From the NCBI GenBank assembly GCA_963811605.1, contig CAWESA010000010.1, positions 6,500 to 70,499 on the forward strand: a DNA stretch of 64,000 nt, in the 5' to 3' direction. Each line of letters starts with the position of its first letter. The first letter of the stretch is position 1. Below, piece after piece: positions 1 through 64,000 of this stretch. The notes under the pieces are model-generated. The model did not search any database. It saw nothing but the letters and a program-made list of their open reading frames with translations, and was not told the DNA's origin. Both the position numbers and the translations under genes were made by a program. Origin of the DNA: an uncultured delta proteobacterium. GTDB lineage: Bacteria > Desulfobacterota > Binatia > DP-6.

Positions 1-285
1 GGTGGCCGATCCGTGCGCACGCCCCGGCACGGCGGCGCGAAACGCTTCCAGGCCGAGCAGCACGCCCGCGAGCAGGAGCAGGCCCTGCTCGAAGACGAAC
101 GCCGGATCGCGCAGCCGGAGCGAGACGTCCTCGCGCAGGACGCGCCCAGCCGGCACGCTCAGCACGACCGCGGCCAGGACGAGCCAGAGCACCAGTCGCG
201 CCCCGGGCGACCACAGGCGGCGAACGGGCCTGGCATCGGCGACCAGGCGATCGACGAGCGCGCGCTCGCGGTCCGACGCGCTCAT
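1..285 (-). CDS. NrsF-like (DUF1109) anti-sigma factor, partial at the window edge. N-terminus reads MSASDRERALVDRLVADARPVRRLW...
   Basis: Minus-strand ATG at 285..283 overlaps the TGA of the upstream ECF sigma gene (ATGA). N-terminal motif (DxLIdrLvADlrPV) and hydrophobic segments match NrsF/DUF1109 anti-sigma factors. Not in the ORF track because it runs off the window. Confidence 0.55.
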   Translation of the reverse strand, partial: MSASDRERALVDRLVADARPVRRLWSPGARLVLWLVLAAVVLSVPAGRVLREDVSLRLRDPAFVFEQGLLLLAGVLLGLEAFRAAVPGRAHGSAT

Positions 286-833
286 CCCGGGCCTCGCAGG
301 AACGCACGCACCGCCTTGTAGGCGCGGTGGGCGCGGACCTTGAGCGCGCCGGGCGTGGTGCCGGCCCGGGCCGCCGCCGCGCCGACGGAGAGGCCCTCGA
401 GCTTCAGCATGGTGAACGCCTCGCGCTGCTGGCGAGGCAATGCGCGGAGCGCGTCGGCCAGCGCGGGCTGTCCTGCGTCGTCGCCGCCCGCGACCTCCGG
501 GACGTCGTCGACCAGGACCTCCTGTCGGCGTTGCCTGAGACGGCGTGCGTGATCGACCGCGCAGTGCTTGGCGAGCGCGAACAGCCACGGCTCGATGGGG
601 CGGGCCGGATCGTAGGTGTGCCGGGCCCGGTGCAGCTGCACCAGGGTGTCCTGATGGACGTCTGCCAGATCGGCGTCGTCGTCGACCCAGCGCCGGAGCC
701 AGGCCAGCACGAGCGAGCGAATGTCCTCCAGCAGGGCTCGGTAGGCGTCCCGATCCCCGTCCTGGGCACGCGCCATCCACTCCGCGCGCTGGCGGCTTCG
801 CGTTCGCGTGGCATCATCGGCTCCAGTCGACAT
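282..833 (-). CDS. ECF (sigma-70 family, group 4) RNA polymerase sigma factor
   Basis: 183-aa ORF. Sigma-70 region 2 (DDADLADVHQDTLVQLHRA ... EPWLFALAKH) and region 4 (REAFTMLKLEGLSVGAAAARAGTTPGALKVRAHRA). Start ATG at 833..831. Confidence 0.9.
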   Translation of the reverse strand: MSTGADDATRTRSRQRAEWMARAQDGDRDAYRALLEDIRSLVLAWLRRWVDDDADLADVHQDTLVQLHRARHTYDPARPIEPWLFALAKHCAVDHARRLRQRRQEVLVDDVPEVAGGDDAGQPALADALRALPRQQREAFTMLKLEGLSVGAAAARAGTTPGALKVRAHRAYKAVRAFLRGPG

Positions 834-929
834 TACGGTGCCGTTCCCGGGAGGTTACCAGGTGCGCGGCCCGCGGGGGAGCGCCCGGCGCGCCTTGACT
901 GGCCCCCGTCGCGTGGTAAGCGCGGCGCG

Positions 930-1592
930 ATGCGCGGTCCGGTCGCGGTGCTCTGCTCCGGCGGTCTCGACTCCGCCGTCTTGCTCGTCGATCTCGCCCG
1001 TCGCACCGACCGGGCGGTCCCCGTCTTCGTGCGTGCCGGGCACGCGTGGGAGGACGCCGAGCGCGCCGCGCTCGCCCGCTTCCTCGCGCGCGTCGCCGAG
1101 CCACGCGTGGGCGCCATCCGCGACCTCGCGCTGCCCATGACGGACGTCTACGGCGCGCACTGGAGCATGACCGGACGGGGCGCCCCCGCCTGGGACGCCC
1201 CCGACGAAGCGGTGGAGCTCCGCGGGCGCAACCTGGTGCTGCTGTCGAAGGCGCTGGTGGCCGCCGCCGTCGAGGGCTGGCCGACCCTCGCGATGGGCTC
1301 CCTGGCCGGCAACCCGTTTCCCGACGCGACCCCCGAGTTCTTCGCCGCCATCGCCGCGACGGCCTCCGGGGCGCTCCGCGCCTCGCTCGAGGTGGTCGCA
1401 CCGTACCGGGAGCTGTCGAAGGTCGACGTCATCCGACGCGGCGCCGACCTGCCGCTCGAGCTGACGCTGTCCTGCCTGCGACCGACCCCCGACGGCCGGC
1501 ACTGCGGCGACTGCAACAAGTGCCGCGAGCGCGCCGGGGCGTTCGCGGCCGCCGGCGTACCCGATCGCACCGCCTACGCGCGCGCCCGCTGA
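930..1592 (+). CDS. queC: 7-cyano-7-deazaguanine synthase QueC
   Basis: SGGLDS PP-loop motif and C-terminal zinc cysteines (CLRPTPDGRHCGDCNKC). The listed 421-aa ORF is an antisense extension; the real start is ATG at 930 (MRGPVAVLCSGG). Confidence 0.88.
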   Translation: MRGPVAVLCSGGLDSAVLLVDLARRTDRAVPVFVRAGHAWEDAERAALARFLARVAEPRVGAIRDLALPMTDVYGAHWSMTGRGAPAWDAPDEAVELRGRNLVLLSKALVAAAVEGWPTLAMGSLAGNPFPDATPEFFAAIAATASGALRASLEVVAPYRELSKVDVIRRGADLPLELTLSCLRPTPDGRHCGDCNKCRERAGAFAAAGVPDRTAYARAR

Positions 1593-2428
1593 GCCGACCA
1601 GAGCCCCTTCATCGCCGGTCCGGTCGGCTCGAACGGATTGAACCGCTCCACCCCGATCGGCGCGAGCCCCGCGGCGTCGAGCGCGCTCGTGATCTCCGCG
1701 TCGGCATAGGGACGCTGGGCGATGCGGTCACGCACGACGGCGCCCCCGGTGTGCCGGATCGTGACCTCGGCCTCGATCAGCGCCCCGGCGCGAGAGTGGA
1801 CGCGCGTGATCACCGCGTCGGCCAGGGTCACCGTCTCCGTGCCGCTCCAGTAGCGCCGGTACGCCTCCGGCAGATTGAGCTCGAAGAGGAAGAGCCCTCC
1901 CGGCGCGAGGATGTCGTGGACGGCTCGCATCGCCCGCCCGAGATCGCCGTCGCCGGTCAGCTGGTTGATCACCGTATAGACGCAGATCGCCGCGTCCATC
2001 GCCGTGTCCAGATGCAGCTCGCGGAGATCCTGCTGCACGAGCAACGGCGGCGCCGACAGCGCCGCGGCGGCGATCTTGGGGCGCGCGACCTCGAGCATGG
2101 GCGCCGACCGGTCGACGCCGACCACCACGTAGCCGGCGCGTGCCAGCGCGATCACCAGATCGCCGGTGCCGATCCCGAGATCGGCGACGCGAGACACGGG
2201 TTGCTCGTGGCGCGCGAGCGCGCCCAGCAGCCGCGGCAGGATGAGGACGTCGTAGGAGCCCCCGAACGCCGCCTGCCAGGCGTCGAAGTGCGGCGCGAAG
2301 GCGTCGTAGGGGTGGAACACGGGCCGGTTGTAGCCTCGCCGAGGGGCAATGTCGCGCACGAGACGCGTGGATCGTTCCGGCGCTTGACCGTTTCCGTGGA
2401 CGCCGGTAGCCCGATGTGGGACGATCAT
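1574..2428 (-). CDS. Class I SAM-dependent methyltransferase
   Basis: Motif I VADLGIGTGDLVIALARAG and a DxxxLRE...LAPGGLFLFE fold signature. I chose the start ATG at 2428 (MIVPHR...). An alternative start at 2476 cannot be excluded. Convergent 19-bp overlap with queC. Confidence 0.7.
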   Translation of the reverse strand: MIVPHRATGVHGNGQAPERSTRLVRDIAPRRGYNRPVFHPYDAFAPHFDAWQAAFGGSYDVLILPRLLGALARHEQPVSRVADLGIGTGDLVIALARAGYVVVGVDRSAPMLEVARPKIAAAALSAPPLLVQQDLRELHLDTAMDAAICVYTVINQLTGDGDLGRAMRAVHDILAPGGLFLFELNLPEAYRRYWSGTETVTLADAVITRVHSRAGALIEAEVTIRHTGGAVVRDRIAQRPYADAEITSALDAAGLAPIGVERFNPFEPTGPAMKGLWSAQRARA

Positions 2429-2474
2429 CACCCGCGTCGAGCGACGACGTGCGGCACGGTGATCCGGAGACCAC

Positions 2475-4385
2475 ATGATGCCCCTGACAATGCCCTGCCG
2501 TCTCGCGCTCCTCGCCACCGTCCTCGCTCCCGTGCTCGCCCCGCCGCCCGCTGCCGCCGTCGATCCGGGGTCGGAGCTGATCACCTGCGATCGTGCGGAC
2601 GAGCGGGTGGAGATCACCGCCAGCTCGCACCTCGATCCCGCCTGCACCTGGACGCGCGGGGTGGAGATCCTGGCCTCCAACGTGACGCTCGATTGCCAGG
2701 GTGCCCACATCGCGGCGCCGGATCGTCGCTACGGCGTGTACATCCACGCCCCCGCCGACACCCCGCTCACCAACATCACGGTGCGGAACTGCCACGTCGA
2801 GGGCTTCCTCAACAACTTCCACATCGAGCGCGAAGGCTTCCGCGAGCTCGCCGAGGGCGTGGAATACGACGACGGCTTCTCCGACATCACGATCGAGGAC
2901 AGCACCAGCCTCGACTCGCGCGGCGTCGGCATCTTCGTGAACGGCTACGTCGAGGGCGTCACGCTGCGGAACCTCCACGTCGAGGGCGCCGGCAGCACGG
3001 GCATCTACCTCGAGGCCGGGTCCAAGAACTGCGTCGTCGAGGACAGCACCATCGTGAGCAACGGCTTCGGCGAGAATAGCCCCGCGGGAAGGGTGTTCAC
3101 GTTCTCGGGCGTCGACTTCTGGGTCTGGGGCACCGGTCGCGAGGGACTCGCGATCGACGGGTCGCGCTTCAACATCGTCCGCAACAACACCTTCCAGGGC
3201 AATACCTTCGGCGGCATCTTCCTCTACAAGAACTGCGGCGAGTTCGTGACCCAGCGGCCGGAACGCTGGTTCCAGCGTCGCTACGGCGCCGACGGCAACG
3301 TGATCGAGCACAACACGTTCATCGACGAGGACAACGGCGTCTGGATCGCGTCGCGCATGAGCGAGAACACGCTGCCGATGGAGTGCAGCGACCCGCAGTA
3401 CCTGCCCGGCTACGCACTCGACTACGCCGACGACAACGTCGTCCGCGACAACCACTTCCAGAACGTCACATTCGGCGTGCGCGTCGAGGACGACCACGCG
3501 GTCGTGACCGACAACGAGTTCGCCAGCCCCGACGCGATCGACGAGGCCATCGTGGTCGGCACGCGGTACCGCACGCAAGCGCTCTCGCAGCCGGTCGACG
3601 GCACGGTCATCACCGGCAACACCGCCACCATCGCCGGCAGCCCGAACCCGTACCGCTGGATCTGGGGGCACAGCAACACCACGTTCAGCGACAACCAGAG
3701 CCTCGGCCGCACGGTGAGCCTGTGCGAGGGCGTGCAGCCGCCGGTCGGCCCCTTCGTCATGACGGTCGACCTCCAGGTCCTGGAGGACCCGAACGATCCA
3801 CCCGACGAGATCCGCGAGCTGCCGCTTCCCGCGGTGCTCCCTCCGTGCGCCAGCGCGTGCGAGACCGGCGGCCCGGTGTCGAAGCCGAGCCTGATCGTCA
3901 AGAAGCTCGACACGCCGCCCGGGGACGACACGCTGGCGTTCAAGGGCGAGCTGGTCGTTCCCCACCCGTTCGCGCCCGCGCTCGACCCGGTTGCCGCGGG
4001 TGTCGCGGTGGTGATCGAGGACGCCGCCGGCGCTCGCCCGCTCGACGTCACGGTCCCGGGCGGCGCGTACGACCCGCTGACCAAGGTGGGATGGCAGGCG
4101 GCGCGCAGCGGGACGAGCTGGAAGTACGTCGACAAGAGCGCGACGCCTCTCGGTGGAATCACCACGCTGACCCTCAAGGACGTGTCGAGGAAGCAGCCCG
4201 GCCTGCTCAAGGTGAAGGTCGCCGGCAAGCGCAGCTCCTATCCCGTCGACCCGGCGAGCCTCCCGCTCACCGGCTTCCTCATCCTCGACCCCCCGACCGC
4301 CGCCACCGGGCAGTGCGGCGTGGCGACGTTCGTCGGGCCGAAGCAGCGCTGCACGACGGACGGTCGGGCCGTCAAGTGTAAGTGA
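2475..4385 (+). CDS. Secreted right-handed parallel beta-helix (pectate-lyase/NosD-like) protein with a conserved ~150-aa C-terminal '...ATGQC...C' domain
   Basis: Signal peptide (MMPLTMPCRLALLATVLAPVLAPPPAAA). Repeated NxxxN/beta-helix turns (RNCHVEGF, RNLHVEGA, VEDSTIVSNG, RNNTFQGN, RDNHFQNV, TDNEFAS). The C-terminal domain is homologous to the C-terminus of the 48385..49539 protein. Confidence 0.8.
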   Translation: MMPLTMPCRLALLATVLAPVLAPPPAAAVDPGSELITCDRADERVEITASSHLDPACTWTRGVEILASNVTLDCQGAHIAAPDRRYGVYIHAPADTPLTNITVRNCHVEGFLNNFHIEREGFRELAEGVEYDDGFSDITIEDSTSLDSRGVGIFVNGYVEGVTLRNLHVEGAGSTGIYLEAGSKNCVVEDSTIVSNGFGENSPAGRVFTFSGVDFWVWGTGREGLAIDGSRFNIVRNNTFQGNTFGGIFLYKNCGEFVTQRPERWFQRRYGADGNVIEHNTFIDEDNGVWIASRMSENTLPMECSDPQYLPGYALDYADDNVVRDNHFQNVTFGVRVEDDHAVVTDNEFASPDAIDEAIVVGTRYRTQALSQPVDGTVITGNTATIAGSPNPYRWIWGHSNTTFSDNQSLGRTVSLCEGVQPPVGPFVMTVDLQVLEDPNDPPDEIRELPLPAVLPPCASACETGGPVSKPSLIVKKLDTPPGDDTLAFKGELVVPHPFAPALDPVAAGVAVVIEDAAGARPLDVTVPGGAYDPLTKVGWQAARSGTSWKYVDKSATPLGGITTLTLKDVSRKQPGLLKVKVAGKRSSYPVDPASLPLTGFLILDPPTAATGQCGVATFVGPKQRCTTDGRAVKCK

Positions 4386-4830
4386 GCGGTCGCGGGTGGC
4401 GGCAGGTGTGAACGCCATCGGATCTCCCGCATGTAGGGCAGCCTGATCGGTGCACTCGGCCCCGGCCCAGGCGAGCGGCCCCAGCACGTCGCTCGGAGAA
4501 AGGCGCCGTCCATGCGAAAGTCGAGCGCGCAGCCGCGGCCGAGCGTGGCCCGCACCAGTGCAGAAGCCCGCAGAAGCGGGAGGCCGGCGTACGCGCTCCC
4601 CCGGTCCGCTCGTGTCGCCGCGGCGGGGCCCGTTGACCCGCGCCTGCAATTCGGCTTTTCGTCGTCGCACGGAAGGTGGCCTTTCGTTCACACGGGGAGG
4701 CCCTGCGTCTACTGCCCGGCCCCTCACGTCAGCGACGTGTTCGTCACCTCGAGGGTCACTCCAAGGACGGCTCGTGCTTCCCGGCACCCACACCTCGCCC
4801 GCGCGTGATGCCACGCCGATCAATCGCGAC

Positions 4831-5997
4831 GTGCCCGTCGCGGCCGCCGGGGAGTTCCGCGCGCTGCGGCTCGGGCCTCTGCGCGTGTGGCCTCCGGTCG
4901 TGCTGGCGCCCATGGCGGGGGTCACCAACTATCCGTTCCGCACGCTGTGCCGCGAGTTCGGCGCCGGCCTCTACGTCTCCGAGATGATCACGGCGCGCGG
5001 CTTCCTCGAGGGCAACGACATGACGCGGCTGCTCGCCAGCAGCCGGCCCGGCGAGCAGCCGCGGTCGGTGCAGCTCTACGGGAGCAATCCGTCCGACCTC
5101 GAGGAGACGGCGCGCGTGATGGTGGGCGACGGCGTCGAGCATCTCGATCTGAACTTCGGCTGCCCGGTTCCCAAGGTCACGCGTCGCGGCGGCGGCAGCG
5201 CCATCCCGGTGCGGCCGCGGCTGATGGCGCGGCTCGTCGGGGCCGCCGTGCGGGGCGCCGGGCGCGTCCCCGTCACGGTCAAGGTGCGCACCGGCATCGA
5301 TGCCCGGCTGCTCACCTACCTCGACTCCGGACGCGTCGCGGAGGCCGAGGGCGCCGCCGCCATCGGGCTGCACGCCCGCACGGCCGCCCAGCTCTACGGC
5401 GGGGACGCCGAGTGGGACGCCATCGCGGCGCTGAAGGCCGCGGTCGGCATCCCGGTGCTCGGCAACGGCGACGTCTGGGAGTGCTGGGACGCACTGCGCA
5501 TGCTGCGCCGCACGGGCTGCGACGGCGTCATCGTGGGGCGCGGCTGCCTCCGGCGTCCCTGGCTCTTCGCGGAGCTGGCCGCCGCCTTCGACGGGCGCGA
5601 GCCGCCGCCGCAGCCGCGCTTCGGAGACATCGCCCGCCTCATGCGCCGGCACGCGGCGCTGCTGATAGACTTCTTCGGACCGGTCAACGGCATCCGGCAG
5701 ATGCGCAAGTGGTGCGCCTGGTACACGACCGGCTTCCGCAACTCCGCCGGGGCCCGCGCGGCGCTGGTCACGATCACGAGCCTCGCGGAGATGGACGCCG
5801 TCCTCGCACGCCTCGATCCCGACGAGCCCTTCCCGACCGCCACGGTGCGCTCGAACCGGGTGAAGGACGGCAGGGTGCAGCGGCGCGTCGCGCTGCCCGC
5901 CGGCTACCTCGACGACCGCGACGACGACACGCCGCCGAGCCCGCCTTTCGACCCGCGCGAGCGGGCGGCCTTCGAGCGCGCCCTCGACGCCGGCTGA
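4831..5997 (+). CDS. dus: tRNA-dihydrouridine synthase (Dus family)
   Basis: VVLAPMAGVTNYPFR ... DLNFGCPVPKVTRRGGGSA ... VTVKVRTG TIM-barrel/FMN signature. No ATG in frame before LAPMAG; I propose the GTG at 4831. The listed start at 4450 is a low-complexity extension. Confidence 0.8.
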   Translation: MPVAAAGEFRALRLGPLRVWPPVVLAPMAGVTNYPFRTLCREFGAGLYVSEMITARGFLEGNDMTRLLASSRPGEQPRSVQLYGSNPSDLEETARVMVGDGVEHLDLNFGCPVPKVTRRGGGSAIPVRPRLMARLVGAAVRGAGRVPVTVKVRTGIDARLLTYLDSGRVAEAEGAAAIGLHARTAAQLYGGDAEWDAIAALKAAVGIPVLGNGDVWECWDALRMLRRTGCDGVIVGRGCLRRPWLFAELAAAFDGREPPPQPRFGDIARLMRRHAALLIDFFGPVNGIRQMRKWCAWYTTGFRNSAGARAALVTITSLAEMDAVLARLDPDEPFPTATVRSNRVKDGRVQRRVALPAGYLDDRDDDTPPSPPFDPRERAAFERALDAG

Positions 5998-6004
5998 GAC
6001 GCGC

Positions 6005-6607
6005 TCACAGCCGCCCGCAGCCGGGCACGAAGCGTCCGATGTGCGCGGCGTAGGCGCGGTAGGCCCGGCCATGCGTGCGCGTCAGGTATGGCTCCTCGAC
6101 CCAGCGCACCTGCAGCTCGAGGGCCAGCACGAGGACGACCAGCGCCAGCGCCGAGGCGGCGTTCGGGGCGGCGAGCAGCAGGCCGAGCGCGGCGACCAGC
6201 ATGCTCGAGTAGATCGGGTTGCGCACCCAGCGGAACGGACCGCGCGCCACGAGCGTGGTCCGCTCCCCCTCGCGCACCCCGATGCGCCAGGCGTCACCCA
6301 TCGCGAACTGGGCCCACAGCGTGCCGGCGACGCCAGCGCCGTAGAGCACCACGCTCGCGCTCCGGAACCCCGCCGCGTCCAGCGCCGACCACGGCGCCAC
6401 CAGCCCGGCGAGCTGGAGGCACGGCGCCGCCACACCGACCCCCAGGGCGATCGCGAACAGCACGCCGCCGATCCACTCCACCGACCCCATGCGCCCGCTC
6501 ACCCCGACGAAGCCCGTCGTCCCGGTGCGGCGATAGTGGACCAGGCTGCGCAGCCCGAAGGCGAGCGCGAGGAAGAGCAGGTATCCGGCGAGAGCGAGCC
6601 AGGGCAT
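6005..6607 (-). CDS. Isoprenylcysteine carboxyl methyltransferase (ICMT)/phospholipid methyltransferase family membrane protein
   Basis: Multi-TM 200-aa ORF with the family motif GPFRWVRNPIYSS. Confidence 0.8.
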   Translation of the reverse strand: MPWLALAGYLLFLALAFGLRSLVHYRRTGTTGFVGVSGRMGSVEWIGGVLFAIALGVGVAAPCLQLAGLVAPWSALDAAGFRSASVVLYGAGVAGTLWAQFAMGDAWRIGVREGERTTLVARGPFRWVRNPIYSSMLVAALGLLLAAPNAASALALVVLVLALELQVRWVEEPYLTRTHGRAYRAYAAHIGRFVPGCGRL

Positions 6608-6647
6608 CGAACCATCCTCCTTGTCGGTGCGCGAGTCGGCGGTTATA

Positions 6648-6661
6648 CGAGCAATTGCTCG
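6648..6661. promoter_or_regulatory. Perfect 14-bp palindrome CGAGCAATTGCTCG in the divergent TetR/ICMT intergenic region; candidate TetR operator
   Basis: Read directly in the sequence, between the minus-strand start at 6607 and the plus-strand start at 6686. Confidence 0.45.
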
Positions 6662-6685
6662 GATTCACTACTCGGATCTCCGCCG

Positions 6686-7459
6686 ATGCGCTCCCGCCGT
6701 CCCGCCCGTCCACTCGAGCCACGCCGGGCGCCGCGCCAGGGCCGCTCGCGGGACACCGTGCGCGCCATCCTGGACGCGGCGGCTCGGATCTTCGCCGCCC
6801 GCGGGTACGCCGACACCACCACCAACCACATCGCGGAGCTCGCCGGGGTCTCCATCGGATCGCTGTACGAGTACTTCCCCAACAAGGACGCCCTGCTGGT
6901 CGCCCTCCTGGACGAGCACCTGGCCGCCGCCGAGGCCGTCCTCGCACGCACGGCGGCGGAGACGCTGGCGGCTCCGCATGCCGCCCTGCGCGACGTCGTG
7001 GGCGGCTTCGTGCGCGCCATGGTGGCCCTGCACGCGCACGAGCCGGCGCTGCATCGCGTGCTGTTCGAGGAGGCGCCCCTGCCCGGCCGGGTGCGCCGCC
7101 GCCTGGCGGACATCGAGCAGCGCGTGACTGCCCAGGTCGCAGCCTGGTGCGCCGCGCATCCGCGCGTCCGCCGGCCCGATCCGGCGCTGGCCGCGGAGAT
7201 CGTGGTCCAGACGGTCGAAGCGCTGACGCACTCGCTGGTCGTCGGTCGCCGCGTGTCACCACCCGCGGACGCCTACGTCGACGAGGTGGTGGCGCTCGTC
7301 GGCGCCTACCTGACGACCGGCGTCAGCGACGCAGCCGAGCCATCGCGGCGTCCACCAGCGGGCGCAGCGCCCGCGAGGTCGCGGACGGCTCGCAGGCCAC
7401 AACCGCCCGCAGGGCCGCGACGTACTCCGCCGGCAACCCGTGCTCGAGGGCGCCGCTGA
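6686..7459 (+). CDS. TetR/AcrR family transcriptional regulator
   Basis: N-terminal HTH (TVRAILDAAARIFAARGYADTTTNHIAELAGVSIGSLYEYFPNKDALL). Start ATG at 6686. The C-terminal tail is unusually long and overlaps the convergent GGCT-like gene by 137 bp, so the end is uncertain. Confidence 0.8.
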   Translation: MRSRRPARPLEPRRAPRQGRSRDTVRAILDAAARIFAARGYADTTTNHIAELAGVSIGSLYEYFPNKDALLVALLDEHLAAAEAVLARTAAETLAAPHAALRDVVGGFVRAMVALHAHEPALHRVLFEEAPLPGRVRRRLADIEQRVTAQVAAWCAAHPRVRRPDPALAAEIVVQTVEALTHSLVVGRRVSPPADAYVDEVVALVGAYLTTGVSDAAEPSRRPPAGAAPARSRTARRPQPPAGPRRTPPATRARGRR

Positions 7460-7847
7460 CGAGCAGCGCCATGTAGCGCGTCGAGGGCTGCAGGGTCTCG
7501 TCCCGCCGCTCGGACGCGAGCGACATCGCCGTGCCGGGCGCGTCCGGACACGACGCGAGCGGCTCGATCGCCAGCTCGACACGCTGGTAGTTCCCGATCG
7601 GCACGCCCTCCGACAGCTCGATCTGCGCCAGATCGTCCGTCGTGACCTCGAACGCCACTCCGAGCGCGGCCGCCGCCGGGTCGGGGACGATGTTCGCGAA
7701 CGCTTCACCGATCGGGAAGAGCGGCGGCTTGTCGAACACCACGCGCCAGCCGGGCGCCCGCACCGGGACGGCGCGCAGGAACGCGATGCCCCGCCGGCCC
7801 CGGAGCGTGGCGCTCTCCATGTTCGACCCGTACGCGAAGTACCACAT
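7323..7847 (-). CDS. Gamma-glutamyl cyclotransferase-like (GGCT/AIG2 family) protein
   Basis: Hallmark N-terminal motif MWYFAYGSNM. 174 aa. Confidence 0.75.
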   Translation of the reverse strand: MWYFAYGSNMESATLRGRRGIAFLRAVPVRAPGWRVVFDKPPLFPIGEAFANIVPDPAAAALGVAFEVTTDDLAQIELSEGVPIGNYQRVELAIEPLASCPDAPGTAMSLASERRDETLQPSTRYMALLVSGALEHGLPAEYVAALRAVVACEPSATSRALRPLVDAAMARLRR

Positions 7848-7941
7848 CGTTCCGGCGAGCCGTCGTAGCGGAGGCCAGGCGCCGGTTCCAGCGCCTCGCC
7901 CCTGGTGTCGCCGCCGCTGCCCCTCCTATAGTGCCGCGCCG

Positions 7942-10656
7942 ATGGCCAGCGGCTGGAAGGACTACGCCGCCGACGGCATCCTGCGCGACGGCACGTCGGT
8001 CCACATCCGCGCCATCCGGCCGGAGGATCGCGGCGAGCTGGCGCGCGGCTTCGCGGAGCTGAGCCCCGAGGCGGTCTACTTCCGGTTCTTCCGCGTCAAG
8101 CAGCGGCTCAGCGAGGACGAGCTGACCGAGTTCACCGAGCAGGACTTCGAGCGTCGTGCCGCCCTGGTCGCGACGCTGCGGGTGAACGACGAGGAGCGGA
8201 TCATCGCGACCGCGCGCTACGCGATCACCGACGCCGCCTCCGTGCCGCCCCATCGCGCCGAGGTGGCGTTCACCGTCGGGGACGTGTTCCAGGGACGCGG
8301 GCTCGGCACCCTCCTCCTGGAGCATCTCGTCGTCCTCGCCCGCGCCGGCGGCATCACCGAGTTCGAGGCCGAGGTGCTGGGCGAGAACAACCGCATGCTG
8401 GGGGTCTTCGCGAAGAGCGGCTTCCGCGTCCGCCGCTCCCTCGCCGACGGCGTCTTCCACGTCAGCTTCCCGACCGGGGAGACGGCCGAGCATGCCGCCG
8501 TCACCGGACGTCGCGCCCGCACGGCGGCGGCGAAGAGCCTGCGCGCCATCCTGCGGCCGCGTGCGGTGGCCGTCGTCGGCGCGTCGCGCCGACCCGACAG
8601 CATCGGCGCGGCGCTGCTGCACAATCTCCGGAACGCCGGATTCACCGGGCCGCTGTACGTCGTCAATCCCGAGGTCGACCGCATCGGCGAGCTGCGAAGC
8701 CATCCGACGGTGCAGGCGATCGGGAAGCGCGTCGACCTCGCCGTGGTGGCGGTGCCGGCCGCGTCGGTGGCGGACGTGGTGCGCGACTGCGCGCGGGCGG
8801 GCGTACGCGGCGTGGTGGTCGTCTCGGCCGGGTTCGCGGACGCCTCGGACGCCGGCCGCGCCGCCGAGCGCGAGCTGGTCGAGCTGGTGCGCAGCTCCGG
8901 GATGCGGCTCGTCGGGCCGAACTGCCTCGGCGTCCTCAACACCGATCCGGCCGTGTCGCTGAACGCCACCCTCGCGCCCACGTGGCCGGCGCCGGGCGGC
9001 ATCGGCATGCTGTCGCAGAGCGGCGCGCTCGGGGTCGCGATCCTCGACCACCTGCGCAGCCTCAACCTCGGCGTCTCCACGTTCGTGGCGGTGGGCAACA
9101 AGGCCGACGTCTCGGGCAACGACCTGCTCGCCTACTGGGCCGACGACCCGCGCACGCGTGTCGTGCTCCTCTACCTCGAGAGCTTCGGCAACCCGCGCAC
9201 GTTCGCCCGCCTCGCGCCCGAGGTGGCGCGCGAGAAGCCCATCGTCGCCGTCACATCGGGACGCTCGGCGGCGGGACTGCACGCGACGCGCGGCCAGGCG
9301 TCCCCGCCGGCCGGCGCCGACGTCGCCCTGGATGCGCTCCTCGAGCACGCCGGCGTCATCCGGACGACCACCCTCGAGGACATGTTCGACGTCGCCGCCC
9401 TGCTCTCGACACAGCCGGCGCCACGCGGCCCGCGCGTCGGCGTGATCACCAACGGCGCGGGTCCGGGCGTGCTCCTCGCCGACGCGTGCGACGCGCGCGA
9501 CCTCCAGCTGCCCGCCCTGACGCCCGCGACGATCGACGGCCTGCGCGGCGTCCTGCCCGGGGACGCGGCGATGACGAACCCGGTCGACCTGCGCGCGTCC
9601 GGCACGGCCGAGCACTACGAGCAGGCCGTCGCGGCCGTCGGCGCCGATCCCGACATCGACGCCGTGGTCGTGCTCTACGCGCCGCCGGTCGTGACGCGGC
9701 CGGACGACGTCGCCGCCGCGATCGCGCGCGGCGCCGGGCGCGTGCCCGCCGACAAGCCGGTGCTCGCCGTCTTCCTCTCGGCACGCGGCGCGCCGGCGTT
9801 GGTCGGCACCGGGCCGCGCGGCGCCGTCCCCTCGTACAGCTTTCCCGAGAACGCCGCCGGGGCGCTCGCCGCCGCCGCGCGCTGGAGCCGCTGGCGCACG
9901 CGCGAGACCGGCACCGCCCTGGTCCTGGGCGCGTTCGCGCGCGAGGCCATCCGGGCGGTGGTGGATCGGGTCCTGGCCGGCGCCGCCGCGCCGGTGGCGC
10001 TCGAACCGGAGGACCTGGTCACCATCCTGCGCGCCGCCGGCATCGGCTTCGCGGAGATCGTGCGCGCGCATCCCGACGACGCCGTGACCGTCGCGCGCCG
10101 CCTCGGCTACCCGCTGGTCGCCAAGGCGCTGTCGCCCGACCTGCATCCGGGCAGCGACCTGCGCGGCGTCGAGCTCGGCGTCGACGGTCCCGCGGCGCTC
10201 GATGCCGCCGTCCACCGCCTGGCCGACCGGCTCGGTACGCATCGCATGCGGCTCGACGCGGTCCTCCTCCAGCGCGAGGTGCCGGGCGGAATCGACGCGC
10301 TGGTCGGCGTCGCCATCGACCCGGCGTTCGGCCCGCTCGTGGCATGCGGCCTGGGCGGCCCGCTCGTCGAGCTGCTGGGCGACGTCTCGTATCGCGTCCC
10401 GCCGGTGACCGACGTGGTGGCCGACGAGATGCTGGCCCGCCTGCGCACCGCCCGCCTGCTCGCCGGCTATCGCGGCGCGCCGGCGGCGGATCGGCCGGCG
10501 CTCGTCTCGCTCATCCAGCGCGTGTCCGCGGTGGCGGAGATCGTCCCCGAACTGCTGGAGCTCGAGCTGAGCCCGGTCAGGGTCCTGACGCCGGGACGGG
10601 GCGCCGTCGTGCTGGACGGGCGCATGCGCATCAGGCCGATCGGGCTGCCCGGCTGA
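7942..10656 (+). CDS. Bifunctional GNAT acetyltransferase / NDP-forming acyl-CoA synthetase (Pat-type protein lysine acetyltransferase, reversed domain order)
   Basis: N-terminal GNAT (FQGRGLGTLLLEHLV). Then a CoA-binding domain (AVVGASRRPDSIGAALLHNL), a succinyl-CoA-synthetase-like flavodoxin domain and a C-terminal ATP-grasp domain (LGYPLVAKALSPDLHPGSDLRGVELGV). Start ATG at 7942 (MASGWKDY). The annotated upstream extension overlaps the GGCT-like gene antisense. Confidence 0.85.
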   Translation: MASGWKDYAADGILRDGTSVHIRAIRPEDRGELARGFAELSPEAVYFRFFRVKQRLSEDELTEFTEQDFERRAALVATLRVNDEERIIATARYAITDAASVPPHRAEVAFTVGDVFQGRGLGTLLLEHLVVLARAGGITEFEAEVLGENNRMLGVFAKSGFRVRRSLADGVFHVSFPTGETAEHAAVTGRRARTAAAKSLRAILRPRAVAVVGASRRPDSIGAALLHNLRNAGFTGPLYVVNPEVDRIGELRSHPTVQAIGKRVDLAVVAVPAASVADVVRDCARAGVRGVVVVSAGFADASDAGRAAERELVELVRSSGMRLVGPNCLGVLNTDPAVSLNATLAPTWPAPGGIGMLSQSGALGVAILDHLRSLNLGVSTFVAVGNKADVSGNDLLAYWADDPRTRVVLLYLESFGNPRTFARLAPEVAREKPIVAVTSGRSAAGLHATRGQASPPAGADVALDALLEHAGVIRTTTLEDMFDVAALLSTQPAPRGPRVGVITNGAGPGVLLADACDARDLQLPALTPATIDGLRGVLPGDAAMTNPVDLRASGTAEHYEQAVAAVGADPDIDAVVVLYAPPVVTRPDDVAAAIARGAGRVPADKPVLAVFLSARGAPALVGTGPRGAVPSYSFPENAAGALAAAARWSRWRTRETGTALVLGAFAREAIRAVVDRVLAGAAAPVALEPEDLVTILRAAGIGFAEIVRAHPDDAVTVARRLGYPLVAKALSPDLHPGSDLRGVELGVDGPAALDAAVHRLADRLGTHRMRLDAVLLQREVPGGIDALVGVAIDPAFGPLVACGLGGPLVELLGDVSYRVPPVTDVVADEMLARLRTARLLAGYRGAPAADRPALVSLIQRVSAVAEIVPELLELELSPVRVLTPGRGAVVLDGRMRIRPIGLPG

Positions 10657-10733
10657 CCGCTCGGCGCGCCGTCCGGGCTGGCGACGCCGCTTCGGGTTGA
10701 CGGACACCGTCCCCGACTCGTAGGCGTCCCGGA

Positions 10734-12632
10734 ATGCGGACCCTTCGCCTCGCTGCGTGTGTCGTCCCCTGCCTCCTGCCTTGCGCGGTGCTCGCTACCA
10801 CCGCGGGCGGCGGGCCGGCGGCCCAGGACTGCCAGCTCGAGCTCTCCACCCCCAAGCCGAACTATCCCATCTCGCTGCCCGGGAAGCCGCGCGTGGCCAA
10901 GGAGCTGCGCTGCTTCGACGGCGACGCCGGCTGCGACATCGACGGCGAGGTCAACGGCGCGTGCCAGTTCCCGCTCGATGCCTGCTTCCACGTGAGCGAT
11001 CCGGCGCTCCCGGAATGCACGCCGTCCGAGGTCACGAGCTTCGCCGTGAGCGGCGCCAACGGCAATGCCGATCTGCGCGCCCTCCAGCAGGCGGGCCAGG
11101 CGCTGCTGCCCGCATCGGCCAGCACGTGCACGACGGGGCAGTCCGTCCGCGTGGCGCTCCGCGGTCGTGGCAAGAAGGCGGCCCGTCGCACGGTGCGGCT
11201 GAAGGCCCGCGCCGGCAGCGGCACCGACGCCGACAAGGTGACGCTCACGTGCCTGCCGCACGAGTGGCCGAGCATCGGCTTCGATCAGCGCAACCGCCGC
11301 GCGACCCCGCTCGAGACCAAGCTGTCGCCCGCCAACGCCTCGCAGATCGAGATCCTGTGGGACTTCGACATCGCCGCCTACGAGGGCGCCGACAGCGCGC
11401 TGGTGAGCGCCACGCCGACGGTGGGCAACGGCATGGTCTTCGTGTCGTCCTGGAACGGGAAGGTCTACGGCCTGCGCGCCCGCAAAGGGAAGGTGAAGGT
11501 GCGCTGGTCGTACGACACCGGGACCGGGGCCGCCCTCGGCGTGCAGAGCACGCCGACCCTGACCCCCGAGGGCCGCCTGCTGGTCGGTGACAGCGCGGGC
11601 TTCGCGCACTGCCTCGACGCCAAGACCGGCACGCTCCTGTGGAAGGCGAACGTCGGCGAGACCGACCCGGCCGCGTCCCACATCTGGGGCGGGATCACGG
11701 TCGCCAACGGTCGCGCCTTCGTCGGGCGGGCCTCGCACACCGACCAGCCCTGCACGCAGGGCCACCTCTTCGCCTTCGATCTCGAGACCGGCGCCGAGCT
11801 CTGGCGCTACAAGACCGTGCCCGACCGCGTGTGCCGCAACGACACGCACGTCGAGTGCAGCAGCGACGCCGACTGCGGCGGCACGCCGTGCGTGCCCGGC
11901 GTCGGCGGCGGCGTGACCGCCACCGTGGCGGTCGACCCGTCGGGCGAGACGGTCTACATGGGCTCGGTCGGCTGCTACACCCAGCCGTCGATCGGCAACT
12001 CGGACGCGCTGTTCTCGCTCGACGCGGCCACCGGCACGGCGCACTGGATCCATCGCACCGAGTCGATCGAGCAGTACCACGACGCGACGCCCTTCTATCA
12101 CGACTTCGGCTTCCTCAACGGCCCGCTGCTGGTCGACGCGTCGGACGGCGCGGGCGGCACCCGCCGGCTCCTGCTCGGCCCCAGCAAGGACGGCACGGTC
12201 TATGCGGTGGATCCGGCGACGGGGGCGCTGGTCTGGAGCAGGTCGCTGGTGCCGAACGGCGCCTTCGCGGGCTTCGGCCTGTTCAACGCCGCCGCCGCCT
12301 GGGCCAACGACACCCTCTACACGTCGCTCTACCAGACCATCGTCCCGTCGTGGCCCGACGCCAACGACCACCTCTACGCCTTCGCCGGCGCCGACGGCGC
12401 GACGCGCTGGTCGGCCCAGATCGGCGCCAGCTGGAGCGCGGTCGCGATCGCCAACGGCCTGCTGTTCGTCGGGACGAACGAGCCCGCCGAGTACTACGTC
12501 TACGACGCGGCCAGCGGCGCGCGCCTGAAGACCTTCCAGATCCCCGGCCCGACCTACTCGGGCGCCGCGATCGTCGACGGCGTGGTCTACGTCGGCTACC
12601 CGGGCGGCGTGCTCGCGCTCGGGCTGCCCTGA
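10734..12632 (+). CDS. Secreted protein: N-terminal Cys-rich domain + PQQ-like beta-propeller repeats
   Basis: Signal peptide MRTLRLAACVVPCLLPCAVLA. Repeated ...G.LLW../..G.ELWRY.. blades (LDAKTGTLLWKANVGE, FDLETGAELWRYKT, VDPATGALVWSRSL, FAGADGATRWSAQIG) typical of PQQ/BamB-like propellers. Confidence 0.75.
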   Translation: MRTLRLAACVVPCLLPCAVLATTAGGGPAAQDCQLELSTPKPNYPISLPGKPRVAKELRCFDGDAGCDIDGEVNGACQFPLDACFHVSDPALPECTPSEVTSFAVSGANGNADLRALQQAGQALLPASASTCTTGQSVRVALRGRGKKAARRTVRLKARAGSGTDADKVTLTCLPHEWPSIGFDQRNRRATPLETKLSPANASQIEILWDFDIAAYEGADSALVSATPTVGNGMVFVSSWNGKVYGLRARKGKVKVRWSYDTGTGAALGVQSTPTLTPEGRLLVGDSAGFAHCLDAKTGTLLWKANVGETDPAASHIWGGITVANGRAFVGRASHTDQPCTQGHLFAFDLETGAELWRYKTVPDRVCRNDTHVECSSDADCGGTPCVPGVGGGVTATVAVDPSGETVYMGSVGCYTQPSIGNSDALFSLDAATGTAHWIHRTESIEQYHDATPFYHDFGFLNGPLLVDASDGAGGTRRLLLGPSKDGTVYAVDPATGALVWSRSLVPNGAFAGFGLFNAAAAWANDTLYTSLYQTIVPSWPDANDHLYAFAGADGATRWSAQIGASWSAVAIANGLLFVGTNEPAEYYVYDAASGARLKTFQIPGPTYSGAAIVDGVVYVGYPGGVLALGLP

Positions 12633-12635
12633 CCC

Positions 12636-14318
12636 TCAGGCAGTCAGCTTGCGGTACTTGATGCGGTGCGGCTGGTCGGCCTCGGCCCCCAGCCGCTTCC
12701 GCCGGTCGGCCTCGTAGTCCTGGTAGTTGCCCTCGAACCACACGACGCGGCTGTCGCCCTCGAACGCCAGCATGTGGGTCGCGATGCGATCGAGGAACCA
12801 GCGATCGTGGCTGATGACGACCGCGCAGCCCGCGAAGGCGAGGAGCGCGTCCTCGAGGGCGCGCAGCGTGTCGACGTCGAGGTCGTTGGTCGGCTCGTCG
12901 AGGAGCAGGAGGTTGCCGCCGCTCTTCAGCAGCTTCGCCAGGTGGAGGCGGTTGCGCTCGCCGCCGGAGAGGTCGCGCACCTTCTTCTGCTGGTCGGGTC
13001 CCTTGAAGTTGAACGAGGCGGCGTAGGCGCGCGAGTTGACCTCGCGCTTGCCGACCAGCACGACGTCGTTGCCGCCGTCCGAGATCTCCTCCCACAGCGT
13101 GCGCTCCCCCTCGAGCGCCTCGCGGCTCTGGTCGACGTAGGCCGGGACGACGGTGTCGCCCAGGCGAAGCGCGCCGGCGTCGGGCTGCTCCTGGCCGGTG
13201 ATCATGCGGAAGAGCGTCGTCTTGCCGGCGCCATTGGGCCCGATCACGCCGACGATGCCGCCGCGCGGCAGCGTGAAGCCGAGGCCCTCGATGAGGAGGC
13301 GGTCGCCGTAGCCCTTGCGGAGCCCCTGCGCCTCCACCACCAGGTCGCCCAGGCGCGGGCCGGGCGGGATGGTGATCTGCGCGACGCCCTGGCGCGTCTC
13401 CTGCGCCTGGTCCTCCGCCAGGAGCTGCTCGTACTGGGTCACGCGCGCCTTGCTCTTGGCCTGCCGGGCGCGCGGCGCCATGCGCACCCATTCGAGCTCG
13501 CGCTGCAGCGTCCGCCGGCGCGCCGAGCTCTCCTTCTCCTCCTGTCCGAGCCGGGCTTCCTTCTGCTCGAGCCACGAGGAGTAGTTGCCCTCCCACGGGA
13601 TGCCGGCGCCCCGGTCGAGCTCGAGGATCCATCCCGCGACGTTGTCGAGGAAGTAGCGATCGTGCGTCACGGCGACGACGGTGCCGCGATACTCCTGGAG
13701 ATGCCGCTCGAGCCAGGCGACCGACTCCGCGTCGAGGTGATTGGTCGGCTCGTCGAGGAGCAGGAGGTCGGGCTGCTGGAGGAGCAGGCGGCAGAGGGCC
13801 ACGCGCCGGCGCTCGCCGCCGGACAGCGTGGCCACGGGCGTCTCGGGCGGCGGGCAGCGCAGCGCGTCCATCGCGACCTCGAGCTGGCGGTCGAGCTCCC
13901 AGGCGTTGACCGCGTCGATCTGATCCTGCAGCCGTCCCTGCTCGGCGAGCAGCTTCTCCATCTCGTCGTCGGACATCGGCTCGCCGAGCCGCATCGAGAC
14001 GCCCTCGAACCGGGTGAGCAGGTCGCGCGTGGTGGCGGCGCCCTCCTCCACCACCTCGCGGACCGTCTTGGCCGCATCGAGGGTCGGCTCCTGCGGCAGG
14101 AGGCCGACGGTGGCGCCCTCGGCGAGGACCGCTTCGCCGGCGATGTCGTGGTCGAGTCCCGCCATGATCCGCAGGAGCGTGCTCTTGCCCGCGCCGTTGT
14201 GACCGAGCACGCCGATCTTGGCGCCCGCGTAGAACGAGAGCCAGATGCCCCGGAGGATCTCCTTGCCCTGCGGGGTGATCTTGCGCAGGTCCTTCATCGT
14301 GAAAATGAATTGCGGCAT
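12636..14318 (-). CDS. ettA: Energy-dependent translational throttle protein EttA (ABC-F ATPase)
   Basis: N-terminus [13 protein letters not shown]... Two Walker A sites ([18 protein letters not shown]) and two signature motifs ([18 protein letters not shown]). 560 aa. Confidence 0.9.
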
Positions 14319-14395
14319 GCAGCCCCGTTCAACGTGACGGTCGCCCGCGTGTCAACGCGGCGCGCAGTCGCCGCCCGGACGGTCTAGCCAGTAAC

Positions 14396-15220
14396 TTGAC
14401 TCACCTCTCATGCATGGTATCGCTAAACCTCACCGTGCACGCAGTCGAGTGCAGGATCCTCCGGCGGCTGCGCCGCACGCGCGGCAGCCTGGACGGCGTC
14501 ACGGAGTTCGATCTCGCGTGGGACGCCGCCACCGAGACGACCGACCAGGACCACGTCGGGGGCGCCACGTTCGTCGGGGAGCTCGGCCGTGCGGCCGGCG
14601 TCGTCGAGGCCACCCGCGTGCTCGATCTGTGCTGCGGCCTCGGCGGGTCGGCGCGCTTCCTCGCCGCGACGCGCGGCTGCTCGGTGCGCGGCCTCGACGT
14701 GAGCCGCCGGCGGTGCGCGGCGGCGCGGCGGCTGAACGCCCTCGTGGGGCTCGAGGAACGCGTCTCCATCGAGTGCTGCGACGTCATGTCCGCCCCGGTG
14801 GCGGAGCACCGCGTCGACGTGTTGTGGGGACAGAGCGCCTGGATCGACGTGCCGGACCCGGCGGGACTGGTCGCGCGCTGGACCCCGGCCCTCGGGGCCG
14901 GCGGGCGCATCGCCTTCGAGGACAGCTGCCTGCAACGCGAGCCGCGGAGCGACGATCAGCACGACCGGCTGCGCACGCTCGCGCACGCCTGGCACGCCCA
15001 CGTCGTCCCCCTCGACACGTGGCTCGACGCCTTCGAGTCCGCCGGCCTGCGCGCCGAGCGGGTGCAGAACCTCTCCGAGCGCGCCCGCGACTACTTCGAG
15101 AGCCGGCTCGCCCGGACGGCGCCCGCACCGCCCGTCGAGGTGGCGGCGTGGACCACGGCGTGCGCGCTGCTCGAGGCCGGGGTCCTCTCCTACATGCGCG
15201 TCGTCGCGGTCCGTCCGTGA
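14396..15220 (+). CDS. Class I SAM-dependent methyltransferase
   Basis: Motif I VLDLCCGLGGSARFLA, followed by the acidic residue of motif II in VRGLDVS. An internal ATG a few codons downstream is also possible. Confidence 0.65.
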   Translation: MTHLSCMVSLNLTVHAVECRILRRLRRTRGSLDGVTEFDLAWDAATETTDQDHVGGATFVGELGRAAGVVEATRVLDLCCGLGGSARFLAATRGCSVRGLDVSRRRCAAARRLNALVGLEERVSIECCDVMSAPVAEHRVDVLWGQSAWIDVPDPAGLVARWTPALGAGGRIAFEDSCLQREPRSDDQHDRLRTLAHAWHAHVVPLDTWLDAFESAGLRAERVQNLSERARDYFESRLARTAPAPPVEVAAWTTACALLEAGVLSYMRVVAVRP

Positions 15221-15268
15221 GGCGCGCCGGTTGACCCCTTCGACCCCGCTTGCTAGCGGCGTCGCGGC

Positions 15269-15754
15269 ATGCGGGCTGCCCTCCGACTCGGCTGGATCGC
15301 CTGCGTGGTGGCGGCGTGCGCCGGCGCGCGGTCCACTCCCGCCACCCGCTACGAGGGCGTGCTGCTGAACGGCCGCGACCTCGGCGCGGGCCAGGTGACG
15401 CGAGAAGCCGCCAGCGACCCCACCGTGAAGACGTACGTCGCGCAGCACGGCAATCCCGATTTCGTGCTCGTCGCCAGCCCGACCGATCTCGAGCTGGTCT
15501 ACGTCACGCGCTCGGTGCTCGCCTACTTCCACCGGCCGGCGGCCGGCACGCCGAGCGCGGTGAGCGAGGTGACGCCACTGCCGAGCGGCCTCTACCAGAT
15601 GCTGCCGGCCGACCTCCGCGCCGGCACCGCGGCGCCGATGAACCCGGTCGGCCCGAACTGCTGGACGGTGCCGGTGGCGGGCCAGAGCTGTCGCACGTGC
15701 TGCCTCGGCGCCGGCGCGTGCACGGTGCAGTGCACGGCGCAGGGGCCCCGCTGA
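15269..15754 (+). CDS. Putative lipoprotein with a Cys-rich C-terminal tail
   Basis: Signal peptide with a lipobox (LGWIACVVAAC). C-terminal CWTVPVAGQSCRTCCLGAGACTVQC. No family recognised. Codon usage is consistent with the genome. Confidence 0.5.
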   Translation: MRAALRLGWIACVVAACAGARSTPATRYEGVLLNGRDLGAGQVTREAASDPTVKTYVAQHGNPDFVLVASPTDLELVYVTRSVLAYFHRPAAGTPSAVSEVTPLPSGLYQMLPADLRAGTAAPMNPVGPNCWTVPVAGQSCRTCCLGAGACTVQCTAQGPR

Positions 15755-15765
15755 GCATACCTCCG

Positions 15766-16431
15766 TCAGCGCGGCTGGAAGATGAGGAAGTACTGGTACG
15801 GCAGGATCGAGGGCTCCTGGACCAGCCGGTAGCCGGCCGCCTCCATCTCGTGCACCACCTGCTCGCGCCCGAGCTTGTGATCCATCTCGGGGCCGACGGG
15901 GAGCTCCCGCTTCTGCCAGTCGACGATCGCGATCCGGCCCGGCGGCCGCAGCGCTCCGCGCACGCGGCGGAAGTAGGCCACGCGATCGTCGATGTGATGG
16001 AAGGTGTCGACGATCAGGACCACGTCGACCATGCCCGCCGGCAGCCGCGGGTTGTCGGTGGATGCGAGCACCGGGACGACGTTGGCGGAGCCCTCGCGCT
16101 CCGCGCGGGCGCGCAGGTGGGCGATCAGGTTCGGCTCCGGATCCACCGCCAGGACCGTCCCCGCGGGACCCACCGCGCGCGAGAGGAGGCGGCTGAAGTA
16201 GCCCGTCCCGGCCCCGAGATCGGCGACGCACTGGCCGGGGCGGAGCCCGAGCGCCGCCACCAGCTCCTCGGGCTTCTGCCACGCGGCGCGCGTCGGGTCG
16301 TCGAAGACCCCCGCCCAGTAGGCCGGGTCGTCGAAGCGGCGGTGCGAGGTGGCGCCGTCGGTCGCGCCGGCGTGGAGACCGGCCGGGATGCCCGCCAGCA
16401 GCAGCACACAGAGTACACCGGGCCAGCGCAC
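15766..16431 (-). CDS. Secreted class I SAM-dependent methyltransferase (type 11-like)
   Basis: Signal peptide MRWPGVLCVLLLAGIPAGLHAGA. Motif I VADLGAGTGYFSRLL. VLAVDPEP and RPPGRIAIVD motifs. Confidence 0.75.
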   Translation of the reverse strand: MRWPGVLCVLLLAGIPAGLHAGATDGATSHRRFDDPAYWAGVFDDPTRAAWQKPEELVAALGLRPGQCVADLGAGTGYFSRLLSRAVGPAGTVLAVDPEPNLIAHLRARAEREGSANVVPVLASTDNPRLPAGMVDVVLIVDTFHHIDDRVAYFRRVRGALRPPGRIAIVDWQKRELPVGPEMDHKLGREQVVHEMEAAGYRLVQEPSILPYQYFLIFQPR

Positions 16432-16532
16432 GGCCCGTCGATAGCACGCCCCGACCCTCGCGCCGAGATGTCACCGCCTCTTGCCGACCCGGGCGAAGGC
16501 GGATAGTACCGCCAAACCCCACTGCAAGGAGT

Positions 16533-17267
16533 GTGTCCATGCGAACCCTCATCGCCGCGTTGCTCGTCGCGCTCGCGCTCACCCCGTCGGCGCGCGCCGC
16601 GGACGTGAAGCTCGACACCGAAGACCAGAAGACCCTCTACGCGCTCGGCCTGGCCCTGAGCCGCAATCTCGCGAGCTTCAACCTGACCCCGGAAGAGCTC
16701 GCCACCGTGGAGGCGGGCATGAGCGACGGCCTGTACGCCAAGGAGAAGAAGGTCGATCTCGAGAAGTACGGCCAGAAGGTCCAGGAGCTGGCCCAGAGTC
16801 GCGCCAAGGTCTCGGCGGAGAAGGAGAAGGAGGCCAGCAAGCCGTTCCTCGACAAGATGGCCCAGGAGAAGGGGGCCAAGAAGCTCGACTCCGGCGTGAT
16901 CTACATCGAGGAGAAGGCCGGCACCGGCGAGCCCGCGAAGCCCACCGACAAGGTGAAGGTGCACTACACGGGCAAGCTCACCGACGGCACGGTGTTCGAC
17001 AGCTCGGTCGAGCGCGGCCAGCCGGCGACCTTCCCGCTCAACCAGGTCATCAAGTGCTGGACCGAGGGCGTCTCCCAGATGAAGCCGGGAGGCAAGGCGA
17101 AGCTCGTGTGTCCGTCCGACGTCGCCTACGGCGATCGCGGCGCACCGCCGAAGATCAAGCCCGGGGCGACGCTCGTCTTCGACGTCGAGCTGCTCGAGAT
17201 CGTGAAGGACACGACGCCGCCGGCCGGCGCGACCGGGAGCATGAAGCCCGCCGAGCCGAAGAAGTAG
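16533..17267 (+). CDS. fkpA: FKBP-type peptidyl-prolyl cis-trans isomerase (periplasmic FkpA-like)
   Basis: Signal peptide, N-terminal dimerisation helix region, and a C-terminal FKBP domain (VKVHYTGKLTDGTVFDSS...ATFPLNQVIKCWTEGVSQMKPGGKAKLVCPSDVAYGDRG...ATLVFDVELLEI). Confidence 0.9.
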   Translation: MSMRTLIAALLVALALTPSARAADVKLDTEDQKTLYALGLALSRNLASFNLTPEELATVEAGMSDGLYAKEKKVDLEKYGQKVQELAQSRAKVSAEKEKEASKPFLDKMAQEKGAKKLDSGVIYIEEKAGTGEPAKPTDKVKVHYTGKLTDGTVFDSSVERGQPATFPLNQVIKCWTEGVSQMKPGGKAKLVCPSDVAYGDRGAPPKIKPGATLVFDVELLEIVKDTTPPAGATGSMKPAEPKK

Positions 17268-17325
17268 TCCGCGTCCTCGTCGTCTCCCGTCCCGGGGCGG
17301 CGCGCACCCGCGCCGCCCCGGGCGT

Positions 17326-18414
17326 TCAGCCCTTGCGCCCGCGCTTCTCGCCGCTCGCCTTGCGGCGATTCGTGAAGCGCGCGTTGCCGAGACCGGTCCC
17401 GATCGTCAGCACGCCCCAGCGCTCGTAGTCGCGCATGAAGGGCAGCTCGCTGAGGCCCTGCAGGACCGCGTCGTTGTGCATCACGACCAGCGTCTCGTGG
17501 TCGCCGATCTCGGGGATGGCCTCGCGGATGCAGGCCGGCAGGTTGAAGCGGCTGCTCTCCCAGTTGCCGGGCAGGTTCTGCGCCCCCTCCTCGATCGACC
17601 CGTTCTCGTCGATGCGACCCGGACAGCCGACGCCGATCACCGGCGCGAGCGCGAGCTTCGCCTTGCCGGCACGACCGATCAGCTCCTGCAGCATCTCGAC
17701 GAGCCGCTCGACCGCCGCATCGCGCTTGGTCGTCTCGTCGCCGTGTCGCCACAGGTCGGACTTCCACACCTGCGCCTTCGACAGATCGTCCGCCTTGGCG
17801 AGGTGGCTCTCCACGACGCCGACGCGGATGTTCGTACCGCCGATGTCCACCGCCAGGATGCCGTCGTAGCCCTCGATCATCCAGGACGGCATCAGGTGCA
17901 CCGCGCCGATCAGCCCGGCCTCGTCGGGATTGGTGCGGATGGGGTGAAACTCGAGCGCCAGGCCGTCGGCCTTGAGCAGCACGGCCGTGCGACCGACGGC
18001 CAGCTCGCCCACGCGGCTGGCGCGAAACCCGCCACCGATCACGATGCCTTCGGTGTCCTTCCAGCCCTTCGCCTTGAGAAAGCGGCGGATCACCGTCCGG
18101 AGCTCCTGGGCGAAGCCCTCGACCGCGCTGTGCACCAGCCCGGCGGCCTCCGGATCGCCCTCCGCGAGCAGCTGATCGAGCTTCTTCTTGCCGACCTCCC
18201 TGGACGGCGTCTCGCCGAGCGGGTCCGCGTCCATCTCGCGCAGCGGCTCGCGCCACTGGTCGAGGATGTCGAAGAACGCCCCCTTGGAGGCGCGGTCGCC
18301 GACGAACCCGTCGTCGTCCTCGATCGCCAGGTTGTAGCTGTCCACCTCGACGGCAGGCAGGCGCGTGCTTCCATGGGCCGGGAGCGGCGAGTCTCGTCGT
18401 GCGCGGTCAGCCAT
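17326..18414 (-). CDS. ROK/glucokinase-like actin-fold sugar kinase with apparently permuted motif order
   Basis: Contains the ROK N-terminal phosphate-1 motif ILAVDIGGTNIRVGVV, connect-1 VMHNDAVLQGLSE and phosphate-2 LTIGTGLGNARF. The adenosine/connect-2-like motifs (GIVIGGGFRASRV, DEAGLIGAVHL) lie upstream of them in the same frame. Start proposed at ATG 18414 (MADRARR...). The first ~125 codons of the listed ORF look non-coding. Confidence 0.55.
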   Translation of the reverse strand: MADRARRDSPLPAHGSTRLPAVEVDSYNLAIEDDDGFVGDRASKGAFFDILDQWREPLREMDADPLGETPSREVGKKKLDQLLAEGDPEAAGLVHSAVEGFAQELRTVIRRFLKAKGWKDTEGIVIGGGFRASRVGELAVGRTAVLLKADGLALEFHPIRTNPDEAGLIGAVHLMPSWMIEGYDGILAVDIGGTNIRVGVVESHLAKADDLSKAQVWKSDLWRHGDETTKRDAAVERLVEMLQELIGRAGKAKLALAPVIGVGCPGRIDENGSIEEGAQNLPGNWESSRFNLPACIREAIPEIGDHETLVVMHNDAVLQGLSELPFMRDYERWGVLTIGTGLGNARFTNRRKASGEKRGRKG

Positions 18415-19306
18415 CCCGCCCGGGTGTAGCATCGCGCCGCGCTGGCGCCAGCGGGGTCGCTGCGGGATCAGGCGGGATGCTCGACCTGGAACAGCGACCA
18501 CTCGCGGTCCAGCGATACGTCGGCTGCCTGACCGGACCGTCCGACCTGTCCACCAACAAGAGACATCTCGCGACGCTGGGCCGGCGGCGTCGCCCGTGAG
18601 GACCATCCTCGACACGGGCCCGCTGGTCGCGCTGCTCAATCGGAGGGATCGAGTATCATTCCTGGGCCACGAGGGCGTTCGTCTCGCCGACGCCTGCGTC
18701 GTCAGGATGAGCGAGCTCGCGCGGAGCTGCCGGGTGCTCACCCTCGATCGGCGCGGCTTCTCGTTCTTCCGGCGGAACGGTCGTGACGTCATCCCCCTGC
18801 TGGCCCCGACGGGTGACCGGCTCCGCGTCCTGCCCGGACTGCACGACAGGGGCGGTCGTCACCAGGAGGCGCCGTCTCAGGACCGGCGCGTAGCGGGCCA
18901 CCCCGAAGACGGCGGCATCGCCCGCCGCCCCGGTGAGCTCGACGACCCGCAGGCCGACCCCGTCGAGCACGGCGCCGTCGCGCATGAACCGGGCGATCCG
19001 GTCGCCGCCGGCCGGTCGCGACCGGAGGTCGCGCAGCCAGGGATGCGCCGCGGCGAGCGCCTTGCGCAGCGCGGGCGAGTGCCCGGCGTCCCCGGAGCGA
19101 GACGCGGCGACGGCTCGCTCGACGAGGCGGTGGGGCCCCGCGAGCACCCCCGTACCTCCGCCGCCCGCCGCCACCGGCGACACGCGAGGACCTTGCAGCC
19201 GAACAGGGGACGGGACGCGTCGCGTGCCGGCCAGTCGATGTGCCACTGTGCGCGAGGGACGTCCCACGGTGCACGCGGGTCGGGAAACGTGACGAGCGGC
19301 TCTCCC

Positions 19307-20706
19307 CTAGATGTTCAGGCTGCGCTTCAGGACGCCGAGGGCGGCTTCCCGCACCGCCTCGGGCAGCGTCGGGTGGGCGTGCACCGTGCGCGCGATGTCC
19401 TCGCTGCTGGCGCCGTACTCCATGGCGAGGACCGACTCGGCGATCAGGTCGGACGCGCGCGGGCCGAGGATGTGGACGCCGAGGACCCGGTCGGTCCTGG
19501 CGTCTGCGATCATCTTGACGGCGCCCTCGGTCTCGCCGAGGCACCTGGCGCGCGCGTTGGCCATGAAGGGGAAGGTGCCGATGTTGACGGCGAGGCCGCG
19601 CTCCTTCGCCTGCTCCTCGGTGATGCCCACGCTCGCCAGCTCGGGATGGGTGTAGACGACGTTCGGCACCAGGTCCCAGTCGACGTGCACGGGATGGCCG
19701 GCCATGCCCTCGACGGCGGCGACGGCGTCGTCCTCGGCCTTGTGGGCGAGCATCGGCCCGGCGATCACGTCGCCGACGGCGAAGATGCCCGGCACGCTGG
19801 TCTCGAGACGCTCGTTCGACGACGATGCGCCCGCGCTCGTCGTACGCGACGCCCACCTCGCGCGCGCCGAGGCCCGTCGCTGAACGCCCGGCGCCCGACC
19901 GCCACCAGCACGACGTCGGCGTCGACCACGGGCGGCTCGCCCGGGCCGGCGAGGGTCACGCGGACGCCCGATTCCGTGCGCTCCGCCGACCTGGCCTGCG
20001 TCGAGAGCCGGAACCGCATGCCCTGCTTGTCGAGCGCGCGCTGCAGCTGCCTGGCCATCGCGCCGTCGGCCCACGGCACGATGCGGTCGAGGAACTCGAC
20101 CACCAGCACCTCGGAGCCGAGCCGCCGCCACACCGAGCCCAGCTCGAGCCCCACCGCGCCGGCGCCGATGACGAGCAGGCGCTCCGGCACCCGCGACAAG
20201 GACAGCGCCTCGGTCGAGCACACGATGCGCTCGCCGTCGAAGGGCAGCCCCGGCAGCGGCGTCGGCTCGCTCCCGGTGCAGATGAGCACGCGCGCGGTCT
20301 CGAGCGCGGTCTCGCCCTCGGCGCCCGCCACCGCCACGCGATCGGCGGCGGCAATCCGTCCCGTGCCCGTGAAGCGCGCGATCTTGTGCTTCCTGAACAG
20401 ACCGGCCACGCCGTTGGTGAGCCCGTTCACGACCTTGTCCTTGCGCGCCATCATGGCGGGCAGGTCGAGCGCGACGTCGCCGACGCGCACCCCGTGCACG
20501 GCGAGGCCGTCGGTGGCGAGGTGGAAGTGCTCGCTCGAATCGAGCAGCGCCTTCGACGGGATGCAGCCCACGTTGAGGCACGTGCCGCCGAGCGGGACGT
20601 CCTTCTCCACCACGGCGACGCGCATGCCGAGCTGGGCGGCGCGGATGGCGCCCGTGTAGCCGGCCGGCCCGCCGCCGATCACGACCAGGTCGAAGCGGTC
20701 GGCCAT
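19307..20706 (-). pseudogene. lpdA: Dihydrolipoyl dehydrogenase (E3 component) interrupted by two +1 frameshifts (sequencing error or pseudogene)
   Basis: N-terminus [17 protein letters not shown]...GGTCLNVGCIPSK (FAD/redox-disulfide) in one frame. Then ...VAVGRRAFSDG | LGAREVGVAYDERGRIVV | DERLETSVPGIFAVGDVI... continues across two further frames within ~75 nt (extra G near 19880, extra A near 19830). The C-terminal interface domain is intact to the stop at 19307. The ATG overlaps the sucB stop (ATGA). Confidence 0.85.
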
Positions 20707-22016
20707 CAGACGTCGAGGAGGAGGCGGCCCGGGTCCTCCAGGCGCTCCTTCACGCGCACCAGGAACGTCACCGCCTGCTCGCCGTCGACCAGGCGGTGAT
20801 CGTACGACAGCGCGAGGTACATCATGGGCCGGATCACGATCTGGTCGTTCACCACGACGGGCCGCTTCTCGATCTTGTGCATGCCGAGGATGCCGCTCTG
20901 GGGCGGGTTCAGGATGGGCGTGGAGAGGAGCGAGCCGTAGACGCCGCCGTTCGAGATGGTGAAGGTGCCGCCCTGGAGGTCGTCGACGCCGAGCTTGCCG
21001 TCGCGCGCCAGACCGGCGAGGCGGGCGATCTCGCGCTCCAGATCGGCGAACGACATGGCGTCGGCGTTGCGCACCACCGGCACGACCAGGCCGCGGTCGG
21101 TGCCGACGGCGACGCCGAGGTTGACGTGGTGGTGGTAGACGACGTCGTCGCCGTCGATCTGCGCGTTGACGCCCGGCACCTCGGCCAGCGCCGCGATGCA
21201 GGCGCGCCCGAAGAACGACATGAAGCCGAGGCCGATGCCGTGCTTCTTCTGGAAGGCGTCCTTGTACTGGGCGCGCATCGCCATCATCGCGCTGCAGTCG
21301 AGCTCGTTGAAGGTGGTGAGGATGGCGGCCGTGTGCTGGGCCGCGACCAGGCGCTCCGCGATGCGCTTGCGGATGCGCGTCATGGCGACGCGCTCCTCGC
21401 CCGCGCCCGCCGGACGCGCCGCGGCCGGCGCGGGCGCCGCCGGTCTGGGCGCGGGGGCGGCGGCCGGCGGCGCGACCGCCTGGGGCCGGGCGGCGGCGGC
21501 CTCGGCCATCGCCTCGCGGCGCTCGAGGTGCGTCAGCACGTCGCCCTTGGTGATCCGGCCGCCCTTGCCCGAGGCCGGGATGACGCCGGCATCGAGGCCG
21601 TGCTCGTCGATCAGGTTGCGCACGGCGGGGCTCAGCGGCCCGACCGGCCGGCTCGGCGCCGGGGCCGACGCCGGAGGCGGCGGCTCGACCTCGGGCGTGG
21701 TCTCGGCGGGCTTCGGCGCCGCGGCGGGGGGCGGCGCGGCCTGCTCGGGCGCCTTCCGGGCGGCCGGAGCGGCGGCGCGCGTGTCGCCGTCCTCGATGCG
21801 GGCGACGACGTCGCCCGGCACCACCGTCGCGCCTTCCGGCTTCACGATGCGGAGCACGCCGGCGTACTCCGCCGGCAGCTCGGTGGCGGCCTTGTCGCTC
21901 TCCAGCTCGAGGATCACGTCGTCGGGGGCGACGGTGTCGCCGTCGGCCTTGGCCCAGCGGGAGATGGTGGCCTCGGTGACGGATTCGCCGAGACTCGGGA
22001 TGCGCACCTCGAACAT
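20706..22016 (-). CDS. sucB: Dihydrolipoyllysine-residue succinyltransferase (E2 of 2-oxoglutarate dehydrogenase)
   Basis: Lipoyl domain ([22 protein letters not shown]), Ala/Pro-rich linkers, E3-binding domain, and catalytic domain with DHRLVDG. Confidence 0.9.
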
Positions 22017-22028
22017 GCTCGTCCCCCG

Positions 22029-24830
<2,802 letters not shown>

Positions 24831-24898
24831 TGGATTGGGGGAACACTGTAGCGGGCGGGTGGAGCGATGGCCACAGTGCGCGAAAAAACGCTGTCAGG

Positions 24899-25210
24899 TC
24901 AGCCGTCTGACTGCTTGACGCGGCGGCGATGATAGACCCCCGCGGCGGCCAGGCAGGCCTCGAGCGCGGCCTCGGCCGTGTCGCCCTCGCCGAGCGGCCG
25001 GAAGGCCGCCGGGTCGGCGAGACTGGTGGCGACGGCGAAGAACGGCTGCGTCGAGGCACCCTTGAGCGAGCGGAAGACCTTCACCTCGTAGGCCACCTGC
25101 TCGCGGCCCTCGAAGTCGAAGGCGACCTGGCACTGGGCCACCACGATGGCGGCCTCGACCATGTGGTCGGTGAAGGTGATGCGGGTCCAGTCGAGCTCGC
25201 CGGTCATCAC
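24899..25210 (-). CDS. Hypothetical small protein (~103 aa) upstream of sucA
   Basis: Non-Arg-biased composition, unlike surrounding spurious ORFs. GTG-ATG start at 25210/25207. No recognised family. Confidence 0.4.
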   Translation of the reverse strand: MMTGELDWTRITFTDHMVEAAIVVAQCQVAFDFEGREQVAYEVKVFRSLKGASTQPFFAVATSLADPAAFRPLGEGDTAEAALEACLAAAGVYHRRRVKQSDG

Positions 25211-25234
25211 TACGCACCCAGACTACGCACCCAG
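25211..25234. repeat. Tandem 12-bp direct repeat (TACGCACCCAGA + CTACGCACCCAG) immediately 5' of the 24899..25210 gene
   Basis: Read directly in the sequence: tacgcacccagactacgcacccag. Confidence 0.6.
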
Positions 25235-25425
25235 GGCATGGTCCGCCCGCCGCCGTTGCGACCGGGACCCCCGTGGTAATGCCAGTCGAGGCAGCACCCG
25301 TCCACTGTCCCTGCTCGCCTCCTTCAAGCGGTCGGGCATTCCGGAGCGACACCCTGGCGATCGGTCCTGTCAGGATCGTGCGATATCAACCAGCTGGCGC
25401 ATGGGCGGCTTGTGCGCGACCGAGC

Positions 25426-28400
25426 TTAGTCCAGGGGGGCTCCTCGACCGATCCAATCCTCGACCACACGGAATTTTGCACCACCCACTTCGAAGCCCTG
25501 CACCGTCCCGCCGCCGTGCGGCACGCGCCCCGAAGGCTTGAGGAGCAACAAGCTCGTGTCGGGTCGCGTCGGCGTCACCCGGATGCGCGCGGGTCCGTAC
25601 GCCTGTTCCGGCGTGCCGCCGAGGTCGAACCCGTTCGGCGGGGTCGGTCCGGTGTGGCAGCCGCGGCACACCTCGAGCTGGGGCGAGACATCGGCTCGAA
25701 AAGCCGATCTCACAGTTCCGGTCTGCCGCGCGAGTACTGACACGAACGTTCGATCCGTGCCGGCGGTACCGAGCGACGGATCGCGCACGGCGAATTCGAC
25801 GGTGTGGAAACCCAGGGTCGCAGGTGCCAGTCGCGCGACAGCGTGGTCCGCGTCCGACAGCATCGGGGGCGCGCCGGCGGGGAAGGACACGATCGTCGCG
25901 GAGTGCTGCGCATCGTCGGGGAGGTTGAGGCTGAAGGAGGTATCCAGCACCGCAATGTTCCCGACGTCGACTTCACGCGGCGCGCGGACGCGCGCGATGA
26001 CGCGCCCGGGCCTCAGCTCACGTCCGCATGTGAGCAGCTCGCCGCGGGACAGGAACGTCTCGCCGGCGGACGGTTCGAGCAGATACGCGTGCGTTCTATC
26101 CGTCAGCGACAGAACTCCGGCATACGATCGACTCCGATCCAGCACTCCCCACGCGCGCCCGCCGTCGAGGCTCCGAACCGGATTTGCGGTCGACGACGAG
26201 GCGTCGGCATAGAGTACTCCGGGAGTGAACGGATCGAATGCCAGCCGCGTGAACGGCGTGAGCAGGCGCCACGTCCCGCCGCGGTCGTCGCTCCGCCACG
26301 CGGCCCGCCCCTCGGCCGGATCGTTCGAGAGGCCTTGGACGATCAGCACCTTCTCGTCGTGCGGATCTACGATGATGTTGTCGAGCAGCGCCGCCGGCTG
26401 CGTCGGGAGTGGTGTCCAGTTTGCACAGTCGGTCGTCTCTTGCGGGACGCCGTCGACGATGCCGAAGACCGTCGGAGGCTGTCCGGGTACGACGGAAGCT
26501 GGCGTGACGGCCCGCACGTTCTGGGCACAGAACGTCCAGGTGCCCTCCAGGTGGTAGAGGTCATGCTGCCCTGCGGGATCGCTGTTCTCGCGCAGCACCA
26601 GGTAGACCTGGGCCGGGGGCAGGCCGTCGGCGCTGGGGCCTATCGCGAGTTGCTCGACGAACCGTGGGGCCGGGAGGCCTTCCTCGAAGTCCGTCGTCGA
26701 CCAGTTGTTGTTCGAGCTTCGAAGGACACGGTCCGGTGTCACCAGCGCATACTTCACACGCGTGTCGAGCGGATCGAATGCCAGGGCGAGCGGGACACCC
26801 GAGGTGGGAAACCGCGTCATCGGGTTGCCCCAGCTCGCGCTGCTGGCGCCTACCGTGATCTGCCGCGCCTGGAGCTGCCCGTCGACCAGTCCTGCGGCGA
26901 GGAGGTGGGCAGGATTCCCGGGTTCGGCGGCGGCCACGGACACCACCATGCCCTTCCCCGACGCACCGAGAGACTCCCACGTGAACTCTCCCGGAAGGAC
27001 ATCACCGATGGTGGAAGGTCCCGTGCTGGAGCTCGTCCAGAATCTCTCGAAGGTGCGTCGAGCGAGCGGCATCTGACCGTCCTCGCACACCAGCTGTCGG
27101 ACGCCATTCGAGAGGAGGCGGAACTGCTCGAGCGAGTTCAGGGGTAGCGCGGTCTGCGCATGGCATCCACGACAGCCGTGGCGGATGGCGTCGTAGAGCG
27201 ACGGATCTTGCAGCCACCCGTTTGGAACGAACGATGAATCGAACGTCGTCCTCGGTAGTCCCTGGCCGCCATACCATCCCTCGATCAGCTCTTTGATCGC
27301 GGCAGAAGGCTGGTAAAGGCGCTGATCCGCGTCGAGAACCGCACGATTCAGCTCCCTGAACTGCGACTCCTGCGCGGCACGGCTGAGGTCCGGTCGGGGG
27401 GAATAGTCGAACGAATCGAGGTCGAAGGGAATGAAGCGAGCGCCGAGATTGCCCCCGGAGGGTGCGTAGCCCCCGGCCGCACGCCCGCCGTGGCAGGGAG
27501 TGCATAGCTCGGGCTGGAACTTCACGCCGCGCCCGTCGAGATCTATGCAGTCGAGCCGCGCGCCGGCGACGCCGTAGGTGAAGAACTTGATGAAGGGCTG
27601 CGCACTCGGATCGTCATCCGGCGAAGACAGCTCCATGGCGACGGTAGCCAGCAACCCCTTCTTGAGCGGATCTAGAGCCGCATCCGCGCTGCAGTAGTTC
27701 TCCACGTAGAAGGCGATTCGATGATCGTCGTCACGGCGCATCGACATGCGCCGGCCAAATCCCAGATCGTTCGCATTGACGTAGATCGCCAATGCCTGTG
27801 GTGGCCCAAACCCGTTGACCGTCCTCCAACCGTCGAGCGTCGTGCGGAGGTGATAGGGGTCGACGACGTCGTAGTAGTCCCCGGCATCGGGCGCTGGCGG
27901 GAGATCGCGGAAGGCGAAGCTGAGGAAGGAGTGGGGATCGGGAGGCAGATCGTCCGGCGCGACGTGCCCGCAGAGCGACGGCATGGTCGTGGTGGTCGTC
28001 GAGGTCGTAGTGGTCGCGACCGTCGTGGTGGTGGTGGACGGCGCCGTCGACGTCGTGGAGGTCGTGGTGGGCACGACGGTGCTGGGCGACGGTGCCGTCG
28101 TCGTCGTGGTCGCCTTGATCGTGCTGGTCGACGGCGCGATCGTCGTCGTGGCGGGTACGATCGTAGTGGGCGACGCGTCCGTCGTCGTGGTGGGGCCGGC
28201 GATGGTCGTCTGAGTGGACACGCTGGTCGAGGTGGTGGGGCGGGACGTCGACGTACTCGTCGAGGTCGTGGCCGATGTCGGCGCGCTCGTCGTGGTCGTC
28301 GTCGGAGACACCTCGGACTGGAGAACGCAGCGACAGGCGACGCACGACGAGCCCGGAGGACAGGCCGCCAGACCGGGCTCCCCGCAGGTTTCGCCCGGGT

Positions 28401-28866
28401 CGGCGGTTCCGTTGCTGCACCCCGGCGCAGGTGCAGGGCACCGGCAGCCCGCATCGCATACGTCGCCTCCCGCACACTGTCGGCCTGGCGGATCGCACTC
28501 CTCGCCACGGACAGCCGTAACGATACCGTCCCCGCACCTCGAGTCGCACGCCATGCCCCCGTCGCTGCAGCAACTCTTGCAGTCCCCGGCGAATCTGCGG
28601 CACTGCGACTTGAGCGTCCGCAACACCCGCTGACGGCATGCCCTCCTCGCATCCGCGTTGCAGTCTCGAGATGCACGCTCCCTAGCCTGCGTGATGCACG
28701 CTCGGAGCGCGCTGCGGCAATTCCTGGCACACGGACCGGGCCTCGGCACCGCGGCGGCACGCGCCGCGATGCCGGCCAGCGCGACGGCCACCAAGCACGA
28801 GGCAATTCGTGACCCGCGTGAACTGGAGGTGGACAACCTTCGCTGCCCCGTGCGTGGCCGTGGCAT
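25426..28866 (-). CDS. Large secreted multidomain protein: signal peptide, myxo-type Cys-rich repeats, Thr/Ser-rich linker, three CxxCH (PSCyt-like heme-binding) motifs, BNR/Asp-box repeats
   Basis: Start proposed at ATG 28866 (MPRPRTGQRRL...CLVAVALAGIAARAAAV). N-terminal CGDGIVTAVRGEECDPPG repeat. A ~110-aa T/S/P linker. CTPCHGG, CRGCHAQ and CRGCHTG followed by ...SLLLLKPSGRVPHGGG, reminiscent of planctomycete cytochrome c domains. SDDRGGTW and SLDGGRAW Asp-boxes. Confidence 0.8.
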   Translation of the reverse strand: MPRPRTGQRRLSTSSSRGSRIASCLVAVALAGIAARAAAVPRPGPCARNCRSALRACITQARERASRDCNADARRACRQRVLRTLKSQCRRFAGDCKSCCSDGGMACDSRCGDGIVTAVRGEECDPPGRQCAGGDVCDAGCRCPAPAPGCSNGTADPGETCGEPGLAACPPGSSCVACRCVLQSEVSPTTTTTSAPTSATTSTSTSTSRPTTSTSVSTQTTIAGPTTTTDASPTTIVPATTTIAPSTSTIKATTTTTAPSPSTVVPTTTSTTSTAPSTTTTTVATTTTSTTTTTMPSLCGHVAPDDLPPDPHSFLSFAFRDLPPAPDAGDYYDVVDPYHLRTTLDGWRTVNGFGPPQALAIYVNANDLGFGRRMSMRRDDDHRIAFYVENYCSADAALDPLKKGLLATVAMELSSPDDDPSAQPFIKFFTYGVAGARLDCIDLDGRGVKFQPELCTPCHGGRAAGGYAPSGGNLGARFIPFDLDSFDYSPRPDLSRAAQESQFRELNRAVLDADQRLYQPSAAIKELIEGWYGGQGLPRTTFDSSFVPNGWLQDPSLYDAIRHGCRGCHAQTALPLNSLEQFRLLSNGVRQLVCEDGQMPLARRTFERFWTSSSTGPSTIGDVLPGEFTWESLGASGKGMVVSVAAAEPGNPAHLLAAGLVDGQLQARQITVGASSASWGNPMTRFPTSGVPLALAFDPLDTRVKYALVTPDRVLRSSNNNWSTTDFEEGLPAPRFVEQLAIGPSADGLPPAQVYLVLRENSDPAGQHDLYHLEGTWTFCAQNVRAVTPASVVPGQPPTVFGIVDGVPQETTDCANWTPLPTQPAALLDNIIVDPHDEKVLIVQGLSNDPAEGRAAWRSDDRGGTWRLLTPFTRLAFDPFTPGVLYADASSSTANPVRSLDGGRAWGVLDRSRSYAGVLSLTDRTHAYLLEPSAGETFLSRGELLTCGRELRPGRVIARVRAPREVDVGNIAVLDTSFSLNLPDDAQHSATIVSFPAGAPPMLSDADHAVARLAPATLGFHTVEFAVRDPSLGTAGTDRTFVSVLARQTGTVRSAFRADVSPQLEVCRGCHTGPTPPNGFDLGGTPEQAYGPARIRVTPTRPDTSLLLLKPSGRVPHGGGTVQGFEVGGAKFRVVEDWIGRGAPLD
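27960..28330. repeat. Low-complexity GTCGTG/GTGGTC-rich tract encoding the Thr/Ser-rich linker of the large secreted protein
   Basis: Visible as a run of gtcgtggtggtcgtcga... units. Slippage-prone. Confidence 0.6.
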
Positions 28867-29001
28867 GAGCGAGCGACCGTAACGCAGCTCGCCACGGATC
28901 GTCAAGGAAAATATGGATAGTCAATAAGATTCTCTTGAGCAGCGTATTGATTCCATGTGTTCACACTTGCTATTCACGTGCAAGCGCATTAGGACAGGCC
29001 C

Positions 29002-29799
29002 GTGACGAGGAACCGCAGTGTGCTCGAGGACACACGAGCCAGCTCCGAACGACGCCGCTGGGTGTCGGCGCGACGGTTGGCGGGGGTCGTTGCGCTGTTC
29101 ATGGCCGGCACGCTGGTCGGGCGCCCACCGGTCTTCGCATGCGAGCTGGACGGCGTCGTCGGCCCGGGAGAAGAGTGCGACGACGGAAACGACAACGACG
29201 TCGACTGCTGCCGCAACGACTGCACGGCCAACGTCGGCGCCCCGTGCGGGCCGGGCATCACGTGTGGTGCCGATCGATGCAACGCCGCCGGCACGTGCGA
29301 GCGAGTGGCGGCGAATCGCGGCGTGGTCTGCGGGCCGGCAAGCAGTACGTGCGACCCGCCACCTCGATGCGACGGCTCGGGCACGGGGTGCCCCGCGGCA
29401 AAGACGGACAAGTCCCTCTGCGCCTGGAGCATCAAGCCAGCCGGCGACCCGCTGAGGGAGGGGATCTCCGCCCTGTGCAGCGTGCCAGACAATCTGGGTA
29501 CGTCGTCCGGCGGGACTCGCCGTTCCGACTGCGTCTGTGTGGGCAAAGAGCAGGGCGGGGGCAAGCGGCTCACGGCACGCGTGGCTCCGCGGCTCGTGGA
29601 CAAGACGGAAAGCCCCGATGGACCGCGGAAGGAGAAGAGGTTCTTCCTTCGTCTCAACGCGCGAGGCCGGCGGCTCTTGAAGCAGGGCGGAACCCTCACC
29701 GTCGAAGTGAACGCGGTCATTCACCACGGGGATACGGAGAAGGGGTCGGAGCGCAGCCCCCTCAAGAAGTTGATCATGCTGCTGCTACGGAGCAGGTGA
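29002..29799 (+). CDS. Secreted cysteine-rich protein with myxobacterial Cys-rich repeat (TIGR02232-like)
   Basis: Signal peptide (ARRLAGVVALFMAGTLVGRPPVFA), then CELDGVVGPGEECDDGNDNDVDCCRNDC ... CDGSGTGCP. Lies in the lower-GC islet. Confidence 0.7.
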   Translation: MTRNRSVLEDTRASSERRRWVSARRLAGVVALFMAGTLVGRPPVFACELDGVVGPGEECDDGNDNDVDCCRNDCTANVGAPCGPGITCGADRCNAAGTCERVAANRGVVCGPASSTCDPPPRCDGSGTGCPAAKTDKSLCAWSIKPAGDPLREGISALCSVPDNLGTSSGGTRRSDCVCVGKEQGGGKRLTARVAPRLVDKTESPDGPRKEKRFFLRLNARGRRLLKQGGTLTVEVNAVIHHGDTEKGSERSPLKKLIMLLLRSR

Positions 29800-29943
29800 A
29801 CCGCAACTGCCGGCACTTCAGACGGTCTTTCGGCCAGAACGCTCTCCAGGCGTTCACCTTTCCGAGGGAGCGGCACGGTCGTCCGCTGCACACACCTCGA
29901 GATCGGGGGAGACGACGAACATGCACACCGGCTCGAGGGAAAA

Positions 29944-31176
29944 TTGCATCGGCACTTCCGTCCGCACGCTCCCACGACCGCCGGAGCGCGCGTGGAGCGC
30001 CGTGCTCAACAGCTGTTCCAACGAGTGGGCGAAATGCCGGTCGTGATCGGGCGATCCGTAGGCGAAGGCGGTACCAACAACCCCGCCGATGTCACACAGA
30101 TCGACGGCTTGCTGGCGAAGGTCGGAGTGCTGAGAGCGATCCGGGCCACCGCCGCGACACGACACGTAGCGATAAAGCGATTCCAGCAGATATGGGGTCT
30201 CGGGTCTGGCGGCAAGTTCGACGGCCGGATCGACCCCAACGCGACCACTCTCAGGAGGCTCAACGAGACCGCGAGGGGACTGACCCTCAACGCGATCGGT
30301 CTCGGCACGATCAAACGCGGCGGCTATCTGATCTCACACACCCCCAAGGCACCGCCCGCCCCGTACAGGCTTCTGCTGGGGCCATCGGTCCAGGACTGCA
30401 TCGACGTGACCGGTCGTCCGAGCGCGGATCTCCTCGACGTCCCCAAGCTCGTCGAGCTGCTCAAGCTGATCCAGAAGCTCGGCAAGTGGGGACAGATGCT
30501 GAGCGTAAAATTGCTCGTCGTACTTGACGGGCAGCCCGTGTCGGAATCGCTTCCCCAAGTATTGAACTGCCCGGTACAGCCACATAACGGCAGGATGCTG
30601 CCGCTCGATTTAACCGGAAACGGGAGCAAGCTGACGTACCAGGGTGACCCGGACAGAAACGAATTCAGTGGTCGCCTTCTTCACAAGATCGAAGGTTTCG
30701 ACGGATACTTCTTCAAGTACGCCGGGAAGTTCGAGACCAGCGCGAGCCGGCGTGGCTTTGACTGCATCACTTACGTGGGAACCACATGCGGGGCCCCCGA
30801 TGACGCGATGACCGCGAGCCCGCAACTCGCGGATGCCATGAACGCCAAGCGGTGTTCGATCGAACGGCTCGTCTCGCAAGATTCGCCCACCGGCCAGACG
30901 CCACCGACGGCCGCCCCGCGGACCAAGAAGGTCACGCTCGAGCTGGAGCAGACGGATCCGCAGAACGTCAAGGACTTCTTCGCAAGCAAGCCGACCGGTT
31001 ACTACCTCATGTGGAGCGGCGGGCACATCGTGATCGTGGCCGATGGCTCGGTGTACGAATTCGCCGCATCCAGAAAGGGGTACGTCGCAACGCCGGTGTC
31101 CTCGTGGCTCGAGCCTTACAGGACCAAGAGGCTCACCGTTCGCGAGCTCCCGTCAAAGCCGGCTTTGGCCACCTGA
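29944..31176 (+). CDS. Peptidoglycan-binding domain protein with C-terminal NlpC/P60-like cysteine peptidase motifs, no signal peptide
   Basis: PG_binding_1-like region (VTQIDGLLAKVGVLRA...AIKRFQQIWGLGSGGKFDGRIDPNATTLRRLNE). C-terminal FDCITYVG (NlpC/P60 DCSG-like Cys) and GYYLMWSGGHIVIVADGSVYEFAAS (His motif). TTG start at 29944; GTG 29989 or ATG 30034 are alternatives. GGGGGAG SD-like motif ~35 nt upstream of the TTG (too far to act as its RBS). Confidence 0.6.
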   Translation: MHRHFRPHAPTTAGARVERRAQQLFQRVGEMPVVIGRSVGEGGTNNPADVTQIDGLLAKVGVLRAIRATAATRHVAIKRFQQIWGLGSGGKFDGRIDPNATTLRRLNETARGLTLNAIGLGTIKRGGYLISHTPKAPPAPYRLLLGPSVQDCIDVTGRPSADLLDVPKLVELLKLIQKLGKWGQMLSVKLLVVLDGQPVSESLPQVLNCPVQPHNGRMLPLDLTGNGSKLTYQGDPDRNEFSGRLLHKIEGFDGYFFKYAGKFETSASRRGFDCITYVGTTCGAPDDAMTASPQLADAMNAKRCSIERLVSQDSPTGQTPPTAAPRTKKVTLELEQTDPQNVKDFFASKPTGYYLMWSGGHIVIVADGSVYEFAASRKGYVATPVSSWLEPYRTKRLTVRELPSKPALAT

Positions 31177-31341
31177 GTCGCGCACAGACGGCTCGCGCCG
31201 CCAGCGCATCGCCGATCTGTCGATCGACCAGACGGGTCGTCTCCGCGATGGTCTCCGGGAGACGGTGAGCGGCCTGGCACTCGATCGGCCCTCGCGGTGT
31301 TCCGGCCGATCCCGATCACCCGACGCGTCCCCAGACGGAAT

Positions 31342-31352
31342 AGCTACCTTGT
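31342..31352. promoter_or_regulatory. Palindrome GTGA-ATA-TCAC upstream of padR, with a possible -35 TTGACC / -10 GAGAAT promoter downstream
   Basis: Seen in the AT-richer intergenic region 31177-31452. Confidence 0.3.
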
Positions 31353-31452
31353 GAATATCACGGCACTTCCGTCGCTGTTTACCCTTGACCGCGACACTTG
31401 CTCGTGAGAATCGATGTGCCGCAACGAGACCACCCGCAGCCCGACGAGGTCC

Positions 31453-32039
31453 ATGATGCCAATGTACGCGTTGCAGTACGCAGTACTCGGCCTCATCTCT
31501 GCACGCGAGGCAGGGGTCCACGGCTACCGACTGAAGAACGAGTTCGAGGCCCTCTACGGCGACTTCTGGGCGCTCAACTACGGGCAGATGTACCGTACCC
31601 TCGACCGCCTCGAACGCGCAGGCTTGATCGAGGGCTTCGACGAGCTGCAGACGCGACGGCCCAATCGCAAGGTCTTCCGCATCACCAAGCAGGGCAGGAA
31701 GCGCCTCGACGCATGGCTCGTGCATCCACCGAGTCAGGAGCCGCGCCCGCTGCGCGACGAGCTTTCGCTGAAGCTGCTGTTCCTGGCGGAGGCGCGCCTC
31801 GATGAGATGCGCGCCATCATCAGCACGCAGCGCGCGCTCTACCTCCAGCACCTCAGCCGGCTCAACAAGCGCCGCGACACGGTCATGGACACCCGGGAGG
31901 GATTCGTCATGAAGCTGCTGTTGAGCCAGGCAGACATGCGGGTGCGCTCGGATCTCGCCTGGCTCGATCTGGTCGAGACGGAGGTGGCAAAGCGCTGCAC
32001 GGCGTCCGCGGCCGCACTCCCGCACTCCGGCAAGGAGCG

Positions 32040-32043
<4 letters not shown>
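31453..32043 (+). CDS. PadR family transcriptional regulator
   Basis: MYALQYAVLGLISAREAGVHGYRLKNEFE...WALNYGQMYRTLDRLERAGLIEG winged-helix signature. The listed ORF starts at 31414; ATG 31453 is the more likely start. Stop overlaps the next gene (ATGA). Confidence 0.85.
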
Positions 32044-32744
<701 letters not shown>

Positions 32745-32749
32745 TCCGG

Positions 32750-34815
32750 TCAGCGCCTCCGCGCCGCGCGCAGCCCGTCGGCGCGCTCCGCGAGCCGCTT
32801 CGACTCCGCGCCGTCACGCAGCGAGGGATCGGGCGCCTTGGCGAGCACCGCCGTCAGGTTGTCGAGCACCGCGACGTTGTCGGGCTCGCTCTCCAGAGCC
32901 ATCCGGTACTCGGCGATCGCCTCCCGCATCTTGCCCTGCTTCTGGTACGCGACGCCGAGGTTGTTGTGCGCGTCGGCGTAGCGCGGCCGCAGCGCGATCG
33001 CCTGCCGGTACTGCCCGATCGCGTCGCCGAGCCGCCCGCGCTGCTGGAGCGCCAGGCCGAGGTTGTAGTGCGCCTCCGCGTAGCCAGGGTCGAGCGCGAT
33101 CGCCTTCTCGAAGCGCGCCGTCGCCAGGTCGTCGCGCCCGAGCGCGAGGAGCGCGCGCCCGAGGTTGTTGTGCGCCAGCGCGAAGTCGGGATCGATGCGG
33201 AGCGCGGCCGTGTACTCGGTGACTGCCTCGTCGGCGCGGCCGGCCCGGGTGAGCGCGTTGCCGAGGTTGTTGTGGGCGCGCGCCATGTCGGGCGCGAGCG
33301 TGATCGCGGCGCGGTAGCTGGCGATCGCCTCGTCGGTGCGGCCGGCGGCGAGGAGCCCGTTGCCCAGGTTGAAGGCGGCGGCGGCGCTCATGGGGCTGAG
33401 CTCCTCGGCGCGACGGTAGTGCGCCAGCGCCTCGTCCACCTGCCCCGTCGCCACGAGCGCGTTCGCGAGGTTGGTGTGCGCGGAGGCGTACGCCGGCGTG
33501 ATCGCGAGCGCGCGGCGCAGGTGCTCGACGGCCTCGTCGATGCGGCCGGCGTCGAGCAGCGCCGCGCCCAGGTTGCCCTCCGCCAGGTCGTTGCGCCCGG
33601 TGACCGCGAGCGCGTGCCGCCACAAGGTCTCGCTGTCGCGCCAGGTCGCCGCCTGGCGGTGCGCCAGGACGGCGAGCGCGACGAGGCACGCCGTCGCGAC
33701 GGCACCCGCCGCCAGCCGGCGCACGCGCGACGCTCCGACCACGTCGGCCACGCCCCAGGCGACGGCGAGGAGCAGCCCGATCTGCGGCAGGTAGGTGTAG
33801 CGGTCGGCGCGCGCCTGGGCCCCCACCTGCACGATGCCGATCACCGGCGCCAGCATGACGAGGTACCAGAGCCAGCCGACCAGCAGGTACGGCCGCGCTC
33901 GCCGCTGGAGCACGACGGCCAGCGTGAGCGCCGCCAGGAGCGCGAGCGCCAGCACGATCGCCGCCGGCGACTGCTCGCGGTGCGGGATAGAACGCCGCCA
34001 GGCCGCTCGGCCAGACCAGCGCGCTGAGATACGCCACGCATGCCACCGCCGCGTTGCCGAGCCGGTCCGCGAGCGAGAACTGCTCGAACGGCTGGAGCGC
34101 CCCCGCCTGGGCCGCGCAGCGTCAGGACCACCGACGCCGCCGCCAGCGCGAGCAGCGGCAGCTTCTCCGGCAGCGTGCGGCGGAGCGGGCGCAACCGCCC
34201 GAGTGGCCAGACGTCGAGCAGCAGCAGCACCACCGGCACGGTCACCAGCATCGGCTTGCAGAGGAGCCCGAGCGCGAGCAGCGCGGCCACCGGGAGGTAG
34301 CGCGCGATCGAGGGCCGGCGCGTGTAGCCCGCGTACGCCAGCAGGACCAGCATGAAGAAGACGGCGCTGAGCACGTCCTTCCGCTCCGACACCCACGCCA
34401 CCGACTCGGCGCGCAGCGGGTGCACGGCGAACGCCGCCGCGACGAACGCGCTCGGCCAGAGCGCGCCCGTCATGGCGTGCAGCGCCAGGAGGAGCAGCAC
34501 CGAGGCCAGCGCGTGCAGCAGCACGCTGGTGACGTGGTGCCCGCCCGGCGCGAGCCCGAAGAGCTGCACGTCGAGCATGTGCGACAGCCAGGTGAGCGGG
34601 TGCCAGTTGTCGGCGTGGGTGGCGGCGAACGCCCAGGCGACGCCGTCGCGCGTGAGCCCGCGGGCGACGACCGGGTTGCGGAACAGGTAGGCGTCGTCGT
34701 CGTAGTTGACGAAGCCGTGCTGGCGCGTCTGGCCGAACACCAGCCAGACGGCGGCGACCAGCGCCACGCCGGCCGCCGCCAGCGCGAGCGGGCGGCGGCG
34801 ATCGCCCGGGGTCAC
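32750..34815 (-). pseudogene. TMTC-like GT-C fold glycosyltransferase (DUF1736-type membrane domain) fused to C-terminal TPR repeats; reading frame broken by two +1 insertions
   Basis: Membrane domain ...FVNYDDDAYLFRNPVVARGLT...NWHPLTWLSHMLDVQLFGL...HHVTSVLLHA...HPLRAESVAWVSERKDVL in frame 1. ...AAQAGALQPFEQFSLADRLGNAAVACVAYLSALVWPSGLAAFYP in frame 3. ...HREQSPAAIVLALA...IGIVQVGAQARADRYTYLP... plus ~9 TPR repeats in frame 2. The GTG start at 34815 overlaps the stop of the upstream gene. Confidence 0.75.
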
Positions 34816-35582
34816 GACGGCCGGTCTCTGGCGACCCCGGCGTCGACGGCGCGCCACGCCGGCGCGCGCAGCAGCGCGCCGGCGGCCTCGGCGAGCCGGC
34901 GCTCGGCCTCGAATTGCTGGCGGCCCACGCGCAGCACGGCGGGCCAGCACCACGGCCGCAGCAGCAGTGCGCGCGCCGCCGCGGCGTAGGCGATCTCGCC
35001 CGTGTCGGCGTCGATGGCCTCGGCCAGGAACGGCAGCTCGTCGGCGTGCGCGTCGAGCACCACGCGCAGCGCCGTGAACGGCACGCGGCGGCGGGCGGCC
35101 TCGCAGGCGAGCGCCCAGCTCTCCATGTCGACCAGCACGGCGCCGCAGCCGGCTGCCGCGGTCTTCTCGGCGGTGGAGACGAGCACGCCGGGCGTCGAGG
35201 CGATCACGCCGCGCTGCGCGCCGACCTCGGCCGCGGGCACCAGCGCCGGCCGGCGCGCTTCGGGGCGACAGGCGCGGTCGAGGCTCACCACCTCGGTGGC
35301 GACCACGACGTCGCCCGTGCGCACCCACGGCACCAGGCCGCCGCCGCAGCCGAGCGACAGGAACGCCCGCGCGGGCGGGATCGTCGCGGCGATGCTGGCG
35401 GCGCGCGCGGGGCCGATGCCCACCTGCGTCAGCAGGCACGATCCGCCGTCGCCGAGCCGCCCGCGCCACTGGCGCGGCCGCTCCGTCGGCTGCACGTCGG
35501 CCAGCCCTCCCAGCACCGCCCGCGTCTCCCAGCCGAGCGCCGTGAAAGCCGCGACGTCGACCGCCGGCGGCTGGCCGGTCAC
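34812..35582 (-). CDS. Purine nucleoside phosphorylase/MTA-nucleosidase family protein (HpnG/MqnB-like)
   Basis: ...TQVGIGPARAASIAATI...FLSLGCGGGLVPWVRTGDVVVATEVVSLD...AVLVDMESWALACEAARRRVPFTALRVVLD. The GTG start at 35582 overlaps the WS/DGAT stop (GTGA). Confidence 0.7.
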   Translation of the reverse strand: MTGQPPAVDVAAFTALGWETRAVLGGLADVQPTERPRQWRGRLGDGGSCLLTQVGIGPARAASIAATIPPARAFLSLGCGGGLVPWVRTGDVVVATEVVSLDRACRPEARRPALVPAAEVGAQRGVIASTPGVLVSTAEKTAAAGCGAVLVDMESWALACEAARRRVPFTALRVVLDAHADELPFLAEAIDADTGEIAYAAAARALLLRPWCWPAVLRVGRQQFEAERRLAEAAGALLRAPAWRAVDAGVARDRPS

Positions 35583-37034
35583 GCCACCCGGCTCGGCGCC
35601 GATCGCCCGCGCCGCTGGCGCTCCGGCGCGACCCGCTGGATGGGCTGGCTCGCGGGGCGCACGCCGGCCAGGCCGCGCAGCTCGTCGTAGCTGTCGCGCA
35701 GGTACGTGACGAGGCGCGCGCCGTCGGTGATGAGGCCGGGATCGAGGTTGATGCCGATGGTGATCGAGTCGGCGTAGCTCAGGATGGCGAAGGCGAGCCC
35801 CACGGCCTGCGCGAGCGGCACGATGGGGATCATGCGGTCGAGCCGCCGTCCCTGGAAGTAGAGCGACACCGGCGGCCCCGGCACGTTGGTGACGACGGTG
35901 TTGACCGGCGTGCTCTGCACCCAGCCGAGCTGGTGCTGGAGCGGCGCCGGCACGTAGCTGAGCAGCTCCATGAGCCGCGTCATGCGCCGCGACTCGCCCG
36001 AGCGCTTCACCTGCTCCATCGCGGTGCGCACCTGGCGGAAGCGCTCGAGCGGGTCGAGGATGCCGACCGGGAGCGGCGCCATCATGGCCGACACGCGGTT
36101 GCCGAGGTGCAGGTGCTCGTCCTTCGTGCGCACGTTCACCGGGCACATGGCGCGCAGCTCGACGCGATCGGGGTTCCAGCCGCGGTCCTCCAGGTAGCGC
36201 CGCAGCGCGCCGGTGATGCTGGCGAGGATGACGTCGTTGACCGTGCCGCCGAGGCGGTTCTTCACCGCCTTCATCTCGTTGAGCGAGAAGGTGATCCACT
36301 CGATCCGGCGCTGCGAGCCGACGAAGCCGTTGAACGGCGTGTACGGCAGCGGCGCCAGGACCAGGCGCACCATGTCGGCCACCGCGCTCGCCAGCTCCTG
36401 CACCTCCTCCCACGCGCGCGCGGGCCGGCGCACCAGCTCGCGCAGCGCCCGTACGCCCTCCAGCGTGGCGGCGGCGCCGTCCGCCAGCGCGCGCCACGCC
36501 TGCTCCGACGGCGTCGGCGCCGGTGGCAGCGCGGTCGGCGCGGGGGCGGGCGGTGGAGGCGGCGGGTCGGGGGTGACGTCGAACATCACGCCGAGGAGCT
36601 GGACGCCGCTCACGCCGTCGATCATGGCGTGGTGCACCTTGGCGAGGATGGCGCTGCGGTCGCCGCGGTAGCCGTCGATCTGGTGCAGCTCCCACAGCGG
36701 CAGGCGGCGGTCGAGCGGCTCGGCGAACAGCCGGCTCGCCAGGCTGCGCAGCTGCTCGTCGTCGCCCGCGCCGCGCAGCCGGTGGCGCTTCACGTGCTGC
36801 CGGATGTCGAAGGCGCGCGCCGGCTCCCAGGTGGGATGGCCCAGGTTCAGCGGCACCGGCACCACGCGCTGCGTGTAGCGCGGGATCAAGATGCAGCCGG
36901 GCCTCGAGCTCGGCCAGCGTGCGCTCGTAGTCGAGCGGGCCGTCCGTGGTGTAGACGCCGCCGACGTGCAGCAGCTGGCCGGCGCGCTCGAGGTGAAAGA
37001 ACGCCGCGTCCAGCGCGGTCATGCGGTCGCCCAT
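35579..37034 (-). pseudogene. Wax ester synthase/diacylglycerol acyltransferase (WS/DGAT), one +1 frameshift near codon ~50
   Basis: N-terminus MGDRMTALDAAFFHLERAGQLLHVGGVY...LEARLHL in one frame. Continues IPRYTQRVVPVPLNLGHPTWEP...LPLWELHQIDG...KVHHAMIDGVSG (HHxxxDG active site) in the next frame (extra T near 36875). Confidence 0.8.
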
Positions 37035-37045
37035 GGTGATTCCTC

Positions 37046-37252
37046 TCAGGTGCCCTCGAGGACGAACGTGACCTGCACGGTGGCGCGGTACTCGGCGATC
37101 TTCCCGTCCTCCACCGCGGCGTTCTCCTTCAGCACCTCGATGCCGGTGATGCCGCGCAGGGTCTTGTTGGCGCGCTCGAGCGCGTTGTGGACCGCGTCTT
37201 CCCAGCTGTGCGGCGATGCCCCGATGATCTGCGTGATGCGCGCGACGGCCAT
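37046..37252 (-). CDS. Dodecin (flavin-binding) family protein, copy 1
   Basis: 68 aa: MAVARITQIIGASPHSWEDAVHNALERANKTLRGITGIEVLKENAAVEDGKIAEYRATVQVTFVLE. Matches the dodecin length and motif pattern. Confidence 0.8.
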   Translation of the reverse strand: MAVARITQIIGASPHSWEDAVHNALERANKTLRGITGIEVLKENAAVEDGKIAEYRATVQVTFVLEGT

Positions 37253-37256
37253 GTGG

Positions 37257-37457
37257 TCACTCCAGGAGGAAGATGATCTTCATCTCGACGCGGTACTCGG
37301 TGATCTGGCCGCGCTCCACCTTGACCCGCTTCCCCAGCACCTCGAGCCCGGTGATGTTGCGCAGCGTCCGCGCGGCCCGCGCTAGCCCCTCCTCGACGGC
37401 TTCCCGGAACCCGTCGGTGGAGGAAGCGACGATCTCGGTCACGCGCGCGACTGCCAC
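37257..37457 (-). CDS. Dodecin (flavin-binding) family protein, copy 2 (tandem paralog)
   Basis: 66 aa: MAVARVTEIVASSTDGFREAVEEGLARAARTLRNITGLEVLGKRVKVERGQITEYRVEMKIIFLLE. Roughly half identity with copy 1. Confidence 0.8.
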   Translation of the reverse strand: MAVARVTEIVASSTDGFREAVEEGLARAARTLRNITGLEVLGKRVKVERGQITEYRVEMKIIFLLE

Positions 37458-37548
37458 CCATGTGGGCTAGCAGCGTGTCCGCGGATGCGCAAGCCACGTC
37501 GCGCCCCATCCGGGCAGATCGGCCCCGCACGCCGCCCGAGGTTGAGGA

Positions 37549-40143
37549 ATGCGCGCCGGCGTGCGACTCGGGGGAGCGCGCATGCCCCTCCTCCTCCTCG
37601 CCCGCCGCCAGCTCCGAAGCCATGCCGCCCGCGCCGCGCTCACCGCGGGCGGGATCGCCTGCGGCGTCGCCCTGGTGGTGGCGATCGAGGTCATCAACGC
37701 CAGCACCCTCGGCGCCTTCACCGACGCCATCGACGACCTCGCCGGCACGTCGGCGCTCCAGGTGCGCGGGCGCGGCAGCTTCTCCGAGGACGTCGCGGAC
37801 GCGGTGCGCAACGTGCGCGGCGTCGATCACGCCGTGCCCATCGTCACCGACACCTTCTTCATGGTCGACGGGCCGGCGGGCGGCGAGGCGCTGTCGGTGT
37901 TCGCGGCCGACGTCACCGACGGCCACGCCATCAAGACGCTGCGCCTGGTGCGCTCCGGCAAGCGCGTGGTGGACGACCCGCTGTCCTTCCTGGTCGATCC
38001 CGCCAGCATCATCCTGACCGACGTGTTCGCGCAGCGCATCGGCGCCACCCTCGGCAGCGAGCTGCGGCTGCGCACCCCGGGCGGCATCCGGACCTTCACC
38101 GTGCGCGGCATCCTGCCGCCGGGCGGCGTGGGACGCGCCTTCGGCGGCAACCTGCTGCTGATGGACGTCCTCGGCGCGCAGACCGTGCTCGGGCGCGAGC
38201 GCACCATCGACCAGGTCGACATCACCTTGAAGCCCGGCATCACCGTCGAGCAGGTCGAGCCGGCGATCCGCGCCCGGCTCCCCGCCGGCGTCGAGGCGCT
38301 CCAGCCGGCCCGGCGCGGCGAGCAGATCGAGCGCATCCTGAGCTCGTTCCGGACCCTGCTCTCGGGCATCTCCGGGCTGGCGCTCCTGTCGGCGATCTTC
38401 ATCGTGACCAGCGCCGTCTCGACCAGCATCGCGGCGCGCCGCCAGCAGATCGGGCTGCTCCGCTGCATCGGCGCGCAGCGGCGCCACGTGCTGCGGCTCG
38501 TGCTCGGCGAGGCGCTGCTGCTGGGCGTGCTCGGCACCGCGGCCGGCATCCCGCTCGGGCTCCTCCTCGCCCGTCTCCTGCTCGACACGGTCACCGAGTC
38601 GGCGGAGCTGGTGTTCTCGATCCGGCTCTTCACCTCCGCCATCGACGTCTCGCCCGCCGCCATCGCGCTCGGCGTCGTGGCCGGTCTCGGCGCCACGCTG
38701 GTCGCCGCCTGGCTGCCGGCGCGCACCGCCACCGCCATCTCGCCCATGACCGCCGTCCGCACGCCGGCGGCGGCGGCCGGCGGACGGCGCTGGCCGTCGC
38801 CCGGCATCGTGCTGATCGCGATCGCGGTGGCGCTGGCGGGCTTCCTGCTCCAGGTCCGCCTCGGCTCGGGCTGGGCCGGCAACGTCGCCGCCGTCGCCAC
38901 CGACATCGCGCTGGTGTGCGTGTTCATGCGCCTCGCCGGACGCCTCGCCGCCGTGGTGCTGGGGCCGCTGCGCGAGCGCGTCGGCTTCGCCGGCCGCATG
39001 GCCGTCGACCGGCTGGCCCGCATCCCGGACCAGCTCGCGCTCGCCGGCGGCGTGCTCGCCCTGGGACTGGGGCTGATGCTGATGGCGGGGACGCTGTCGC
39101 GCAGCTTCGAGGAGTCGGTGCTCGACTTCATCCGCCACCAGGTGCGCGCCGACCTGGTGGTGGCGTCGACCGCCAGCACGGGCTGGATCGAGTCGCCGCT
39201 GCCGGAATCGATCGGCGAACGGCTCGCCGCCCTGCCCGGCGTCACGCGCGTCGAGCGCGTGCGGCTGGCCGAGCACGACTTCCGTGGCCAGCGCATCAGC
39301 GTCGACTCGCTCGACGCGAGCGCGTTCGCGCCCGAGCGCACCGGCGACTTCGTCTTCTCGACCGGCGACCCGGCGGCCGCGCTCGCCGCCGTGCGTGGCG
39401 GCGACGCGGTGCTGGTGTCGCGCAACTTCGCGCGCCAGTTCGCCGTCGGCGTCGGCGACCGGCTCGCGATCGACACGCCGACCGGTCCCTGGAATCCCAC
39501 CGTCGCCGGCGTCGTGGTCGACTACGTCTCGCCGCGCGGCAGCATCGTCACCACGCGCGACGTGTGGACGCGCCGCTGGGGGGACCACGCCGTCAACCGC
39601 TTCCACGTCTCGCTCGCGCCGGGCGTCGATCTGGATGCGGTCCGGCACGCCATCGCCGCCGACGTCGGGCGCGACGAGGGGCTCAAGGTGCTGACCCAGC
39701 GCGAGCTGTACGCCTACCACCAGGACGCGGTGCGGCGGTCGTTCCGCTTCACGCACGCGCTCGAGGTGCTGCCGCTCCTGGTCGCGGCGCTGGGGCTGGC
39801 CGAGGCGCTCCTGGCCGTCGCGCTCGACCGCCGGCGCGAGCTGGCGCTGCTGCGCGCCGCCGGCACCACGCGGCGCCAGATCGCGCGCAGCGTGGTGGCC
39901 GAGGCCGCCGGCGTGGGCGCGCTCGGCTTCATCGGCGGCCTCGCCATGGGGCTCGTGCTGTCCGTCCTCTGGGTGCGGGTCAACTTCGCCTACCAGCTCG
40001 GCTGGGACATCGACTTCTACCTCGCGCTGGGCAGCGTCCCCGTCGCCGCGCTCGCCGCCGCCCTGGTGAGCGTGCCGGCGGCCCTGCTCCCGGCGCGCCA
40101 CATCGCTCGCCTGCCCGTCCTCGAGGCCTTGCGCGACGAGTGA
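37549..40143 (+). CDS. ABC transporter permease with two FtsX domains (MacB/YbbP-type)
   Basis: 864 aa. Two blocks of 4 TM helices, each preceded by a large extracytoplasmic domain. No ATPase gene adjacent. Confidence 0.85.
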   Translation: MRAGVRLGGARMPLLLLARRQLRSHAARAALTAGGIACGVALVVAIEVINASTLGAFTDAIDDLAGTSALQVRGRGSFSEDVADAVRNVRGVDHAVPIVTDTFFMVDGPAGGEALSVFAADVTDGHAIKTLRLVRSGKRVVDDPLSFLVDPASIILTDVFAQRIGATLGSELRLRTPGGIRTFTVRGILPPGGVGRAFGGNLLLMDVLGAQTVLGRERTIDQVDITLKPGITVEQVEPAIRARLPAGVEALQPARRGEQIERILSSFRTLLSGISGLALLSAIFIVTSAVSTSIAARRQQIGLLRCIGAQRRHVLRLVLGEALLLGVLGTAAGIPLGLLLARLLLDTVTESAELVFSIRLFTSAIDVSPAAIALGVVAGLGATLVAAWLPARTATAISPMTAVRTPAAAAGGRRWPSPGIVLIAIAVALAGFLLQVRLGSGWAGNVAAVATDIALVCVFMRLAGRLAAVVLGPLRERVGFAGRMAVDRLARIPDQLALAGGVLALGLGLMLMAGTLSRSFEESVLDFIRHQVRADLVVASTASTGWIESPLPESIGERLAALPGVTRVERVRLAEHDFRGQRISVDSLDASAFAPERTGDFVFSTGDPAAALAAVRGGDAVLVSRNFARQFAVGVGDRLAIDTPTGPWNPTVAGVVVDYVSPRGSIVTTRDVWTRRWGDHAVNRFHVSLAPGVDLDAVRHAIAADVGRDEGLKVLTQRELYAYHQDAVRRSFRFTHALEVLPLLVAALGLAEALLAVALDRRRELALLRAAGTTRRQIARSVVAEAAGVGALGFIGGLAMGLVLSVLWVRVNFAYQLGWDIDFYLALGSVPVAALAAALVSVPAALLPARHIARLPVLEALRDE

Positions 40144-40165
40144 CGTTCGCCCGATAGGAGGCGGC

Positions 40166-41224
40166 ATGGACTTCGGCATCGCCCTCGCTCCCGGCGCCGA
40201 CGCGTGGAAGACCGTCCAGCGCGCCGAGGCGCTCGGCTTCTCGCACGCCTGGCTGTACGACACCCAGCTTCTCTGCGCCGACGTGTTCGTCGCCATGGCG
40301 GTCGCCGCCGCCAACACGCGGCGCATCACCATCGGTCCCGGCGTGCTGGTGCCGTCGAACCGGATCGCGCCCGTGGCGGCGAACGGCCTGGCGTCGCTCA
40401 ACAAGCTGGCGCCGGGGCGGATCGCGCTCGGCATCGGCACCGGCTTCACCGCGCGCCTCACCATGGGCCAGGGGCCGATGAAGCTGTCGGCGCTGCGCGA
40501 GTACCTCGGGGTGGTGCGCGGCATGCTGCGCGGCGAGACCGTCGAGTGGACCGACGAGCAGAAGACGCCCCACAAGGTGCGGTTCTTGAACCCGGAGGCG
40601 GGACTCATCGACATCGATGCGCCCATCCCGGTCCACCTGTCGGCCTTCGCGCCCAGGGCGCGCGCCCTGGCGGCGCGCGAGTGCGACGGCTGGATGAACT
40701 TCGTCACCGTCGTCCCGATGGCGCTCTACGAGCTCGAGGAGATGAAGGCGACGTGCGCCGCGGTGGGCCGCGCGCCCGAGACGCTCTACAAGACCGGCTT
40801 CACCCTCGGCTGCGTGCTGCGACCCGGCGAGGACGCCAACTCGCCGCGGGCGCGCGCGCAGGCCGGGCCGCTCGCCGTCGTCCTCTTCCACGGCGTCATC
40901 GAGGGCACCGTCAAGGGCGCCATCCTGCCGGCGGAGCTGCAGGCCGCCGTCGCCGAGTACCGCAAGCTCTACGAGACGTACCAGCCGCCCGACGCGCGCT
41001 ACCTGCAGCTCCACACCGGACACCTGCTCTTCGTCCGTCCCGAGGAGGAGCGCTTCCTCTCCGACGAGCTGATCCGCATGTCGACCTTCACCGCCGAGCG
41101 CGACGAGCTGGTCGATCGCGTCCGCATGCTGCGCGACGCCGGCTACCAGCAGCTCGCCGTGCAGCTCGTGCCGGGCCACGAGGACGCGATGGAGGACTGG
41201 ATGGAGGTCTTCAGCCGCGCATGA
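40166..41224 (+). CDS. Luciferase-like monooxygenase (LLM) family F420/flavin-dependent oxidoreductase
   Basis: N-terminus MDFGIALAPGADAWKTVQRAEALGFSHAWLYDTQLL, typical of LLM class F420-dependent enzymes. 352 aa TIM-barrel length. Confidence 0.85.
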   Translation: MDFGIALAPGADAWKTVQRAEALGFSHAWLYDTQLLCADVFVAMAVAAANTRRITIGPGVLVPSNRIAPVAANGLASLNKLAPGRIALGIGTGFTARLTMGQGPMKLSALREYLGVVRGMLRGETVEWTDEQKTPHKVRFLNPEAGLIDIDAPIPVHLSAFAPRARALAARECDGWMNFVTVVPMALYELEEMKATCAAVGRAPETLYKTGFTLGCVLRPGEDANSPRARAQAGPLAVVLFHGVIEGTVKGAILPAELQAAVAEYRKLYETYQPPDARYLQLHTGHLLFVRPEEERFLSDELIRMSTFTAERDELVDRVRMLRDAGYQQLAVQLVPGHEDAMEDWMEVFSRA

Positions 41225-41886
41225 GCGCCCCCGGGACGCTCGACGTCGCCACCATCGGCGAGGACGTGCCGCTGCTGGAGGGCATCCGGACCACGCGCGC
41301 GCTCCGCCGCCTGCGTCCCGATCCGGTCCCCGCGGCGCTCATCCGCAAGGTGTGCGAGGCGGGCACCTTCGCCCCCAGCGGCGGCAATCGCCAGCCGTGG
41401 CTCTTCGTCGCGGTGACCGACCCGGCGCGCCGCCAGTGGGTGGCGGATCGCTACCGGCCGGTGTTCCACCGCTACATCGCGCCCGCCGTCGAGGCGGCGA
41501 AGGACCCGGCCTATCCCGAGGCGCAGCGGCGGAACATGCGCTCGGCCATCTGGCTCGCCGATCACCTCCACGAGGTGCCCGTCCACCTGTTCGTCGCCGG
41601 CTGGACGCGGCGCGGCGCGCCGCAGCTCCAGGCGCTCTTCCCCGCCGTGCAGAACGTGCTCCTCGCGTGCCGCGCCGTCGGCCTCGGCGCGTCGCTCACC
41701 CAGCTCCACCTCGCCGCCGGACGGGAGATCGACACCTGGCTCGGTCTGCCCGACGGCTGTCCCACCTGCGCGCTGCTCCCGATCGGCTGGCCGCGCGGAC
41801 GCTACGCGCGCCCCCAGCGCCGCTCGGTGGACGGCTGCCTGTTCTGGGATCGCTACGATCCGCCGCCGCACGGATCGCGCGGCTGA
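41221..41886 (+). CDS. Nitroreductase family protein
   Basis: ...IRTTRALRRLRPDPVPAALIRKVCEAGTFAPSGGNRQPWLFVAV... ATG overlaps the LLM stop (ATGA). Confidence 0.85.
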   Translation: MSAPGTLDVATIGEDVPLLEGIRTTRALRRLRPDPVPAALIRKVCEAGTFAPSGGNRQPWLFVAVTDPARRQWVADRYRPVFHRYIAPAVEAAKDPAYPEAQRRNMRSAIWLADHLHEVPVHLFVAGWTRRGAPQLQALFPAVQNVLLACRAVGLGASLTQLHLAAGREIDTWLGLPDGCPTCALLPIGWPRGRYARPQRRSVDGCLFWDRYDPPPHGSRG

Positions 41887-42240
41887 GCGAGGAATCCACA
41901 CTCCGCCGACGTCGACCACTTCATCCCGTGGGCCCGGCATCCCGACGACGCCCTCTCGAATCTCGTTGTTGCGCATCGGCGCTGCAACGGCTGGAAGGGC
42001 GCCTTCCTCGCGTCCCACGAGCACGTCGCTCGCTGGAGGGCACGCACCATCGGAGGGTCGAAATTCGCCGCCAGCCTCACCGACATCGCCGAGCGGGCGC
42101 GGTGGGCGTATCGCCCCGACCAGACCCTCGGCGTGGCGCGCGCCGTCTACCTTCACCTCCCGAACGACGCGCGTCTCTGGGTGCGCTCCGCCGAGTTTGC
42201 ACCAGTCGATCGCCGTGCGCTGCTCGAGGCGCTCGCCTGA
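41887..42240 (+). pseudogene. C-terminal fragment of an HNH endonuclease (no start codon, lacks the upstream CxxC)
   Basis: The frame opens directly after the nitroreductase TGA: ...SADVDHFIPWARHPDDALSNLVVAHRRCNGWKG... (HNH motif) ...EALA*. Confidence 0.5.
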
Positions 42241-42248
42241 GTGCAGTT

Positions 42249-43034
42249 CTAGCCCTTGTCGAGGTTCGACACGCTGAACACGCCCTCCGCCACGCCCTGG
42301 TCGTACTTCACGTTGCGCAGGGTGAAGAGCGTGCGCGTGCTCGCGGGCAGGTTCGCCACCTCGGCCTCCATCGCGGTCTGGTAGTTGCCGATCTTCTCGT
42401 AGCGGGTCGGCGAGACGCGCTTCAGCACCGTGTCGCCCTCGTAGACGTCGACGCGCCAGAGCAGCAGGTCGTCGACGCCGAACCAGAGGCGGTACTTGTC
42501 GTACGGAAACTCCTCGTTCTTCGGCACCAGCTCCACCACGTGCGCCGGCTTGCCGTCGACCGTCTCCTCGCCGACCAGCGTGGCGGTGGCCTCGTCGTCG
42601 TTCCACTGCTGGATGCGGACGAGGAGCTCCAGGTCGCGATAGCTCAGGTCGGTGCCGAAGAAGTTCTCGTCGCGCTGCGCGTCGCCCAGGCGCCGCGTGC
42701 GCCGCGTGCCCGGCGCCCACAGCCACTGCTGGTCCTTCTCGCCGCGCGGCGAGAGGTGCAGGAAGCGCGTGTTCTGCACGTCGGCGGGCGACGTGAAGCG
42801 GAGGAACGTGCGGTGCTCGCCGCGCGGATCGGTCTGCTCGGTGATGTCGAGCTCGCGCGTGCGGACGAGGTTGTCGTGGTCGTAGGTCTCCATCTTGGAC
42901 GATGCCGAGCGGTCCTTCCAGGTGGAGAAGCCGTTCTTCTGCTGCGCGCTGTCGATGACCTCGCGCCCGGTGAGCGCGGCGGCGGGCGCGGCCAGCGCGA
43001 GGACGGCCGCCAGAGGGAGGACGATGCGGATCAC
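42249..43034 (-). CDS. LolA-like outer-membrane lipoprotein-sorting/carrier-fold protein
   Basis: Signal peptide ([22 protein letters not shown]), ~260 aa, composition typical of the LolA-like family often found beside MMPL/FtsX transporters. The GTG start overlaps the upstream stop (GTGA). Confidence 0.65.
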
Positions 43035-43457
43035 TGGTCGAACTCCTGGTAGTTGGTGACGCGCCACCCGTCGGGCTCCCGGCGCACCGTCACGAGCCAG
43101 CGCTTCTCGAAGGTGTCGGCGTCGGCGACCGCGATGCGGCCACGATAGACGTAGCTCACGGCGTGGTCCCCGTCGGGACGCTCCTCGAGCAGCGTGTAGT
43201 GGACGCTGGGCTTGCGGGTGGTCTCGTCGATGGCGACGCCGCGCACGAGCGCCATCTCGGACTCCACCTTCTGGCGCGCGACCCCGCTGGTGAGCGGCAG
43301 CGTCGACGGCAGGTCGATGTGCACGTAGTGCGCGTCGAGGAAGCGTTCGGCCGTCCCGCGAGGCGTGGCCGGGTCCGGCCTGCACCCTGCGAGACAGAGG
43401 ATCGCGATCAGGCCCCCGAGCAACGCGCGGAGACTCGCGGTGGGGGTAGTCGTCACC
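43031..43457 (-). CDS. Small lipoprotein (NTF2-like/DUF4878-like)
   Basis: [25 protein letters not shown] lipobox. ~141 aa. AAGG immediately 5' of the GTG start at 43457. Confidence 0.55.
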
Positions 43458-43496
43458 TTGTTCGGTCCGGGAGCGGTGTTATCATCGGCTGCCGTA

Positions 43497-44392
43497 TGCC
43501 CACAAGGACGGCGGAGGCCGCGGCGAACGCCGTCGACGCCTACGCCACGCACCTGCGTGTCGAACGACACGCCTCGCCCGAGACGCTGCGCGCCTATCTC
43601 GCCGACATCCGCCAGTTCCTCGAGACCACCGGGGAGCCGGCGCTCGCCGGCATCGGGCCGGACGCCGTGCGGCACTGGCTGCGCACGGTCGACGGCGTCC
43701 TCGAGCGCTCGTCGATCGCGCGCAAGCTCGCCGCGGTGCGCGGCTTCTTCCGCTTCTGCACGCGCACGCGACGCCTCACCCGCGATCCCACCGTGGGCAT
43801 CGCCACGCCGAAGGTGCGGCGCTCGCTGCCGACACACCTCACCCTCGACGACGTCGACCGCCTGCTCTCCGTCCCGCGCGGCGATTCGCTCCTCGGGCTG
43901 CGCGACCGCGCCATGCTCGAGCTGCTCTACTCGTCCGGCCTTCGTGTCTCCGAGCTGACGGGGCTCGACTGGGAGCGGCTCGACACGGAGAGCGGCGCCG
44001 TGCGCGTGCTCGGCAAGGGGCGCAAGGAGCGCGTCGTGCCGGTCGGACGCCCGGCGCTGCGGGCGCTGGCCAGCTACCGCGCCGCCTGCGCCGACGCGGG
44101 CGCCGTCGCCACCCGCGGCCCGGTGTTCCGCAACCGCGCCGGCGGCCGCCTCACCTCGCGCAGCGTCGCCCGCCTGATGGCGCGCTACGTCGCCGCCTCG
44201 GCCACGCCCGCGCGCGCCACCCCGCACGCACTCCGTCACACCTTCGCCACCCATCTCCTGGGTGCGGGCGCCGACCTGCGCGCCATCCAGGAGCTACTCG
44301 GCCACGCGAGCCTCTCCACGACGCAGCGCTACACGCACGTGGACCTCCGCCGCCTGATGGACGCCTATGACCGCGCGCACCCGCGAGCCTGA
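43497..44392 (+). CDS. xerC: Tyrosine recombinase XerC
   Basis: N-terminal core-binding domain ([23 protein letters not shown]) and catalytic domain with R...HxxR...Y ([15 protein letters not shown]...[16 protein letters not shown]). Conserved synteny with hslVU. Confidence 0.9.
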
Positions 44393-44942
44393 GCTGCACG
44401 GCACCACCATCCTCTCGGTGCGCCACCGCGGCCACGTCGTCGTGGGCGGCGACGGGCAGGTGACGCTCGGGCAGACCGTGCTGAAGGCCAACGCCCGCAA
44501 GGTCCGGCGCCTGTACCACGATCGCGTGCTGGCCGGCTTCGCGGGCGCGGGCGCCGACGCCTTGACGCTCTTCGAGCGCTTCGAGGCCAAGCTCCAGGCG
44601 GTGAACGGCAACTTGAAGCGCGCGGCGGTGGAGCTCTCGAAGGACTGGCGCACCGACCGCCTGCTGCGCCGCCTGGAGGCGCTCCTCGTGGTGGCGGATC
44701 GCGAGTCGTCGCTCATCGTCTCCGGCACCGGCGACGTGATCGAGCCCGAGGACGGCGTCTGCGCCATCGGCTCGGGCGGCAACTTCGCGCTCGCCGCGGC
44801 GCGCGCGCTGGTGCGGCACTCGTCGCTCGACGCGCGCGGCGTCGTCGAGGAGGCGCTCCGCATCGCCGCCGGCATCTGCGTCTACACCAACGACCACCTC
44901 GCCATCGAGGAGCTCGACGGCGAGGCGGCGCCCGCCGGCTGA
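44367..44942 (+). CDS. hslV: ATP-dependent protease subunit HslV
   Basis: [24 protein letters not shown]-terminal Thr-protease signature. The exact start within 44367-44400 is uncertain. Confidence 0.9.
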
Positions 44943-44948
44943 TCCGCC

Positions 44949-46280
<1,332 letters not shown>

Positions 46281-46388
46281 GGAGGGAGCGTCCCATGCAG
46301 TCGCCGCAGCGGGTGATCGACCGGACGCGCGCGCGTGAGTCTCCGCACACGCTTGCGTGCGCTGGTCTCGACTAGTAGATGCTAGCGC

Positions 46389-46613
46389 ATGTCCACCGCC
46401 CAGATTGCGGTTCGCCTCGACGGTCGCCTCAAGCGCGCGGTCGATGCGGCCTCCCGCCATCGCGGCGTGAGCCTGACCCGGTTCGTCCAGGATGCCCTGC
46501 TGGACAAGCTCGAGGAGATCGCCGACGCGGAGGACATCCAGCGGCTGCGGCGCGAGCCGACCCGTCCCCTGCGCCAGCTGATCCGCGACCTCGGGCTGGA
46601 TGGCGAAGTATAG
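46389..46613 (+). CDS. Type II antitoxin (RHH/ParD-RelB-like)
   Basis: 74 aa, MSTAQIAVRLDGRLKRAVDAASRHRGVSLTRFVQDAL... Overlaps the downstream toxin gene by 14 nt. Confidence 0.8.
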   Translation: MSTAQIAVRLDGRLKRAVDAASRHRGVSLTRFVQDALLDKLEEIADAEDIQRLRREPTRPLRQLIRDLGLDGEV

Positions 46614-46860
46614 GATCGACGTCTCGGCGACCGCCGAGCGTCAGATCCGCAGGCTGCCGCGCACCGACCAGGCCCGGATCCTGCGTGCCGTGGTCGCGCT
46701 CTCGACCGCGCCGCGGCCGCCCGGCTGCCGCACGCTCTCGGGCCACGACGACGTGTTCCGGATCCGCATCGGCCGCTATCGCGTGCTCTATGCGATCGAG
46801 GATCGGCGGCTGGTGATCCTCGTGCTCAAGGTGGGCGACCGGAAGGACGTGTACCGCTGA
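46600..46860 (+). CDS. RelE/ParE family type II toxin
   Basis: 86 aa, ...AERQIRRLPRTDQARILRAVVAL...FRIRIGRYRVLYAIEDRRLVILVLKVGDRKDVYR family signature. Confidence 0.85.
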   Translation: MAKYRIDVSATAERQIRRLPRTDQARILRAVVALSTAPRPPGCRTLSGHDDVFRIRIGRYRVLYAIEDRRLVILVLKVGDRKDVYR

Positions 46861-46945
46861 CGACCTTTTTTCTTGACGCCGTCGCGGCATCGGGCGCAAT
46901 GGGAGCGATACGGCACGCCCGTGGTGATCGACCAACCGGTCGGAG

Positions 46946-48199
46946 GTGACTCATGAGGCTCGCGGCGTAGCCATGGCGGGCAGGCGGGAGGTGGCCGTGG
47001 CGAGGAAGCAGGAGGTGGTCCCCGGGCTCGAGGTGCTGGCGCACACCCGGCCGCGCTGGCTGCGCGATCGGCGTGTCGGACTCCTGATGCACCAGGCGTC
47101 GGTCACGCGCCGCCTGGAGTCGGCGCGCGACGTGCTGCACCGGCTGTGCGGCGCGCGCTTGACGGCGCTCTTCGGACCGCAGCACGGCATCGCGGGCGAG
47201 CTGCAGGACAACATGATCGAGTCCGCCCATGCCGTCGACGGGCGGCTCGGCATCCCCGTGTTCAGCCTCTACTCGGAGACCCGCAGCCCGACGCCCGAGA
47301 TGCTCGACCATCTCGACACGCTGGTCGTCGACCTGCAGGACGTGGGAACGCGCGTCTACACCTTCGAGTGGACCACCGCGCTCGCGCTCGAAGCGTGCGC
47401 GCGCGCGGGCAAGTCGGTGGTCGTCCTCGACCGGCCGAATCCCCTCGGGGGTCTCGTGCTGGAGGGCAACGTCATCCACCCGGGCTACGAGTCGTTCGTC
47501 GGCCTCTATCCCGTGCCGATGCGACACGGTCTGACCCTGGGCGAGATGGCGCGCGTGGTGAACGAGCGGCTCCCCGCCCGCACCGGCGTGCCGCGCTGCG
47601 ACTTGACGGTGGTCCCGATGGACGGCTGGCGGCGCCGCATGCGGTTTGCCGACACCGGGCTGCCCTGGGTCCTGCCGTCGCCCAACATGCCGACGCCCGA
47701 GACGGCGGCGGTCTACCCGGGCCAGGTCCTGCTGGAAGGCACCAACGTGTCCGAGGGACGGGGCACGACGCGCCCGTTCGAGGTCTGGGGCGCGCCGTGG
47801 CTCGACGTCGTCGCCCTCCGGAGGCGGGTCGCGCGCCGGCGGCTGCCCGGCTTCGTGCTGCGGGATCACGACTTCCAGCCCACGTTCCACAAGTGGCAGG
47901 GCGAGGTCTGCCGTGGCTTCCAGATCCACGTCACCGACTCGGATCGCTATCGGCCCTACCTCACCACCATCGCCCTGCTCCAGGACATCGTCGCGCTGCA
48001 CGGCGATCGCTTCGCGTGGAAGCAGCCGCCCTACGAGTACGTCGCCGACCGCTTGCCCATCGACGTGCTGACCGGCGACCCCGCCGTGCGCGAGGCGATC
48101 GAATCCGGCGGCGACCTGCGTGCGCTGGCCGCGTCGTGGCGTCGCGAGATCCGCCGGTTCGAGCGCGAGATCGCCCCTCATCGTCTGTATCGGGCGTGA
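46946..48199 (+). CDS. DUF1343 family protein (YzbB/NamZ-like exo-N-acetylmuramidase family)
   Basis: ...VGLLMHQASV...LFGPQHGIAGELQDNM...TLVVDLQDVGTRVYTFEWT... conserved DUF1343 blocks. Confidence 0.85.
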   Translation: MTHEARGVAMAGRREVAVARKQEVVPGLEVLAHTRPRWLRDRRVGLLMHQASVTRRLESARDVLHRLCGARLTALFGPQHGIAGELQDNMIESAHAVDGRLGIPVFSLYSETRSPTPEMLDHLDTLVVDLQDVGTRVYTFEWTTALALEACARAGKSVVVLDRPNPLGGLVLEGNVIHPGYESFVGLYPVPMRHGLTLGEMARVVNERLPARTGVPRCDLTVVPMDGWRRRMRFADTGLPWVLPSPNMPTPETAAVYPGQVLLEGTNVSEGRGTTRPFEVWGAPWLDVVALRRRVARRRLPGFVLRDHDFQPTFHKWQGEVCRGFQIHVTDSDRYRPYLTTIALLQDIVALHGDRFAWKQPPYEYVADRLPIDVLTGDPAVREAIESGGDLRALAASWRREIRRFEREIAPHRLYRA

Positions 48200-48384
48200 C
48201 CGCGCCGGGCACGTGCGGCCATGCGGTGAGCCCTACGACTTTCGTAGGAGGGGTGCCGTGCAGGTCTGCGTCCCTCGTTTTTCGTTGACAGCCCCGCGCC
48301 GGAACGTGCTAGGCACTCATCTCATCCTCGATCGCCACGCGCCGCCGTGAAGGGCGCACGGCGGTCCGTACGGCAGGGGGAATC

Positions 48385-49539
48385 ATGCTAGGTAGAAGGG
48401 TGTCAGATCGCGCGGCTCGTGGTGTCGGTGGTGTCCGCGGCCTCGGCCAGGTCGCGACGGCGGCGCTGCTGGTCATCGCCCTGGCGACGCCGGCGCGCGC
48501 GCTGGTGTGCGGCGACGGCATCCTCGACGCGGGCGAGCAATGCGACACCGGCAGCCTGATCGGCACCGGCTGCTGCCTCGTCGGATGCCTCCTGGCCCCC
48601 CTCGGGCTCGAGTGCCGCCCGGCGCAAGGCGCGTGCGACCTGCCCGAGATGTGCGACGGCATCCTGCCCATCTGCCCGACCAACGTCTTCAAGGCCGCCG
48701 GGGTGTGCCGTCCCGCCAAGGGGCCGTGCGACGTGGCAGAGACGTGCAGCGGGGTCGGTCCCGCCTGCCCCGCCGACAGCCTGGCCCCGCCCAGCACCAC
48801 GTGCCGGCCGGCGGTCACCGCCTGCGACCAGCCCGAGCTGTGCACCGGCGTCTCCGTCGACTGCCCGGCCGACACCGGCGAGCCGGACGGGGACGGCGAC
48901 GGGACGTGCGACCGCGAGGACCTCTGCCCGCTGGTTGCCGATGCGAACCAGGCGGACGCGGACGGCGACGGCGTCGGCGACGCCTGCGATCCCTGCACCA
49001 ACGCCGACAACAACCAGATCGACGGACCGCGCCTCGGGCTCGCCAAGCTCTCCGCCCCGGCCGACGACGATCGCATCAAGCTGAAGGCGACGATGTCGAT
49101 CCCGCTCGAGCCCACCATCGATCCAGTCGCGAAGGGCATGCGCCTCGTGCTCACCGGCCCGTTCGGCCCGGTGTTCGACGCCATCATCCCGCCCGGCTCG
49201 TTCGACACCGACAGCCGTGCCGGCTGGAAGCAGGACGGGGACAACCGCTGGTGGTACAAGAACACCGGCGACGAGGTCGCCCGCGTCGCCGGCATCCGGC
49301 GGCTCACCCTGCGCCAGCGCAGCGCCGACTCGAACGACTTCCGCATCGTCATCGCCGGCCGTGGCGCCGACATGCGCGCGGCGGTGGGCCAGCCGACGCT
49401 CACGCTGTCGATCGTGGTCGATTCGCCGCTCGCCACCACGGGCCAGTGCGCCGAGGTCACCTTCGTCACCCAGGGCGACTCGAGCGATTGCCGCCTCCTG
49501 AACGGCGGCCGTCGGCTCGACTGCCGGCAGAAGCGTTGA
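48385..49539 (+). CDS. Secreted protein: myxo Cys-rich repeats + thrombospondin type-3-like Ca-binding repeats + conserved C-terminal '...ATTGQC...C' domain
   Basis: Signal peptide. CRPAQGACDLPEMCDGILPICP / CRPAKGPCDVAETCSGVGPACP / CRPAVTACDQPELCTGVSVDCP repeats. DGDGDGTCDREDLCPLVADANQADADGDGVGDACDPC. The C-terminal 150 aa aligns with the C-terminus of the 2475..4385 protein. Confidence 0.8.
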   Translation: MLGRRVSDRAARGVGGVRGLGQVATAALLVIALATPARALVCGDGILDAGEQCDTGSLIGTGCCLVGCLLAPLGLECRPAQGACDLPEMCDGILPICPTNVFKAAGVCRPAKGPCDVAETCSGVGPACPADSLAPPSTTCRPAVTACDQPELCTGVSVDCPADTGEPDGDGDGTCDREDLCPLVADANQADADGDGVGDACDPCTNADNNQIDGPRLGLAKLSAPADDDRIKLKATMSIPLEPTIDPVAKGMRLVLTGPFGPVFDAIIPPGSFDTDSRAGWKQDGDNRWWYKNTGDEVARVAGIRRLTLRQRSADSNDFRIVIAGRGADMRAAVGQPTLTLSIVVDSPLATTGQCAEVTFVTQGDSSDCRLLNGGRRLDCRQKR

Positions 49540-49579
49540 GGACGCGTCCCGACCCGATTCGAGCCCGAGGAGAACCAGA

Positions 49580-50758
49580 ATGAAGCTGTCGTCCCGTGCC
49601 GTGCTGAGCCTCGCCGCCCTGGCACTCGCCTCGCCCGCCGCCGCGCACCACCGGCAGACCGATCCGGTCGTCGTGCTGACGCTGTCGGGCGACACGCCCC
49701 TGCCCCGTCTCTCCGCACCGGGGAACAAGACGCTCGCCCTCGCCGTCCAGTTCGGCGCCGGCCGCCGCATCGTCTCGCTGTCGCCGTGGCGCGATCGCAA
49801 GAACCCGGCCCTCCAGACGGTCATCGCCGAGTCGGGCAATCACGACAATCCGTCCGTCTCGGTCTCGGGGCGCGCGTTCTCGTACGACTCCGGCAGCGAT
49901 CCCCTGGCCACCGGGCTGCCCGGCCGGCAGGTGATCGGCGTGCAGCGGGTGACGTCGTTCCCCGTCTCCAACGATCCCTCCGGCACCAGCGTCAACCCGT
50001 CCATCGACAGCACCGGCAACGTGATCGCGTTCGAGTCCACGGGCGACCTCGCCGGAATGGGCGTGCCCGGGGTGCGGCAGGTCTACGTCCGGGACCGTGA
50101 CGGGAGCGTCCGCCAGCTCAGCATGGGCCTCGGGACGAGCCAGCACCCGGTCGTGAGCGCGAAGCGTCGCGTCGTCCTGTTCGAGTCGAGCAGCGAGCCG
50201 ACCACCGGCGTCGACACCGGCGTCGCACAGATCTGGCTGGGCGACATCGAGCGCGGCGGCGCGCTGCCGATCACGGCCGGATTCGGCCCCAGCCGCAACC
50301 CCGCCATCAGCAACGACGGCCGCATCGTGGCCTTCGAGAGCACCGCCGACCTGGCCGGCACGCAGGCCGACACGGGGGTGCCGCAGGTCTTCATGTACGA
50401 CACGAAGAGCAGGACGTACGCTCGCATCACCAACCAGCCGGGCGGCTGCACGCTGCCGTCGTCGTTCAAGGTGCAGCGCGACTGGCGTGTCGCCTACGTG
50501 TGCAGCGGACAGCCGTACTTCACCATGCTGCGCGCGAACCAGCGCTACGTGGTGCCGGCGTCCGACGGCGTCACCCAGCGGGTGGTCACCGAGCTCGGCA
50601 TCCACTTCCTGGTCCTCAGCACGACGGCCGATCTCCTGGCCGGCAGCGGGACCACGCCCGGCAACCAGGTCTATCTCGTGAACCTCTTCAAGCGGCCGGC
50701 GGTTCCGGTCGCCGGCAGCATCATGTGGTTCCCGAGCCAGGGCCTGCCGCCGCTGTAG
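49580..50758 (+). CDS. Secreted TolB-like (PD40/WD40-like) beta-propeller repeat protein
   Basis: Signal peptide MKLSSRAVLSLAALALASPAAA. Repeated ..NPSIDSTGNVIAFES / HPVVSAKRRVVLFES / NPAISNDGRIVAFES PD40 motifs. Confidence 0.75.
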   Translation: MKLSSRAVLSLAALALASPAAAHHRQTDPVVVLTLSGDTPLPRLSAPGNKTLALAVQFGAGRRIVSLSPWRDRKNPALQTVIAESGNHDNPSVSVSGRAFSYDSGSDPLATGLPGRQVIGVQRVTSFPVSNDPSGTSVNPSIDSTGNVIAFESTGDLAGMGVPGVRQVYVRDRDGSVRQLSMGLGTSQHPVVSAKRRVVLFESSSEPTTGVDTGVAQIWLGDIERGGALPITAGFGPSRNPAISNDGRIVAFESTADLAGTQADTGVPQVFMYDTKSRTYARITNQPGGCTLPSSFKVQRDWRVAYVCSGQPYFTMLRANQRYVVPASDGVTQRVVTELGIHFLVLSTTADLLAGSGTTPGNQVYLVNLFKRPAVPVAGSIMWFPSQGLPPL

Positions 50759-50765
50759 CGCGCGC

Positions 50766-51407
50766 TCAGGCCCGATCGGGCTCGGGAACGCTGCCCGGCA
50801 CGCGGCGGAAGATCACCTGCAGGCCCTTGGCCGCGAGGCGGAACAGCCGGTACATCGCGCCCGCCTCGCGCTCGTCGAGCACCGCGTCGGGCAGCGTCAG
50901 GCGGTAGGTCAGGAGGCCGTCCTCGAGACGCGGCGTCGCCTCCGCGTCGAGATCGTGGAGGAGCGCCTGGACGGGCGCGTTCTCAGGCAGGACGTGGCAG
51001 ACGAACGTCGTGACGCCGCGCTCGCGGGCCGCCTTGATCAGCTGGTGCAGGAGCAGGCGGCCGACGCCGTGGTGCTGCATCTCGTCGATCACCGCGACCG
51101 CCGCCTCGGCGGTGGTGGGATCCTCCGCGAGCCGCACGAAGCGCGCGATGCCGATGCCGTAGCTCGTGTCGGCGCCGTCCTCGCCGCGCTCGGCGCCGAT
51201 CGCCACGTGATCCTGGCCGTCGGTGTGTATGAGGTAGTCGAGCGACGCCTCAGACAGCGTGGCCGGCGCCGAGAAGAAGCGGCGATACTTGGACTCGGGC
51301 GACAGGCGCGCGAAGCCGTTGCGCAGCTTCTCCCGGTCGTCGGGCCGCAGCGGTCTGGTCCGCACCAGGGTGCCGTCGGGCAGGCGGTGCGTGGTCCCGT
51401 CATCCAT
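50766..51407 (-). CDS. GNAT family N-acetyltransferase
   Basis: ...VAVIDEMQHHGVGRLLLHQLIKAARERGVTTFVCHVLPENAPVQALL acetyl-CoA binding motif A. Confidence 0.8.
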   Translation of the reverse strand: MDDGTTHRLPDGTLVRTRPLRPDDREKLRNGFARLSPESKYRRFFSAPATLSEASLDYLIHTDGQDHVAIGAERGEDGADTSYGIGIARFVRLAEDPTTAEAAVAVIDEMQHHGVGRLLLHQLIKAARERGVTTFVCHVLPENAPVQALLHDLDAEATPRLEDGLLTYRLTLPDAVLDEREAGAMYRLFRLAAKGLQVIFRRVPGSVPEPDRA

Positions 51408-51523
51408 GGGGCGGGGCTACACTAGCCGGCGGGCATCGGTGTGCAAGGGGACCTCCATTGCACTCCGCCGCCGACTCTTCTAGGACCAGAACGAATGCTG
51501 GCCGCGCAAGGAGGCCTCTCGCC

Positions 51524-53284
<1,761 letters not shown>

Positions 53285-53381
53285 CGCACCCGCGGGCCGC
53301 AGGCGCCTGCCCGCGACCCGCGACCGGCGCCGGCGCGCGGCGGCGGTTGTGCCTCCGTGCCGTGCCAGGCATAACCGCCCG

Positions 53382-54257
53382 GTGAGTCCGGTCGAGAAGG
53401 CGGAGCTGCTCCTCGAAGCGCTGCCCTACATCCGGCGCTTCACCGGCAAGGTCCTGGTCATCAAGTACGGCGGCCATGCCATGGAGCGCGACGAGCTGAA
53501 GGACGCGTTCGCGCAGGACGTCGCGCTTCTCAAATACGTCGGGATGCACCCCGTGATCGTCCACGGAGGCGGCCCGCAGATCGACGCGGCCGTGCGGCAA
53601 GCCGGCATCGAGCCGCGTTTCGTGCGCGGCATGCGCGTCACCGACACGGCGACCATGGCGATCGTCGAGCAGGTGCTCGCGGGGCGCATCAGCGGCGAGA
53701 TCGTGGCGTTGCTCAACCGTCACGGCGCCCGCGCCGTCGGTCTCTCGGGAAAGGACGGCGAGCTGGTCGTCGCGCGCAAGCGCGCCGGCGCCGTCGACCT
53801 CGGACTCGTCGGCGAGGTCGTCGGGGTGCACCCGCAGGTGATCGAGGCCCTGTCCGGCTTCGTCCCGGTGATCGCGCCCACCGCCGCCGATGCCGACGGT
53901 CAGACCTTCAACATCAATGCCGACGTGGTGGCGGGGAAGATCGCCGAGGCCCTGCACGCCGAGAAGCTCATCCTCCTCACCGACGTCGAGGGGGTGAAGG
54001 GACGCGACGGCACGCTCGTGCCGACCGTCTCGGCCGACGAAGCGCGCGACATGATCGCGGCGGGCGTGATCGATGGTGGCATGATCCCGAAGATCGAGTG
54101 CTGCATCGAGGCGCTGCGCGGCGGCGTGCAGCAGGCGCACGTCATCGACGGCCGCGTGCGGCACGCCCTGCTGCTGGAGGTGCTGACCAGCCAGGGGGTC
54201 GGGACCGAGGTCGTGCACGTGACACGGCGGCCGCGGCGGCGCCTGGCGCGCGCATGA
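53382..54257 (+). CDS. argB: Acetylglutamate kinase
   Basis: LPYIRRFTGKVLVIKYGGHAM...VIVHGGGPQI...FVRGMRVTD. GTG 53382 is proposed; GTG 53349 is an alternative. Confidence 0.9.
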   Translation: MSPVEKAELLLEALPYIRRFTGKVLVIKYGGHAMERDELKDAFAQDVALLKYVGMHPVIVHGGGPQIDAAVRQAGIEPRFVRGMRVTDTATMAIVEQVLAGRISGEIVALLNRHGARAVGLSGKDGELVVARKRAGAVDLGLVGEVVGVHPQVIEALSGFVPVIAPTAADADGQTFNINADVVAGKIAEALHAEKLILLTDVEGVKGRDGTLVPTVSADEARDMIAAGVIDGGMIPKIECCIEALRGGVQQAHVIDGRVRHALLLEVLTSQGVGTEVVHVTRRPRRRLARA

Positions 54258-55440
54258 CCAGCGCGGAGATCGTCGCCCGCAACGCCGCGCACGAGTTCGC
54301 CCTGTACGCGCGGCAGCCCCTGGCGATCGCCCGCGGACAGGGGTGCGCGGTGTGGGACGCCGACGGCACGCGCTACCTCGATTTCTTCGCCGGCGTGGCG
54401 GTGAACAGCCTGGGCCACTGTCATCCCGCCGTCGTGGAGGCGATCCGGCGCCAGGCCGGCGCGCTGCTCCACGTCTCCAACCACTACCACACGGCGATCG
54501 AGGGCGAGCTGGCTGCCCTGCTCTGCCAGCACTCGTTCGCCGAGCGCGTCTTCCTCTGCAACAGCGGCACGGAGGCGGTCGAGGCCGCGATGAAGCTGGC
54601 GCGCCGCTGGGGCGCCGAGCAGGGGAGCGGCCGGTACGAGATCCTCGCCACGCACGGCTCGTTCCACGGCCGCACGTTCGGCGCCCTCAGCGCCACCGGC
54701 CAGGAGAAGTATCATCACGGCTTCTTGCCGCTGCTGCCCGGCGTGCGGCTGGTCCCCTTCGACGATCTCGCGGCCATGGAGGCCGCGGTCCGACCCGAGA
54801 CGGTCGCGATCCTGGTCGAGCCCATCCAGGGCGAGGGCGGCGTCGTCGTCCCGCGGCCGGGGTACCTGCGCGGCCTGCGCGCGCTCGCCGACCGGCACGA
54901 CCTGCTGCTCCTGTTCGACGAGATCCAGACCGGCATGGGCCGCACCGGCACCCTCTTCGCCTACGAGCAGGCGGACGCGGTGCCCGACGTCATGGCGCTC
55001 GCCAAGGCGCTGGGCGGCGGCATCCCCATCGGCGCCCTGTGCGCCACCGCGCGCGTCGCCAGCGCCTTCGCGCCCGGCGCGCATGGCACCACCTTCGGCG
55101 GCAATCCGCTGGCGTGCGCCGCCGCCAGCGCTGCGCTGCGCACGATCGCCGACCCGGACCTGCTGGCCCACGTCGCCCGCGTGGCAGGCCGGCTGCGCGA
55201 GGGACTCGAGCGCCTGGCGCAGCGGCACGGCCAGGTGGTGCAGGTGCGCGGCATGGGCCTCATGCTGGGGCTCGTGCTCGCCGGCCCGGGCGGCGACGTG
55301 GTCGCGCGCTGCCTCGCCGGCGGGCTGCTCGTCAACTGCACGGCCGAGCGGGTGGTGCGCCTGACCCCGCCCCTCATCGTGACCGCCGACGAGGTCGACG
55401 AGGCGATGGACATCCTCGACCGGGCCCTGGGCGGCGCGGC

Positions 55441-55444
<4 letters not shown>
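54253..55444 (+). CDS. argD: Acetylornithine aminotransferase
   Basis: Class III PLP aminotransferase: ...FFAGVAVNSLGHCHPAVVEA...CNSGTEAVEAAMKLARR...LLFDEIQTGMGRTG. ATG overlaps the argB stop (ATGA). Confidence 0.9.
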
Positions 55445-56355
<911 letters not shown>

Positions 56356-56361
56356 GTCGCG

Positions 56362-56961
56362 ATGCCCGCTCCGGAGACGGTCGAGGTCGGCGAGCTCCGG
56401 CGCGCGCTCGCCACGCACCGGCCGAAGCTCCTCGCCGGCAGCCGGCGCGCGGCGGTCGCGGTCGTCGTGCACGATGCCGCCGCCGCGCCCGAGATGCTGT
56501 TCATCGAGCGCGCCCGACATCCCGCCGATCCCTGGTCGGGCCACATGGCGTTTCCCGGCGGACGGGTCGATCCGGGCGACGCCGACGCGCGCGCGGCCGC
56601 CGAGCGCGAGGCGCTCGAGGAGCTGGGCCTGTCGCTCGCCGGAGCGGAGCGGCTCGGGCAGCTCGACGACCTGAACGCCGGCGTCCGCCTGGTGGCCCCG
56701 CTGGTGCTGTCGGCCTTCGTGTATCGCCTGGACGCGCGGCCGTCGCTGATCCCGAACCACGAGGTGGCGGAGGCGCTGTGGGTTCCCGTCCCCGCGCTGC
56801 TCGATCCGGCGCGCCACGTCGGCTACCGCCGCGGACCGGCGCGATGGCCCGGCGTCTGCGTCGGCGACCCCGAGCGGCACATCGTGTGGGGCCTCACCTA
56901 CCGGCTCTTGCAGGGCCTGTTCGCCGTCGCCGGCACGCGCCTGCCGCCGGGGTCGCGCTGA
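56362..56961 (+). CDS. NUDIX hydrolase (CoA pyrophosphatase-like)
   Basis: Nudix box GHMAFPGGRVDPGDADARAAAEREALEELGL. N-terminal region typical of NudL/CoAse. Confidence 0.8.
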   Translation: MPAPETVEVGELRRALATHRPKLLAGSRRAAVAVVVHDAAAAPEMLFIERARHPADPWSGHMAFPGGRVDPGDADARAAAEREALEELGLSLAGAERLGQLDDLNAGVRLVAPLVLSAFVYRLDARPSLIPNHEVAEALWVPVPALLDPARHVGYRRGPARWPGVCVGDPERHIVWGLTYRLLQGLFAVAGTRLPPGSR

Positions 56962-56974
56962 TCCGCCCGCCGGG

Positions 56975-58060
56975 TCACGGCCGGGTGCCGAGCGCGCGGC
57001 GCAGGAAGCCGGTCACGAGGTCGACCGTCCGGGCGTGGATCACGGCGCGGTCGGGCGAGGTCGCCGCGTCGACACACACGATGGCCGCGACCAGGCGCCC
57101 GGGCAGCGTGCACACCGGCATGAACACGAAGTGCCCCGTCCCCGGCACGGTCCGCAGGCGCGCGCCCGGGATGTGCTCCGCGTAGCGCGCCGCGTTGTCG
57201 GCGAACGGCACCAGCTCGTCGTCCGGCGAGGCGATGATCTCGACCGGGATTCGCACCGCGCGCAGGCTCGCCGTCGTGGCGGCGAGGCCCAGCACGGGCG
57301 CCAGCGCCACGACCGCGCGCACGCGCCGGTCGCGATACGAATCGCCGCCGCGATCGAGATCGCGGATCGCGCGGACGTCGAGGTCGGCGATGAAGCGGCA
57401 GTCCGGTCCCGCGCCGGGCCCCAGGCAGGCGGCCACGAAGTCGGTCGGCCGCAGGCGCGCGCCCGCCAGCAGCAGGACGGTCACCCCGCCGGAGGAATGA
57501 CCGGCGGCGGCGATGCGCCGGCGATCGATGTGGCGGCCGAAGGTGCGGTCCGCCAGCATCCCGGTCAGGGCGACCGACACGTCCGGGGCGCGGCGCCAGA
57601 CCGCGAAGCGCCCTTCCGGGCTGTCATCGCCGAAGCGGTCGCCGGGATGGTCGACCGCTGCCACGATCCATCCCGTGCCGGCCAGCGCCTCGGCGAGCCA
57701 GGCGAGGTTCGATCCGTCCCCGCCGCTGCCGTGCGACAGCATCAGCAGCGGGTGGCGCGCGCGCCCGAGCGCCGGCGGCGCTTCCCAGGCGCCGCGTCCC
57801 GGGAAGATGCCGTCGAAGTTCGTGGTCTCCTCGACGGTGCCCGGTCCGGCCGGATACCAGACCGTGACGGCGAGACGACGGCCGCGCAGGCGATCGTCGA
57901 AGACGCGGCTCGTGATCCCGACCGGAGGACGCGGCGCGGTCACCGCTGCCGGCGCCGGGTCGGCGGAGATCGCCGGCGACGCGGGCGCGGGCCGACGACA
58001 CGCGGTCGCCAGCGCGATCGCGATCAGGAGCACGCCGGTGGCGGTGCGATGCCCCGTCAC
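56975..58060 (-). CDS. Alpha/beta hydrolase lipoprotein (PAF-acetylhydrolase/dienelactone hydrolase-like)
   Basis: Lipobox (LLIAIALATAC). Nucleophile elbow AAAGHSSGG. C-terminal ...GTGHFVFM His. Confidence 0.75.
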   Translation of the reverse strand: MTGHRTATGVLLIAIALATACRRPAPASPAISADPAPAAVTAPRPPVGITSRVFDDRLRGRRLAVTVWYPAGPGTVEETTNFDGIFPGRGAWEAPPALGRARHPLLMLSHGSGGDGSNLAWLAEALAGTGWIVAAVDHPGDRFGDDSPEGRFAVWRRAPDVSVALTGMLADRTFGRHIDRRRIAAAGHSSGGVTVLLLAGARLRPTDFVAACLGPGAGPDCRFIADLDVRAIRDLDRGGDSYRDRRVRAVVALAPVLGLAATTASLRAVRIPVEIIASPDDELVPFADNAARYAEHIPGARLRTVPGTGHFVFMPVCTLPGRLVAAIVCVDAATSPDRAVIHARTVDLVTGFLRRALGTRP

Positions 58061-58287
58061 GCGACGTTCAGCCGCGGCAGGCCCGCGAACTCCTCCGGCG
58101 CGCGGCGCGGCCGGTCGTTCGTGGTTCGAAGGATGTCCCGGCTCTGGACGACATGACGCCCACGGCTCCCGGGCAGCGGGCAGCCGATGCGGCTGCTCCT
58201 CTAGCCTCGCATCCTCGGGGGCGCAAGCCGGCCGCGGTGCCGCGCACGTTGGTCCCTCGCGGAACCGTGTGCTAGGGAGCGGGCGTC

Positions 58288-59495
<1,208 letters not shown>

Positions 59496-59499
<4 letters not shown>

Positions 59500-60905
59500 G
59501 CCGCCGGCCTGCCGGCGGCCGCGCGAACCGCGCCGCCAAGGCGTGGGCCGGTCGCTTCGACACCCCCACCGCGGGCATCGTCGAGGAGTTCACCAGCTCT
59601 CTGCCCGTCGACCGCGTCCTCTATCCGTACGACATCGCCGGCAGCCGCGCCCACGTGAAGGCGCTCGTCCGGGCCCGCCTCCTCACCCCGCGCGAGGGAC
59701 GACGGCTGGACGCCGGCCTGCGGCGCGTGCTCGCGGAGCTCGACGACGGCGCCTTCCGCTTCCGGCGCAGCGACGAGGACATCCACATGGCGGTCGAGCG
59801 CCGCCTGACGGAGCTCATCGGACCCCTGGGCGGCAAGCTGCACACGGGCCGCAGCCGCAACGACCAGGTGGCGCTCGACCTCCGGCTCTGGCTACGCGCC
59901 GAGTGCGACGCCCTCGACGCCGACCTGGCCGCGCTGCAGCGCGCCTTCGTCGCCGTCGCGCGCCGCCACCAGACGGCGGTGCTGCCGGGGTACACGCATC
60001 TCCAGCGCGCGCAGCCCGTGCTGCTCGCGCATCACCTGCTCGCCTACCACGAGATGCTGGCGCGTGATCGCGGGCGCGTGCGCGACTGCCGCGACCGCGC
60101 CGACGAGCTGCCGCTCGGGGCCGGCGCGCTCGCCGGCGCGGGCTTCGCCCTCGACCGCCGCTACGTCGCCCGGCTGCTCGGCTTCGCCCGCGTGACCCGC
60201 AACAGCCTCGACGCCGTCGGCGACCGCGACGCGGCCGCCGAGTTCCTGGCCGCCGCCGCCATCGCCGCCGTGCACCTCAGCCGGCTCGGCGAGGAGCTCG
60301 TGCTGTGGGCCAGCGAGGAGTTCGGCTTCGTGCAGCTTCCCGACGCCTTCGCCACCGGCAGCTCGATGATGCCGCAGAAGAAGAACCCCGACGTCGCCGA
60401 GCTGGTGCGCGGTCGGACCGGCCGCGTGGTGGGCGCGCTGGTCGCGCTGCTGACGACGCTGAAGGGCCTGCCGCTCGCCTACAATCGCGATCTCCAGGAG
60501 GACAAGGCGGTCGTCTTCGACGCGGCCGCGACCCTGCGACGCTCCCTCGCCGTGCTCGCCGCCATGCTGCCGGCGCTCCGCTTCGACACCGCGCGCATGG
60601 CGGCGGCGGGTGACGGCCTGCTGCTCGCCACCGACGTCGCCGATCTCCTGGTCGAGCGCGGGCTGCCGTTCCGGCGCGCGCACGAGGTGGTCGGCGGCCT
60701 CGTCCGGCACTGCCTCGCCACCGGCACGCGGCTACGCGACCTCGACGCCGCGACGCTGCGGCGCCACTCCCCGCTGCTCGATCCGGCCGTGATGCGCACC
60801 CTCACGCCGGCGCGCTCGGTGGCGCGGCGGCGGGTGGTCGGCGGCACCGCGCCCGGCGAGGTGCGGCGCCAGCTGGCGCGCGCCGCACGCGAGGCGCGCG
60901 CGTGA
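59496..60905 (+). CDS. argH: Argininosuccinate lyase
   Basis: ...[24 protein letters not shown] (fumarate lyase signature GSxxMxxKxN). ATG 59496 overlaps the argG stop (ATGA). The upstream extension of the listed ORF is spurious. Confidence 0.9.
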
Positions 60906-61369
60906 GGGGCATGGCCGCATGGGTGGCAGCGCTCGGGCTCGCCGCCGGAGCGCTGGCCGGATGCGGCAACAAGACGCCCCTGCAGCCGCCCAAGGACGTG
61001 CAGCCCGGGCCGGCCACGGCGCTGCTCGCGAGCTCGTCGAAGGACGGCGTCGTGCTCACGTGGCGCCGGCCCACGTCGTACACCGGCGGCAAGCGCATGA
61101 GCGACCTCGGCGGATTCGTGGTCGAGCGCGCCTCCGGCGATGGCACCGGCGCCTACGGGCCCATCGGGCGCATCGAGCTCGACGACCAGACGCGGTTTCG
61201 CCCCAAGCGCGACATGACATGGACCGACGGCACGGCGGTCGCCGGGACGCGGTATCGCTATCGCGTGATCGCGTTCACCCTGGATGGCTACGAGAGCGCC
61301 CCCGCGGGCCCGGTGCCGATCGTGTTCGATCCGACCAAGGCGCCGCCCCCGCCGCCGCCGGCCGAGTAG
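60902..61369 (+). CDS. Lipoprotein with fibronectin-III-like domain and Pro-rich C-terminal tail
   Basis: MAAWVAALGLAAGALAGC lipobox (ATG 60911; GTG 60902 overlaps the argH stop). VLTWRRPTSYTGG...YRYRVIAFTLDGYESAP. Confidence 0.6.
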   Translation: MRGMAAWVAALGLAAGALAGCGNKTPLQPPKDVQPGPATALLASSSKDGVVLTWRRPTSYTGGKRMSDLGGFVVERASGDGTGAYGPIGRIELDDQTRFRPKRDMTWTDGTAVAGTRYRYRVIAFTLDGYESAPAGPVPIVFDPTKAPPPPPPAE

Positions 61370-61374
61370 CCCCC

Positions 61375-64000
61375 CTACGCGCCGAGCGTCTCGAGGAGCG
61401 CGCGTGCCTCCAGGAGGTCGCGGGTCTCGAAGGCCTCCGTGAAGCGCCGGTAGACCGGTGCCAGCACGTCGCGCGCTCCGCTGGCGTCGCCCGTCCTGGC
61501 CCAGAAGCGCGCCAGGCTGGTCGCGGCGCGCAGCTTGAGTGCGAGCCCGCCGCGCCGGCGCGACAGCTCCAGCGCACGCCGCAGGCGGGCATCGGCGGCC
61601 GCCGCCCGCGCCGGGTACTGGGCCAGCGCTTCGCCGGCGATGCGGTGCAGCTCGCCCTCGAAGGCCCGGGCGCCGGACTCGTGCAGGGCGGCGCACTCCT
61701 CCTCGACGATCGCCAGCGCCTCCGCGGCCCGGCCCTCGCGCACGTAGGCCGTGGCCAGGAACGCCCGAGCGGAGATGTTGAAGGTCGAGCCCGTGCCCAC
61801 GATGGCCGTGTAGCCGCGCTCCATGCGCGTCGTGCCGGCGGCGAAGTCGCCGTCCTCGGCCAGCGCCCAGCCGTGGATGAACTCGCCCCACCCGAGCCAT
61901 TCGGGAAAGCCCTGCTCGGTCGCGACCGCGGTCAGCGCCGCGGCCGTGTCACGGGCACGATCCGGCTCCCGCCGCAGCTGGCTCACCCAGGCCGCCAGGA
62001 GGAGCGCGAGCCCCAGGCTGAACGGGTGTCCGCGCCCGCGCGCGAACTCGACCAGGGCCAGCGCGCGGCGCGCGGCCTCGTCGGCGTGTCCCGAGATCCA
62101 CGCGCCCACCGCGAGATAGCCCTGCGCCACGACCGACGGGTCGTCGCCGTAGCGCAGCGCGTGCCCGCGATGCCGCTCCACGTCGTACACCCGGAGCACG
62201 TCGTCGAGATGGGGCTTCGCGCGGTAGGGCTCGCCGTGCCAGAAGCGGATCTCGCCGAGCAGGCGGCGCGCCTCCATCACCAGCGCCTCGTCCCCGCCCC
62301 GCGCACCGCGATCGAGCAGCTCCTGCGCGAGCCGGGCGGCGCGCGGCAGCTTCCCCTGCTCGATGTAGACGCTGGCCAGCCCGTGCAGCGCGACGAGACG
62401 CTCCGGGGCGTCCCCCACACGCTCGCACAGCGCCTCGGCGCGGGCGTAGGCGCGCGCGGCGGCGGGCGCCGCGTGGCCCTTGGTGGCCACCAGCACCGGG
62501 CCCAGGCGCGTCAGCAGGACGAGCTCCTGCCGGTCGCGATCGGGCGATCTGGGACGCTTCGAGAGCAGCGCCAGGGCCGCCGTGAGATGGCGCTCCGCCT
62601 CCGCATTCGCCGACCGGGCCGCCGCCTGCTCGGCGGCGAGCCCGAGATACTCGATCGACTTCTCCGCGTTGCCGCTGCGCTCGTAGTGATGGGCGAGCGC
62701 GCCCAGGTGATCGCCGAGCGCCGGCGCGAAGAGCCGCTCGAGGGCGGCCGCCGCCCGCTCGTGAAGCGCACGCCGCCGGTCGCCGAGCAGCGACCCGTAG
62801 GCGGCGTCCTGCGTGAGGGCGTGCTTGAAGACGTAGACCGTCCCGGTGCGCGTCTCCTCGCGATAGACGAAGTCGGCGTGCTCCAGCGTCACCATGCCGG
62901 CCTCGAGCTCCTCCCCGGTGCACGGCGCCACCTCGCGCGCCAGCGCGATCCCGGCGGTGCGGCCGAGGACCGCCAGCGTCTGCAGCAGCGCCTTCTCCGG
63001 CGGCGCCAGCCGGTCGATGCGCGCCGCCAGCACGTCCTGCACGCTGGCCGGCACGCGCACCGCGGCGAGCGCGCCGCGCTCCAGCGCCCCCTCCTCGACC
63101 AGCGTCTGGACGAGCTCCTCCATGAAGAACGGGTTGCCCTCGGCCTTCGTCAGGACGAGATCGTGCAGCGGCCCGAGCGCCGAGTCCTCACCGACGAGCG
63201 CCGCGACGAGCAGCTTCGCCTCCTGCGGGCGCAGCGGCTCCAGACGCAGGCGCAGCGCGCCCCACGGCTCCGCGTACTCGGGGCGCGCATTGGTCAGCAG
63301 GAGCACCGCCGCCCCCGGGACGGCGGCCGCGAACTCGACGAGGAAGCGCTCGCTCTCGGCATCGAGCCAGTGCATATCCTCGACCACGAGGACCAGCGGA
63401 TGCTCGGCGCTCTCGCGCACCCAGAGGCGCGTGAGCGCGTCGTGCAGGCGCCGCCGGCGGACGTCGGGCGCCATCTGCTGGAGCGCGAGCGCCGCGTCCG
63501 CCACGCCGAGCAGCGCCAGCAGGTGCGGCAGCGTCTCCTCCAGCCCGCGATCGAGCGCGAGCACCTTGCCGGTCACCCGCTCGCGCCGTCGCCGCTCGTC
63601 GTCGTGCGGCTGGATGTCGCAGTAGCGATGCAGCAGCTCGATGACCGGCAGGTACGAGAACGCGCGTCCGTGCGGAACGCAGGCCGCATCCAGCACCAGC
63701 GCCCGCTCCCGCGCCAGGCTCTTGAGCTCGTGGAGCAGCCGCGACTTGCCGACGCCGGCGTCGCCCACGACCGTGATCGTGCTGCCCGTGCCGCCGAGCG
63801 CGGCCGCGAGCGCCTGCTCGAGGATCGCGAGCTCCGGGTCACGCCCCACGAACCGTGACAGGCCACTGGCGGCGCGCCGCTCCAGCCGCGTGCGCAGCGG
63901 CCCGATGCCGACGAGCCGGTAGAGCCCGACCGGATCCGGCACGCCCTTCACGCGCGCCGCGCCGAGCGGCTGGAAGTCGAAGAAGCCGGTGGTGAGGGCG
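61375..64000 (-). CDS. STAND-type (AAA_16 ATPase + TPR) adenylate/guanylate cyclase family regulator, 5' end beyond the window
   Basis: Begins inside the end of a class III cyclase domain (...VKGVPDPVGLYRLVGIGP). Then a P-loop (ITVVGDAGVGKSRLL), DMHWLD (Walker B) and a long TPR/helical repeat region to the stop at 61375. Confidence 0.75.
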   Translation of the reverse strand, partial: ALTTGFFDFQPLGAARVKGVPDPVGLYRLVGIGPLRTRLERRAASGLSRFVGRDPELAILEQALAAALGGTGSTITVVGDAGVGKSRLLHELKSLARERALVLDAACVPHGRAFSYLPVIELLHRYCDIQPHDDERRRRERVTGKVLALDRGLEETLPHLLALLGVADAALALQQMAPDVRRRRLHDALTRLWVRESAEHPLVLVVEDMHWLDAESERFLVEFAAAVPGAAVLLLTNARPEYAEPWGALRLRLEPLRPQEAKLLVAALVGEDSALGPLHDLVLTKAEGNPFFMEELVQTLVEEGALERGALAAVRVPASVQDVLAARIDRLAPPEKALLQTLAVLGRTAGIALAREVAPCTGEELEAGMVTLEHADFVYREETRTGTVYVFKHALTQDAAYGSLLGDRRRALHERAAAALERLFAPALGDHLGALAHHYERSGNAEKSIEYLGLAAEQAAARSANAEAERHLTAALALLSKRPRSPDRDRQELVLLTRLGPVLVATKGHAAPAAARAYARAEALCERVGDAPERLVALHGLASVYIEQGKLPRAARLAQELLDRGARGGDEALVMEARRLLGEIRFWHGEPYRAKPHLDDVLRVYDVERHRGHALRYGDDPSVVAQGYLAVGAWISGHADEAARRALALVEFARGRGHPFSLGLALLLAAWVSQLRREPDRARDTAAALTAVATEQGFPEWLGWGEFIHGWALAEDGDFAAGTTRMERGYTAIVGTGSTFNISARAFLATAYVREGRAAEALAIVEEECAALHESGARAFEGELHRIAGEALAQYPARAAAADARLRRALELSRRRGGLALKLRAATSLARFWARTGDASGARDVLAPVYRRFTEAFETRDLLEARALLETLGA

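Follow-up and report, generated by a model that had tools for sequence, protein, structure and literature searches.

Two plus-strand genes in the 64-kb stretch of DNA analyzed here, hereafter the window, encode proteins that differ in their N-terminal parts and end in a related C-terminal domain (CTD) (Table 1). Both proteins, referred to as A (beta-helix) and B (Cys-rich/TSP3), are identical on the NCBI/ENA record, have the same boundaries there, and lie on one 1.25-Mb contig. The N terminus of protein A, as read from the sequence, has a hydrophobic core and, after it, a site of the AxA type and is a predicted signal peptide. Its passenger is matched in Pfam by PF13229 (Beta_helix; aa 99 to 255, E=8.5e-18) and PF05048 (NosD; aa 221 to 362, E=2.2e-17). 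CTD copy 1 comprises an upstream Cys pair (CASAC), 12 predicted beta-strands, and a terminal C-x8-C-K, and it contains the motifs PPGDD, DP, PGGAYD, GW, and TGQC. The passenger of protein B consists of three disintegrin-like Cys-rich repeats at about aa 42 to 165 (PF00200 in three stretches, E=3.1e-15) and a TSP type-3-like DxDxDGxGDxCDxC motif at about aa 166 to 206, which abuts the CTD. A weak PF02412 match was also found in protein B, and the NCBIfam model NF047638 matches its aa 168 to 218, a partial match to the TSP3 region of MtsC; MtsC is a Myxococcus protein, and the name of the model marks a MYXO-CTERM sorting signal. CTD copy 2 carries a 3-residue tail beyond its last Cys.

Table 1. 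Positions of the two CTD-bearing genes and their parts in the window
Feature	Position	Strand	Description	Basis
Protein A gene	2475..4385	+	636 aa; signal peptide, right-handed beta-helix, linker, and CTD copy 1	
Protein A signal peptide	2475..2558	+	Predicted Sec signal peptide, aa 1-28, MMPLTMPCRLALLATVLAPVLAPPPAAA/VD	Read from sequence
Protein A passenger	2769..3560	+	Parallel beta-helix, aa 99-362	Pfam, TIGR03804 repeat
CTD copy 1	3837..4382	+	aa 455-636	Homology to copy 2, profile match, AlphaFold model
Protein B gene	48385..49539	+	384 aa; signal peptide, disintegrin-like Cys-rich repeats, TSP3-like Ca-binding motif, and CTD copy 2	
Protein B signal peptide	48385..48501	+	Predicted Sec signal peptide, aa 1-39, ...AALLVIALATPARA/LV	Read from sequence
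Protein B passenger	48508..49002	+	Approximate boundaries	Pfam, NCBIfam
CTD copy 2	48982..49536	+	aa 200-384, ending ...TGQCAEVTFVTQGDSSDCRLLNGGRRLDCRQKR	Homology to copy 1, profile match

A search with the beta-helix passenger of protein A alone, aimed at homologues bearing other C-terminal tags, returned 747 homologues at E<=1e-10, and the 120 that were listed are all close orthologues of protein A. The CTD was present in 115 of the 118 top matches analyzed, and 103 of these 115 CTD-bearing orthologues kept the CR/CK end. In the passenger, the orthologues were on average 71% identical to protein A, and in the CTD, 57%. Protein A, with its beta-helix and CTD, represents a conserved orthologue family.

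Homology of the two C termini

An earlier note, made from the letters of the sequence, had claimed that A and B share homologous C termini attached to unrelated N termini, and both parts of this claim were borne out. A BLASTP comparison of the whole proteins gave one significant HSP (A 468-636, B 212-381; E=4e-15), with 29% identity over 174 columns and 44% positives. In Smith-Waterman alignments with 2,000 shuffles, the C termini scored 189 against 31.7 +/- 5.3 for the shuffled controls (maximum, 61; z ~30), while the N termini scored 38 against 34.9 +/- 5.2, which is the shuffle background. All the motifs that had been listed as shared (KL..P.DD, DP, GW, GI, AG, D.P.A.TGQC, and the terminal Cys pair) are present in the alignment, and most of them proved to be conserved throughout the family described below. 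The extent of the domain had to be revised. The segment 3880..4385, proposed as a domain of ~150 aa, corresponds to the last ~168 codons of the 636-aa ORF together with its stop codon; the domain measures ~170 to 185 aa and starts not at 3880 but a few residues before the first strand, at a conserved Cys (3837 in copy 1 and 48982 in copy 2).

The GC content of the window, 72%, biases amino acid composition, and two high-GC genes could resemble each other as a chance or compositional artifact; alternatively, the similarity could reflect a recent local duplication. Either explanation is scarcely credible: the z score of ~30 was obtained against composition-preserving shuffles, 1,391 representative proteins match the CTD profile at E<=1e-10, and the two copies are just 29% identical, each having its own orthologues (P0017 and P0239 to P0356 for protein A; P0023 for protein B). 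Chance similarity of the two C termini is excluded. Given their 29% identity and separate orthologues, CTD copies 1 and 2 are old paralogues, between which the core motifs have persisted.

Size, position, and conservation of the CTD family

A first, word-indexed search with CTD copy 1 as the query found 16 relatives with different N termini. An HMM search for other proteins ending in the module, as the earlier note had suggested, was then carried out exhaustively with HMMER over 1.84 billion representative proteins and found 1,993 representatives at E<=1e-3, of which 1,391 matched at E<=1e-10 and 299 at E<=1e-30. Copies 1 and 2 matched the family profile with E=1.5e-72 and E=5.1e-61, respectively. 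Among the best 150 of the 1,993 matches, 148 were full matches; the CTD ended on the last residue of the protein in 123 of these and within 3 residues of the C terminus in 147, leaving one protein with an internal CTD. Two matched CTD stretches were found in 3 of the best 150 representatives. Likewise, at 26 genomic loci, described below, the CTD match reached the stop codon or came within a few residues of it, except at three variant loci (L021, L022, and L025) with divergent tails of about 20 residues.

Conservation was evaluated in 171 sequences, with residues numbered from the start of the segment 3837-4382. W86, C160, C172, and C181 are 100% conserved, and P51, G55, G76, G85, G130, D70, D30, and P47 are conserved at >=90%. 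At least one Cys lies 2 to 12 residues upstream of strand 1 in 167 of the 171 sequences, and in one sub-family positions 39 and 161 hold a further pair of Cys residues that co-vary. The loops hold the conserved motifs PPGDD, P.LDP, PGGAYD, GW, and LD.P.A.TGQC. A terminal C-x(8-11)-C-K/R hairpin is conserved in the family, and 145 of the 171 sequences end in CK, CR, or CQ. From this pattern we infer that the CTD is likely held by two disulfides, one between the upstream Cys and C160 and the other between C172 and C181 across the last hairpin. Both window copies match the profile, possess the Trp and the three C-terminal Cys residues as well as the upstream Cys, and end within 3 residues of the C terminus.

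Passengers and export signals

In 67 full-length members, at least 47 Pfam passenger families precede the CTD. Disintegrin-like repeats occur in 33, followed by the DUF5122 propeller (9), DUF4215 (9), and TSP3 (5). Further passengers include Sortilin/BNR, Vgb_lyase, Beta_helix, SGL, B_lectin, Laminin_G_3, and CBM96, and the enzymes comprise esterases, chlorophyllase/PETase/alpha-beta hydrolases, an M4 peptidase, a purple acid phosphatase, and GHL15; glycoside hydrolases are very few in this set. The idea that the domain is a mobile C-terminal module is thus supported by more than 40 passenger Pfam families and by a CTD that practically always comes last. A crude test of hydrophobicity classed the N terminus of 60 of 70 full-length members as signal-peptide-like, and a lipobox or lipoprotein-like N terminus was seen in only 2 of 88. 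Two minimal proteins (P0133 and P0163) consist of a signal peptide and a CTD. About 112 of 179 members have a TSP3-like DxCDPC motif abutting the CTD, and the second Cys of this motif seems to be part of the domain itself; other members have Pro/Thr-rich linkers before the domain, and protein A has a CxxxC motif there. The CTD is an independently folding, mobile, strictly terminal module on export-signal-bearing proteins.

Known families and predicted fold

No Pfam-A or NCBIfam model matched either CTD copy at E<=1, no Pfam family was common to all 67 full-length members, and PDB sequences searched with two CTD profiles gave no match. These results agree with the initial impression that the module is not a named family. 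Database members are all named "hypothetical protein" or after their passenger, and a full-text literature search found no description of the CTD.

An AlphaFold2 model built from a 32-sequence alignment that included the upstream Cys reached a pLDDT of 92.3 and a pTM of 0.87. The model is all-beta, with 12 strands and two short helical turns, in keeping with the beta-sandwich that had been put forward as one possibility. When a model was built from 10 sequences without the upstream Cys, the pLDDT fell below 50 at residues 140 to 156, in the TGQC region. A Foldseek search of the CTD model against the PDB returned nothing at E<=1e-3, with TM-scores of <=0.24; matches to CBM9 were weak and non-significant. 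The CTD family is genuine, large, and unnamed; its fold is predicted with confidence, and no close relative has a solved structure.

Hosts, copy number, and genomic context

One degenerate peptide pattern, which detects only 8 to 15% of CTD family members, was scanned over 185,579 species-representative genomes and yielded the 26 loci. Most of these are in metagenome-assembled genomes (MAGs) titled Candidatus Binatia or "Deltaproteobacteria / delta proteobacterium"; the others are one locus labeled Gemmatimonadota, one labeled Archangium on a 2.6-kb contig, and two in unclassified "bacterium" MAGs. The family is centered on Candidatus Binatia, whose genomes hold several copies each. One Gaiellaceae-labeled CTD protein comes from a 1.5-kb contig. 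The window contains two copies, with no third copy detected in it by tblastn, and one MAG contains at least five (four loci plus a tandem copy). Tandem CTD genes occur at 2 of the 26 loci. Because the pattern catches only 8 to 15% of members, extrapolation suggests that tens of CTD copies per genome are likely.

To compare neighbors, high-GC3 ORFs from the 26 loci and the window were clustered. No conserved neighbor genes were found at the 26 loci other than the Cys-rich/CTD family itself, no protease or sortase, exosortase and myxosortase included, was found next to the CTD genes there, and no candidate processing or secretion gene was conserved beside them; three small ORF clusters were each common to three loci and are unrelated. 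Ten other window proteins scanned with Pfam included a PQQ propeller, a methyltransferase, a TPR protein, a MacB/FtsX permease, NamZ, and a hydrolase, with no sortase, rhombosortase, exosortase, secretin, or T9SS-like protein among them. A Cys-rich protein encoded at 29002..29799 was considered as the bearer of a second shared C-terminal module and rejected, its tail having no relative in the loci. The window gave no tRNA or Rfam match.

Discussion

Shared C-terminal all-beta modules on secreted proteins are of a known general kind, and the CTD is outside the known families of that kind. We tentatively propose, at a little short of an even chance, that the CTD is a cargo tag that targets or retains secreted proteins, resembling T9SS CTDs in action without being one of them. 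Passenger-CTD proteins would be exported by Sec via their N-terminal signal peptides, and the CTD would fold and be oxidized in the periplasm, where its two disulfides would form. It may then give differing passengers one common fate, be they adhesin-like Cys-rich/TSP3 repeats, beta-propellers, beta-helices, esterases, or peptidases. Either the CTD would be recognized by a shared component of the envelope or of secretion, or it would retain the protein on a shared ligand of the cell surface or matrix. The probable recognition surface would be the disulfide-stapled Cys-Lys/Arg hairpin together with the acidic loops (PPGDD, PGGAYD, and LDP).

A cargo tag is favored because the CTD is never N-terminal and is internal in only 1 of 148 full matches, because its passengers resemble the surface and secreted proteins that bear C-terminal sorting domains elsewhere, because the family is paralogue-rich and lineage-restricted, and because the extreme C terminus is conserved, as it is in T9SS CTDs. 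The architecture statistics favor a tag-like over a lectin-like role. Several observations count against a tag: the size of ~180 aa is typical of binding modules, Pro/Thr-rich linkers are often found in carbohydrate-binding modules (CBMs), and no conserved processing or secretion gene lies beside the 26 loci. Moreover, the proteins made up of a signal peptide and a CTD are more easily understood as binding proteins that act on their own than as carriers of a pure export tag. If the Gaiellaceae and Gemmatimonadota labels on a few matches are genuine and some of the hosts are monoderm, reliance on an outer-membrane machine becomes less likely. The charged last residue, for its part, could serve only as protection against tail-specific periplasmic proteases; Prc/Tsp are tail-specific proteases whose specificity is relevant to such a residue.

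T9SS CTDs (TIGR04183/TIGR04131, Por_Secre_tail) offer a close parallel to a cargo tag of this kind. Like the CTD described here, they are folded all-beta domains at the extreme C terminus of diverse Sec-exported passengers, occur in many copies per genome within one lineage, and have conserved or important last strands or residues; the CTD indeed sits at the extreme C terminus of diverse, signal-peptide-bearing cargo. T9SS cargo has a C-terminal beta-sandwich whose last residues are essential and carry the signal, and the CTD of RgpB, which spans K672-K736, also ends in Lys (PMC4804311). Nonetheless, at ~180 aa the CTD is more than twice the size of a T9SS CTD, and the strand number differs. 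As a candidate member of the T9SS group it was rejected: no TIGR04183 or TIGR04131 match was found at E<=1 in NCBIfam and Pfam searches, and it does not conform to the Ig-like seven-strand sandwich of about 65 to 100 residues. T9SS hosts are of the Bacteroidota/FCB lineage and encode machinery such as PorU, PorV, and SprA; the titles of the CTD loci are those of Binatia or "Deltaproteobacteria" MAGs.

The tripartite signals PEP-CTERM and MYXO-CTERM are likewise terminal tags on surface or secreted proteins with an invariant Cys near the C terminus, and MYXO-CTERM shows some overlap in passengers, the TSP3 part of protein B partially matching MtsC. Tripartite signals, at about 25 to 35 aa, combine a short motif with a transmembrane helix and an Arg-rich cluster (Haft 2023, bioRxiv 10.1101/2023.06.07.544157). 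In contrast, the CTD is far larger and holds its Cys residues inside a globular domain. In its last 45 residues, the median of the maximum Kyte-Doolittle hydropathy over 17 residues is 0.88, and a few values reach 1.6 to 1.9. A tripartite signal was accordingly rejected: the CTD has no transmembrane-like segment and ends in C-K/R rather than in a basic cluster.

The CTD might instead be a lectin- or CBM-like module that binds an external polysaccharide, mineral, or host surface and has no sorting role, in which case it would bring enzymes and adhesins to a bound substrate. We regard this as the main rival to the cargo tag, a real but rather doubtful possibility. The CTD resembles CBMs and bacterial lectin-like sandwiches in its all-beta fold, its CBM-like size of 170 to 185 aa, its occasional Pro/Thr-rich linkers, and its attachment to secreted enzymes. 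The conserved loops rich in Asp might serve to bind Ca2+ or sugar, and the stand-alone proteins of signal peptide and CTD, some hydrolase passengers (PETase-like, M4 peptidase, and GHL15), a CBM96-containing protein, and the weak, non-significant Foldseek matches to CBM9 point the same way. However, neither by sequence nor, at a significant level, by structure did the CTD match a CBM or lectin family, and it was rejected as a member of any known one. Glycoside hydrolases are rare, and most passengers are not carbohydrate-active, being mainly repeat or adhesin-like. Placement also differs: typical CBMs are not confined to a single C-terminal position, whereas N-terminal or internal placement of the CTD is all but absent, and tandem CTDs in one protein were not established. 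Furthermore, the family belongs largely to one lineage, which is not what one would expect of a module directed at a substrate common in the environment.

Returning to the cargo tag, a more specific version of it is that the CTD is the signal of an undescribed Candidatus Binatia pathway for outer-membrane secretion or covalent surface attachment, an independent analogue of the T9SS CTD with a new fold. This version is unlikely; if it is true, each genome would have a secretome of tens of CTD-marked proteins, and the signal would be a disulfide-stapled C-terminal hairpin.

The CTD could also be a structural cap, or a folding or stability module, for disulfide-rich extracellular proteins, with no specific partner; it would then be a bacterial counterpart of the globular domain that follows thrombospondin type-3 repeats. 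The thrombospondin TSP_C domain, which is L-lectin-like, does offer a likeness in its setting of Cys-rich repeats, Ca-binding type-3-like motifs, and a terminal beta-rich globular domain. The DxCDPC motif directly before the CTD in about 112 of 179 members, the disintegrin-like Cys repeats in half of the full-length members, and the four conserved Cys within the CTD are consistent with a cap. Passengers without Cys-rich or TSP3 repeats weaken this explanation, which we consider improbable. As a TSP_C domain proper (PF05735) the CTD was rejected, having neither the HMM match nor the L-type-lectin-like fold.

To our knowledge, the cell biology of Candidatus Binatia, a widespread uncultured lineage of soil and sediment, is essentially unknown. 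With one profile it is now possible to mark what is apparently a large part of the secreted or surface proteome of Binatia; the roughly 2,000 sequence clusters contain many adhesin-like proteins as well as peptidases and enzymes of the esterase/PETase-like kind. Should the CTD prove to be a tag for sorting or anchoring, an undescribed secretion or attachment route would be implied, and phylogenetic profiling with the CTD could lead to its machinery; should it prove to be a binding module, the ligand-binding fold would be a new one. The family merits a database entry under either interpretation, and the CTD is a good structural target because a high-confidence model exists and no relative has been solved. 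The CTD family is a good lead into the envelope biology of Binatia.

Conservation of the beta-helix gene and its surroundings

The 636-aa beta-helix protein that carries the first copy of the C-terminal domain (CTD) is encoded at 2475..4385, and its gene was compared with its counterparts at about 4520..6510 in each of three loci (L002, L003, and L004) from other Binatia species-representative MAGs. Identity to these genes was 82 to 86% at the protein and DNA levels alike. Within ±6 kb of the three genes, we searched for the neighbors present in the window, i.e., the sigma factor, queC, methyltransferase, dus, ICMT, TetR, GGCT, and acyl-CoA synthetase genes, and found none of them. Synteny between loci was seen only for L001 with L002. 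Thus, the beta-helix gene is conserved, and its context is not.

Surroundings of the TSP3 gene and other Cys-rich proteins

The gene starting 41 nt past the stop codon of the Cys-rich/TSP3 gene, which bears the second CTD copy, encodes a PD40/TolB-like protein (Table); given this short distance, the two genes may form an operon. The toxin-antitoxin-like pair has hslU on one side and the gene for the exo-muramidase NamZ on the other.

The 1,159-aa ORF lacks the CTD. Its N terminus is signal-anchor-like, and it has a Cys-rich region, a linker of ~150 residues that is rich in Thr, Ser, and Pro, and an extensive C-terminal portion. The 265-aa protein ends in a basic tail unlike the CTD (...KKLIMLLLRSR), for which no relative was found among the genomic loci examined. 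The CTD is not present on all Cys-rich secreted proteins of this genome.

Table. Features of the window and of two MAG loci
Feature	Position	Strand	Remark
165-aa Cys-rich, lipoprotein-like ORF	15257..15751	+	No Pfam match
1,159-aa ORF	25426..28905	-	No Pfam match
265-aa secreted-looking protein	29002..29799	+	Weak Disintegrin-like Cys-rich region
410-aa ORF	29944..31176	+	No Pfam match
Small antitoxin-like ORF, then RelE/ParE-like toxin ORF	46386..46860	+	From sequences alone
PD40/TolB-like beta-propeller protein	49580..50758	+	Signal peptide
CTD-bearing tandem gene pair	L012 989..3589 and 3616..6510		MAG locus
CTD-bearing tandem gene pair	L007 4996..6483 and 6389..7831		MAG locus

Variation within the CTD family

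Two database entries of 208 aa each, P0001 (518-kb contig) and P0008 (320-kb contig), resemble lone CTDs. Their starts fall within the linker of beta-helix orthologues (MTVAVAVL...DPANPP...), and both probably reflect a truncated gene call or a frameshift, not a protein that is truly this short.

In the family alignment, a sub-family has an additional Cys pair at reference positions 39 and 161, within the motifs KGRC(I/V)PF and GQCCEM. Both residues occur together in the same eight sequences; this suggests that strand 2 and the strand following the TGQC motif are joined by a third disulfide. The tandem arrangement of CTD genes in two MAG loci (Table) suggests that the family has expanded locally.

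Follow-up and report, generated by a model that had tools for sequence, protein, structure and literature searches.

The open reading frame is located on the minus strand of the 64,000-nucleotide stretch of DNA analysed here (the window), where it spans positions 25426..28866, starts with ATG (MPRPRTG...) and encodes 1146 amino acids followed by a stop codon. An in-frame TTG at 28905 represents an alternative start that would yield a product of 1159 amino acids. Homologues back the frame across 97% of its extent, as seen with P0003 (35% identity, E=2e-141); they include P0002 (78%) as well as P0003 and P0004 (35–36%, of identical architecture). The elements listed in the first-pass annotation are all present: CxxCH occurs three times and a canonical Asp-box twice, alongside a Thr/Ser/Pro-rich spacer and a Cys-rich N-terminus. 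All are far above chance: 20,000 shuffles of residues 299–1146 lead one to expect 0.003 CxxCH and 0.007 S.D.G..W motifs, compared with the three and two that are seen. The combination had been thought unusual and is indeed so, with the full architecture common to only four proteins in a search of 5.8 billion.

The N-terminal 40 residues form a probable Sec signal peptide (28747..28866, minus strand), which can be read by eye as an Arg-rich n-region, the hydrophobic stretch IASCLVAVALAGIAARAAA and then AAA|VP. The Cys-rich module that follows (aa 46–183; 28318..28731, minus strand) aligns with P0003 and P0004, and 23 Cys are counted from aa 24 to 180. Within this module, aa 107–183 comprise two repeats of ~35 aa with the pattern CG[DN]G..GE.C..PG..C..C.C, which recurs in tandem in P0010, where at least 10 copies match it at 40–51% identity. 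We note that P0010 also has a DUF4215 match below threshold, located elsewhere in that protein than the matching repeats. The TIGR02232/DUF4215 HMM does not match the whole query protein or its N-terminal 299 aa (E<=10); the repeat found here is related to the suggested myxo Cys-rich repeats in motif only. The adjoining spacer (aa 186–297; 27976..28311, minus strand) is, as previously described, a Thr/Ser tract, with 77% T+S+P (T54, S20 and P12 in 112 residues); in relatives, a PASTA domain occupies this position.

The central part of the protein consists of a two-haem domain of ~307 aa that has no curated model (aa 306–612; 27031..27951, minus strand). No Pfam or NCBIfam model matches the domain. 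The first-pass annotation had proposed a structure prediction, and AF2 yields a model of high confidence (pLDDT 85.5, pTM 0.87), for which Foldseek gives no fold match in the PDB. Two subdomains are seen in the model: an N-subdomain comprising two helices and a five-stranded sheet, which bears CxxCH 1, and a small, helical C-subdomain that resembles a class I cytochrome c and bears CxxCH 2. In some relatives, a P_proprotein domain sits between the two. CxxCH 1 (CTPCH, aa 455–459; 27490..27504, minus strand) has its C, C and H 100% conserved in 161 non-redundant members, and CxxCH 2 (CRGCH, aa 565–569; 27160..27174, minus strand) has both C 100% and H 99% conserved in the same set, which supports the earlier reading of the motifs as haem c sites. 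Local sequence likeness points weakly in the same direction, since the flank of CxxCH 1 (DLDGRGxKxxPxxCxxCHGG) resembles the N-terminus of cytochrome c6 (E=0.05) and the CRxCHxQR surroundings of CxxCH 2 resemble the site of the second MauG haem (E=0.011); MauG/CCP matches in the PDB sequence search have E=0.011–0.75 and cover 33 residues only.

The two haem sites differ in their predicted environment. Haem 2 would be coordinated by His and Met, the candidate distal ligand being Met of Met599-Pro600 (27067..27072, minus strand), which is 99% conserved in the 161 members and lies 30 residues downstream of CxxCH 2 in the helical subdomain. With helices at model residues 256–312 and this Met-Pro pair, the haem 2 region has the features of a class I cytochrome c, a likeness of fold and motif rather than of HMM membership, as Pfam cytochrome models stay below threshold here. 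Haem 1, by contrast, has no strictly conserved residue for a sixth ligand. It would be set against the β-sheet among the invariant Arg372, Asp367, Asn390, Asn507 and Tyr331/332; conservation of Arg372, Asp367, Asn390, Asn507, Tyr331, Tyr532 and Tyr558 is 98–100% among the 161 members. The lack of a strict sixth ligand, together with the polar surroundings, makes haem 1 the likeliest predicted place for substrate or small-molecule chemistry. Haem 1 may instead be a simple His/Met electron carrier, with Met374 (91%) and/or Met411 (88%) available in most members and both missing in six. A bolder proposal, which we advance tentatively and hold to be of low probability, is that the domain represents a new haem-enzyme fold, in which a haem 1 backed by the β-sheet, open or weakly ligated at its sixth position and surrounded by invariant Arg, Asp, Asn and Tyr, would be fed by the His/Met haem. 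Variable binding modules would deliver this unit to extracellular polymers or surfaces for peroxide-, O2- or NO-dependent chemistry. If true, this would reveal a widespread, hitherto unrecognised class of secreted bacterial oxidoreductase.

The two-haem profile retrieves 2,471 clusters at E<=1e-3 from 1.84 billion proteins clustered at 50% identity, and 1,338 of these reach E<=1e-30. Labels of metagenome-assembled genomes place family members in Myxococcales, Gammaproteobacteria, Planctomycetota and Thermoanaerobaculia, further proteins carry names from Methyloglobulus and Casimicrobiaceae, and in JGI the name ‘mono/diheme cytochrome c family protein’ is attached to some of the family. With few exceptions, the partner domains in 82 relatives are Ig modules or modules for binding (PKD, CBM6/35, Big_9, cadherin, PASTA, fn3, P_proprotein, PD40 and NHL); CBM6, CBM35 or Sde0182_C is carried by some members. 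A tyrosinase domain is present in one relative. Across this large family without a curated model, the two-haem domain forms the constant core, and its surroundings are an exchangeable binding scaffold. In the neighbourhoods examined there is no conserved operon partner, and a check for cytochrome c maturation genes, which had been recommended, found none adjoining; the substrate is thus not given by context.

The C-terminal region of the protein forms a monohaem cytochrome c domain (aa 1054–1145; 25432..25707, minus strand), which we describe as FoxE/PSCyt1-like. Its profile (A8) aligns in the PDB with both repeats of FoxE (5mab, E=4.9e-13) and with hydrazine synthase alpha (5c2v, E=3.4e-7). 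CxxCH 3 (CRGCH, aa 1067–1071; 25654..25668, minus strand) is 98–100% conserved in 100 domains, and the motif SLLLLKPSGRVPHGGG is located at aa 1105–1120. Within it, His1117 of PHGGG (25516..25518, minus strand) is 91% conserved in the family and aligns with the Met of RMPxG in FoxE, such that haem 3 probably has His/His coordination, with His1117 as the candidate distal ligand. The domain is found in 123 of 221 proteins bearing the central domain, and is missing in ~44% of the retrieved relatives, some of them fragments; the three-haem chain is thus not universal.

The homology to FoxE raises the possibility that the protein is an Fe(II)/Mn(II) oxidoreductase exchanging electrons with soluble or mineral metals at the cell surface, a reading with which the exported architecture is compatible; FoxE itself is a dihaem Fe(II)-oxidising cytochrome of Rhodobacter ferrooxidans (PMC10654088; PDB 5MAB). 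The homology is, however, limited to the ~90-aa C-terminal domain, which many family members lack, and the Met ligand is replaced by His. Such a ligand change would lower the redox potential. Moreover, foxY/foxZ-like neighbours were not found in the neighbourhoods examined, and the partner modules are carbohydrate- or protein-binding rather than mineral-associated, so that we regard a metal oxidoreductase as improbable.

The C-terminal domain is also where the first-pass annotation's likening of all three CxxCH to planctomycete-type PSCyt1/PSCyt2 domains (DUF1549/DUF1553-like) finds what agreement it has: the layout CxxCH ... S-L-L ... W-I-x-x-G-A is PSCyt1-like, hydrazine synthase alpha is a planctomycete protein, and PF07635 weakly matches the C-terminal domains of 4/30 relatives (best E=7e-4). 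Against this, PSCyt1 (PF07635) matches neither the whole query (E<=1) nor its isolated C-terminal domain (E<=10), and PSCyt2 (PF07583) and PSD1 (PF07587) are likewise absent, isolated segments at E<=10 included; none of the three is among the top families of the 82 relatives. The generic Cytochrome_CBB3 model matches a larger number of members than PSCyt1, the Met-Pro-Pro of PSCyt1 is replaced by His, and CTPCH and the first CRGCH belong to the central domain with its β-sheet subdomain. The likeness to PSCyt is thus a remote one confined to the C-terminal domain, for which FoxE-like is the better description, and a PSCyt-type protein is very unlikely.

Between the two-haem and the C-terminal domain lies a BNR/Asp-box-type β-propeller of about 6–7 blades (aa ~628–944; 26035..26985, minus strand). 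Its profile (A4) matches proteins of the BNR (PF02012), Sortilin-Vps10 (PF15902) and PSII_BNR (PF14870) families with E down to 2e-29, the AF2 model of the region is all-β, and Foldseek recovers the sialidases 2bzd (E=8e-10) and 1w8o (E~1e-9) as well as SorLA and sortilin. The propeller named in the first-pass annotation is therefore upheld by profile, AF2 and Foldseek; the expected match to a Pfam BNR model is not, as BNR/BNR_6 score 10.7–14.5 bits compared with a gathering score of 27 bits. Two canonical S-x-D-x-G-x-x-W Asp-boxes are present, SDDRGGTW (aa 859–866; 26269..26292, minus strand; E=0.038–0.12 to BNR_6, below threshold) and SLDGGRAW (aa 899–906; 26149..26172, minus strand), both of which line up with Asp-boxes in P0003 and P0004, where four such motifs stand at aligned positions. 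The propeller is followed by an Ig/PKD-like β-sandwich (aa ~965–1047; 25726..25974, minus strand), defined by AF2 strands and by alignment with the K319L-like PKD of P0006–P0008.

With sialidases of Micromonospora as the best Foldseek matches, and with a weak match of P0003 to the glycosylhydrolase family F510_1955 (E=1.4e-10; score of 41 bits compared with a cutoff of 175), the propeller could be imagined as the catalytic unit of a sialidase or other glycoside hydrolase to which the cytochrome domains are accessory. Yet a motif scan of the whole protein finds neither [FY]RIP nor RIP, of some six Asp-boxes only two have kept the canonical form and four are degenerate, the nearest propeller sequences are of the non-enzymatic Ycf48/PSII_BNR and sortilin-Vps10 types, and relatives carry NHL, PKD or fn3 in place of the propeller with the haem domain kept, all of which leaves a hydrolase with little credence. 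Least credible of all is a haem-free structural or adhesive protein whose CxxCH are disulfide- or metal-binding Cys of a Cys-rich adhesin: the N-terminus is very Cys-rich and the partner domains are mostly adhesin-like, but only 13 Cys lie beyond the N-terminal module, 6 of them in the three CxxCH, whose His is 99–100% conserved, Met599-Pro600 is 99% conserved, the haem sites show local likeness to those of cytochrome c6, MauG and FoxE, and Cytochrome_CBB3 and Cytochrom_C HMMs match relatives.

We consider it reasonably probable that the gene product is instead a Sec-exported, modular three-haem c-type cytochrome, composed of signal peptide, predicted disulfide-rich module with the two CG[DN]G repeats, Thr/Ser/Pro spacer, two-haem domain, non-catalytic BNR-type propeller, Ig/PKD-like sandwich and FoxE-like domain. 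With respect to the first-pass annotation, the haem-type sites, propeller, spacer and rarity stand, whereas the PSCyt and TIGR02232 assignments fall; Pfam and NCBIfam searches of the query return no PSCyt and leave BNR below threshold at 13 bits, formally the outcome that the annotation had itself set against its reading. Its view of the protein is partly supported. The comparisons point to a modular export product in which three sites for haem attachment are conserved, a real kind of extracellular redox protein and not one of PSCyt type. The architecture, its conservation, the size of the family and the homologies are established here.

The most likely role of this three-haem cytochrome is that of a surface or extracellular redox protein tethered to its substrate. 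Following export, the cytochrome c maturation system of the host would load haem onto the three CxxCH sites, and the protein would reside in the periplasm, on the surface of the cell or beyond it. Its propeller, together with the Cys-rich module, would anchor it to a polymer, a surface or a partner, and electrons would move along the short haem chain. Haem loading, axial ligands, location, the direction in which electrons flow and catalysis of any kind are predictions. Cbp2D and TERTU_2913 provide a precedent as modular extracellular cytochromes (PMC8981238, PMC10916295). Secreted c-type cytochromes with binding modules are emerging in extracellular redox processes, for example in supplying electrons for polysaccharide oxidation and in metal cycling. 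The analysis exposes a large family, comprising no fewer than 2,400 clusters at 50% identity, whose two-haem domain is without a Pfam/NCBIfam model or solved relative. With a curated model, thousands of exported proteins now called ‘hypothetical’ would be better annotated, and the size of the domain (~310 aa) suits direct expression and characterisation.

The overall organisation of the protein is similar to that of polysaccharide-degrader cytochromes, such as Cbp2D of Cellvibrio and TERTU_2913/TERTU_3803 of Teredinibacter (CAZy X183 and X132 domains), which are also secreted and join CxxCH domains to binding modules via flexible linkers. CBM6, CBM35 or Sde0182_C in some family members adds to this likeness, and the relative P0005 has a PF08450 propeller, as does TERTU_3803 (PMC10916295). 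The haem domains are distinct: X183 is a plain monohaem class I cytochrome and X132, compared by its published description, has one CxxCH, whereas the central domain has two (PMC8981238, PMC10916295). In dihaem CCP/MauG proteins (PF03150), as proposed here, one haem transfers electrons and the other occupies a polar pocket, but their all-α fold contrasts with the β-sheet behind haem 1, and the PF03150 family gives no Pfam match, no significant PDB sequence match and no Foldseek match. The propeller is homologous to those of Ycf48 (PSII_BNR) and sortilin-Vps10 by profile and fold, yet keeps only two canonical Asp-boxes, unlike that type, and its fusion to cytochrome domains was found in only four proteins. 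PSCyt1 shares the motif layout of the C-terminal domain, but the query is without PSCyt2/PSD1 and has His in the Met-Pro-Pro ligand region. Hydrazine synthase alpha (5C2V) likewise unites a propeller and haem domains in one chain, with a C-terminal haem domain homologous to that of the query; its domain order differs, however, the central domain has no match in it, and the window holds no anammox context. FoxE shares F..D..P....C..CH, S-L-L and W-I..GA with the C-terminal domain, with two repeats and the RMPxG Met compared with one repeat and His1117 in the query; it lacks the two-haem domain, propeller and Cys-rich module, just as the query lacks the foxYZ context.

The gene at 25426..28866 lies on the minus strand, which the first-pass annotation does not state, and encodes a modular protein that looks exported. 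Its three haem-c sites are strictly conserved and belong to two kinds of cytochrome domain, and it also has a binding-type propeller. The ORF listing gives 1159 aa when counted from a TTG (25426..28905, minus strand), and the ATG at 28866 yields the 1146-aa form adopted in the first-pass annotation. Every feature described there is seen in the translation, namely the CxxCH motifs CTPCH (aa 455), CRGCH (aa 565) and CRGCH (aa 1067), the Asp-boxes SDDRGGTW (aa 859) and SLDGGRAW (aa 899), a Thr/Ser/Pro tract of 112 residues (aa 186–297, 77% Thr+Ser+Pro) and a Cys-rich start with 23 cysteines among the first 180 residues. Three CxxCH and two S.D.G..W motifs are observed in residues 299–1146, compared with 0.003 and 0.007, respectively, expected from 20,000 shuffles. 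From the sequence alone, residues 1–40 read as a putative Sec signal peptide, and residues 107–183 comprise two copies of a ~35-aa CG[DN]G..GE.C..PG..C..C.C unit that the homologue P0010 repeats many times with 40–51% identity; DUF4215 in P0010 is matched only below threshold and elsewhere in the protein. The proposal that the N-terminus carries myxobacterial Cys-rich repeats holds for the resemblance of the CG[DN]G unit, not for HMM membership.

The full-length query matches only 13 proteins among 5.8 billion, including two near-orthologues, the fragment P0001 (97% identical) and the N-terminally incomplete P0002 (78%). The entire architecture is common to the query, P0003 and P0004 (35–36% identity), and in P0005–P0009 homology is limited to residues ~305–612, joined in some by the C-terminal ~95 residues. 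What lies between these two conserved pieces differs from relative to relative: a BNR-like propeller in the query, P0003 and P0004, an NHL/SGL propeller in P0005, PKD only in P0006–P0008 and fn3 domains in P0009. Upstream of the central piece, relatives carry a PASTA domain at the position of the Thr/Ser spacer of the query. The two-haem domain (aa 306–612) is the only constant of the family. The modules that vary across 82 relatives are of binding or Ig type and include PKD, CBM6/35, Big_9, cadherin, PASTA, fn3, P_proprotein, PD40, FG-GAP and NHL. One of the 82 relatives, from alignment A6, carries a tyrosinase (PF00264) in addition to the two-haem domain, and no other clear second redox enzyme domain was seen among them. 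The best profile match, P0087 (3,907 aa), contains fn3, many PKD, a P_proprotein and a Y_Y_Y domain, and in the profile search the two-haem domain is matched along two separate stretches of it.

The whole protein has no significant match in Pfam or NCBIfam, with PSCyt1, PSCyt2 and TIGR02232 unmatched in both collections and BNR_6 reaching 13 bits where the cutoff is 27. Separate segments scanned against the same collections at E<=10 likewise gave nothing above threshold, so that, judged by the refuting condition set in the first-pass annotation itself (no PSCyt/BNR HMM hits), the interpretation of the protein as PSCyt and BNR fails at the HMM level. The central region was never covered by Pfam or NCBIfam in the scans of 82 members; a strong NCBIfam match to ‘myxosortase-dependent M36 metallopeptidase’ in eight relatives falls on N-terminal Ig-like repeats, outside the haem domain, and was discarded.

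A profile built from nine central-domain sequences (A2) was run on 1.84 billion cluster representatives; of the 2,471 proteins matched at E<=1e-3, 1,338 also reach E<=1e-30. The matched proteins range from 350 to 3,900 aa, with the domain placed anywhere along the chain. A word-indexed search found 78 members, many lacking any Pfam domain, and a few members bear the JGI name ‘mono/diheme cytochrome c family protein’. GTDB representatives with the domain are all MAGs, belonging to Myxococcales/‘Deltaproteobacteria’ (6), Gammaproteobacteria (2), Planctomycetota, Thermoanaerobaculia and one unclassified proteobacterium. The CxxCH motifs are strongly conserved in relatives, so that the other refuting condition of the first-pass annotation, a lack of CxxCH conservation in orthologues, clearly does not apply: among 161 non-redundant members with coverage >85%, Cys455, Cys458, His459, Cys565 and Cys568 are 100% conserved, and His569, Met599 and Pro600 99%. 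Conservation extends to Arg372 (100%), to Asp367, Asn507 and Tyr532 (99%) and to Asn390, Tyr331 and Tyr558 (98%). This pattern is consistent with a genuine two-haem c-type cytochrome domain containing partly class-I-like elements. Haem 2 would have His/Met ligands. For haem 1, no conserved Met or His is present between the first CxxCH and the second subdomain in the 161 members, and position 479 is Leu or Ile; the sixth ligand could be Met374 (91% conserved), Met411 (88%), a Tyr or nothing, with both methionines missing in six members.

AlphaFold models the central domain with confidence from an alignment of 44 sequences (pLDDT 85.5, pTM 0.87). In this model the N-subdomain consists of two helices and an antiparallel sheet of five strands; the first CxxCH and a long helix come next, and the second CxxCH and Met599 lie in a small helical C-subdomain. 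The subdomain boundary is supported by an unusual nested arrangement in P0007, P0008, P0014 and 8 of 38 further relatives, where a proprotein-convertase P-domain (PF01483, ~200 aa) is inserted exactly between the subdomains. Foldseek found no match to the model in the PDB at E<=0.001, and the lipocalins at the top of its list (best E 0.2, TM below 0.2) were judged to be noise. When the whole-domain and N-subdomain profiles were searched against PDB sequences, nothing came up but fragments of cytochrome c6 and MauG, none of them significant: DLDGRGxKxxPxxCxxCHGG is similar to the N-terminal stretch of cytochrome c6 (E=0.05), and CRxCHxQR to the site of the second haem in MauG (E=0.011). A targeted literature search for the two-haem domain found nothing. 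The domain is thus without a curated family or solved homologue, and its subdomain arrangement is apparently new.

The second kind of cytochrome domain, the monohaem domain at aa 1054–1145, is present in 123 of 221 retrieved central-domain proteins, some of them fragments. Its Cys1067, Cys1070, His1071 and Trp1138 are ~100% conserved, Ser1105 98% and His1117 91%. It is not a recent duplicate of the central C-subdomain, since profile–profile alignment of the two covered the CxxCH alone. A 30-sequence profile (A8) matches hydrazine synthase alpha (5C2V, E=3.4e-7) and, more strongly, the Fe(II) oxidase FoxE (5MAB, E=4.9e-13), where it spans both FoxE repeats. The ‘RMPxG’ of FoxE, whose distal ligands are its methionines (PMC10654088), aligns with the ‘sHgGG’ of the family. 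Because His1117 is aligned on these ligand methionines, we infer that it would act as the distal ligand of haem 3 and give bis-His coordination. In Pfam, the 30 isolated domains match Cytochrome_CBB3 (11), Cytochrom_C (5), PSCyt1 (4, best E=7e-4) and PccH (4); from these counts, ‘PSCyt-like’ fits the way the motifs are laid out in the C-terminal domain alone; it does not denote family membership, nor does it extend to the first and second CxxCH.

In the propeller (aa ~628–944), the two canonical Asp-boxes of the query are in register with the four clean boxes of P0003 and P0004, and its remaining positions are degenerate. A profile of four sequences (A4) retrieves proteins annotated as BNR, Sortilin-Vps10 and PSII_BNR (Ycf48-like), with E values as low as 2e-29. 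The AlphaFold model of aa 612–1146 (pLDDT 78, pTM 0.69) has ~26 strands leading into a beta-sandwich and then a helical domain. The Foldseek matches are a Micromonospora sialidase (E=8e-10), a PKD-containing YVTN propeller from an archaeon, and the Vps10p domains of SorLA and sortilin. A sialidase is rejected since the FRIP motif is absent from the protein and the closest sequence relatives of the propeller are non-enzymatic; we therefore read it as a binding-type propeller, the fusion of which to the two-haem domain is very rare.

The gene lies upstream of an ordinary housekeeping operon of sucA (E1, 933 aa) and sucB (E2, 436 aa) of 2-oxoglutarate dehydrogenase (20706–24830, minus strand), separated from sucA by a 103-aa minus-strand ORF (24899–25210; GC3 0.94) with no Pfam match. 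Divergently upstream, on the plus strand, are a 265-aa secreted Cys-rich protein (29002–29799; weak Disintegrin match, E=7.7e-4), a 410-aa ORF (29944–31176) that lacks both a Pfam match and an exact counterpart in the protein collection, and, about 2.5 kb from the gene, a PadR regulator followed by ABC ATPase/ABC-transporter genes (31414–32744). Over 86 aa, the 265-aa protein shares 38% identity with a 921-aa Cys-rich (Dicty_CTDC) neighbour of the distant orthologue P0003 in contig L015, and Cys-rich secreted proteins therefore adjoin the family in two distant genomes. PadR and a MacB/FtsX permease pair also occur in contig L016 (14311–15443), ~6 kb from the relative P0041, which is probably a coincidence. 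Within the three-gene block (25426–31176) overall GC dips to 0.63–0.68, and GC3 falls to 0.80 in the target, 0.83 in the 265-aa ORF and 0.78 in the 410-aa ORF, compared with 0.96–0.97 for sucA, sucB and hslU (~14 kb away) and intermediate values (0.88–0.93) for PadR and the ABC ATPase just past the block. For this compositionally distinct block, horizontal acquisition is one possible explanation; weak codon bias, or weak expression of the genes, is another. The relatives in Myxococcales MAGs suggest a putative myxobacterial origin for the window. The cytochrome maturation genes suggested as a check were not found in the window, nor were a haem-lyase WWD motif, another CxxCH protein, any additional copy of the two haem domains or any Rfam match. 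The neighbourhoods of six relatives share no common operon partner. In two betaproteobacterial-type contigs (Casimicrobiaceae-like, 67–79% identity between them), L018 (6050–12228) and L019 (6082–12121), the genes flanking a member encode a beta-barrel-like protein of ~300 aa, a FecR-like protein of 243 aa and a CHASE2-guanylate/adenylate cyclase; because these genomes are closely related, the neighbours are not independent evidence and were rejected as conserved context.

We suggest that the two-haem domain would be the working part of the protein, with the remaining modules positioning it on a target. Electrons may move among the three haems: haem 3, bis-His and of low potential, haem 2, with His/Met ligands, and haem 1. 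Haem 1 is the best candidate for a reactive site, because its surroundings are invariant and polar and it has no strictly conserved sixth ligand. The protein may carry electrons only or may catalyse a reaction. The two-haem family represents a real gap in annotation, both large and tractable, although it is no surprise in principle and no key to a long-standing question. Secreted modular c-type cytochromes are a known kind, as exemplified by Cbp2D of Cellvibrio and TERTU_2913/3803 of Teredinibacter, whose role is unknown or partly known (PMC8981238, PMC10916295). The X132 domain of these proteins is described with one CxxCH (PMC8981238, PMC10916295), whereas the central domain has two, and the published description of X132 therefore sets it apart as not obviously the same domain. 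The protein belongs to a familiar class of secreted cytochromes, whereas its core domain is an undescribed family.

Follow-up and report, generated by a model that had tools for sequence, protein, structure and literature searches.

NlpC/P60 enzymes (PF00877, MEROPS C40; MepS of E. coli and LytE/CwlO of B. subtilis are examples) are peptidoglycan endopeptidases or amidases that carry a Cys, a His and a polar third residue in this order. Their nucleophile lies in a D-C-x-x-(F/Y) motif at the N-terminus of a helix, their His in a G-H-(V/I) strand, and the third residue 10-12 positions further on, in the next strand. These enzymes are often fused to wall-binding domains. The Tae1-Tae4 proteins (including Tse1 and Tae4/Ssp1), amidase effectors of type VI secretion systems (T6SSs) that come with Tai immunity proteins, are papain-like Cys-His hydrolases of roughly 150-170 aa with a single domain and no signal peptide. 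In the published structures of Tae4, the spacing between Cys and His is about 82 and that between His and the third residue about 11. YkfC/AvPCP-type enzymes are multi-domain NlpC/P60-like cysteine peptidases with N-terminal accessory domains; they have SH3b domains, match PF00877 and lie in synteny with genes for recycling. The YkfC type is regarded as intracellular. In vgrG loci, PG_binding_1 domains are found as separate genes, at the C-termini of VgrG proteins and at the N-termini of toxins, and they have been proposed to act there as effector-discrimination domains (PMC10673891).

In this work, we describe a gene found in a 64,000-nucleotide stretch of DNA (hereafter the window) from an uncultured, Binatia-like bacterium, together with the family to which it belongs. 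The members of this family share with NlpC/P60 enzymes the order of the three residues, the nucleophile motif at the start of a helix, the His strand with the third residue on the strand that follows, and the frequent fusion to a predicted wall-binding domain. They differ in that the third residue is a near-invariant Glu preceded by H or Y, in an insert of 59-132 residues with extra helices and strands between Cys and His, and in an obligatory middle domain of ~120 aa combined with the lack of a signal peptide. Like the Tae proteins, they are papain-like Cys-His hydrolases without a signal peptide; T6SS clusters hold the genes of some members, and those of many adjoin a gene for a partner with a signal peptide. 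The spacings in the window protein, 87 and 11, also resemble those of Tae4. Unlike the Tae proteins, however, the window protein has 380 aa and three domains, the ~273-aa partner family matches no Pfam family, including any Tai family, and the window copy has neither T6SS genes nor a partner within 64 kb. YkfC/AvPCP-type enzymes have a comparable multi-domain build, whereas the present family has no SH3b domain and no PF00877 match, and only one of its loci lies beside a peptide ABC transporter. Because relatives sit in T6SS clusters or beside a dedicated periplasmic partner, we consider that the protein is probably an antibacterial toxin, injected to attack the cell wall, and neither a housekeeping enzyme nor a phage lysin.

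The gene, its family and its three domains

The earlier note had called an open reading frame at 29944..31176 (+) and quoted several motifs from its translation; both the frame and the motifs are present at those positions. The gene is genuine and not a chance reading frame, as 69 homologs were found in a 90% database, with E values down to 1e-136. Three starts had been left open, TTG 29944, GTG 29989 and ATG 30034, and the alignment of homologs decides for the last of them. Homologs of 368-393 aa align from the Met encoded at ATG 30034, where the start region MPVVIGRSVGE pairs with homolog starts such as MAISIGASVGE, MPVAITKSVGE and MPIMIGKAVGE, while the 15-30 codons upstream have no counterpart in any aligned homolog. 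The stretch that precedes this ATG is, judged from the alignment, probably a 5' untranslated region. The public annotation (P0214, 394 aa) begins at GTG 29989, which is preceded by GGAG. A scan for a promoter and a terminator yielded nothing informative. The GC3 of the gene is 0.79, and the AF2 model of the 380-aa protein has a pLDDT of 94.4. The features of the gene are as follows (residues numbered from ATG 30034).

29944..30033 (+): in-frame stretch upstream of the preferred start, with the alternative starts TTG 29944 and GTG 29989; no homolog counterpart
30034..31176 (+): coding sequence, 380 aa plus stop, from the preferred start ATG 30034; homologs align end to end from this Met
30034..30288 (+): PG_binding_1-like three-helix domain, aa 1-85, degenerate in the window clade
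30289..30645 (+): middle alpha/beta domain, aa 86-204, without a known relative
30571..30591 (+): near-invariant motif P180-V-Q-P183-H184-N-G186 (alignment of 164 representatives)
30646..31173 (+): papain-like (remotely NlpC/P60-like) cysteine hydrolase domain, aa 205-380, domain model pLDDT 90
30751..30774 (+): nucleophile motif R240-G-F-D-C244-I-T-Y247, with the Cys244 codon at 30763-30765
30874..30933 (+): variable Pro/Thr-rich loop between the Cys helix and the His sheet, aa 281-300, with the lowest model confidence (pLDDT 65-77)
31021..31062 (+): His/Glu motif G330-H331-IVIVADGSV-Y341-E342-F343, with the His331 codon at 31024-31026 and the Glu342 codon at 31057-31059

A search of every 50% representative (1.8 billion) returned 106 at E<1e-30 and 384 at E<1e-10. 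The family is unnamed and comprises over 100 representative clusters, distributed patchily across phyla; conservation counts given here come from an alignment of 164 representatives. A signal-like N-terminus is present in only 1-2 of 163 representatives, so the non-hydrophobic N-terminus from which a non-Sec export route had been proposed for this one protein is a property of the family as a whole.

In the AF2 model, the N-terminal helices 17-29, 40-54 and 71-81 (pLDDT about 95) form a three-helix bundle, as the PG_binding_1 fold requires. The window protein itself does not match PF01471 even at E<=10, nor does it reach the gathering score of 23 bits, whereas 18 of 31 aligned homologs match this profile at E<=0.1 (best 1e-9). 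The PG_binding_1 homology claimed for the window protein is therefore supported transitively, through its homologs. When the family profile was compared with PDB sequences, the only matches obtained were weak (E 0.08-1.6), and every one was to a protein with an established peptidoglycan-binding domain, namely YcbB, CtpB, SleB and a Zn DD-carboxypeptidase. The family has the N-terminal three-helix module of PG_binding_1 proteins, with the signature '...FQ...GL..DG..DP.T...L', but the first half of this motif is shortened in the window clade and does not reach the Pfam threshold.

The middle domain is modelled with strands 112-118, 121-124, 155-164, 167-171 and 175-178 and a helix at 136-149. 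It had been called uncharacterised, and we agree, since it has no profile or structure match and Foldseek returns only Ig/FN3 entries at noise level. This domain accompanies the catalytic domain even in homologs that lack the N-terminal one; 40 representatives begin at about profile position 86-110. Its motif is near-invariant, with P180 in 159, V181 in 150, P183 in 161 and G186 in 136 of the 164 representatives, and position 184 is H in 79 and Y in 38.

The catalytic domain contains a Cys, a His and a polar residue in the order typical of papain-like and NlpC/P60 enzymes, as the earlier note had proposed. The segment FDCITYVG corresponds to residues 242-249, in which C244 is invariant (164/164), R240 and G241 are found in 158 and 161 representatives, and D243 is D in 137 and N in 14. 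The segment GGHIVIVADGSVYEFAAS corresponds to residues 329-346 and holds His331, also invariant (164/164), and Glu342 (161/164, with D in two representatives and Q in one). The spacing between His and Glu is 11 in 163 of 164 representatives, and position 341 is H in 117 and Y in 41. The AF2 model places C244 as the first residue of helix 244-252, His331 at the opening of strand 331-336 and Glu342 within the adjacent strand 339-344, which is the arrangement that NlpC/P60 enzymes require. Based on conservation and on the model, H331 is a putative general base and E342 the putative third residue of the triad. The Pro/Thr-rich loop varies in length, and the Cys-to-His spacing ranges over 59-132 residues in the family.

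The assignment of the protein to NlpC/P60 or CHAP was to be given up if no such profile matched and if no Cys or His was conserved in homologs; no NlpC/P60 or CHAP profile matches any member at E<=0.1, while the Cys and His are invariant. Searches of Pfam, NCBIfam, PADLOC and PDB sequences returned no match for the C-terminal 300 residues. PF00877 does not match the window protein at E<=10, and PF00877, CHAP and Tae4 match none of the 31 homologs at E<=0.1. PDB sequence searches, with the single sequence and with the family profile, gave none for the catalytic or the middle region. Profile searches of the window protein, which also covered PHROGs, gave nothing meaningful; matches to ObcA_N (E 0.008) and phrog_3754 (E 0.0012) were below a useful threshold. 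Membership of either family is thus not supported, and what remains is a remote relationship at the superfamily level. Profile alignment by hhalign of 82 family sequences against MepS/7cfl/LytE gave a score of 25.9 (P=8e-4, probability 24%) with Cys on Cys and His on His in register, C244 being paired with the Cys of the MepS motif 'IDCSGF'. In the column-shuffle control, 0 of 100 alignments reached 25.9 (mean 11.6, max 19.5). Judged from these profiles, the link to NlpC/P60 appears real but remote. A relationship to Tae4 was rejected (hhalign P=0.37, no Pfam Tae4 match), and similarity to Tse1 is marginal (hhalign P=0.022).

Structural comparison with the PDB using Foldseek gave only FN3/Ig/complement noise for the whole chain (TM about 0.14), and for the model of the C-terminal domain nothing at E<=1e-3, all matches having E>=0.27. 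This weak list is nevertheless rich in papain-fold enzymes, including the NlpC/P60 entries 8er5 (E 0.48, probability 0.72, 53 columns, rmsd 2.7), 4xcm (E 0.8) and CwlO (E 1.2). Its best entries also include proteases and deubiquitinases, namely C39 PCAT1, GtgE, M48 USP, Josephin and TssM.

Genomic neighbourhoods of the homologs

An example of a homolog within a T6SS operon is P0004 (locus L008), which is 56% identical to the window protein over the full length and whose gene lies between clpV and vgrG in the following co-directional run.

vipA-vipB-hcp-impE-tssE-tssF-tssG-clpV-[homolog]-93aa-[C92-like]-199aa-vgrG

The effector region next to vgrG in this locus is variable and also holds a second papain-like candidate (C92-like). 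Another homolog, P0026, is encoded just 3' of a VgrG-DUF6484-DUF2169-PAAR-like cluster, with vipA/B 7 kb away. Flanks of 5 kb or more are available for about 18 independent loci, and only two of these (L008/L009 and L001-3/L028) have T6SS genes within 10 kb; about 16 others have none nearby. From the homologs' genomic context, type VI secretion is the most likely candidate for the export route that the earlier note left unnamed.

A second recurrent neighbour is a ~273-aa protein with a cleavable signal peptide, whose gene adjoins the homolog in at least 12 independent loci. It lies downstream of the hydrolase gene, except in L037 and L039, where it is upstream. The partner family comprises only 38 clusters, many of them on contigs that match hydrolase-carrying contigs in size. 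About half of the homolog loci have no conserved neighbour; solitary copies occur, for example, in Gemmatirosa kalamazoonensis and in Aquabacterium. The homolog loci vary and are mobile, with genes for transposases and integrases in their neighbourhood. In L008 and L010, the products of the next gene after the homolog have 93 aa and 117 aa (HEAT-like), respectively, and both are without a signal peptide, a feature not expected of immunity to a periplasmic toxin. In Gemmatirosa, the homolog gene directly follows genes for an SBP_bac_5 peptide-binding protein and an ABC permease. An apparent PadR-ABC synteny between this locus and the window is treated as a coincidence, the PadR proteins being not detectably related at 1e-5.

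Proposed function and competing explanations

We place at roughly one half the probability that the window protein is an orphan T6SS-type peptidoglycan-hydrolase effector of a new Tae-like family. The gene encodes a predicted thiol hydrolase of three domains and no signal peptide, with a PG_binding_1-like head, a novel middle domain and a very divergent papain/NlpC-P60-like domain with a Cys244-His331-Glu342 triad. Such a protein would be made in the cytoplasm, where it would have no substrate, loaded on the T6SS spike or tube, possibly via its N-terminal domain, and then delivered to the periplasm of Gram-negative neighbours. In the target periplasm, the head would dock on peptidoglycan and the Cys-His-Glu site would cut the stem or cross-link at a peptide or amide bond, leading to a weakened wall. 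In many relatives, the cognate ~273-aa periplasmic protein from the adjoining gene may neutralise the incoming toxin, thereby serving as immunity. The domain layout, the conserved triad with its papain-like placement, the lack of signal peptides across the family and the neighbourhoods of the homologs are observed; T6SS delivery, peptidoglycan as the substrate and immunity by the partner are inferred.

A broader proposal, which we put forward tentatively and hold to be somewhat doubtful, is that these proteins form a previously undescribed T6SS antibacterial effector superfamily, a 'Tae-like' fifth papain-fold wall-hydrolase lineage, together with a new periplasmic immunity family. The effector superfamily would have spread horizontally across at least Acidobacteriota, Gemmatimonadota, Verrucomicrobiota, Alpha- and Betaproteobacteria and Binatia-like bacteria, with the PG_binding_1-like module doubling as a loading signal and the invariant middle domain shaping a new substrate specificity. 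If the effector reading is correct, a new T6SS effector-immunity family would be added from phyla of soil and sediment, in which T6SS toxins have hardly been explored, and the NlpC/P60/papain enzymes would gain a divergent branch marked by its Cys-His-Glu triad and by a new accessory domain that is always present. About 300 residues that are now unannotated, or labelled only 'peptidoglycan-binding protein' in profile databases, would gain a functional annotation. The family is also a concrete test case for PG_binding_1-like heads as T6SS loading modules.

A toxin delivered by a T6SS or otherwise by contact could also act on a target other than peptidoglycan, as a protease, deamidase or transglutaminase, with the head serving mainly as a loading or recognition module. 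Proteases and deubiquitinases among the best weak Foldseek matches would suit such a toxin, as would the degenerate N-terminal domain of the window clade, which fails PF01471, and the proposed role of PG_binding_1 in effector discrimination (PMC10673891). The signal-less products that follow the gene in L008 and L010 are what would be expected of immunity to a toxin acting in the cytoplasm. However, the signal peptide of the partner with the best support indicates the periplasm; NlpC/P60 peptidoglycan peptidases are the sole profile-level relationship above controls; and PG_binding_1 is clearly recognisable in most homologs. We therefore consider a non-peptidoglycan target unlikely.

Equally unlikely, in our view, is a cytoplasmic housekeeping enzyme of wall-peptide recycling, such as a YkfC-like gamma-D-Glu-diamino-acid endopeptidase or amidase that is never exported. 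The lack of a signal peptide across the family, the many solitary copies without secretion or immunity genes and the transporter genes beside the Gemmatirosa homolog are consistent with this role. A housekeeping function is, however, difficult to reconcile with a family that is patchy across phyla and has fewer than 400 members at E<1e-10 in a set of 1.8 billion representatives, with the atypical GC of the window copy and with the mobile-element genes near homologs. The two T6SS loci and the dedicated secreted partner in at least 12 loci also argue against it, and a sacculus-binding domain has no obvious use in the cytoplasm.

Less probable still is a TagX-like accessory enzyme that would open the producer's own peptidoglycan for assembly of the T6SS apparatus and would not be a toxin. 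The position of a homolog inside a core T6SS operon, between clpV and vgrG (L008), and the combination of a peptidoglycan-binding domain with a hydrolase would fit this role, yet the protein has no signal peptide or membrane anchor with which to reach its own periplasm, and most copies are far from T6SS genes. The site in L008 is the variable effector region by vgrG, shared with the second papain-like candidate, and an adjoining dedicated periplasmic partner suits immunity better than assembly.

A phage or prophage endolysin released via a holin is very improbable: a predicted wall hydrolase without a signal peptide, the borderline phrog_3754 match (E 1.2e-3) and weak whole-chain Foldseek matches in BFVD (probability up to 0.96, E>=5e-3, TM<=0.3), to small phage proteins and to two entries named 'peptidoglycan hydrolase', would agree with it, but tblastn against 50,697 phage genomes (INPHARED) returned nothing at E<0.6, no plasmid matches were found, and the neighbours of the window gene include no phage structural, holin or integrase genes, so the 'phage-like lysin' option of the earlier note is set aside.

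The window copy and its surroundings

The preferred reading, a T6SS-type wall-hydrolase effector, has to be set beside the location of the window copy, which differs from that of the T6SS-linked homologs. The small share of homolog loci with T6SS genes, the loci without a conserved neighbour, the signal-less products in L008 and L010 and the absent or marginal similarity to Tae4 and Tse1 also count against this reading. Two further features are relevant here.

25426..31176: low-GC3 island that holds the gene and two genes for secreted Cys-rich proteins (1159 aa, - strand; 265 aa, + strand)
29002..29799 (+): gene for the 265-aa Cys-rich protein, upstream of the hydrolase gene and co-oriented with it; signal-like N-terminus, with a weak Disintegrin match alone

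The island is flanked by sucA/sucB and by PadR-ABC genes. Its GC3 is 0.79-0.83, compared with 0.94-0.98 in the flanking housekeeping genes, and its GC falls to 0.60-0.67, compared with a window mean of 0.72. The window copy was probably acquired horizontally. No T6SS genes were found in the 64-kb window by tblastn, and no homolog of the ~273-aa partner was found in the window by tblastn or, at the search sensitivity used, on its 1.25-Mb contig. The 238-bp gap between the gene and PadR contains no open reading frame, and the window's own clade has no conserved neighbour beyond same-species contigs. The window copy is thus an intact, solitary (orphan) member of the family in a Binatia-like genome, and its own role hinges on the presence of a T6SS in the host. 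The 265-aa Cys-rich gene accompanies the hydrolase only in same-species loci (L007 and L048) and is absent from all other loci; its product is the only exported protein nearby and, speculatively, a candidate for self-protection.

Gene, start codon and family

The reading frame and the motifs proposed in the earlier note are confirmed at 29944..31176 on the forward strand, and sequence comparison shows that the gene is genuine. Its product has 69 homologs in a word-indexed search of 5.8 billion proteins, with E values as low as 1e-136 for those from other species. When a profile was run exhaustively against 1.84 billion cluster representatives, 106 of them scored below E 1e-30 and 384 below E 1e-10. 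Their hosts include Verrucomicrobia, Gemmatimonadales, Bryobacterales, Burkholderiaceae/Aquabacterium, Alphaproteobacteria and Roseobacter-group genera. The window protein itself matched nothing in Pfam, NCBIfam or PADLOC even at E<=10, nor any PDB sequence, and a PHROGs search gave one borderline match to a family of unknown function.

The homologs are 368-393 aa long and align end to end from Met 30034 ('MPVVIGRSVGE...' in the window, 'MAISIGASVGE', 'MPVAITKSVGE' and 'MPIMIGKAVGE' in homologs), while the 15-30 codons 5' of ATG 30034 have no counterpart in them; the start is therefore placed at ATG 30034, giving 380 aa. The public annotation (P0214, 394 aa) starts at GTG 29989, with GGAG five bases 5' of it. 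The missing signal peptide was borne out across the family: a hydrophobic N-terminus is seen in just 1-2 of 163 representatives, so the lack of a Sec signal is a family trait and not an annotation artefact.

Domain architecture and relation to known hydrolases

The AlphaFold model of the target (pLDDT 94.4, pTM 0.87) begins with a head of three helices (17-29, 40-54, 71-81). The proposed PG_binding_1 identity of this head holds transitively, through the 18 of 31 aligned homologs that match PF01471 (best 1e-9), but not directly, as the window protein is unmatched; members of its clade have a shorter first half of the motif. Searched against PDB sequences, the family profile found only weak matches (E 0.08-1.6), namely YcbB, CtpB, SleB and a Zn DD-carboxypeptidase, each of which carries a peptidoglycan-binding domain. 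The middle domain (residues 86-204), called uncharacterised in the earlier note, is an alpha/beta unit with a near-invariant P-V-x-P-(H/Y)-x-G motif and no recognisable relative. It probably belongs to the functional core; 40 representatives without the head keep it together with the catalytic domain. Distant relatives of ~724 aa (P0135, P0139; loci L018-L021 and L043, Sulfitobacter and Leisingera) have the same PG_binding_1-like head and Cys-His-Glu core, parted by ~400 Lys/Glu/Ala-rich, coiled-coil-like residues.

The catalytic region was aligned to the family HMM for the window protein and the 163 representatives covering it (n=164). Cys244 and His331 are invariant (164/164 each), and Glu342 is present in 161, replaced by Asp in two and Gln in one. 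His and Glu are 11 positions apart in 163 of the 164, and between Cys and His the spacing ranges from 59 to 132; R240, G241, W152, S172, P180, P183 and Y202 are also nearly invariant. In the model, helix 244-252 begins at Cys244, strand 331-336 begins at His331 and the following strand contains Glu342, a predicted placement that is the papain/NlpC-P60 arrangement.

The NlpC/P60 assignment of the earlier note stands for the placement of the catalytic residues, supported by conservation and model, but not as family membership: no family member matches PF00877, CHAP, Tae4 or Peptidase_C92 at E<=0.1. A Foldseek search of the whole model against the PDB returned only FN3/Ig noise. The C-terminal domain (aa 205-380), predicted separately with pLDDT 90, gave no significant match (best E 0.27); its weak list consists mostly of papain-fold enzymes, including the C39 domain of PCAT1, GtgE, 4xcm, CwlO and the USP, Josephin and TssM deubiquitinases, as well as the NlpC/P60 entry 8er5 (probability 0.72, 53 columns). 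A profile of 82 diverse C-terminal domains was also compared with three families by hhalign, the comparison sequences being checked against PDB entries.

Profile comparison of the C-terminal domain with three hydrolase families
NlpC/P60 (MepS, 7cfl, LytE): score 25.9, P 8e-4, probability 24%; 'RGFDC' on 'GIDCSGF', 'GH(I/V)V' on 'RHVGIY'
Tse1: score 18.2, P 0.022; Cys and His aligned
Tae4: score 11.5, P 0.37; no catalytic residues in register

As controls, 100 column shuffles scored 11.6 on average (maximum 19.5) and the reversed profile 11.5. The third-residue His of MepS falls one before Glu342, on position 341, where 117 family members have His and 41 have Tyr. These profile scores suggest a relationship with NlpC/P60 that is real but remote, at superfamily level and short of membership. 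Membership of Tae1-4 was rejected on the Tae4 and Tse1 values and the lack of a Tae4 match.

Homolog neighbourhoods and proposed function

A full-length homolog 56% identical to the window protein (P0004) lies in a T6SS operon running in one direction, vipA-vipB-hcp-impE-tssE-tssF-tssG-clpV-[homolog]-93aa-[Peptidase_C92-like]-199aa-vgrG. A second T6SS locus holds the homolog P0026, immediately 3' of a VgrG-DUF6484-HEAT-DUF2169-PAAR-like cluster; vipA/B and a sigma-54 activator are 7 kb away from it. In a survey of vgrG loci, PG_binding_1 was one of six domain families that occur stand-alone, on VgrG C-termini and/or on toxin N-termini, and a role in effector discrimination was proposed for such domains (PMC10673891). 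In at least 12 independent loci, the target homolog is flanked by a partner gene, usually overlapping downstream and twice upstream:

L001 11163..11984, L004 11116..11940 and at least 10 other loci: partner, ~273 aa, cleavable signal peptide

The partner family, unmatched in Pfam, comprises 38 clusters only, and many of these come from contigs equal in length to contigs with the hydrolase gene. The four members aligned share several invariant Cys and an invariant 'APGGF' motif. The T6SS variable region beside the target homolog also holds a second signal-less, papain-like candidate effector (L008 11669..12868; L009 2654..4039), Peptidase_C92/YiiX-like at E 2.5e-6; the protein encoded after it has 199 aa and no known function. 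Homolog loci in general are variable, and transposase or integrase genes are frequent in them.

The best-supported reading, to which we assign a probability of about one half, is that the target belongs, as an orphan, to a new family of T6SS-type cargo effectors. The protein would be harmless in the producer's cytoplasm and, after injection into the periplasm of a neighbouring cell, its head would dock it on the sacculus, where the Cys-His-Glu site would cleave a bond of the stem peptide or the cross-link; many lineages would have a periplasmic immunity protein against it. The architecture, the triad, the missing signal peptide and the neighbourhoods of the homologs are established by the analysis; we infer the T6SS delivery, the substrate and the immunity role of the partner. 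Against this reading, T6SS genes occur in only 2 of ~18 independent loci with good flanks, half of the loci, the window included, have no conserved neighbour, and the small genes 3' of the homolog in L008 and L010 encode products without signal peptides. A T6SS toxin with a non-peptidoglycan target and a cytoplasmic recycling peptidase are both unlikely, to a similar degree, and a TagX-like assembly enzyme is less probable still. The phage-like lysin offered in the earlier note is highly improbable, no homologs having been found in phages or plasmids.

Papain-fold wall hydrolases that lack a signal peptide, carry a wall-binding head and are associated with T6SS are already known, so the kind itself is no surprise. 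None of Pfam, NCBIfam, PADLOC and the PDB contains the family, the middle domain, the Glu-containing triad or the partner family, and no description of them was found in the literature searched. The family is a useful lead on T6SS biology in under-studied phyla; the window copy is a solitary example whose role depends on host features.

Genomic surroundings in the window

The 64-kb window contains neither T6SS genes nor a partner homolog, and none of the 38 partner clusters occurs on the source contig of 1,253,709 bp. The surroundings of the target are as follows:

20706..24830 (-): sucB and sucA (2-oxoglutarate dehydrogenase E2, E1)
25426..31176: low-GC3 stretch of three adjacent genes including the target, GC3 0.79-0.83 versus 0.94-0.98 in flanking housekeeping genes
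25426..28905 (-): protein of 1159 aa; signal-like N-terminus, Cys-rich module, ~150-aa Thr/Ser/Pro-rich linker
29002..29799 (+): secreted protein of 265 aa, rich in Cys, its gene next to the target on the 5' side
31414..32744 (+): PadR regulator and overlapping ABC ATPase gene, with no permease gene after them and the next gene on the opposite strand
32750..35469 (-): pair of long ORFs in different frames with ~555 nt in common, encoding a TPR protein (548 aa) and a membrane protein (542 aa)

The low-GC3 stretch, bounded by sucA/sucB and the PadR-ABC pair, is probably a horizontally acquired island; GC falls to 0.60-0.67 from about 26.9 to 32 kb (window mean 0.72). The closest named relatives of the window SucA are 'Candidatus Binatia' or 'Deltaproteobacteria' MAGs (70-73% identity), so a Binatia-like diderm is the probable host. 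The two other genes of the stretch encode secreted Cys-rich proteins unique to this species. The 265-aa protein, with only a weak Disintegrin match (E 8e-4), is missing from every other locus with a target homolog. The 1159-aa protein, which has a large C-terminal region with CxxCH-like motifs and no Pfam match at E<=1e-3, is conserved only in the same-species contig L007. The Cys-rich modules of the two proteins resemble each other. Further downstream, 32750..35469 gives the impression of a single membrane-plus-TPR (TMTC/PMT-like) gene interrupted by a frameshift, whether genuine or introduced in assembly, and both of its ORFs have an Arg-rich, nonsense-looking end.

Follow-up and report, generated by a model that had tools for sequence, protein, structure and literature searches.

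We propose that three consecutive minus-strand coding regions in the window (the whole 64-kb stretch of DNA analysed) form the 3' part of a five-gene operon, which would encode two dodecins, a wax-ester/triacylglycerol synthase (WS/DGAT), an HpnG-type nucleosidase and a GT-C/TPR glycosyltransferase. Ancestrally, dodecin-dodecin-WS/DGAT would have been followed by an hpnG-hpnH pair under its own control. The subclade of the window appears to have lost both the adjacent hpnH and the spacer carrying the operator, and its hpnG start appears to have come to overlap the WS/DGAT stop, so that the nucleosidase would now be expressed within the WS/DGAT operon; the GT-C/TPR gene would have been inserted later, into a variable slot downstream. 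To this explanation as a whole, comprising the five-gene operon, operator loss with capture of hpnG, and the late insertion, we assign a probability of about 0.65. Below, we document the gene identities, the synteny, the remodelling of the junction and the frame changes (Table 1).

Table 1. Features of the putative operon and its upstream region, in order of transcription.
Feature	Positions	Strand	Basis
Conserved promoter-like motif TTGCGC-N17-TAGCCC	37464..37492	-	ends 6 nt before the dodecin 2 start codon
Dodecin gene 2 (66 aa, GTG start), first gene of the putative operon	37257..37457	-	PF07311, 8.8e-22, full length
Dodecin gene 1 (68 aa)	37046..37252	-	PF07311, 1.2e-24
WS/DGAT acyltransferase gene (484 aa once repaired; one extra base)	35579..37034	-	TIGR02946, PF03007, PF06974
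Single-base insertion (+1 frame change) in WS/DGAT	36888..36891	-	frame plot, three-frame translation, DNA alignment with 10 relatives
GTGA, WS/DGAT stop codon overlapping the nucleosidase GTG start	35579..35582	-	read directly
HpnG-type nucleosidase/phosphorylase gene (256 aa, intact ORF)	34812..35582	-	PF01048; best NCBIfam model HpnG
GTGA, nucleosidase stop overlapping the presumed GTG start of the GT-C/TPR gene	34812..34815	-	read directly
GT-C/TPR gene, GT-C-fold membrane domain and TPR array (687 aa once repaired; two interruptions)	32750..34815	-	TPR families, homologue model
Single-base insertion, first frame change in the GT-C/TPR gene (near 34114)	34112..34116	-	frame plot, translation, comparison with L086
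Single-base insertion (extra T), second frame change in the GT-C/TPR gene	33987..33987	-	frame plot, translation, comparison with L086

Coding regions and operon start

A third-codon-position GC content of 0.92–1.00 and domain matches back the three coding regions claimed in the earlier note, although only the nucleosidase frame is intact, those of WS/DGAT and GT-C/TPR being broken. Read directly in the sequence, the minus strand carries GTGA at 35582–35579 and again at 34815–34812; both reported overlaps lie exactly where they had been placed.

The putative transcription unit reaches past its previously reported start, to two dodecin genes. Their products match PF07311 over the full length and above the cutoff (86.8 and 77.6 bits against 22.5), align with solved dodecins in the PDB at E-values of 1e-6 to 1e-11 (the bacterial dodecins 6r1e, 2vxa and 3oqt in the case of dodecin 2) and are paralogues sharing 47% identity. 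Identity in relatives is 73–92% for dodecin 2 and, with the exception of one relative, 84–99% for dodecin 1. Their full-length PF07311 matches liken them to the dodecins of Thermus thermophilus (TTHA1431), M. tuberculosis (Rv1498A) and Streptomyces, from which they differ as tandem, diverged paralogues, each very strongly conserved and always upstream of WS/DGAT. PMC8044443, citing Meissner 2007, describes dodecin as a store of flavin and CoA; the dodecins encoded here most likely buffer flavin and possibly CoA. Upstream of dodecin 2, CTTGCGC-N16–18-TAC is conserved in 21/21 aligned loci from both subclades; a strict sigma-70 scan did not call the promoter-like motif of the window.

WS/DGAT and the HpnG-type nucleosidase

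The identification of the first of the three genes as a wax-ester/triacylglycerol synthase proved correct. The repaired product scores above the TIGR02946 cutoff (427.2 bits against 309.95), covers positions 1–263 of 263 in PF03007 and 2–144 of 145 in PF06974, and matches the solved WS/DGATs 6chj and 7nxg with E-values of about 1e-41. Its HHxxxDG motif is present as KVHHAMIDGVSG (HHAMIDG), and H134, H135, D139 and G140 are invariant in seven orthologues. The two full-length domains and this motif are shared with AtfA of Acinetobacter baylyi (7nxg) and the Marinobacter enzyme (6chj). In contrast to these, the protein belongs to a distinct subfamily, 57–87% identical within the group and 32–39% identical to the next WS/DGATs found; two dodecin genes always precede its gene, which is frameshifted in this assembly. 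Wax esters or triacylglycerol, presumably formed from acyl-CoA, are the most likely products of the enzyme.

For the second gene, the purine-nucleoside-phosphorylase fold was borne out by a PNP_UDP_1 match (PF01048, 8.2e-18), and an identical 256-aa product is present in a public protein collection (P0001). The earlier description of this protein as HpnG/MqnB-like stood for HpnG and fell for MqnB. HpnG (TIGR03468) is the best NCBIfam model at 98.6 bits, below the cutoff of 187.1, which the nucleosidase adjacent to hpnH in locus L008 also fails to reach (119 bits). MqnB futalosine hydrolase (TIGR03664) was rejected at 36.9 bits against a cutoff of 124.7, as was MTA/SAH nucleosidase (PRK05584, 33.9 bits against 169; TIGR01704, 17.6 against 73.8). 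A search for hpn or mqn clusters found hpnH directly after the sister-clade orthologues, and mqn genes in none of the related neighbourhoods examined; we assign the gene to HpnG rather than MqnB because those orthologues directly precede hpnH.

Extension of the hopanoid side chain begins with HpnH, which makes adenosylhopane as the first intermediate, and HpnG, which strips adenine from it to give the second, ribosylhopane (PMC12583986). Across 24 clade members, WE (19), DMES (152–155) and VLD (175–177) are invariant or nearly so, with E19, M153, E154 and D177 strictly invariant; we infer that the conserved residues correspond to Glu12, Glu174 and Asp197 of MTAN and that the protein has HpnG activity. 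The locus resembles the hpn clusters of Methylobacterium, Rhodopseudomonas, Burkholderia and Streptomyces in its PNP_UDP_1 nucleosidase with HpnG as best model and, in the sister clade, in having this gene immediately before a bona fide hpnH, the product of which exceeds the TIGR03470 cutoff. It differs from them in that the nucleosidase falls below the HpnG cutoff and lies downstream of dodecin-dodecin-WS/DGAT, with no other hpn gene nearby; the window's copy has no adjacent hpnH and overlaps the WS/DGAT stop.

Frame changes

According to the frame plot and three-frame translation, WS/DGAT opens with the ATG at 37034 and changes frame at about 36889, and DNA alignment reveals one extra base (CATCT[T]GATC, against CA-CCTGATC in 10 relatives). 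The span of the GT-C/TPR gene, 2066 nt from 34815 to 32750, is no multiple of 3, and L086 served as the reference for both of its insertions. Once repaired, the two proteins align end to end with homologues. The remaining two of the window's five frame changes, at about 19815/19872, are of like type and affect lpdA in the sucAB-lpd operon. Because lpdA, elsewhere in the window, has these two further extra bases, assembly error is the likely source of those in WS/DGAT and GT-C/TPR.

Genuine decay, in which the frame changes are real mutations and both genes are pseudogenes in this organism, is the less probable reading, albeit a serious one. Three of the five frame changes found in 64 kb sit inside a 4.3-kb block, dN/dS is 0.39 for the GT-C/TPR N-domain as compared with 0.07 for the ABC and PadR genes nearby, the source annotation gives GT-C/TPR a truncated 324-aa product, and the homologue in L086 also shifts frame, in a short-read megahit contig. 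However, the same-type changes in lpdA point to assembly error, single extra bases account for all five changes, the relatives come from long-read MAG projects, and WS/DGAT has no other lesion and keeps all its invariant residues. The GT-C/TPR gene is probably decaying; WS/DGAT, frameshifted here, may be non-functional in this genome.

Conservation of the gene block

We compared 76 distinct related metagenomic loci with a WS/DGAT at least 55% identical. Dodecin-dodecin lies upstream of WS/DGAT in 61/62 informative loci, and the nucleosidase follows WS/DGAT at no more than 150 nt in 34/50 and 0.16–3 kb further downstream in 5/50. Directly after the nucleosidase comes hpnH in 20 of 29 informative loci overall and in 20/20 of the sister clade; the nine loci that lack it coincide exactly with those in which WS/DGAT shares at least 66% identity with the window's enzyme. 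Gene calls on further contigs gave Dodecin-Dodecin-WS_DGAT-PNP_UDP_1-Radical_SAM/DUF3463, and the neighbour of the L008 nucleosidase passes the 225-bit cutoff of TIGR03470 (HpnH) with 354.7 bits. As controls, WS/DGAT homologues at 32–39% identity have neither dodecin nor nucleosidase neighbours, and among 78 other HpnG-like loci from other phyla, WS/DGAT or dodecin accompanies none (0/78) and hpnH is nearby in 49.

The three-gene synteny suggested earlier is thus conserved for the WS/DGAT-nucleosidase link, but among all loci examined the GT-C/TPR gene follows the nucleosidase only in the window and its close relative L086. The first four genes form a block confined to one group of uncultured bacteria with high GC content, whose named relatives are Candidatus Binatia, and gene order supports a putative link, particular to this lineage, between WS/DGAT and the genes for the hopanoid side chain. 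L008 has hpnG-hpnH without WS/DGAT, and in L131, L133 and L146 WS/DGAT is followed by gyrA. In this group, xerC-hslVU, gyrAB and everything between them form a syntenic backbone, and given this backbone the adjacency of WS/DGAT and nucleosidase may be partly historical. Literature searches returned no paper combining "dodecin" and "wax ester synthase", and none joining "hopanoid", "hpnH" and "wax ester synthase".

Remodelling of the WS/DGAT-nucleosidase junction

Of 12 loci in the window's subclade, 11 have the nucleosidase start overlapping the stop codon of WS/DGAT. GTGA overlaps are common to 10 further distinct loci of this subclade and occur in 0 of about 28 sister-clade loci, and therefore the overlap is no chance feature. 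In the hpnH-linked clade, a 16-bp palindrome, CTGACCG-NN-CGGCCAG, accompanied by a further half-site, immediately precedes hpnG and keeps company with it even where other genes have been inserted; we interpret it as a conserved putative operator belonging to hpnG. The palindrome is absent from the window, whose subclade has neither the operator spacer nor an adjacent hpnH. Nucleosidase and WS/DGAT are presumably co-transcribed.

No hpnH lies within the 64-kb window, and none of the best 120 HpnH matches falls on the 1–1.8 Mb contigs of three subclade genomes, which for these single contigs is weak evidence of absence. Were hpnH truly absent from the subclade genomes, the nucleosidase could not act on adenosylhopane. 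This descendant of HpnG might then hydrolyse another 5'-substituted adenosine, candidates being MTA, 5'-deoxyadenosine and a lipid-linked adenosine with a connection to the WS/DGAT operon. The gene has remained conserved, with invariant catalytic-type residues, despite losing the adjacent hpnH and the hpnG operator; the subclade has changed beside the catalytic Glu (DMESW, against (D/E)MESA in hpnH-linked members), and the nucleosidase-WS/DGAT fusion is new. Yet hpnH may simply sit elsewhere in the genome, L007, with the overlap but without an adjacent hpnH, retains the MESA form, and the MTAN and futalosine hydrolase models score far below HpnG. We consider such repurposing unlikely.

Possible acylation of hopanoids

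WS/DGAT could also take an extended hopanoid derived from HpnH and HpnG (ribosylhopane, bacteriohopanetetrol or a derivative) as acyl acceptor, yielding hopanoid fatty-acid esters, with the dodecins as cofactor carriers. WS/DGAT enzymes accept hydroxylated lipids of many kinds, and this subfamily alone adjoins hpnG(-hpnH), in 39/50 informative loci; one subclade has hpnG translationally fused to WS/DGAT, and literature searches gave no hopanoid-acylating enzyme. Set against this, the ancestral hpnG-hpnH pair has its own putative operator and promoter region, the modules can be separated by a transposase, a sulfotransferase or other genes, either module is found without the other, and the fused subclade is the very one without adjacent hpnH. 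We judge hopanoid acylation by this route to be rather improbable. Quite improbable, too, is the extended form, in which the WS/DGAT subfamily is a hopanoid acyltransferase and the fused nucleosidase of the hpnH-less subclade has a new, lipid-linked adenosine substrate; such an enzyme would esterify extended hopanoids or ribosylhopane and, by analogy, may be a bacterial counterpart of steryl-ester formation.

The GT-C/TPR gene

Coding signal in the GT-C/TPR frame starts at about 34819, and the source's own gene call (P0122) has the GTG start at the 34815–34812 overlap. The C-terminal TPR array (residues ~410–660) matches TPR_11 (3.2e-62), TPR_1 (6.1e-50) and others. The N-domain of the window protein has no Pfam match at E-values up to 10 and no NCBIfam match; DUF1736 (PF08409), which we take to be the TMTC-specific domain, matched neither it nor five N-domain-only homologues, one of which (1/5) has a sub-threshold PMT_2 hit (22.3 bits against 26.1). 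For the fold we relied on a model of the N-domain of the homologue P0229, not of the window protein (pLDDT 85). GT-C enzymes, including ArnT, STT3/AglB/PglB, Pmt1/2/4, DPY19 and AftA, are its top 23 PDB matches, with probabilities of 0.87–1.0 for the top 19 and 0.41–0.57 for the last four and a sharp drop thereafter; E-values are weak (0.01–0.9) and TM-scores range from 0.28 to 0.47.

A multi-pass N-domain with an invariant DD pair in its first loop, the C-terminal TPR array and, via the homologue's model, the GT-C fold liken the protein to TMTC1–4 and PMT-type O-mannosyltransferases. It differs from them in having no DUF1736 and in belonging to a huge bacterial family rather than representing a eukaryote-like transfer. 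The fold and TPR array of the claimed TMTC-like protein stand, but "eukaryote-like TMTC" was an overstatement for an N-domain with more than 7,600 bacterial homologues. A single lipid or glycolipid modification route for all three genes, as the earlier note envisaged, is very unlikely and close to refuted by the synteny test: GTGA overlaps join the genes in this genome and L086 too has the nucleosidase followed by GT-C/TPR, but every other related locus is without the third gene, including the closest fully sampled relative, whose neighbourhood is otherwise the same, the GT-C/TPR family occurs in unrelated contexts, and the gene is frameshifted twice here, its L086 homologue being frameshifted too, in a short-read assembly. 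The GT-C/TPR gene is a recent, lineage-specific add-on in a variable downstream slot and probably lies outside any shared pathway.

Significance

We found no earlier report, in the literature searched, of hopanoid side-chain genes beside a wax-ester/triacylglycerol synthase or dodecins. For annotation, this clade is missed by curated HpnG cutoffs. Should the link reflect position alone, the locus would be an ordinary operon variant of its lineage. Under the preferred explanation of operator loss and hpnG capture, the junction would record a clean evolutionary step, from a separately regulated hpnG to its translational fusion to an adjoining operon. Among these uncultured, Binatia-like soil bacteria, the block is stable across the lineage, and it is a concrete candidate in which to ask whether bacteria esterify hopanoids.

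Extent of the operon and its reading frames

The minus-strand operon had been described in the earlier note as starting at 37034, with a WS/DGAT, an HpnG/MqnB-like nucleosidase and a TMTC-like GT-C/TPR gene linked by GTGA overlaps. Both overlaps are present (35582-35579 and 34815-34812, minus strand). The operon, however, begins further upstream, since two dodecin genes directly precede the WS/DGAT gene and a conserved promoter-like motif, TTGCGC-N16-18-TAC (37464-37492), lies before the first of them. Twenty related loci carry the motif at the corresponding position, and the distance from its end to the dodecin-2 start codon (6 nt in the window, 6-9 nt in relatives) suggests a leaderless or very-short-leader transcript. 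A strict scan for sigma-70 promoters and terminators was uninformative, and neither the operon nor the sequence upstream of it matched any known RNA in Rfam, riboswitches included.

Because the window has a G+C content of ~72%, long spurious ORFs are common in it, and the real frames were picked by third-codon-position GC, which indicated uninterrupted minus-strand coding from 37457 to 32750. All three genes are coding, but only the nucleosidase is a single ORF. The WS/DGAT gene starts with ATG at 37034 and switches to another frame at ~36889, while the third gene switches at ~34114 and then at 33987. DNA alignment with relatives revealed one surplus base at each site, and once these were taken out both proteins aligned end to end with their homologues, with all invariant residues in place. 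The repaired WS/DGAT is complete, scoring 427 bits on TIGR02946 (cutoff 310), matching both Pfam domains, carrying the HHxxxDG motif and aligning with the solved AtfA and Marinobacter enzymes at E about 1e-41.

When the whole window was scanned with a frame-state Viterbi model, just two further frame changes came up, both in lpdA of the sucA-sucB-lpd operon. All five in the window are single extra bases. The double change in lpdA serves as a positive control for assembly indel errors. Given that lpdA has a housekeeping function and that long-read MAG projects are the source of several relatives ("contig_NNN" names, some labelled MFD), assembly error is the simpler explanation of the frame changes; real decay of the third gene is plausible. 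Programmed +1 frameshifting in WS/DGAT was ruled out, as the extra base is missing in all 10 relatives, whose frame stays open across the site.

Coordinates of features in the window and in related metagenomic loci (L-numbers)
Feature	Location	Strand	Remarks
Dodecin gene 2	37257-37457	minus	first gene of operon, upstream of dodecin gene 1
Dodecin gene 1	37046-37252	minus	directly upstream of WS/DGAT
PadR and ABC ATPase	31414-32744	plus	flanking the minus-strand dodecin-to-GT-C block on one side
MacB/FtsX permease, luciferase-like oxidoreductase, nitroreductase	37549-41886	plus	other side of the block
410-aa ORF	29944-31176		within the 25211-31338 stretch
1159-aa ORF	25426-28905	minus	signal peptide, Cys-rich module, Thr/Ser/Pro linker of roughly 110 aa, three CxxCH-like motifs
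sucA	22029-24893		upstream of sucB and lpdA
sucB	20706-22028		between sucA and lpdA
lpdA	19304-20708	minus	frame changes near 19872 and 19815, ~57 nt apart, each a single extra base
Conserved spacer element	L087-L148, e.g. L100 8460-8520		hpnH-linked clade, between WS/DGAT and hpnG
IS1595-family transposase	L122 8475-9494		between WS/DGAT and hpnG
Sulfotransferase	L109 5585-6487		between WS/DGAT and hpnG
Spermine-synthase-like membrane protein	L118 8462-10918		between WS/DGAT and hpnG
Second IS1595 transposase	L125 10779-11765		~2.3 kb downstream of WS/DGAT; hpnG not seen in L125
CruF-like carotenoid hydratase gene (Caroten_synth)	L008 7106-7909		directly adjoins hpnG-hpnH
PEMT/ICMT-like methyltransferase, alpha/beta hydrolase, SAM methyltransferase	L086 2635-5268		between GT-C/TPR homologue and ABC ATPase; all three missing from the window

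Synteny of the block

Scanning contigs with a WS/DGAT alignment yielded 76 distinct metagenome loci with a WS/DGAT at least 55% identical to that of the window. The named related MAGs belong to Candidatus Binatia or "uncultured delta proteobacterium" and not to Myxococcota, where relatives had been expected. Two dodecin genes lie upstream of WS/DGAT in 61 of 62 informative loci, and gene calls gave the order Dodecin-Dodecin-WS_DGAT-PNP_UDP_1 on every contig with close relatives of the nucleosidase. Downstream of WS/DGAT, the nucleosidase follows within 150 nt in 34 of 50 loci, lies 0.16-3 kb further in 5 and is not seen in 11; at least 3 of these 11 carry the hpnG operator described below, either immediately behind WS/DGAT or close to where the contig ends, which means that in some the gene is cut off or displaced and not absent. 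No dodecin or nucleosidase neighbours were found for WS/DGAT homologues at 32-39% identity, and none of 78 HpnG-like loci of other phyla had a WS/DGAT or dodecin gene nearby. One MAG, GCA_975321975.1, holds two diverged dodecin-dodecin-WS/DGAT-nucleosidase blocks on two contigs (L004 and L005), reflecting either two strains binned together or a duplication of the block.

The WS/DGAT-nucleosidase pair is thus conserved, but the proposed three-gene synteny does not extend to the third gene, which follows the nucleosidase in none of the surveyed related loci except L086, a contig 82-87% identical to the window at the DNA level. The closest fully sampled relative shares the neighbourhood (luciferase-like gene, MacB permease, dodecins, WS/DGAT, nucleosidase, convergent ABC ATPase, PadR) and lacks the third gene. 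Because synteny in the group spans everything from xerC-hslVU to gyrAB, part of the WS/DGAT-hpnG adjacency is inherited.

The plus-strand ATPase and permease look like parts of one transporter split by the inverted block, and the contig of protein P0002 has the same ATPase/block/permease layout. Beyond the ATPase side, a 6.1-kb stretch (25211-31338), in which the third-position GC signal is weak, is missing from L086 and is likely a foreign island; its two ORFs had no Pfam or PHROG match. The window contains no tRNA gene.

The nucleosidase as a predicted HpnG orthologue

The nucleosidase has the PNP_UDP_1 fold. Of the family models, HpnG gives it the highest score (98.6 bits, under the cutoff of 187), far above futalosine hydrolase (36.9 bits) and MTA/SAH nucleosidase (33.9 bits). 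It belongs to a tight clade of metagenomic relatives (43-82% identity), ordinary HpnG-like proteins being at most 37% identical, and the curated HpnG cutoff misses the entire clade, hpnH-adjacent members included. Members in the more distant half, which share 41-58% identity with the protein of the window, have a radical-SAM/DUF3463 gene directly downstream; in L008 this gene reaches 354.7 bits against the HpnH model (cutoff 225). An hpnH gene comes directly after the nucleosidase in 20 of 29 informative loci; the remaining nine coincide exactly with the loci where WS/DGAT shares 66% identity or more with the window's enzyme. HpnH produces adenosylhopane, and ribosylhopane results when HpnG strips off the adenine (PMC12583986). 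Position and sequence therefore mark the window's nucleosidase as the predicted HpnG orthologue of its lineage, and not as MqnB. The invariant Glu, Met-Glu and Asp positions are retained, with subclade-specific changes beside the catalytic Glu.

No hpnH was found within the 64-kb window, nor on three large contigs of its subclade among the best 120 HpnH matches, a weak result given that HpnH has thousands of close homologues. In long relatives, no further hopanoid genes lie 3' of hpnH, where SBP56, cupin and unannotated ORFs occur instead. Upstream of the block, L008, L119, L127, L129 and the contig of protein P0044 carry a CruF-like and an AsmA-like gene; from this position of the CruF-like gene, a carotenoid alcohol is conceivable as another WS/DGAT acceptor.

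A derived junction between WS/DGAT and hpnG

In the hpnH-linked sister clade, WS/DGAT and hpnG are separated by roughly 60-110 nt containing a strongly conserved element, a palindrome CTGACCG-NN-CGGCCAG followed by TTGCCTGACCGATCGGTTTGTAGTA, which holds a second palindromic half-site. Together they look like a tandem palindromic operator with promoter-like sequence. Each locus has a single copy of the palindrome, which keeps its place beside hpnG where a transposase or another gene has entered between the modules. In this clade, hpnG-hpnH thus appears to form a unit with its own regulation. The window's subclade has neither the spacer nor an adjacent hpnH, and the palindrome is absent from the window, with fewer search matches than expected by chance. 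Instead, 11 of the 12 distinct loci of the subclade, and no sister-clade locus, have the GTG start of hpnG overlapping the TGA stop of WS/DGAT, making the overlap a derived, conserved character of the subclade.

The third gene as a predicted GT-C/TPR enzyme

The third gene encodes an N-terminal membrane domain of 390 residues and a C-terminal TPR array. Pfam, NCBIfam and PDB sequence searches with the N-domain gave no match. Its homologues at E ≤1e-3 number more than 7,600, the named ones from Verrucomicrobiota (Chthoniobacterales, Limisphaerales) and some labelled "protein O-mannosyl-transferase" or "TPR repeat protein". A fold search with a full-length homologue model (pLDDT 92.9) returned TPR proteins only; since TPR matches swamped that search, we modelled an N-domain-only homologue (pLDDT 85), whose top 23 PDB matches were GT-C glycosyltransferases, albeit with weak E-values. 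The first loop of the domain carries an invariant DD pair. The architecture is that of TMTC, but neither the gene nor any of five N-domain-only homologues gave a DUF1736 hit, and these features together with the spread of homologues point to a predicted GT-C/TPR enzyme from a common bacterial family and not to the eukaryote-like protein first proposed.

In L086, the third-gene homologue has a frame change in its TPR region, in a short-read assembly, and is followed by three genes without counterpart in the window. Between the window and L086, dN/dS is 0.39 for the N-domain (the TPR segment, mis-paired at 21% identity, was left out), while the neighbouring ABC and PadR genes have 0.07. This ratio, the two frame changes here and the one in L086 suggest an accessory gene under relaxed constraint. 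What follows the nucleosidase in this slot varies among relatives and can be an HD protein, ACP_PD/hexapeptide genes, a CHRD gene, LysR or a chloramphenicol-phosphotransferase-like gene.

A probable lineage-specific operon variant

Our literature search found no link of dodecins or WS/DGAT with hopanoid genes. A common chemical pathway of WS/DGAT and HpnG is possible; what speaks against an obligate link is that the ancestral arrangement has a separate operator, insertions are tolerated between the modules and each module occurs alone. The best-supported reading of the block is a lineage-specific operon variant, in which a dodecin-dodecin-WS/DGAT unit adjoining hopanoid side-chain genes would have absorbed hpnG in the window's subclade, the GT-C/TPR gene then probably being added in the variable downstream slot.

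Follow-up and report, generated by a model that had tools for sequence, protein, structure and literature searches.

A C-terminal module of about 180 residues closes two otherwise different secreted proteins, named protein A and protein B, in the window studied here, a stretch of 64,000 nucleotides (64 kb, G+C content 72%) from an uncultured member of the Binatia. The module apparently represents an uncatalogued, Binatota-centred C-terminal domain family of more than 2,000 protein clusters. We tentatively read it, with a probability of roughly 45%, as a lineage-specific surface-targeting domain that would anchor or sort the proteins carrying it, a reading drawn from their sequences. The observation itself is real, and the initial annotation, which had noticed the module, was essentially right; its function is what we infer.

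Architecture of the two carrier proteins

The protein B gene (48385..49539, + strand) encodes 384 residues composed of a signal peptide, a Cys-rich stalk, a thrombospondin type 3 (TSP3)-like unit and the C-terminal module. The public protein collection holds an identical product, and orthologues were found (P0001–P0006 and P0023). The + frame is the coding one, with a GC3 of 0.91 (0.91–0.94 for the protein A and protein B genes together), and the long antisense ORFs lying over both carrier genes are the usual shadows of high-GC DNA. The predicted Sec signal peptide (48385..48501, +, residues 1–39), read from the sequence, has ...ATPARA before its end and LV after it, and the hydrophobic N-terminal segment is kept in the orthologue P0023.

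The mature protein starts with one DUF4215/TIGR02232-like Cys unit (CGDGILDAGEQCD...CC..C; 48505..48588, +), which is weakly recognized: PF13948 aligns with residues 41–64 at E=0.072 and 13.8 bits, below its Pfam cutoff of 27, and the TIGR02232 model gave no NCBIfam match to protein B at E<=1. Units of this type are significant in 7 of 66 carriers (best 6e-26). Three disintegrin-like Cys-rich repeats of the form CRPxxGxCDxxExCxGxxxxCPxD follow (48613..48873, +, residues 77–163), matched in three stretches by the Disintegrin model PF00200 (E=3.1e-15, 57.2 bits, above the Pfam gathering cutoff of 35.1). Because these alignments cover only model positions 28–75, the C-terminal half, the stalk is made up of a repeated disintegrin-like sub-motif and not of a full disintegrin domain. 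The initial annotation had described three TIGR02232-like repeats; the Cys-rich repeats are disintegrin-like, and only the single weak unit upstream resembles TIGR02232.

The stalk is followed by an Asp-rich TSP3-like unit of the calcium-binding type (48880..48996, +, residues 166–204), ending in ...GDACDPC. A TSP3 nature is indicated by a local match of NF047638 (throspo3_MtsC, NCBIfam) to residues 168–218 at E=3.2e-9 and by clear units in relatives (8 of 66 carriers, best 1e-13), but the likeness is weak in protein B itself, where PF02412 (Pfam) gives E=0.32. The MYXO-CTERM TSP3 proteins (MtsC, NF047638) also have TSP3-type repeats just before a C-terminal sorting element. The analogy is positional only: the whole-protein NF047638 score of the carrier is 36 against a cutoff of 350 bits, and MYXO-CTERM consists of a short Cys motif, a transmembrane helix and a basic tail, whereas the module is a 180-residue beta domain of soluble type without a hydrophobic helix. 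None of the NCBIfam sorting-signal models (MYXO-CTERM, PEP-CTERM, LPXTG, GlyGly-CTERM) matched the module.

Protein A (gene 2475..4385, +) has 636 residues, with a signal peptide, a NosD-like right-handed beta-helix (PF13229 8.5e-18 and PF05048 2.2e-17 in Pfam) and the module; unlike protein B, it carries neither a Cys-rich nor a TSP3 stalk. It is 100% identical to P0170, and the same 636-residue product is held in the public protein collection. Its homologues number 752. They were looked through for passengers that close with a known sorting signal, but the best 120 are close relatives, nearly all about 630 residues long, and apparently module-bearing orthologues.

Copy A of the module (3846..4382, +) runs from C458 to K636 and ends in ...VKCK, and copy B (48994..49536, +), a basic all-beta domain with four conserved Cys, runs from C204 to R384 and ends in ...DCRQKR. 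Residues 212–381 of protein B align with residues 468–636 of protein A at 29% identity and 44% positives over 174 residues (BLASTP, E=6e-15), in agreement with the claim that two different secreted proteins have one C-terminal module in common. Searched against the 559 six-frame ORFs of the window, the module HMM retrieved the two carrier ORFs at 1e-74 and 1e-85, well outside chance, with the next best at E=0.1; the window thus contains exactly the two carriers that had been counted in it, and no third copy. At the DNA level, modules A and B are 53% identical over 489 aligned bases, as low as had been anticipated, and are therefore old paralogues; a recent local duplication, which would leave near-identical DNA, is ruled out by this value. 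The homology between the two copies begins at nucleotide 49018 (I212). However, a Cys further upstream, C204, lies about 10 residues before the first strand and is conserved in 146 of the 149 family members with enough upstream sequence, which places the true start of module B at about 48994. The earlier placement at 49060..49539 covered most of the module, but its start lies some 40–66 nt further upstream.

Other secreted Cys-rich proteins of the window lack the module. One, of 1,159 residues (25426..28905, - strand), has DUF4215-like CGDG...EECD units, a Thr/Ser/Pro-rich linker made of tandem repeats (27984..28197) and three CxxCH motifs (CTPCHGG, CRGCHAQ and CRGCHTG) that could bind haem. 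Another, a 268-residue signal-peptide protein (28993..29796, +), combines DUF4215/disintegrin-like Cys units (PF00200 E=8e-4, below threshold) with a Lys/Arg-rich C-terminal half.

Conservation, charge and predicted fold of the module

The module is single-copy in 168 of 169 retrieved carriers, and its HMM envelope ends at the last residue in 148 of these members and at most three residues from the end in 19 more. The C-termini read ...GxxLxC[K/R], without a hydrophobic stretch: 144 of the 163 complete tails have a single residue after the last Cys, which is Lys in 76 and Arg in 49 (125 K/R). In an alignment of 163 members, three Cys are invariant, and little or no variation is seen at W281 and at several Gly, Pro and Asp positions; Y291 and F360 are highly conserved, and conserved Asp residues (GDD, D265) are found in loops. 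With C204 this makes four conserved Cys, which probably form two disulfides, and the pattern fits an extracytoplasmic, disulfide-bonded domain. A free reactive thiol arising from an odd Cys count is ruled out by the fourth Cys. A C3-like CGEQ thioester was rejected as well, the conserved core being only GQC and the window copies lacking GE. An autotransporter or outer-membrane beta-barrel domain was likewise discarded, given the lack of a Pfam match, the basic character, the four conserved Cys and a terminal Lys or Arg in place of an aromatic residue.

In at least half of the 163 members, a TSP3-type DxDxDxxGDACDPC motif immediately precedes the module and contributes, as its last Cys, the fourth conserved one. 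Such a fusion is what would be seen if the module capped the stalk of Cys-rich and TSP3 repeats or served in its assembly, possibly also in oligomerization, like the C-terminal globe of animal thrombospondin. In that protein, the calcium-loaded type-3 repeats wrap round a C-terminal lectin-like globe. By analogy, the order of Cys-rich repeats, TSP3 unit and terminal beta domain, with a Cys linking TSP3 to the module, would parallel the thrombospondin signature domain (PF02412 + PF05735), and the basic module could neutralize the acidic stalk. However, the Binatota module also occurs without a TSP3 unit: protein A and its 752 relatives carry it with neither a TSP3 nor a disintegrin-like stalk, and since this lineage is stalk-less, the module functions without a stalk. 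In addition, the TSP_C model PF05735 gave no Pfam match at E<=10, and no thrombospondin chain is among the top 50 Foldseek PDB matches of either structural model. We consider a capping role very unlikely.

The module is strongly basic, with a median pI of 9.55 and a median net charge of +7 (quartiles +4 to +9), while the passenger part of the same proteins has a median pI of 4.07. Copy B has a pI of 9.21 and a net charge of +4 versus -23 for the mature N-terminal part of its protein; copy A has a pI of 9.43 and a net charge of +7 versus -37 for its passenger. In non-carrier ORFs of the carrier loci, the final 170 residues have a median net charge of -1, which differs from that of the carriers (Mann-Whitney p=2e-7) in a small control set of 24 carriers against 122 ORFs. 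That a basic module consistently goes with an acidic passenger suggests that the anchoring is electrostatic, by non-covalent attachment to an anionic component of the envelope. The Listeria GW modules and the SLH domains are C-terminal basic modules that hold secreted proteins via anionic envelope polymers. Their likeness to the Binatota module is a functional analogy, in which binding by the module would follow from its charge alone; they differ from it in belonging to Gram-positive bacteria, in usually occurring as tandem copies and in having unrelated folds. The basic module could instead pair with the acidic stalk, in the same or another molecule.

AlphaFold2 models of copy B (pLDDT 87.2, pTM 0.84) and copy A (pLDDT 88.9, pTM 0.86) are both all-beta, with 13 strands over about 170–185 residues, in the same order in the two copies. 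Compared with the PDB by Foldseek, neither model gave anything below E=0.03 or with a TM above 0.36, and the module profile run against all PDB sequences returned chance matches only (E>=0.16). As modelled, the module thus apparently adopts a new fold, without a detectable solved relative. The most conserved motif, D.P.A.TGQC, falls in the least confident part of both models (residues 151–160, pLDDT 68–69), a region that is probably exposed, as judged from the models.

Family size, passengers and genomic neighbourhood

A profile built from 16 sequences, run against 1.84 billion representative proteins, retrieved 2,107 members at E<=1e-3, 1,554 at 1e-10 and 451 at 1e-30. Pfam-A and NCBIfam gave no match, even at E<=10, to 10 module sequences (both window copies and eight members), and we found no description of the module in the literature on secreted proteins of Binatia/Binatota or on DUF4215/TIGR02232. 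Species-representative genomes were scanned with a narrow two-peptide-pattern search built from an A-type sub-alignment, which yielded 43 loci; this design makes the per-genome carrier counts lower bounds. Most of these loci belong to metagenome-assembled genomes (MAGs) labelled Candidatus Binatia or, under an older label, Deltaproteobacteria, and a few are on short contigs labelled Myxococcales, Gemmatimonadota or Thermodesulfobacteriota. The closest module relatives of the window copies (77–85% identity) come from MAGs labelled Binatia or, in one case, delta proteobacterium, from which the window most likely belongs to a Binatia genome. Several Binatia MAGs have at least 3–5 carriers per genome, dispersed or in tandem, so that the sizeable family suspected by the initial annotation from two carriers in 64 kb is supported by the cluster number and by the related genomes in which carriers were counted.

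Some carriers stand together in twos or threes, head-to-tail in L011 (3..7638), L013 (1..7104) and L023 (989..6510) and on opposite strands in L018 (2791..11729). Upstream stalk motifs recur several times per protein in these clustered carriers, which suggests local family expansion.

A signal-peptide-like N-terminus is present in 58 of 70 full-length carriers, with a lipobox in only one, and disintegrin-like repeats in 38 of 66. The passenger is often joined to the module via disintegrin-like Cys repeats and a TSP3 unit. The passengers comprise DUF5122, BNR/sortilin and NHL propellers and beta-helices; enzymes, namely PETase-like, chlorophyllase-like and other alpha/beta hydrolases, GDSL lipase and purple acid phosphatase; and binding domains, namely B-type and C-type lectins (B_lectin, Lectin_C), Laminin_G_3 and CBM96. 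Such wide diversity is the range of cargo that sorting or anchor domains typically carry.

The many hydrolases among the passengers would also suit a ligand-binding, lectin- or CBM-like domain that targets the proteins to a common external substrate, such as a polysaccharide or a mineral, and not to their own envelope. As predicted, the module is all-beta and of CBM-like size; the invariant W281, the conserved Y291 and F360 and the loop Asp residues could, from the alignment, bind calcium or sugar; and the weak, non-significant top Foldseek matches include CBM9 (E~0.1, TM 0.24). However, CBMs sit at either end of a protein, internally and in tandem, whereas the module is single and strictly terminal in about 99% of carriers. 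Several carriers already have a CBM96, B_lectin, Laminin_G_3 or Lectin_C domain of their own, many of the passengers are propellers without enzymatic activity or, like protein B, consist purely of Cys repeats, and the Pfam, NCBIfam and Foldseek comparisons gave no significant match to a CBM in sequence or fold. We consider such a ligand-binding role unlikely.

In the window, the protein B gene is followed, 40 bp downstream, by a PD40/TolB-like beta-propeller gene (49580..50758, +, 392 residues with a signal peptide). The adjacent gene does encode the secreted beta-propeller that had been recognized there (PF07676 4.3e-9, TIGR02800 7.9e-8), and the module HMM did not find the module in it. The order protein B, PD40, GNAT, AMP-binding (acyl-CoA synthetase) is kept in an orthologous metagenome contig (L044), so that the neighbourhood of protein B and PD40 is ordinary synteny. 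The initial annotation had also proposed to look for an enrichment of carriers near secretion or sorting genes. Here the result is negative: none lies near either window carrier, whose neighbours are an ECF sigma factor, QueC-like, methyltransferase, Dus, NamZ, a ParE toxin pair, GNAT and the acyl-CoA synthetase, and ORF clustering of the 43 loci revealed no recurrent non-carrier neighbour family save antisense shadow ORFs and one Cys-rich secreted family, found beside carriers in 7 of the 43 (for example L030, 6449..8500).

Several other features of the window were recorded. The PQQ-propeller protein encoded at 10701..12629 has a Cys-rich N-terminal region (10734..11333) without a Pfam match. 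This region shares homology (35% identity, E=1e-12) with the N-terminal part of the Cys-rich secreted family of the 7 Binatia loci; from its sequence, it may be a second uncurated Binatia secreted-protein module. The toxin pair consists of overlapping genes directly upstream of NamZ (46386..46857, +), encoding a DUF6290-like putative antitoxin (E=2e-4) and a ParE-family toxin (E=4e-9). A MacB/FtsX-type ABC permease of 865 residues (37546..40140, +) adjoins a WS/DGAT wax-ester synthase (35582..37018, - strand); this pair, adjacent to neither carrier, represents the sole envelope-transport-related genes seen in the window.

A close parallel in shape and distribution would be the C-terminal domain (CTD) of type IX secretion system (T9SS) substrates in Bacteroidota (Por_Secre_tail, PF18962/TIGR04183), a folded terminal beta domain that is present once per protein on diverse Sec-exported cargo, with many dispersed carriers. 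The module could accordingly be a secretion signal of this kind, recognized in its folded state in the periplasm by a putative Binatota outer-membrane translocon and then cleaved off, the new C-terminus possibly being attached covalently to a surface glycan. The strict C-terminal position, single copy, Sec signal peptides, cargo diversity and dispersed carriers would all agree with this, and the D.P.A.TGQC motif, if exposed as the models indicate, could be a recognition or processing site. However, T9SS CTDs are seven-stranded Ig-like beta-sandwiches of 70–100 residues, whereas the Binatota module, at about 180 residues and 13 strands, is twice their size and differs further in its four conserved Cys, its strong basicity and its ending in C[K/R]. 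PF18962, TIGR04183 and TIGR04131 did not match any of the 10 module sequences, both window copies included, in Pfam and NCBIfam searches at E<=10, and Foldseek detected no similarity to solved CTDs. T9SS machinery genes (PorV, PorU, Sov and others) were not seen in the 64-kb window, and no candidate machinery gene recurs beside carriers in the 43 loci. A T9SS-CTD-like signal thus seems to us improbable.

Proposed role of the module

Our preferred reading remains that of a Binatota surface-targeting domain. The carriers would be exported by Sec through their N-terminal type-I signal peptide; the all-beta module would then fold in the oxidizing envelope, with two disulfides formed from its four conserved Cys; and, being basic, it would hold the acidic passenger at the envelope or matrix via an anionic component, such as LPS, an exopolysaccharide or an outer-membrane partner. 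In carriers such as protein B, the passenger may be set off from the anchor by a rigid stalk consisting of the disintegrin-like Cys repeats together with the TSP3 unit of calcium-binding type. The disulfides, the binding partner, the surface location and the stalk role are all inferred elements of this scheme.

What points to surface targeting, and not to a binding module that can be placed anywhere, is that the copies are terminal, single, disulfide-bearing and dispersed, on diverse Sec-exported carriers. Moreover, with several carriers per genome and no conserved partner gene, the arrangement is like that of the substrates of a genome-wide sorting or anchoring system. The module also takes the place that the MYXO-CTERM signal has in surface proteins with TSP3 repeats, a likeness of position alone. 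Against the anchor reading, we count that neither the window nor the 43 related loci yielded a candidate for a receptor, a translocon or a processing enzyme, and that it offers no explanation of how a periplasmic intermediate crosses the outer membrane. By analogy with other bacteria, in which NosD-like beta-helix and TolB-like folds are periplasmic, the carriers might never leave the periplasm. The module could also be the cargo tag of an undescribed Binatota-specific sorting pathway, with an outer-membrane translocon and/or a processing enzyme of its own, analogous to the T9SS but unrelated to it; we judge such a pathway rather unlikely.

Binatota are abundant, uncultured soil and sediment bacteria that are known only from MAGs. 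The module would add a sizeable domain family, apparently with a new fold, to the catalogues, and the size and diversity of this family make it well suited to phylogenetic profiling and structure determination. If a dedicated machinery exists, the module would indicate that diderm bacteria have a new mechanism of surface display or sorting, and if the cargo-tag pathway is true, all that this uncultured soil phylum secretes or displays at its surface would be defined by the module. As a terminal tag on more than 2,000 protein clusters, it would make it possible to list from sequence the exported hydrolases (PETase-like, lipase, phosphatase), lectins and adhesin-like proteins of the Binatota.
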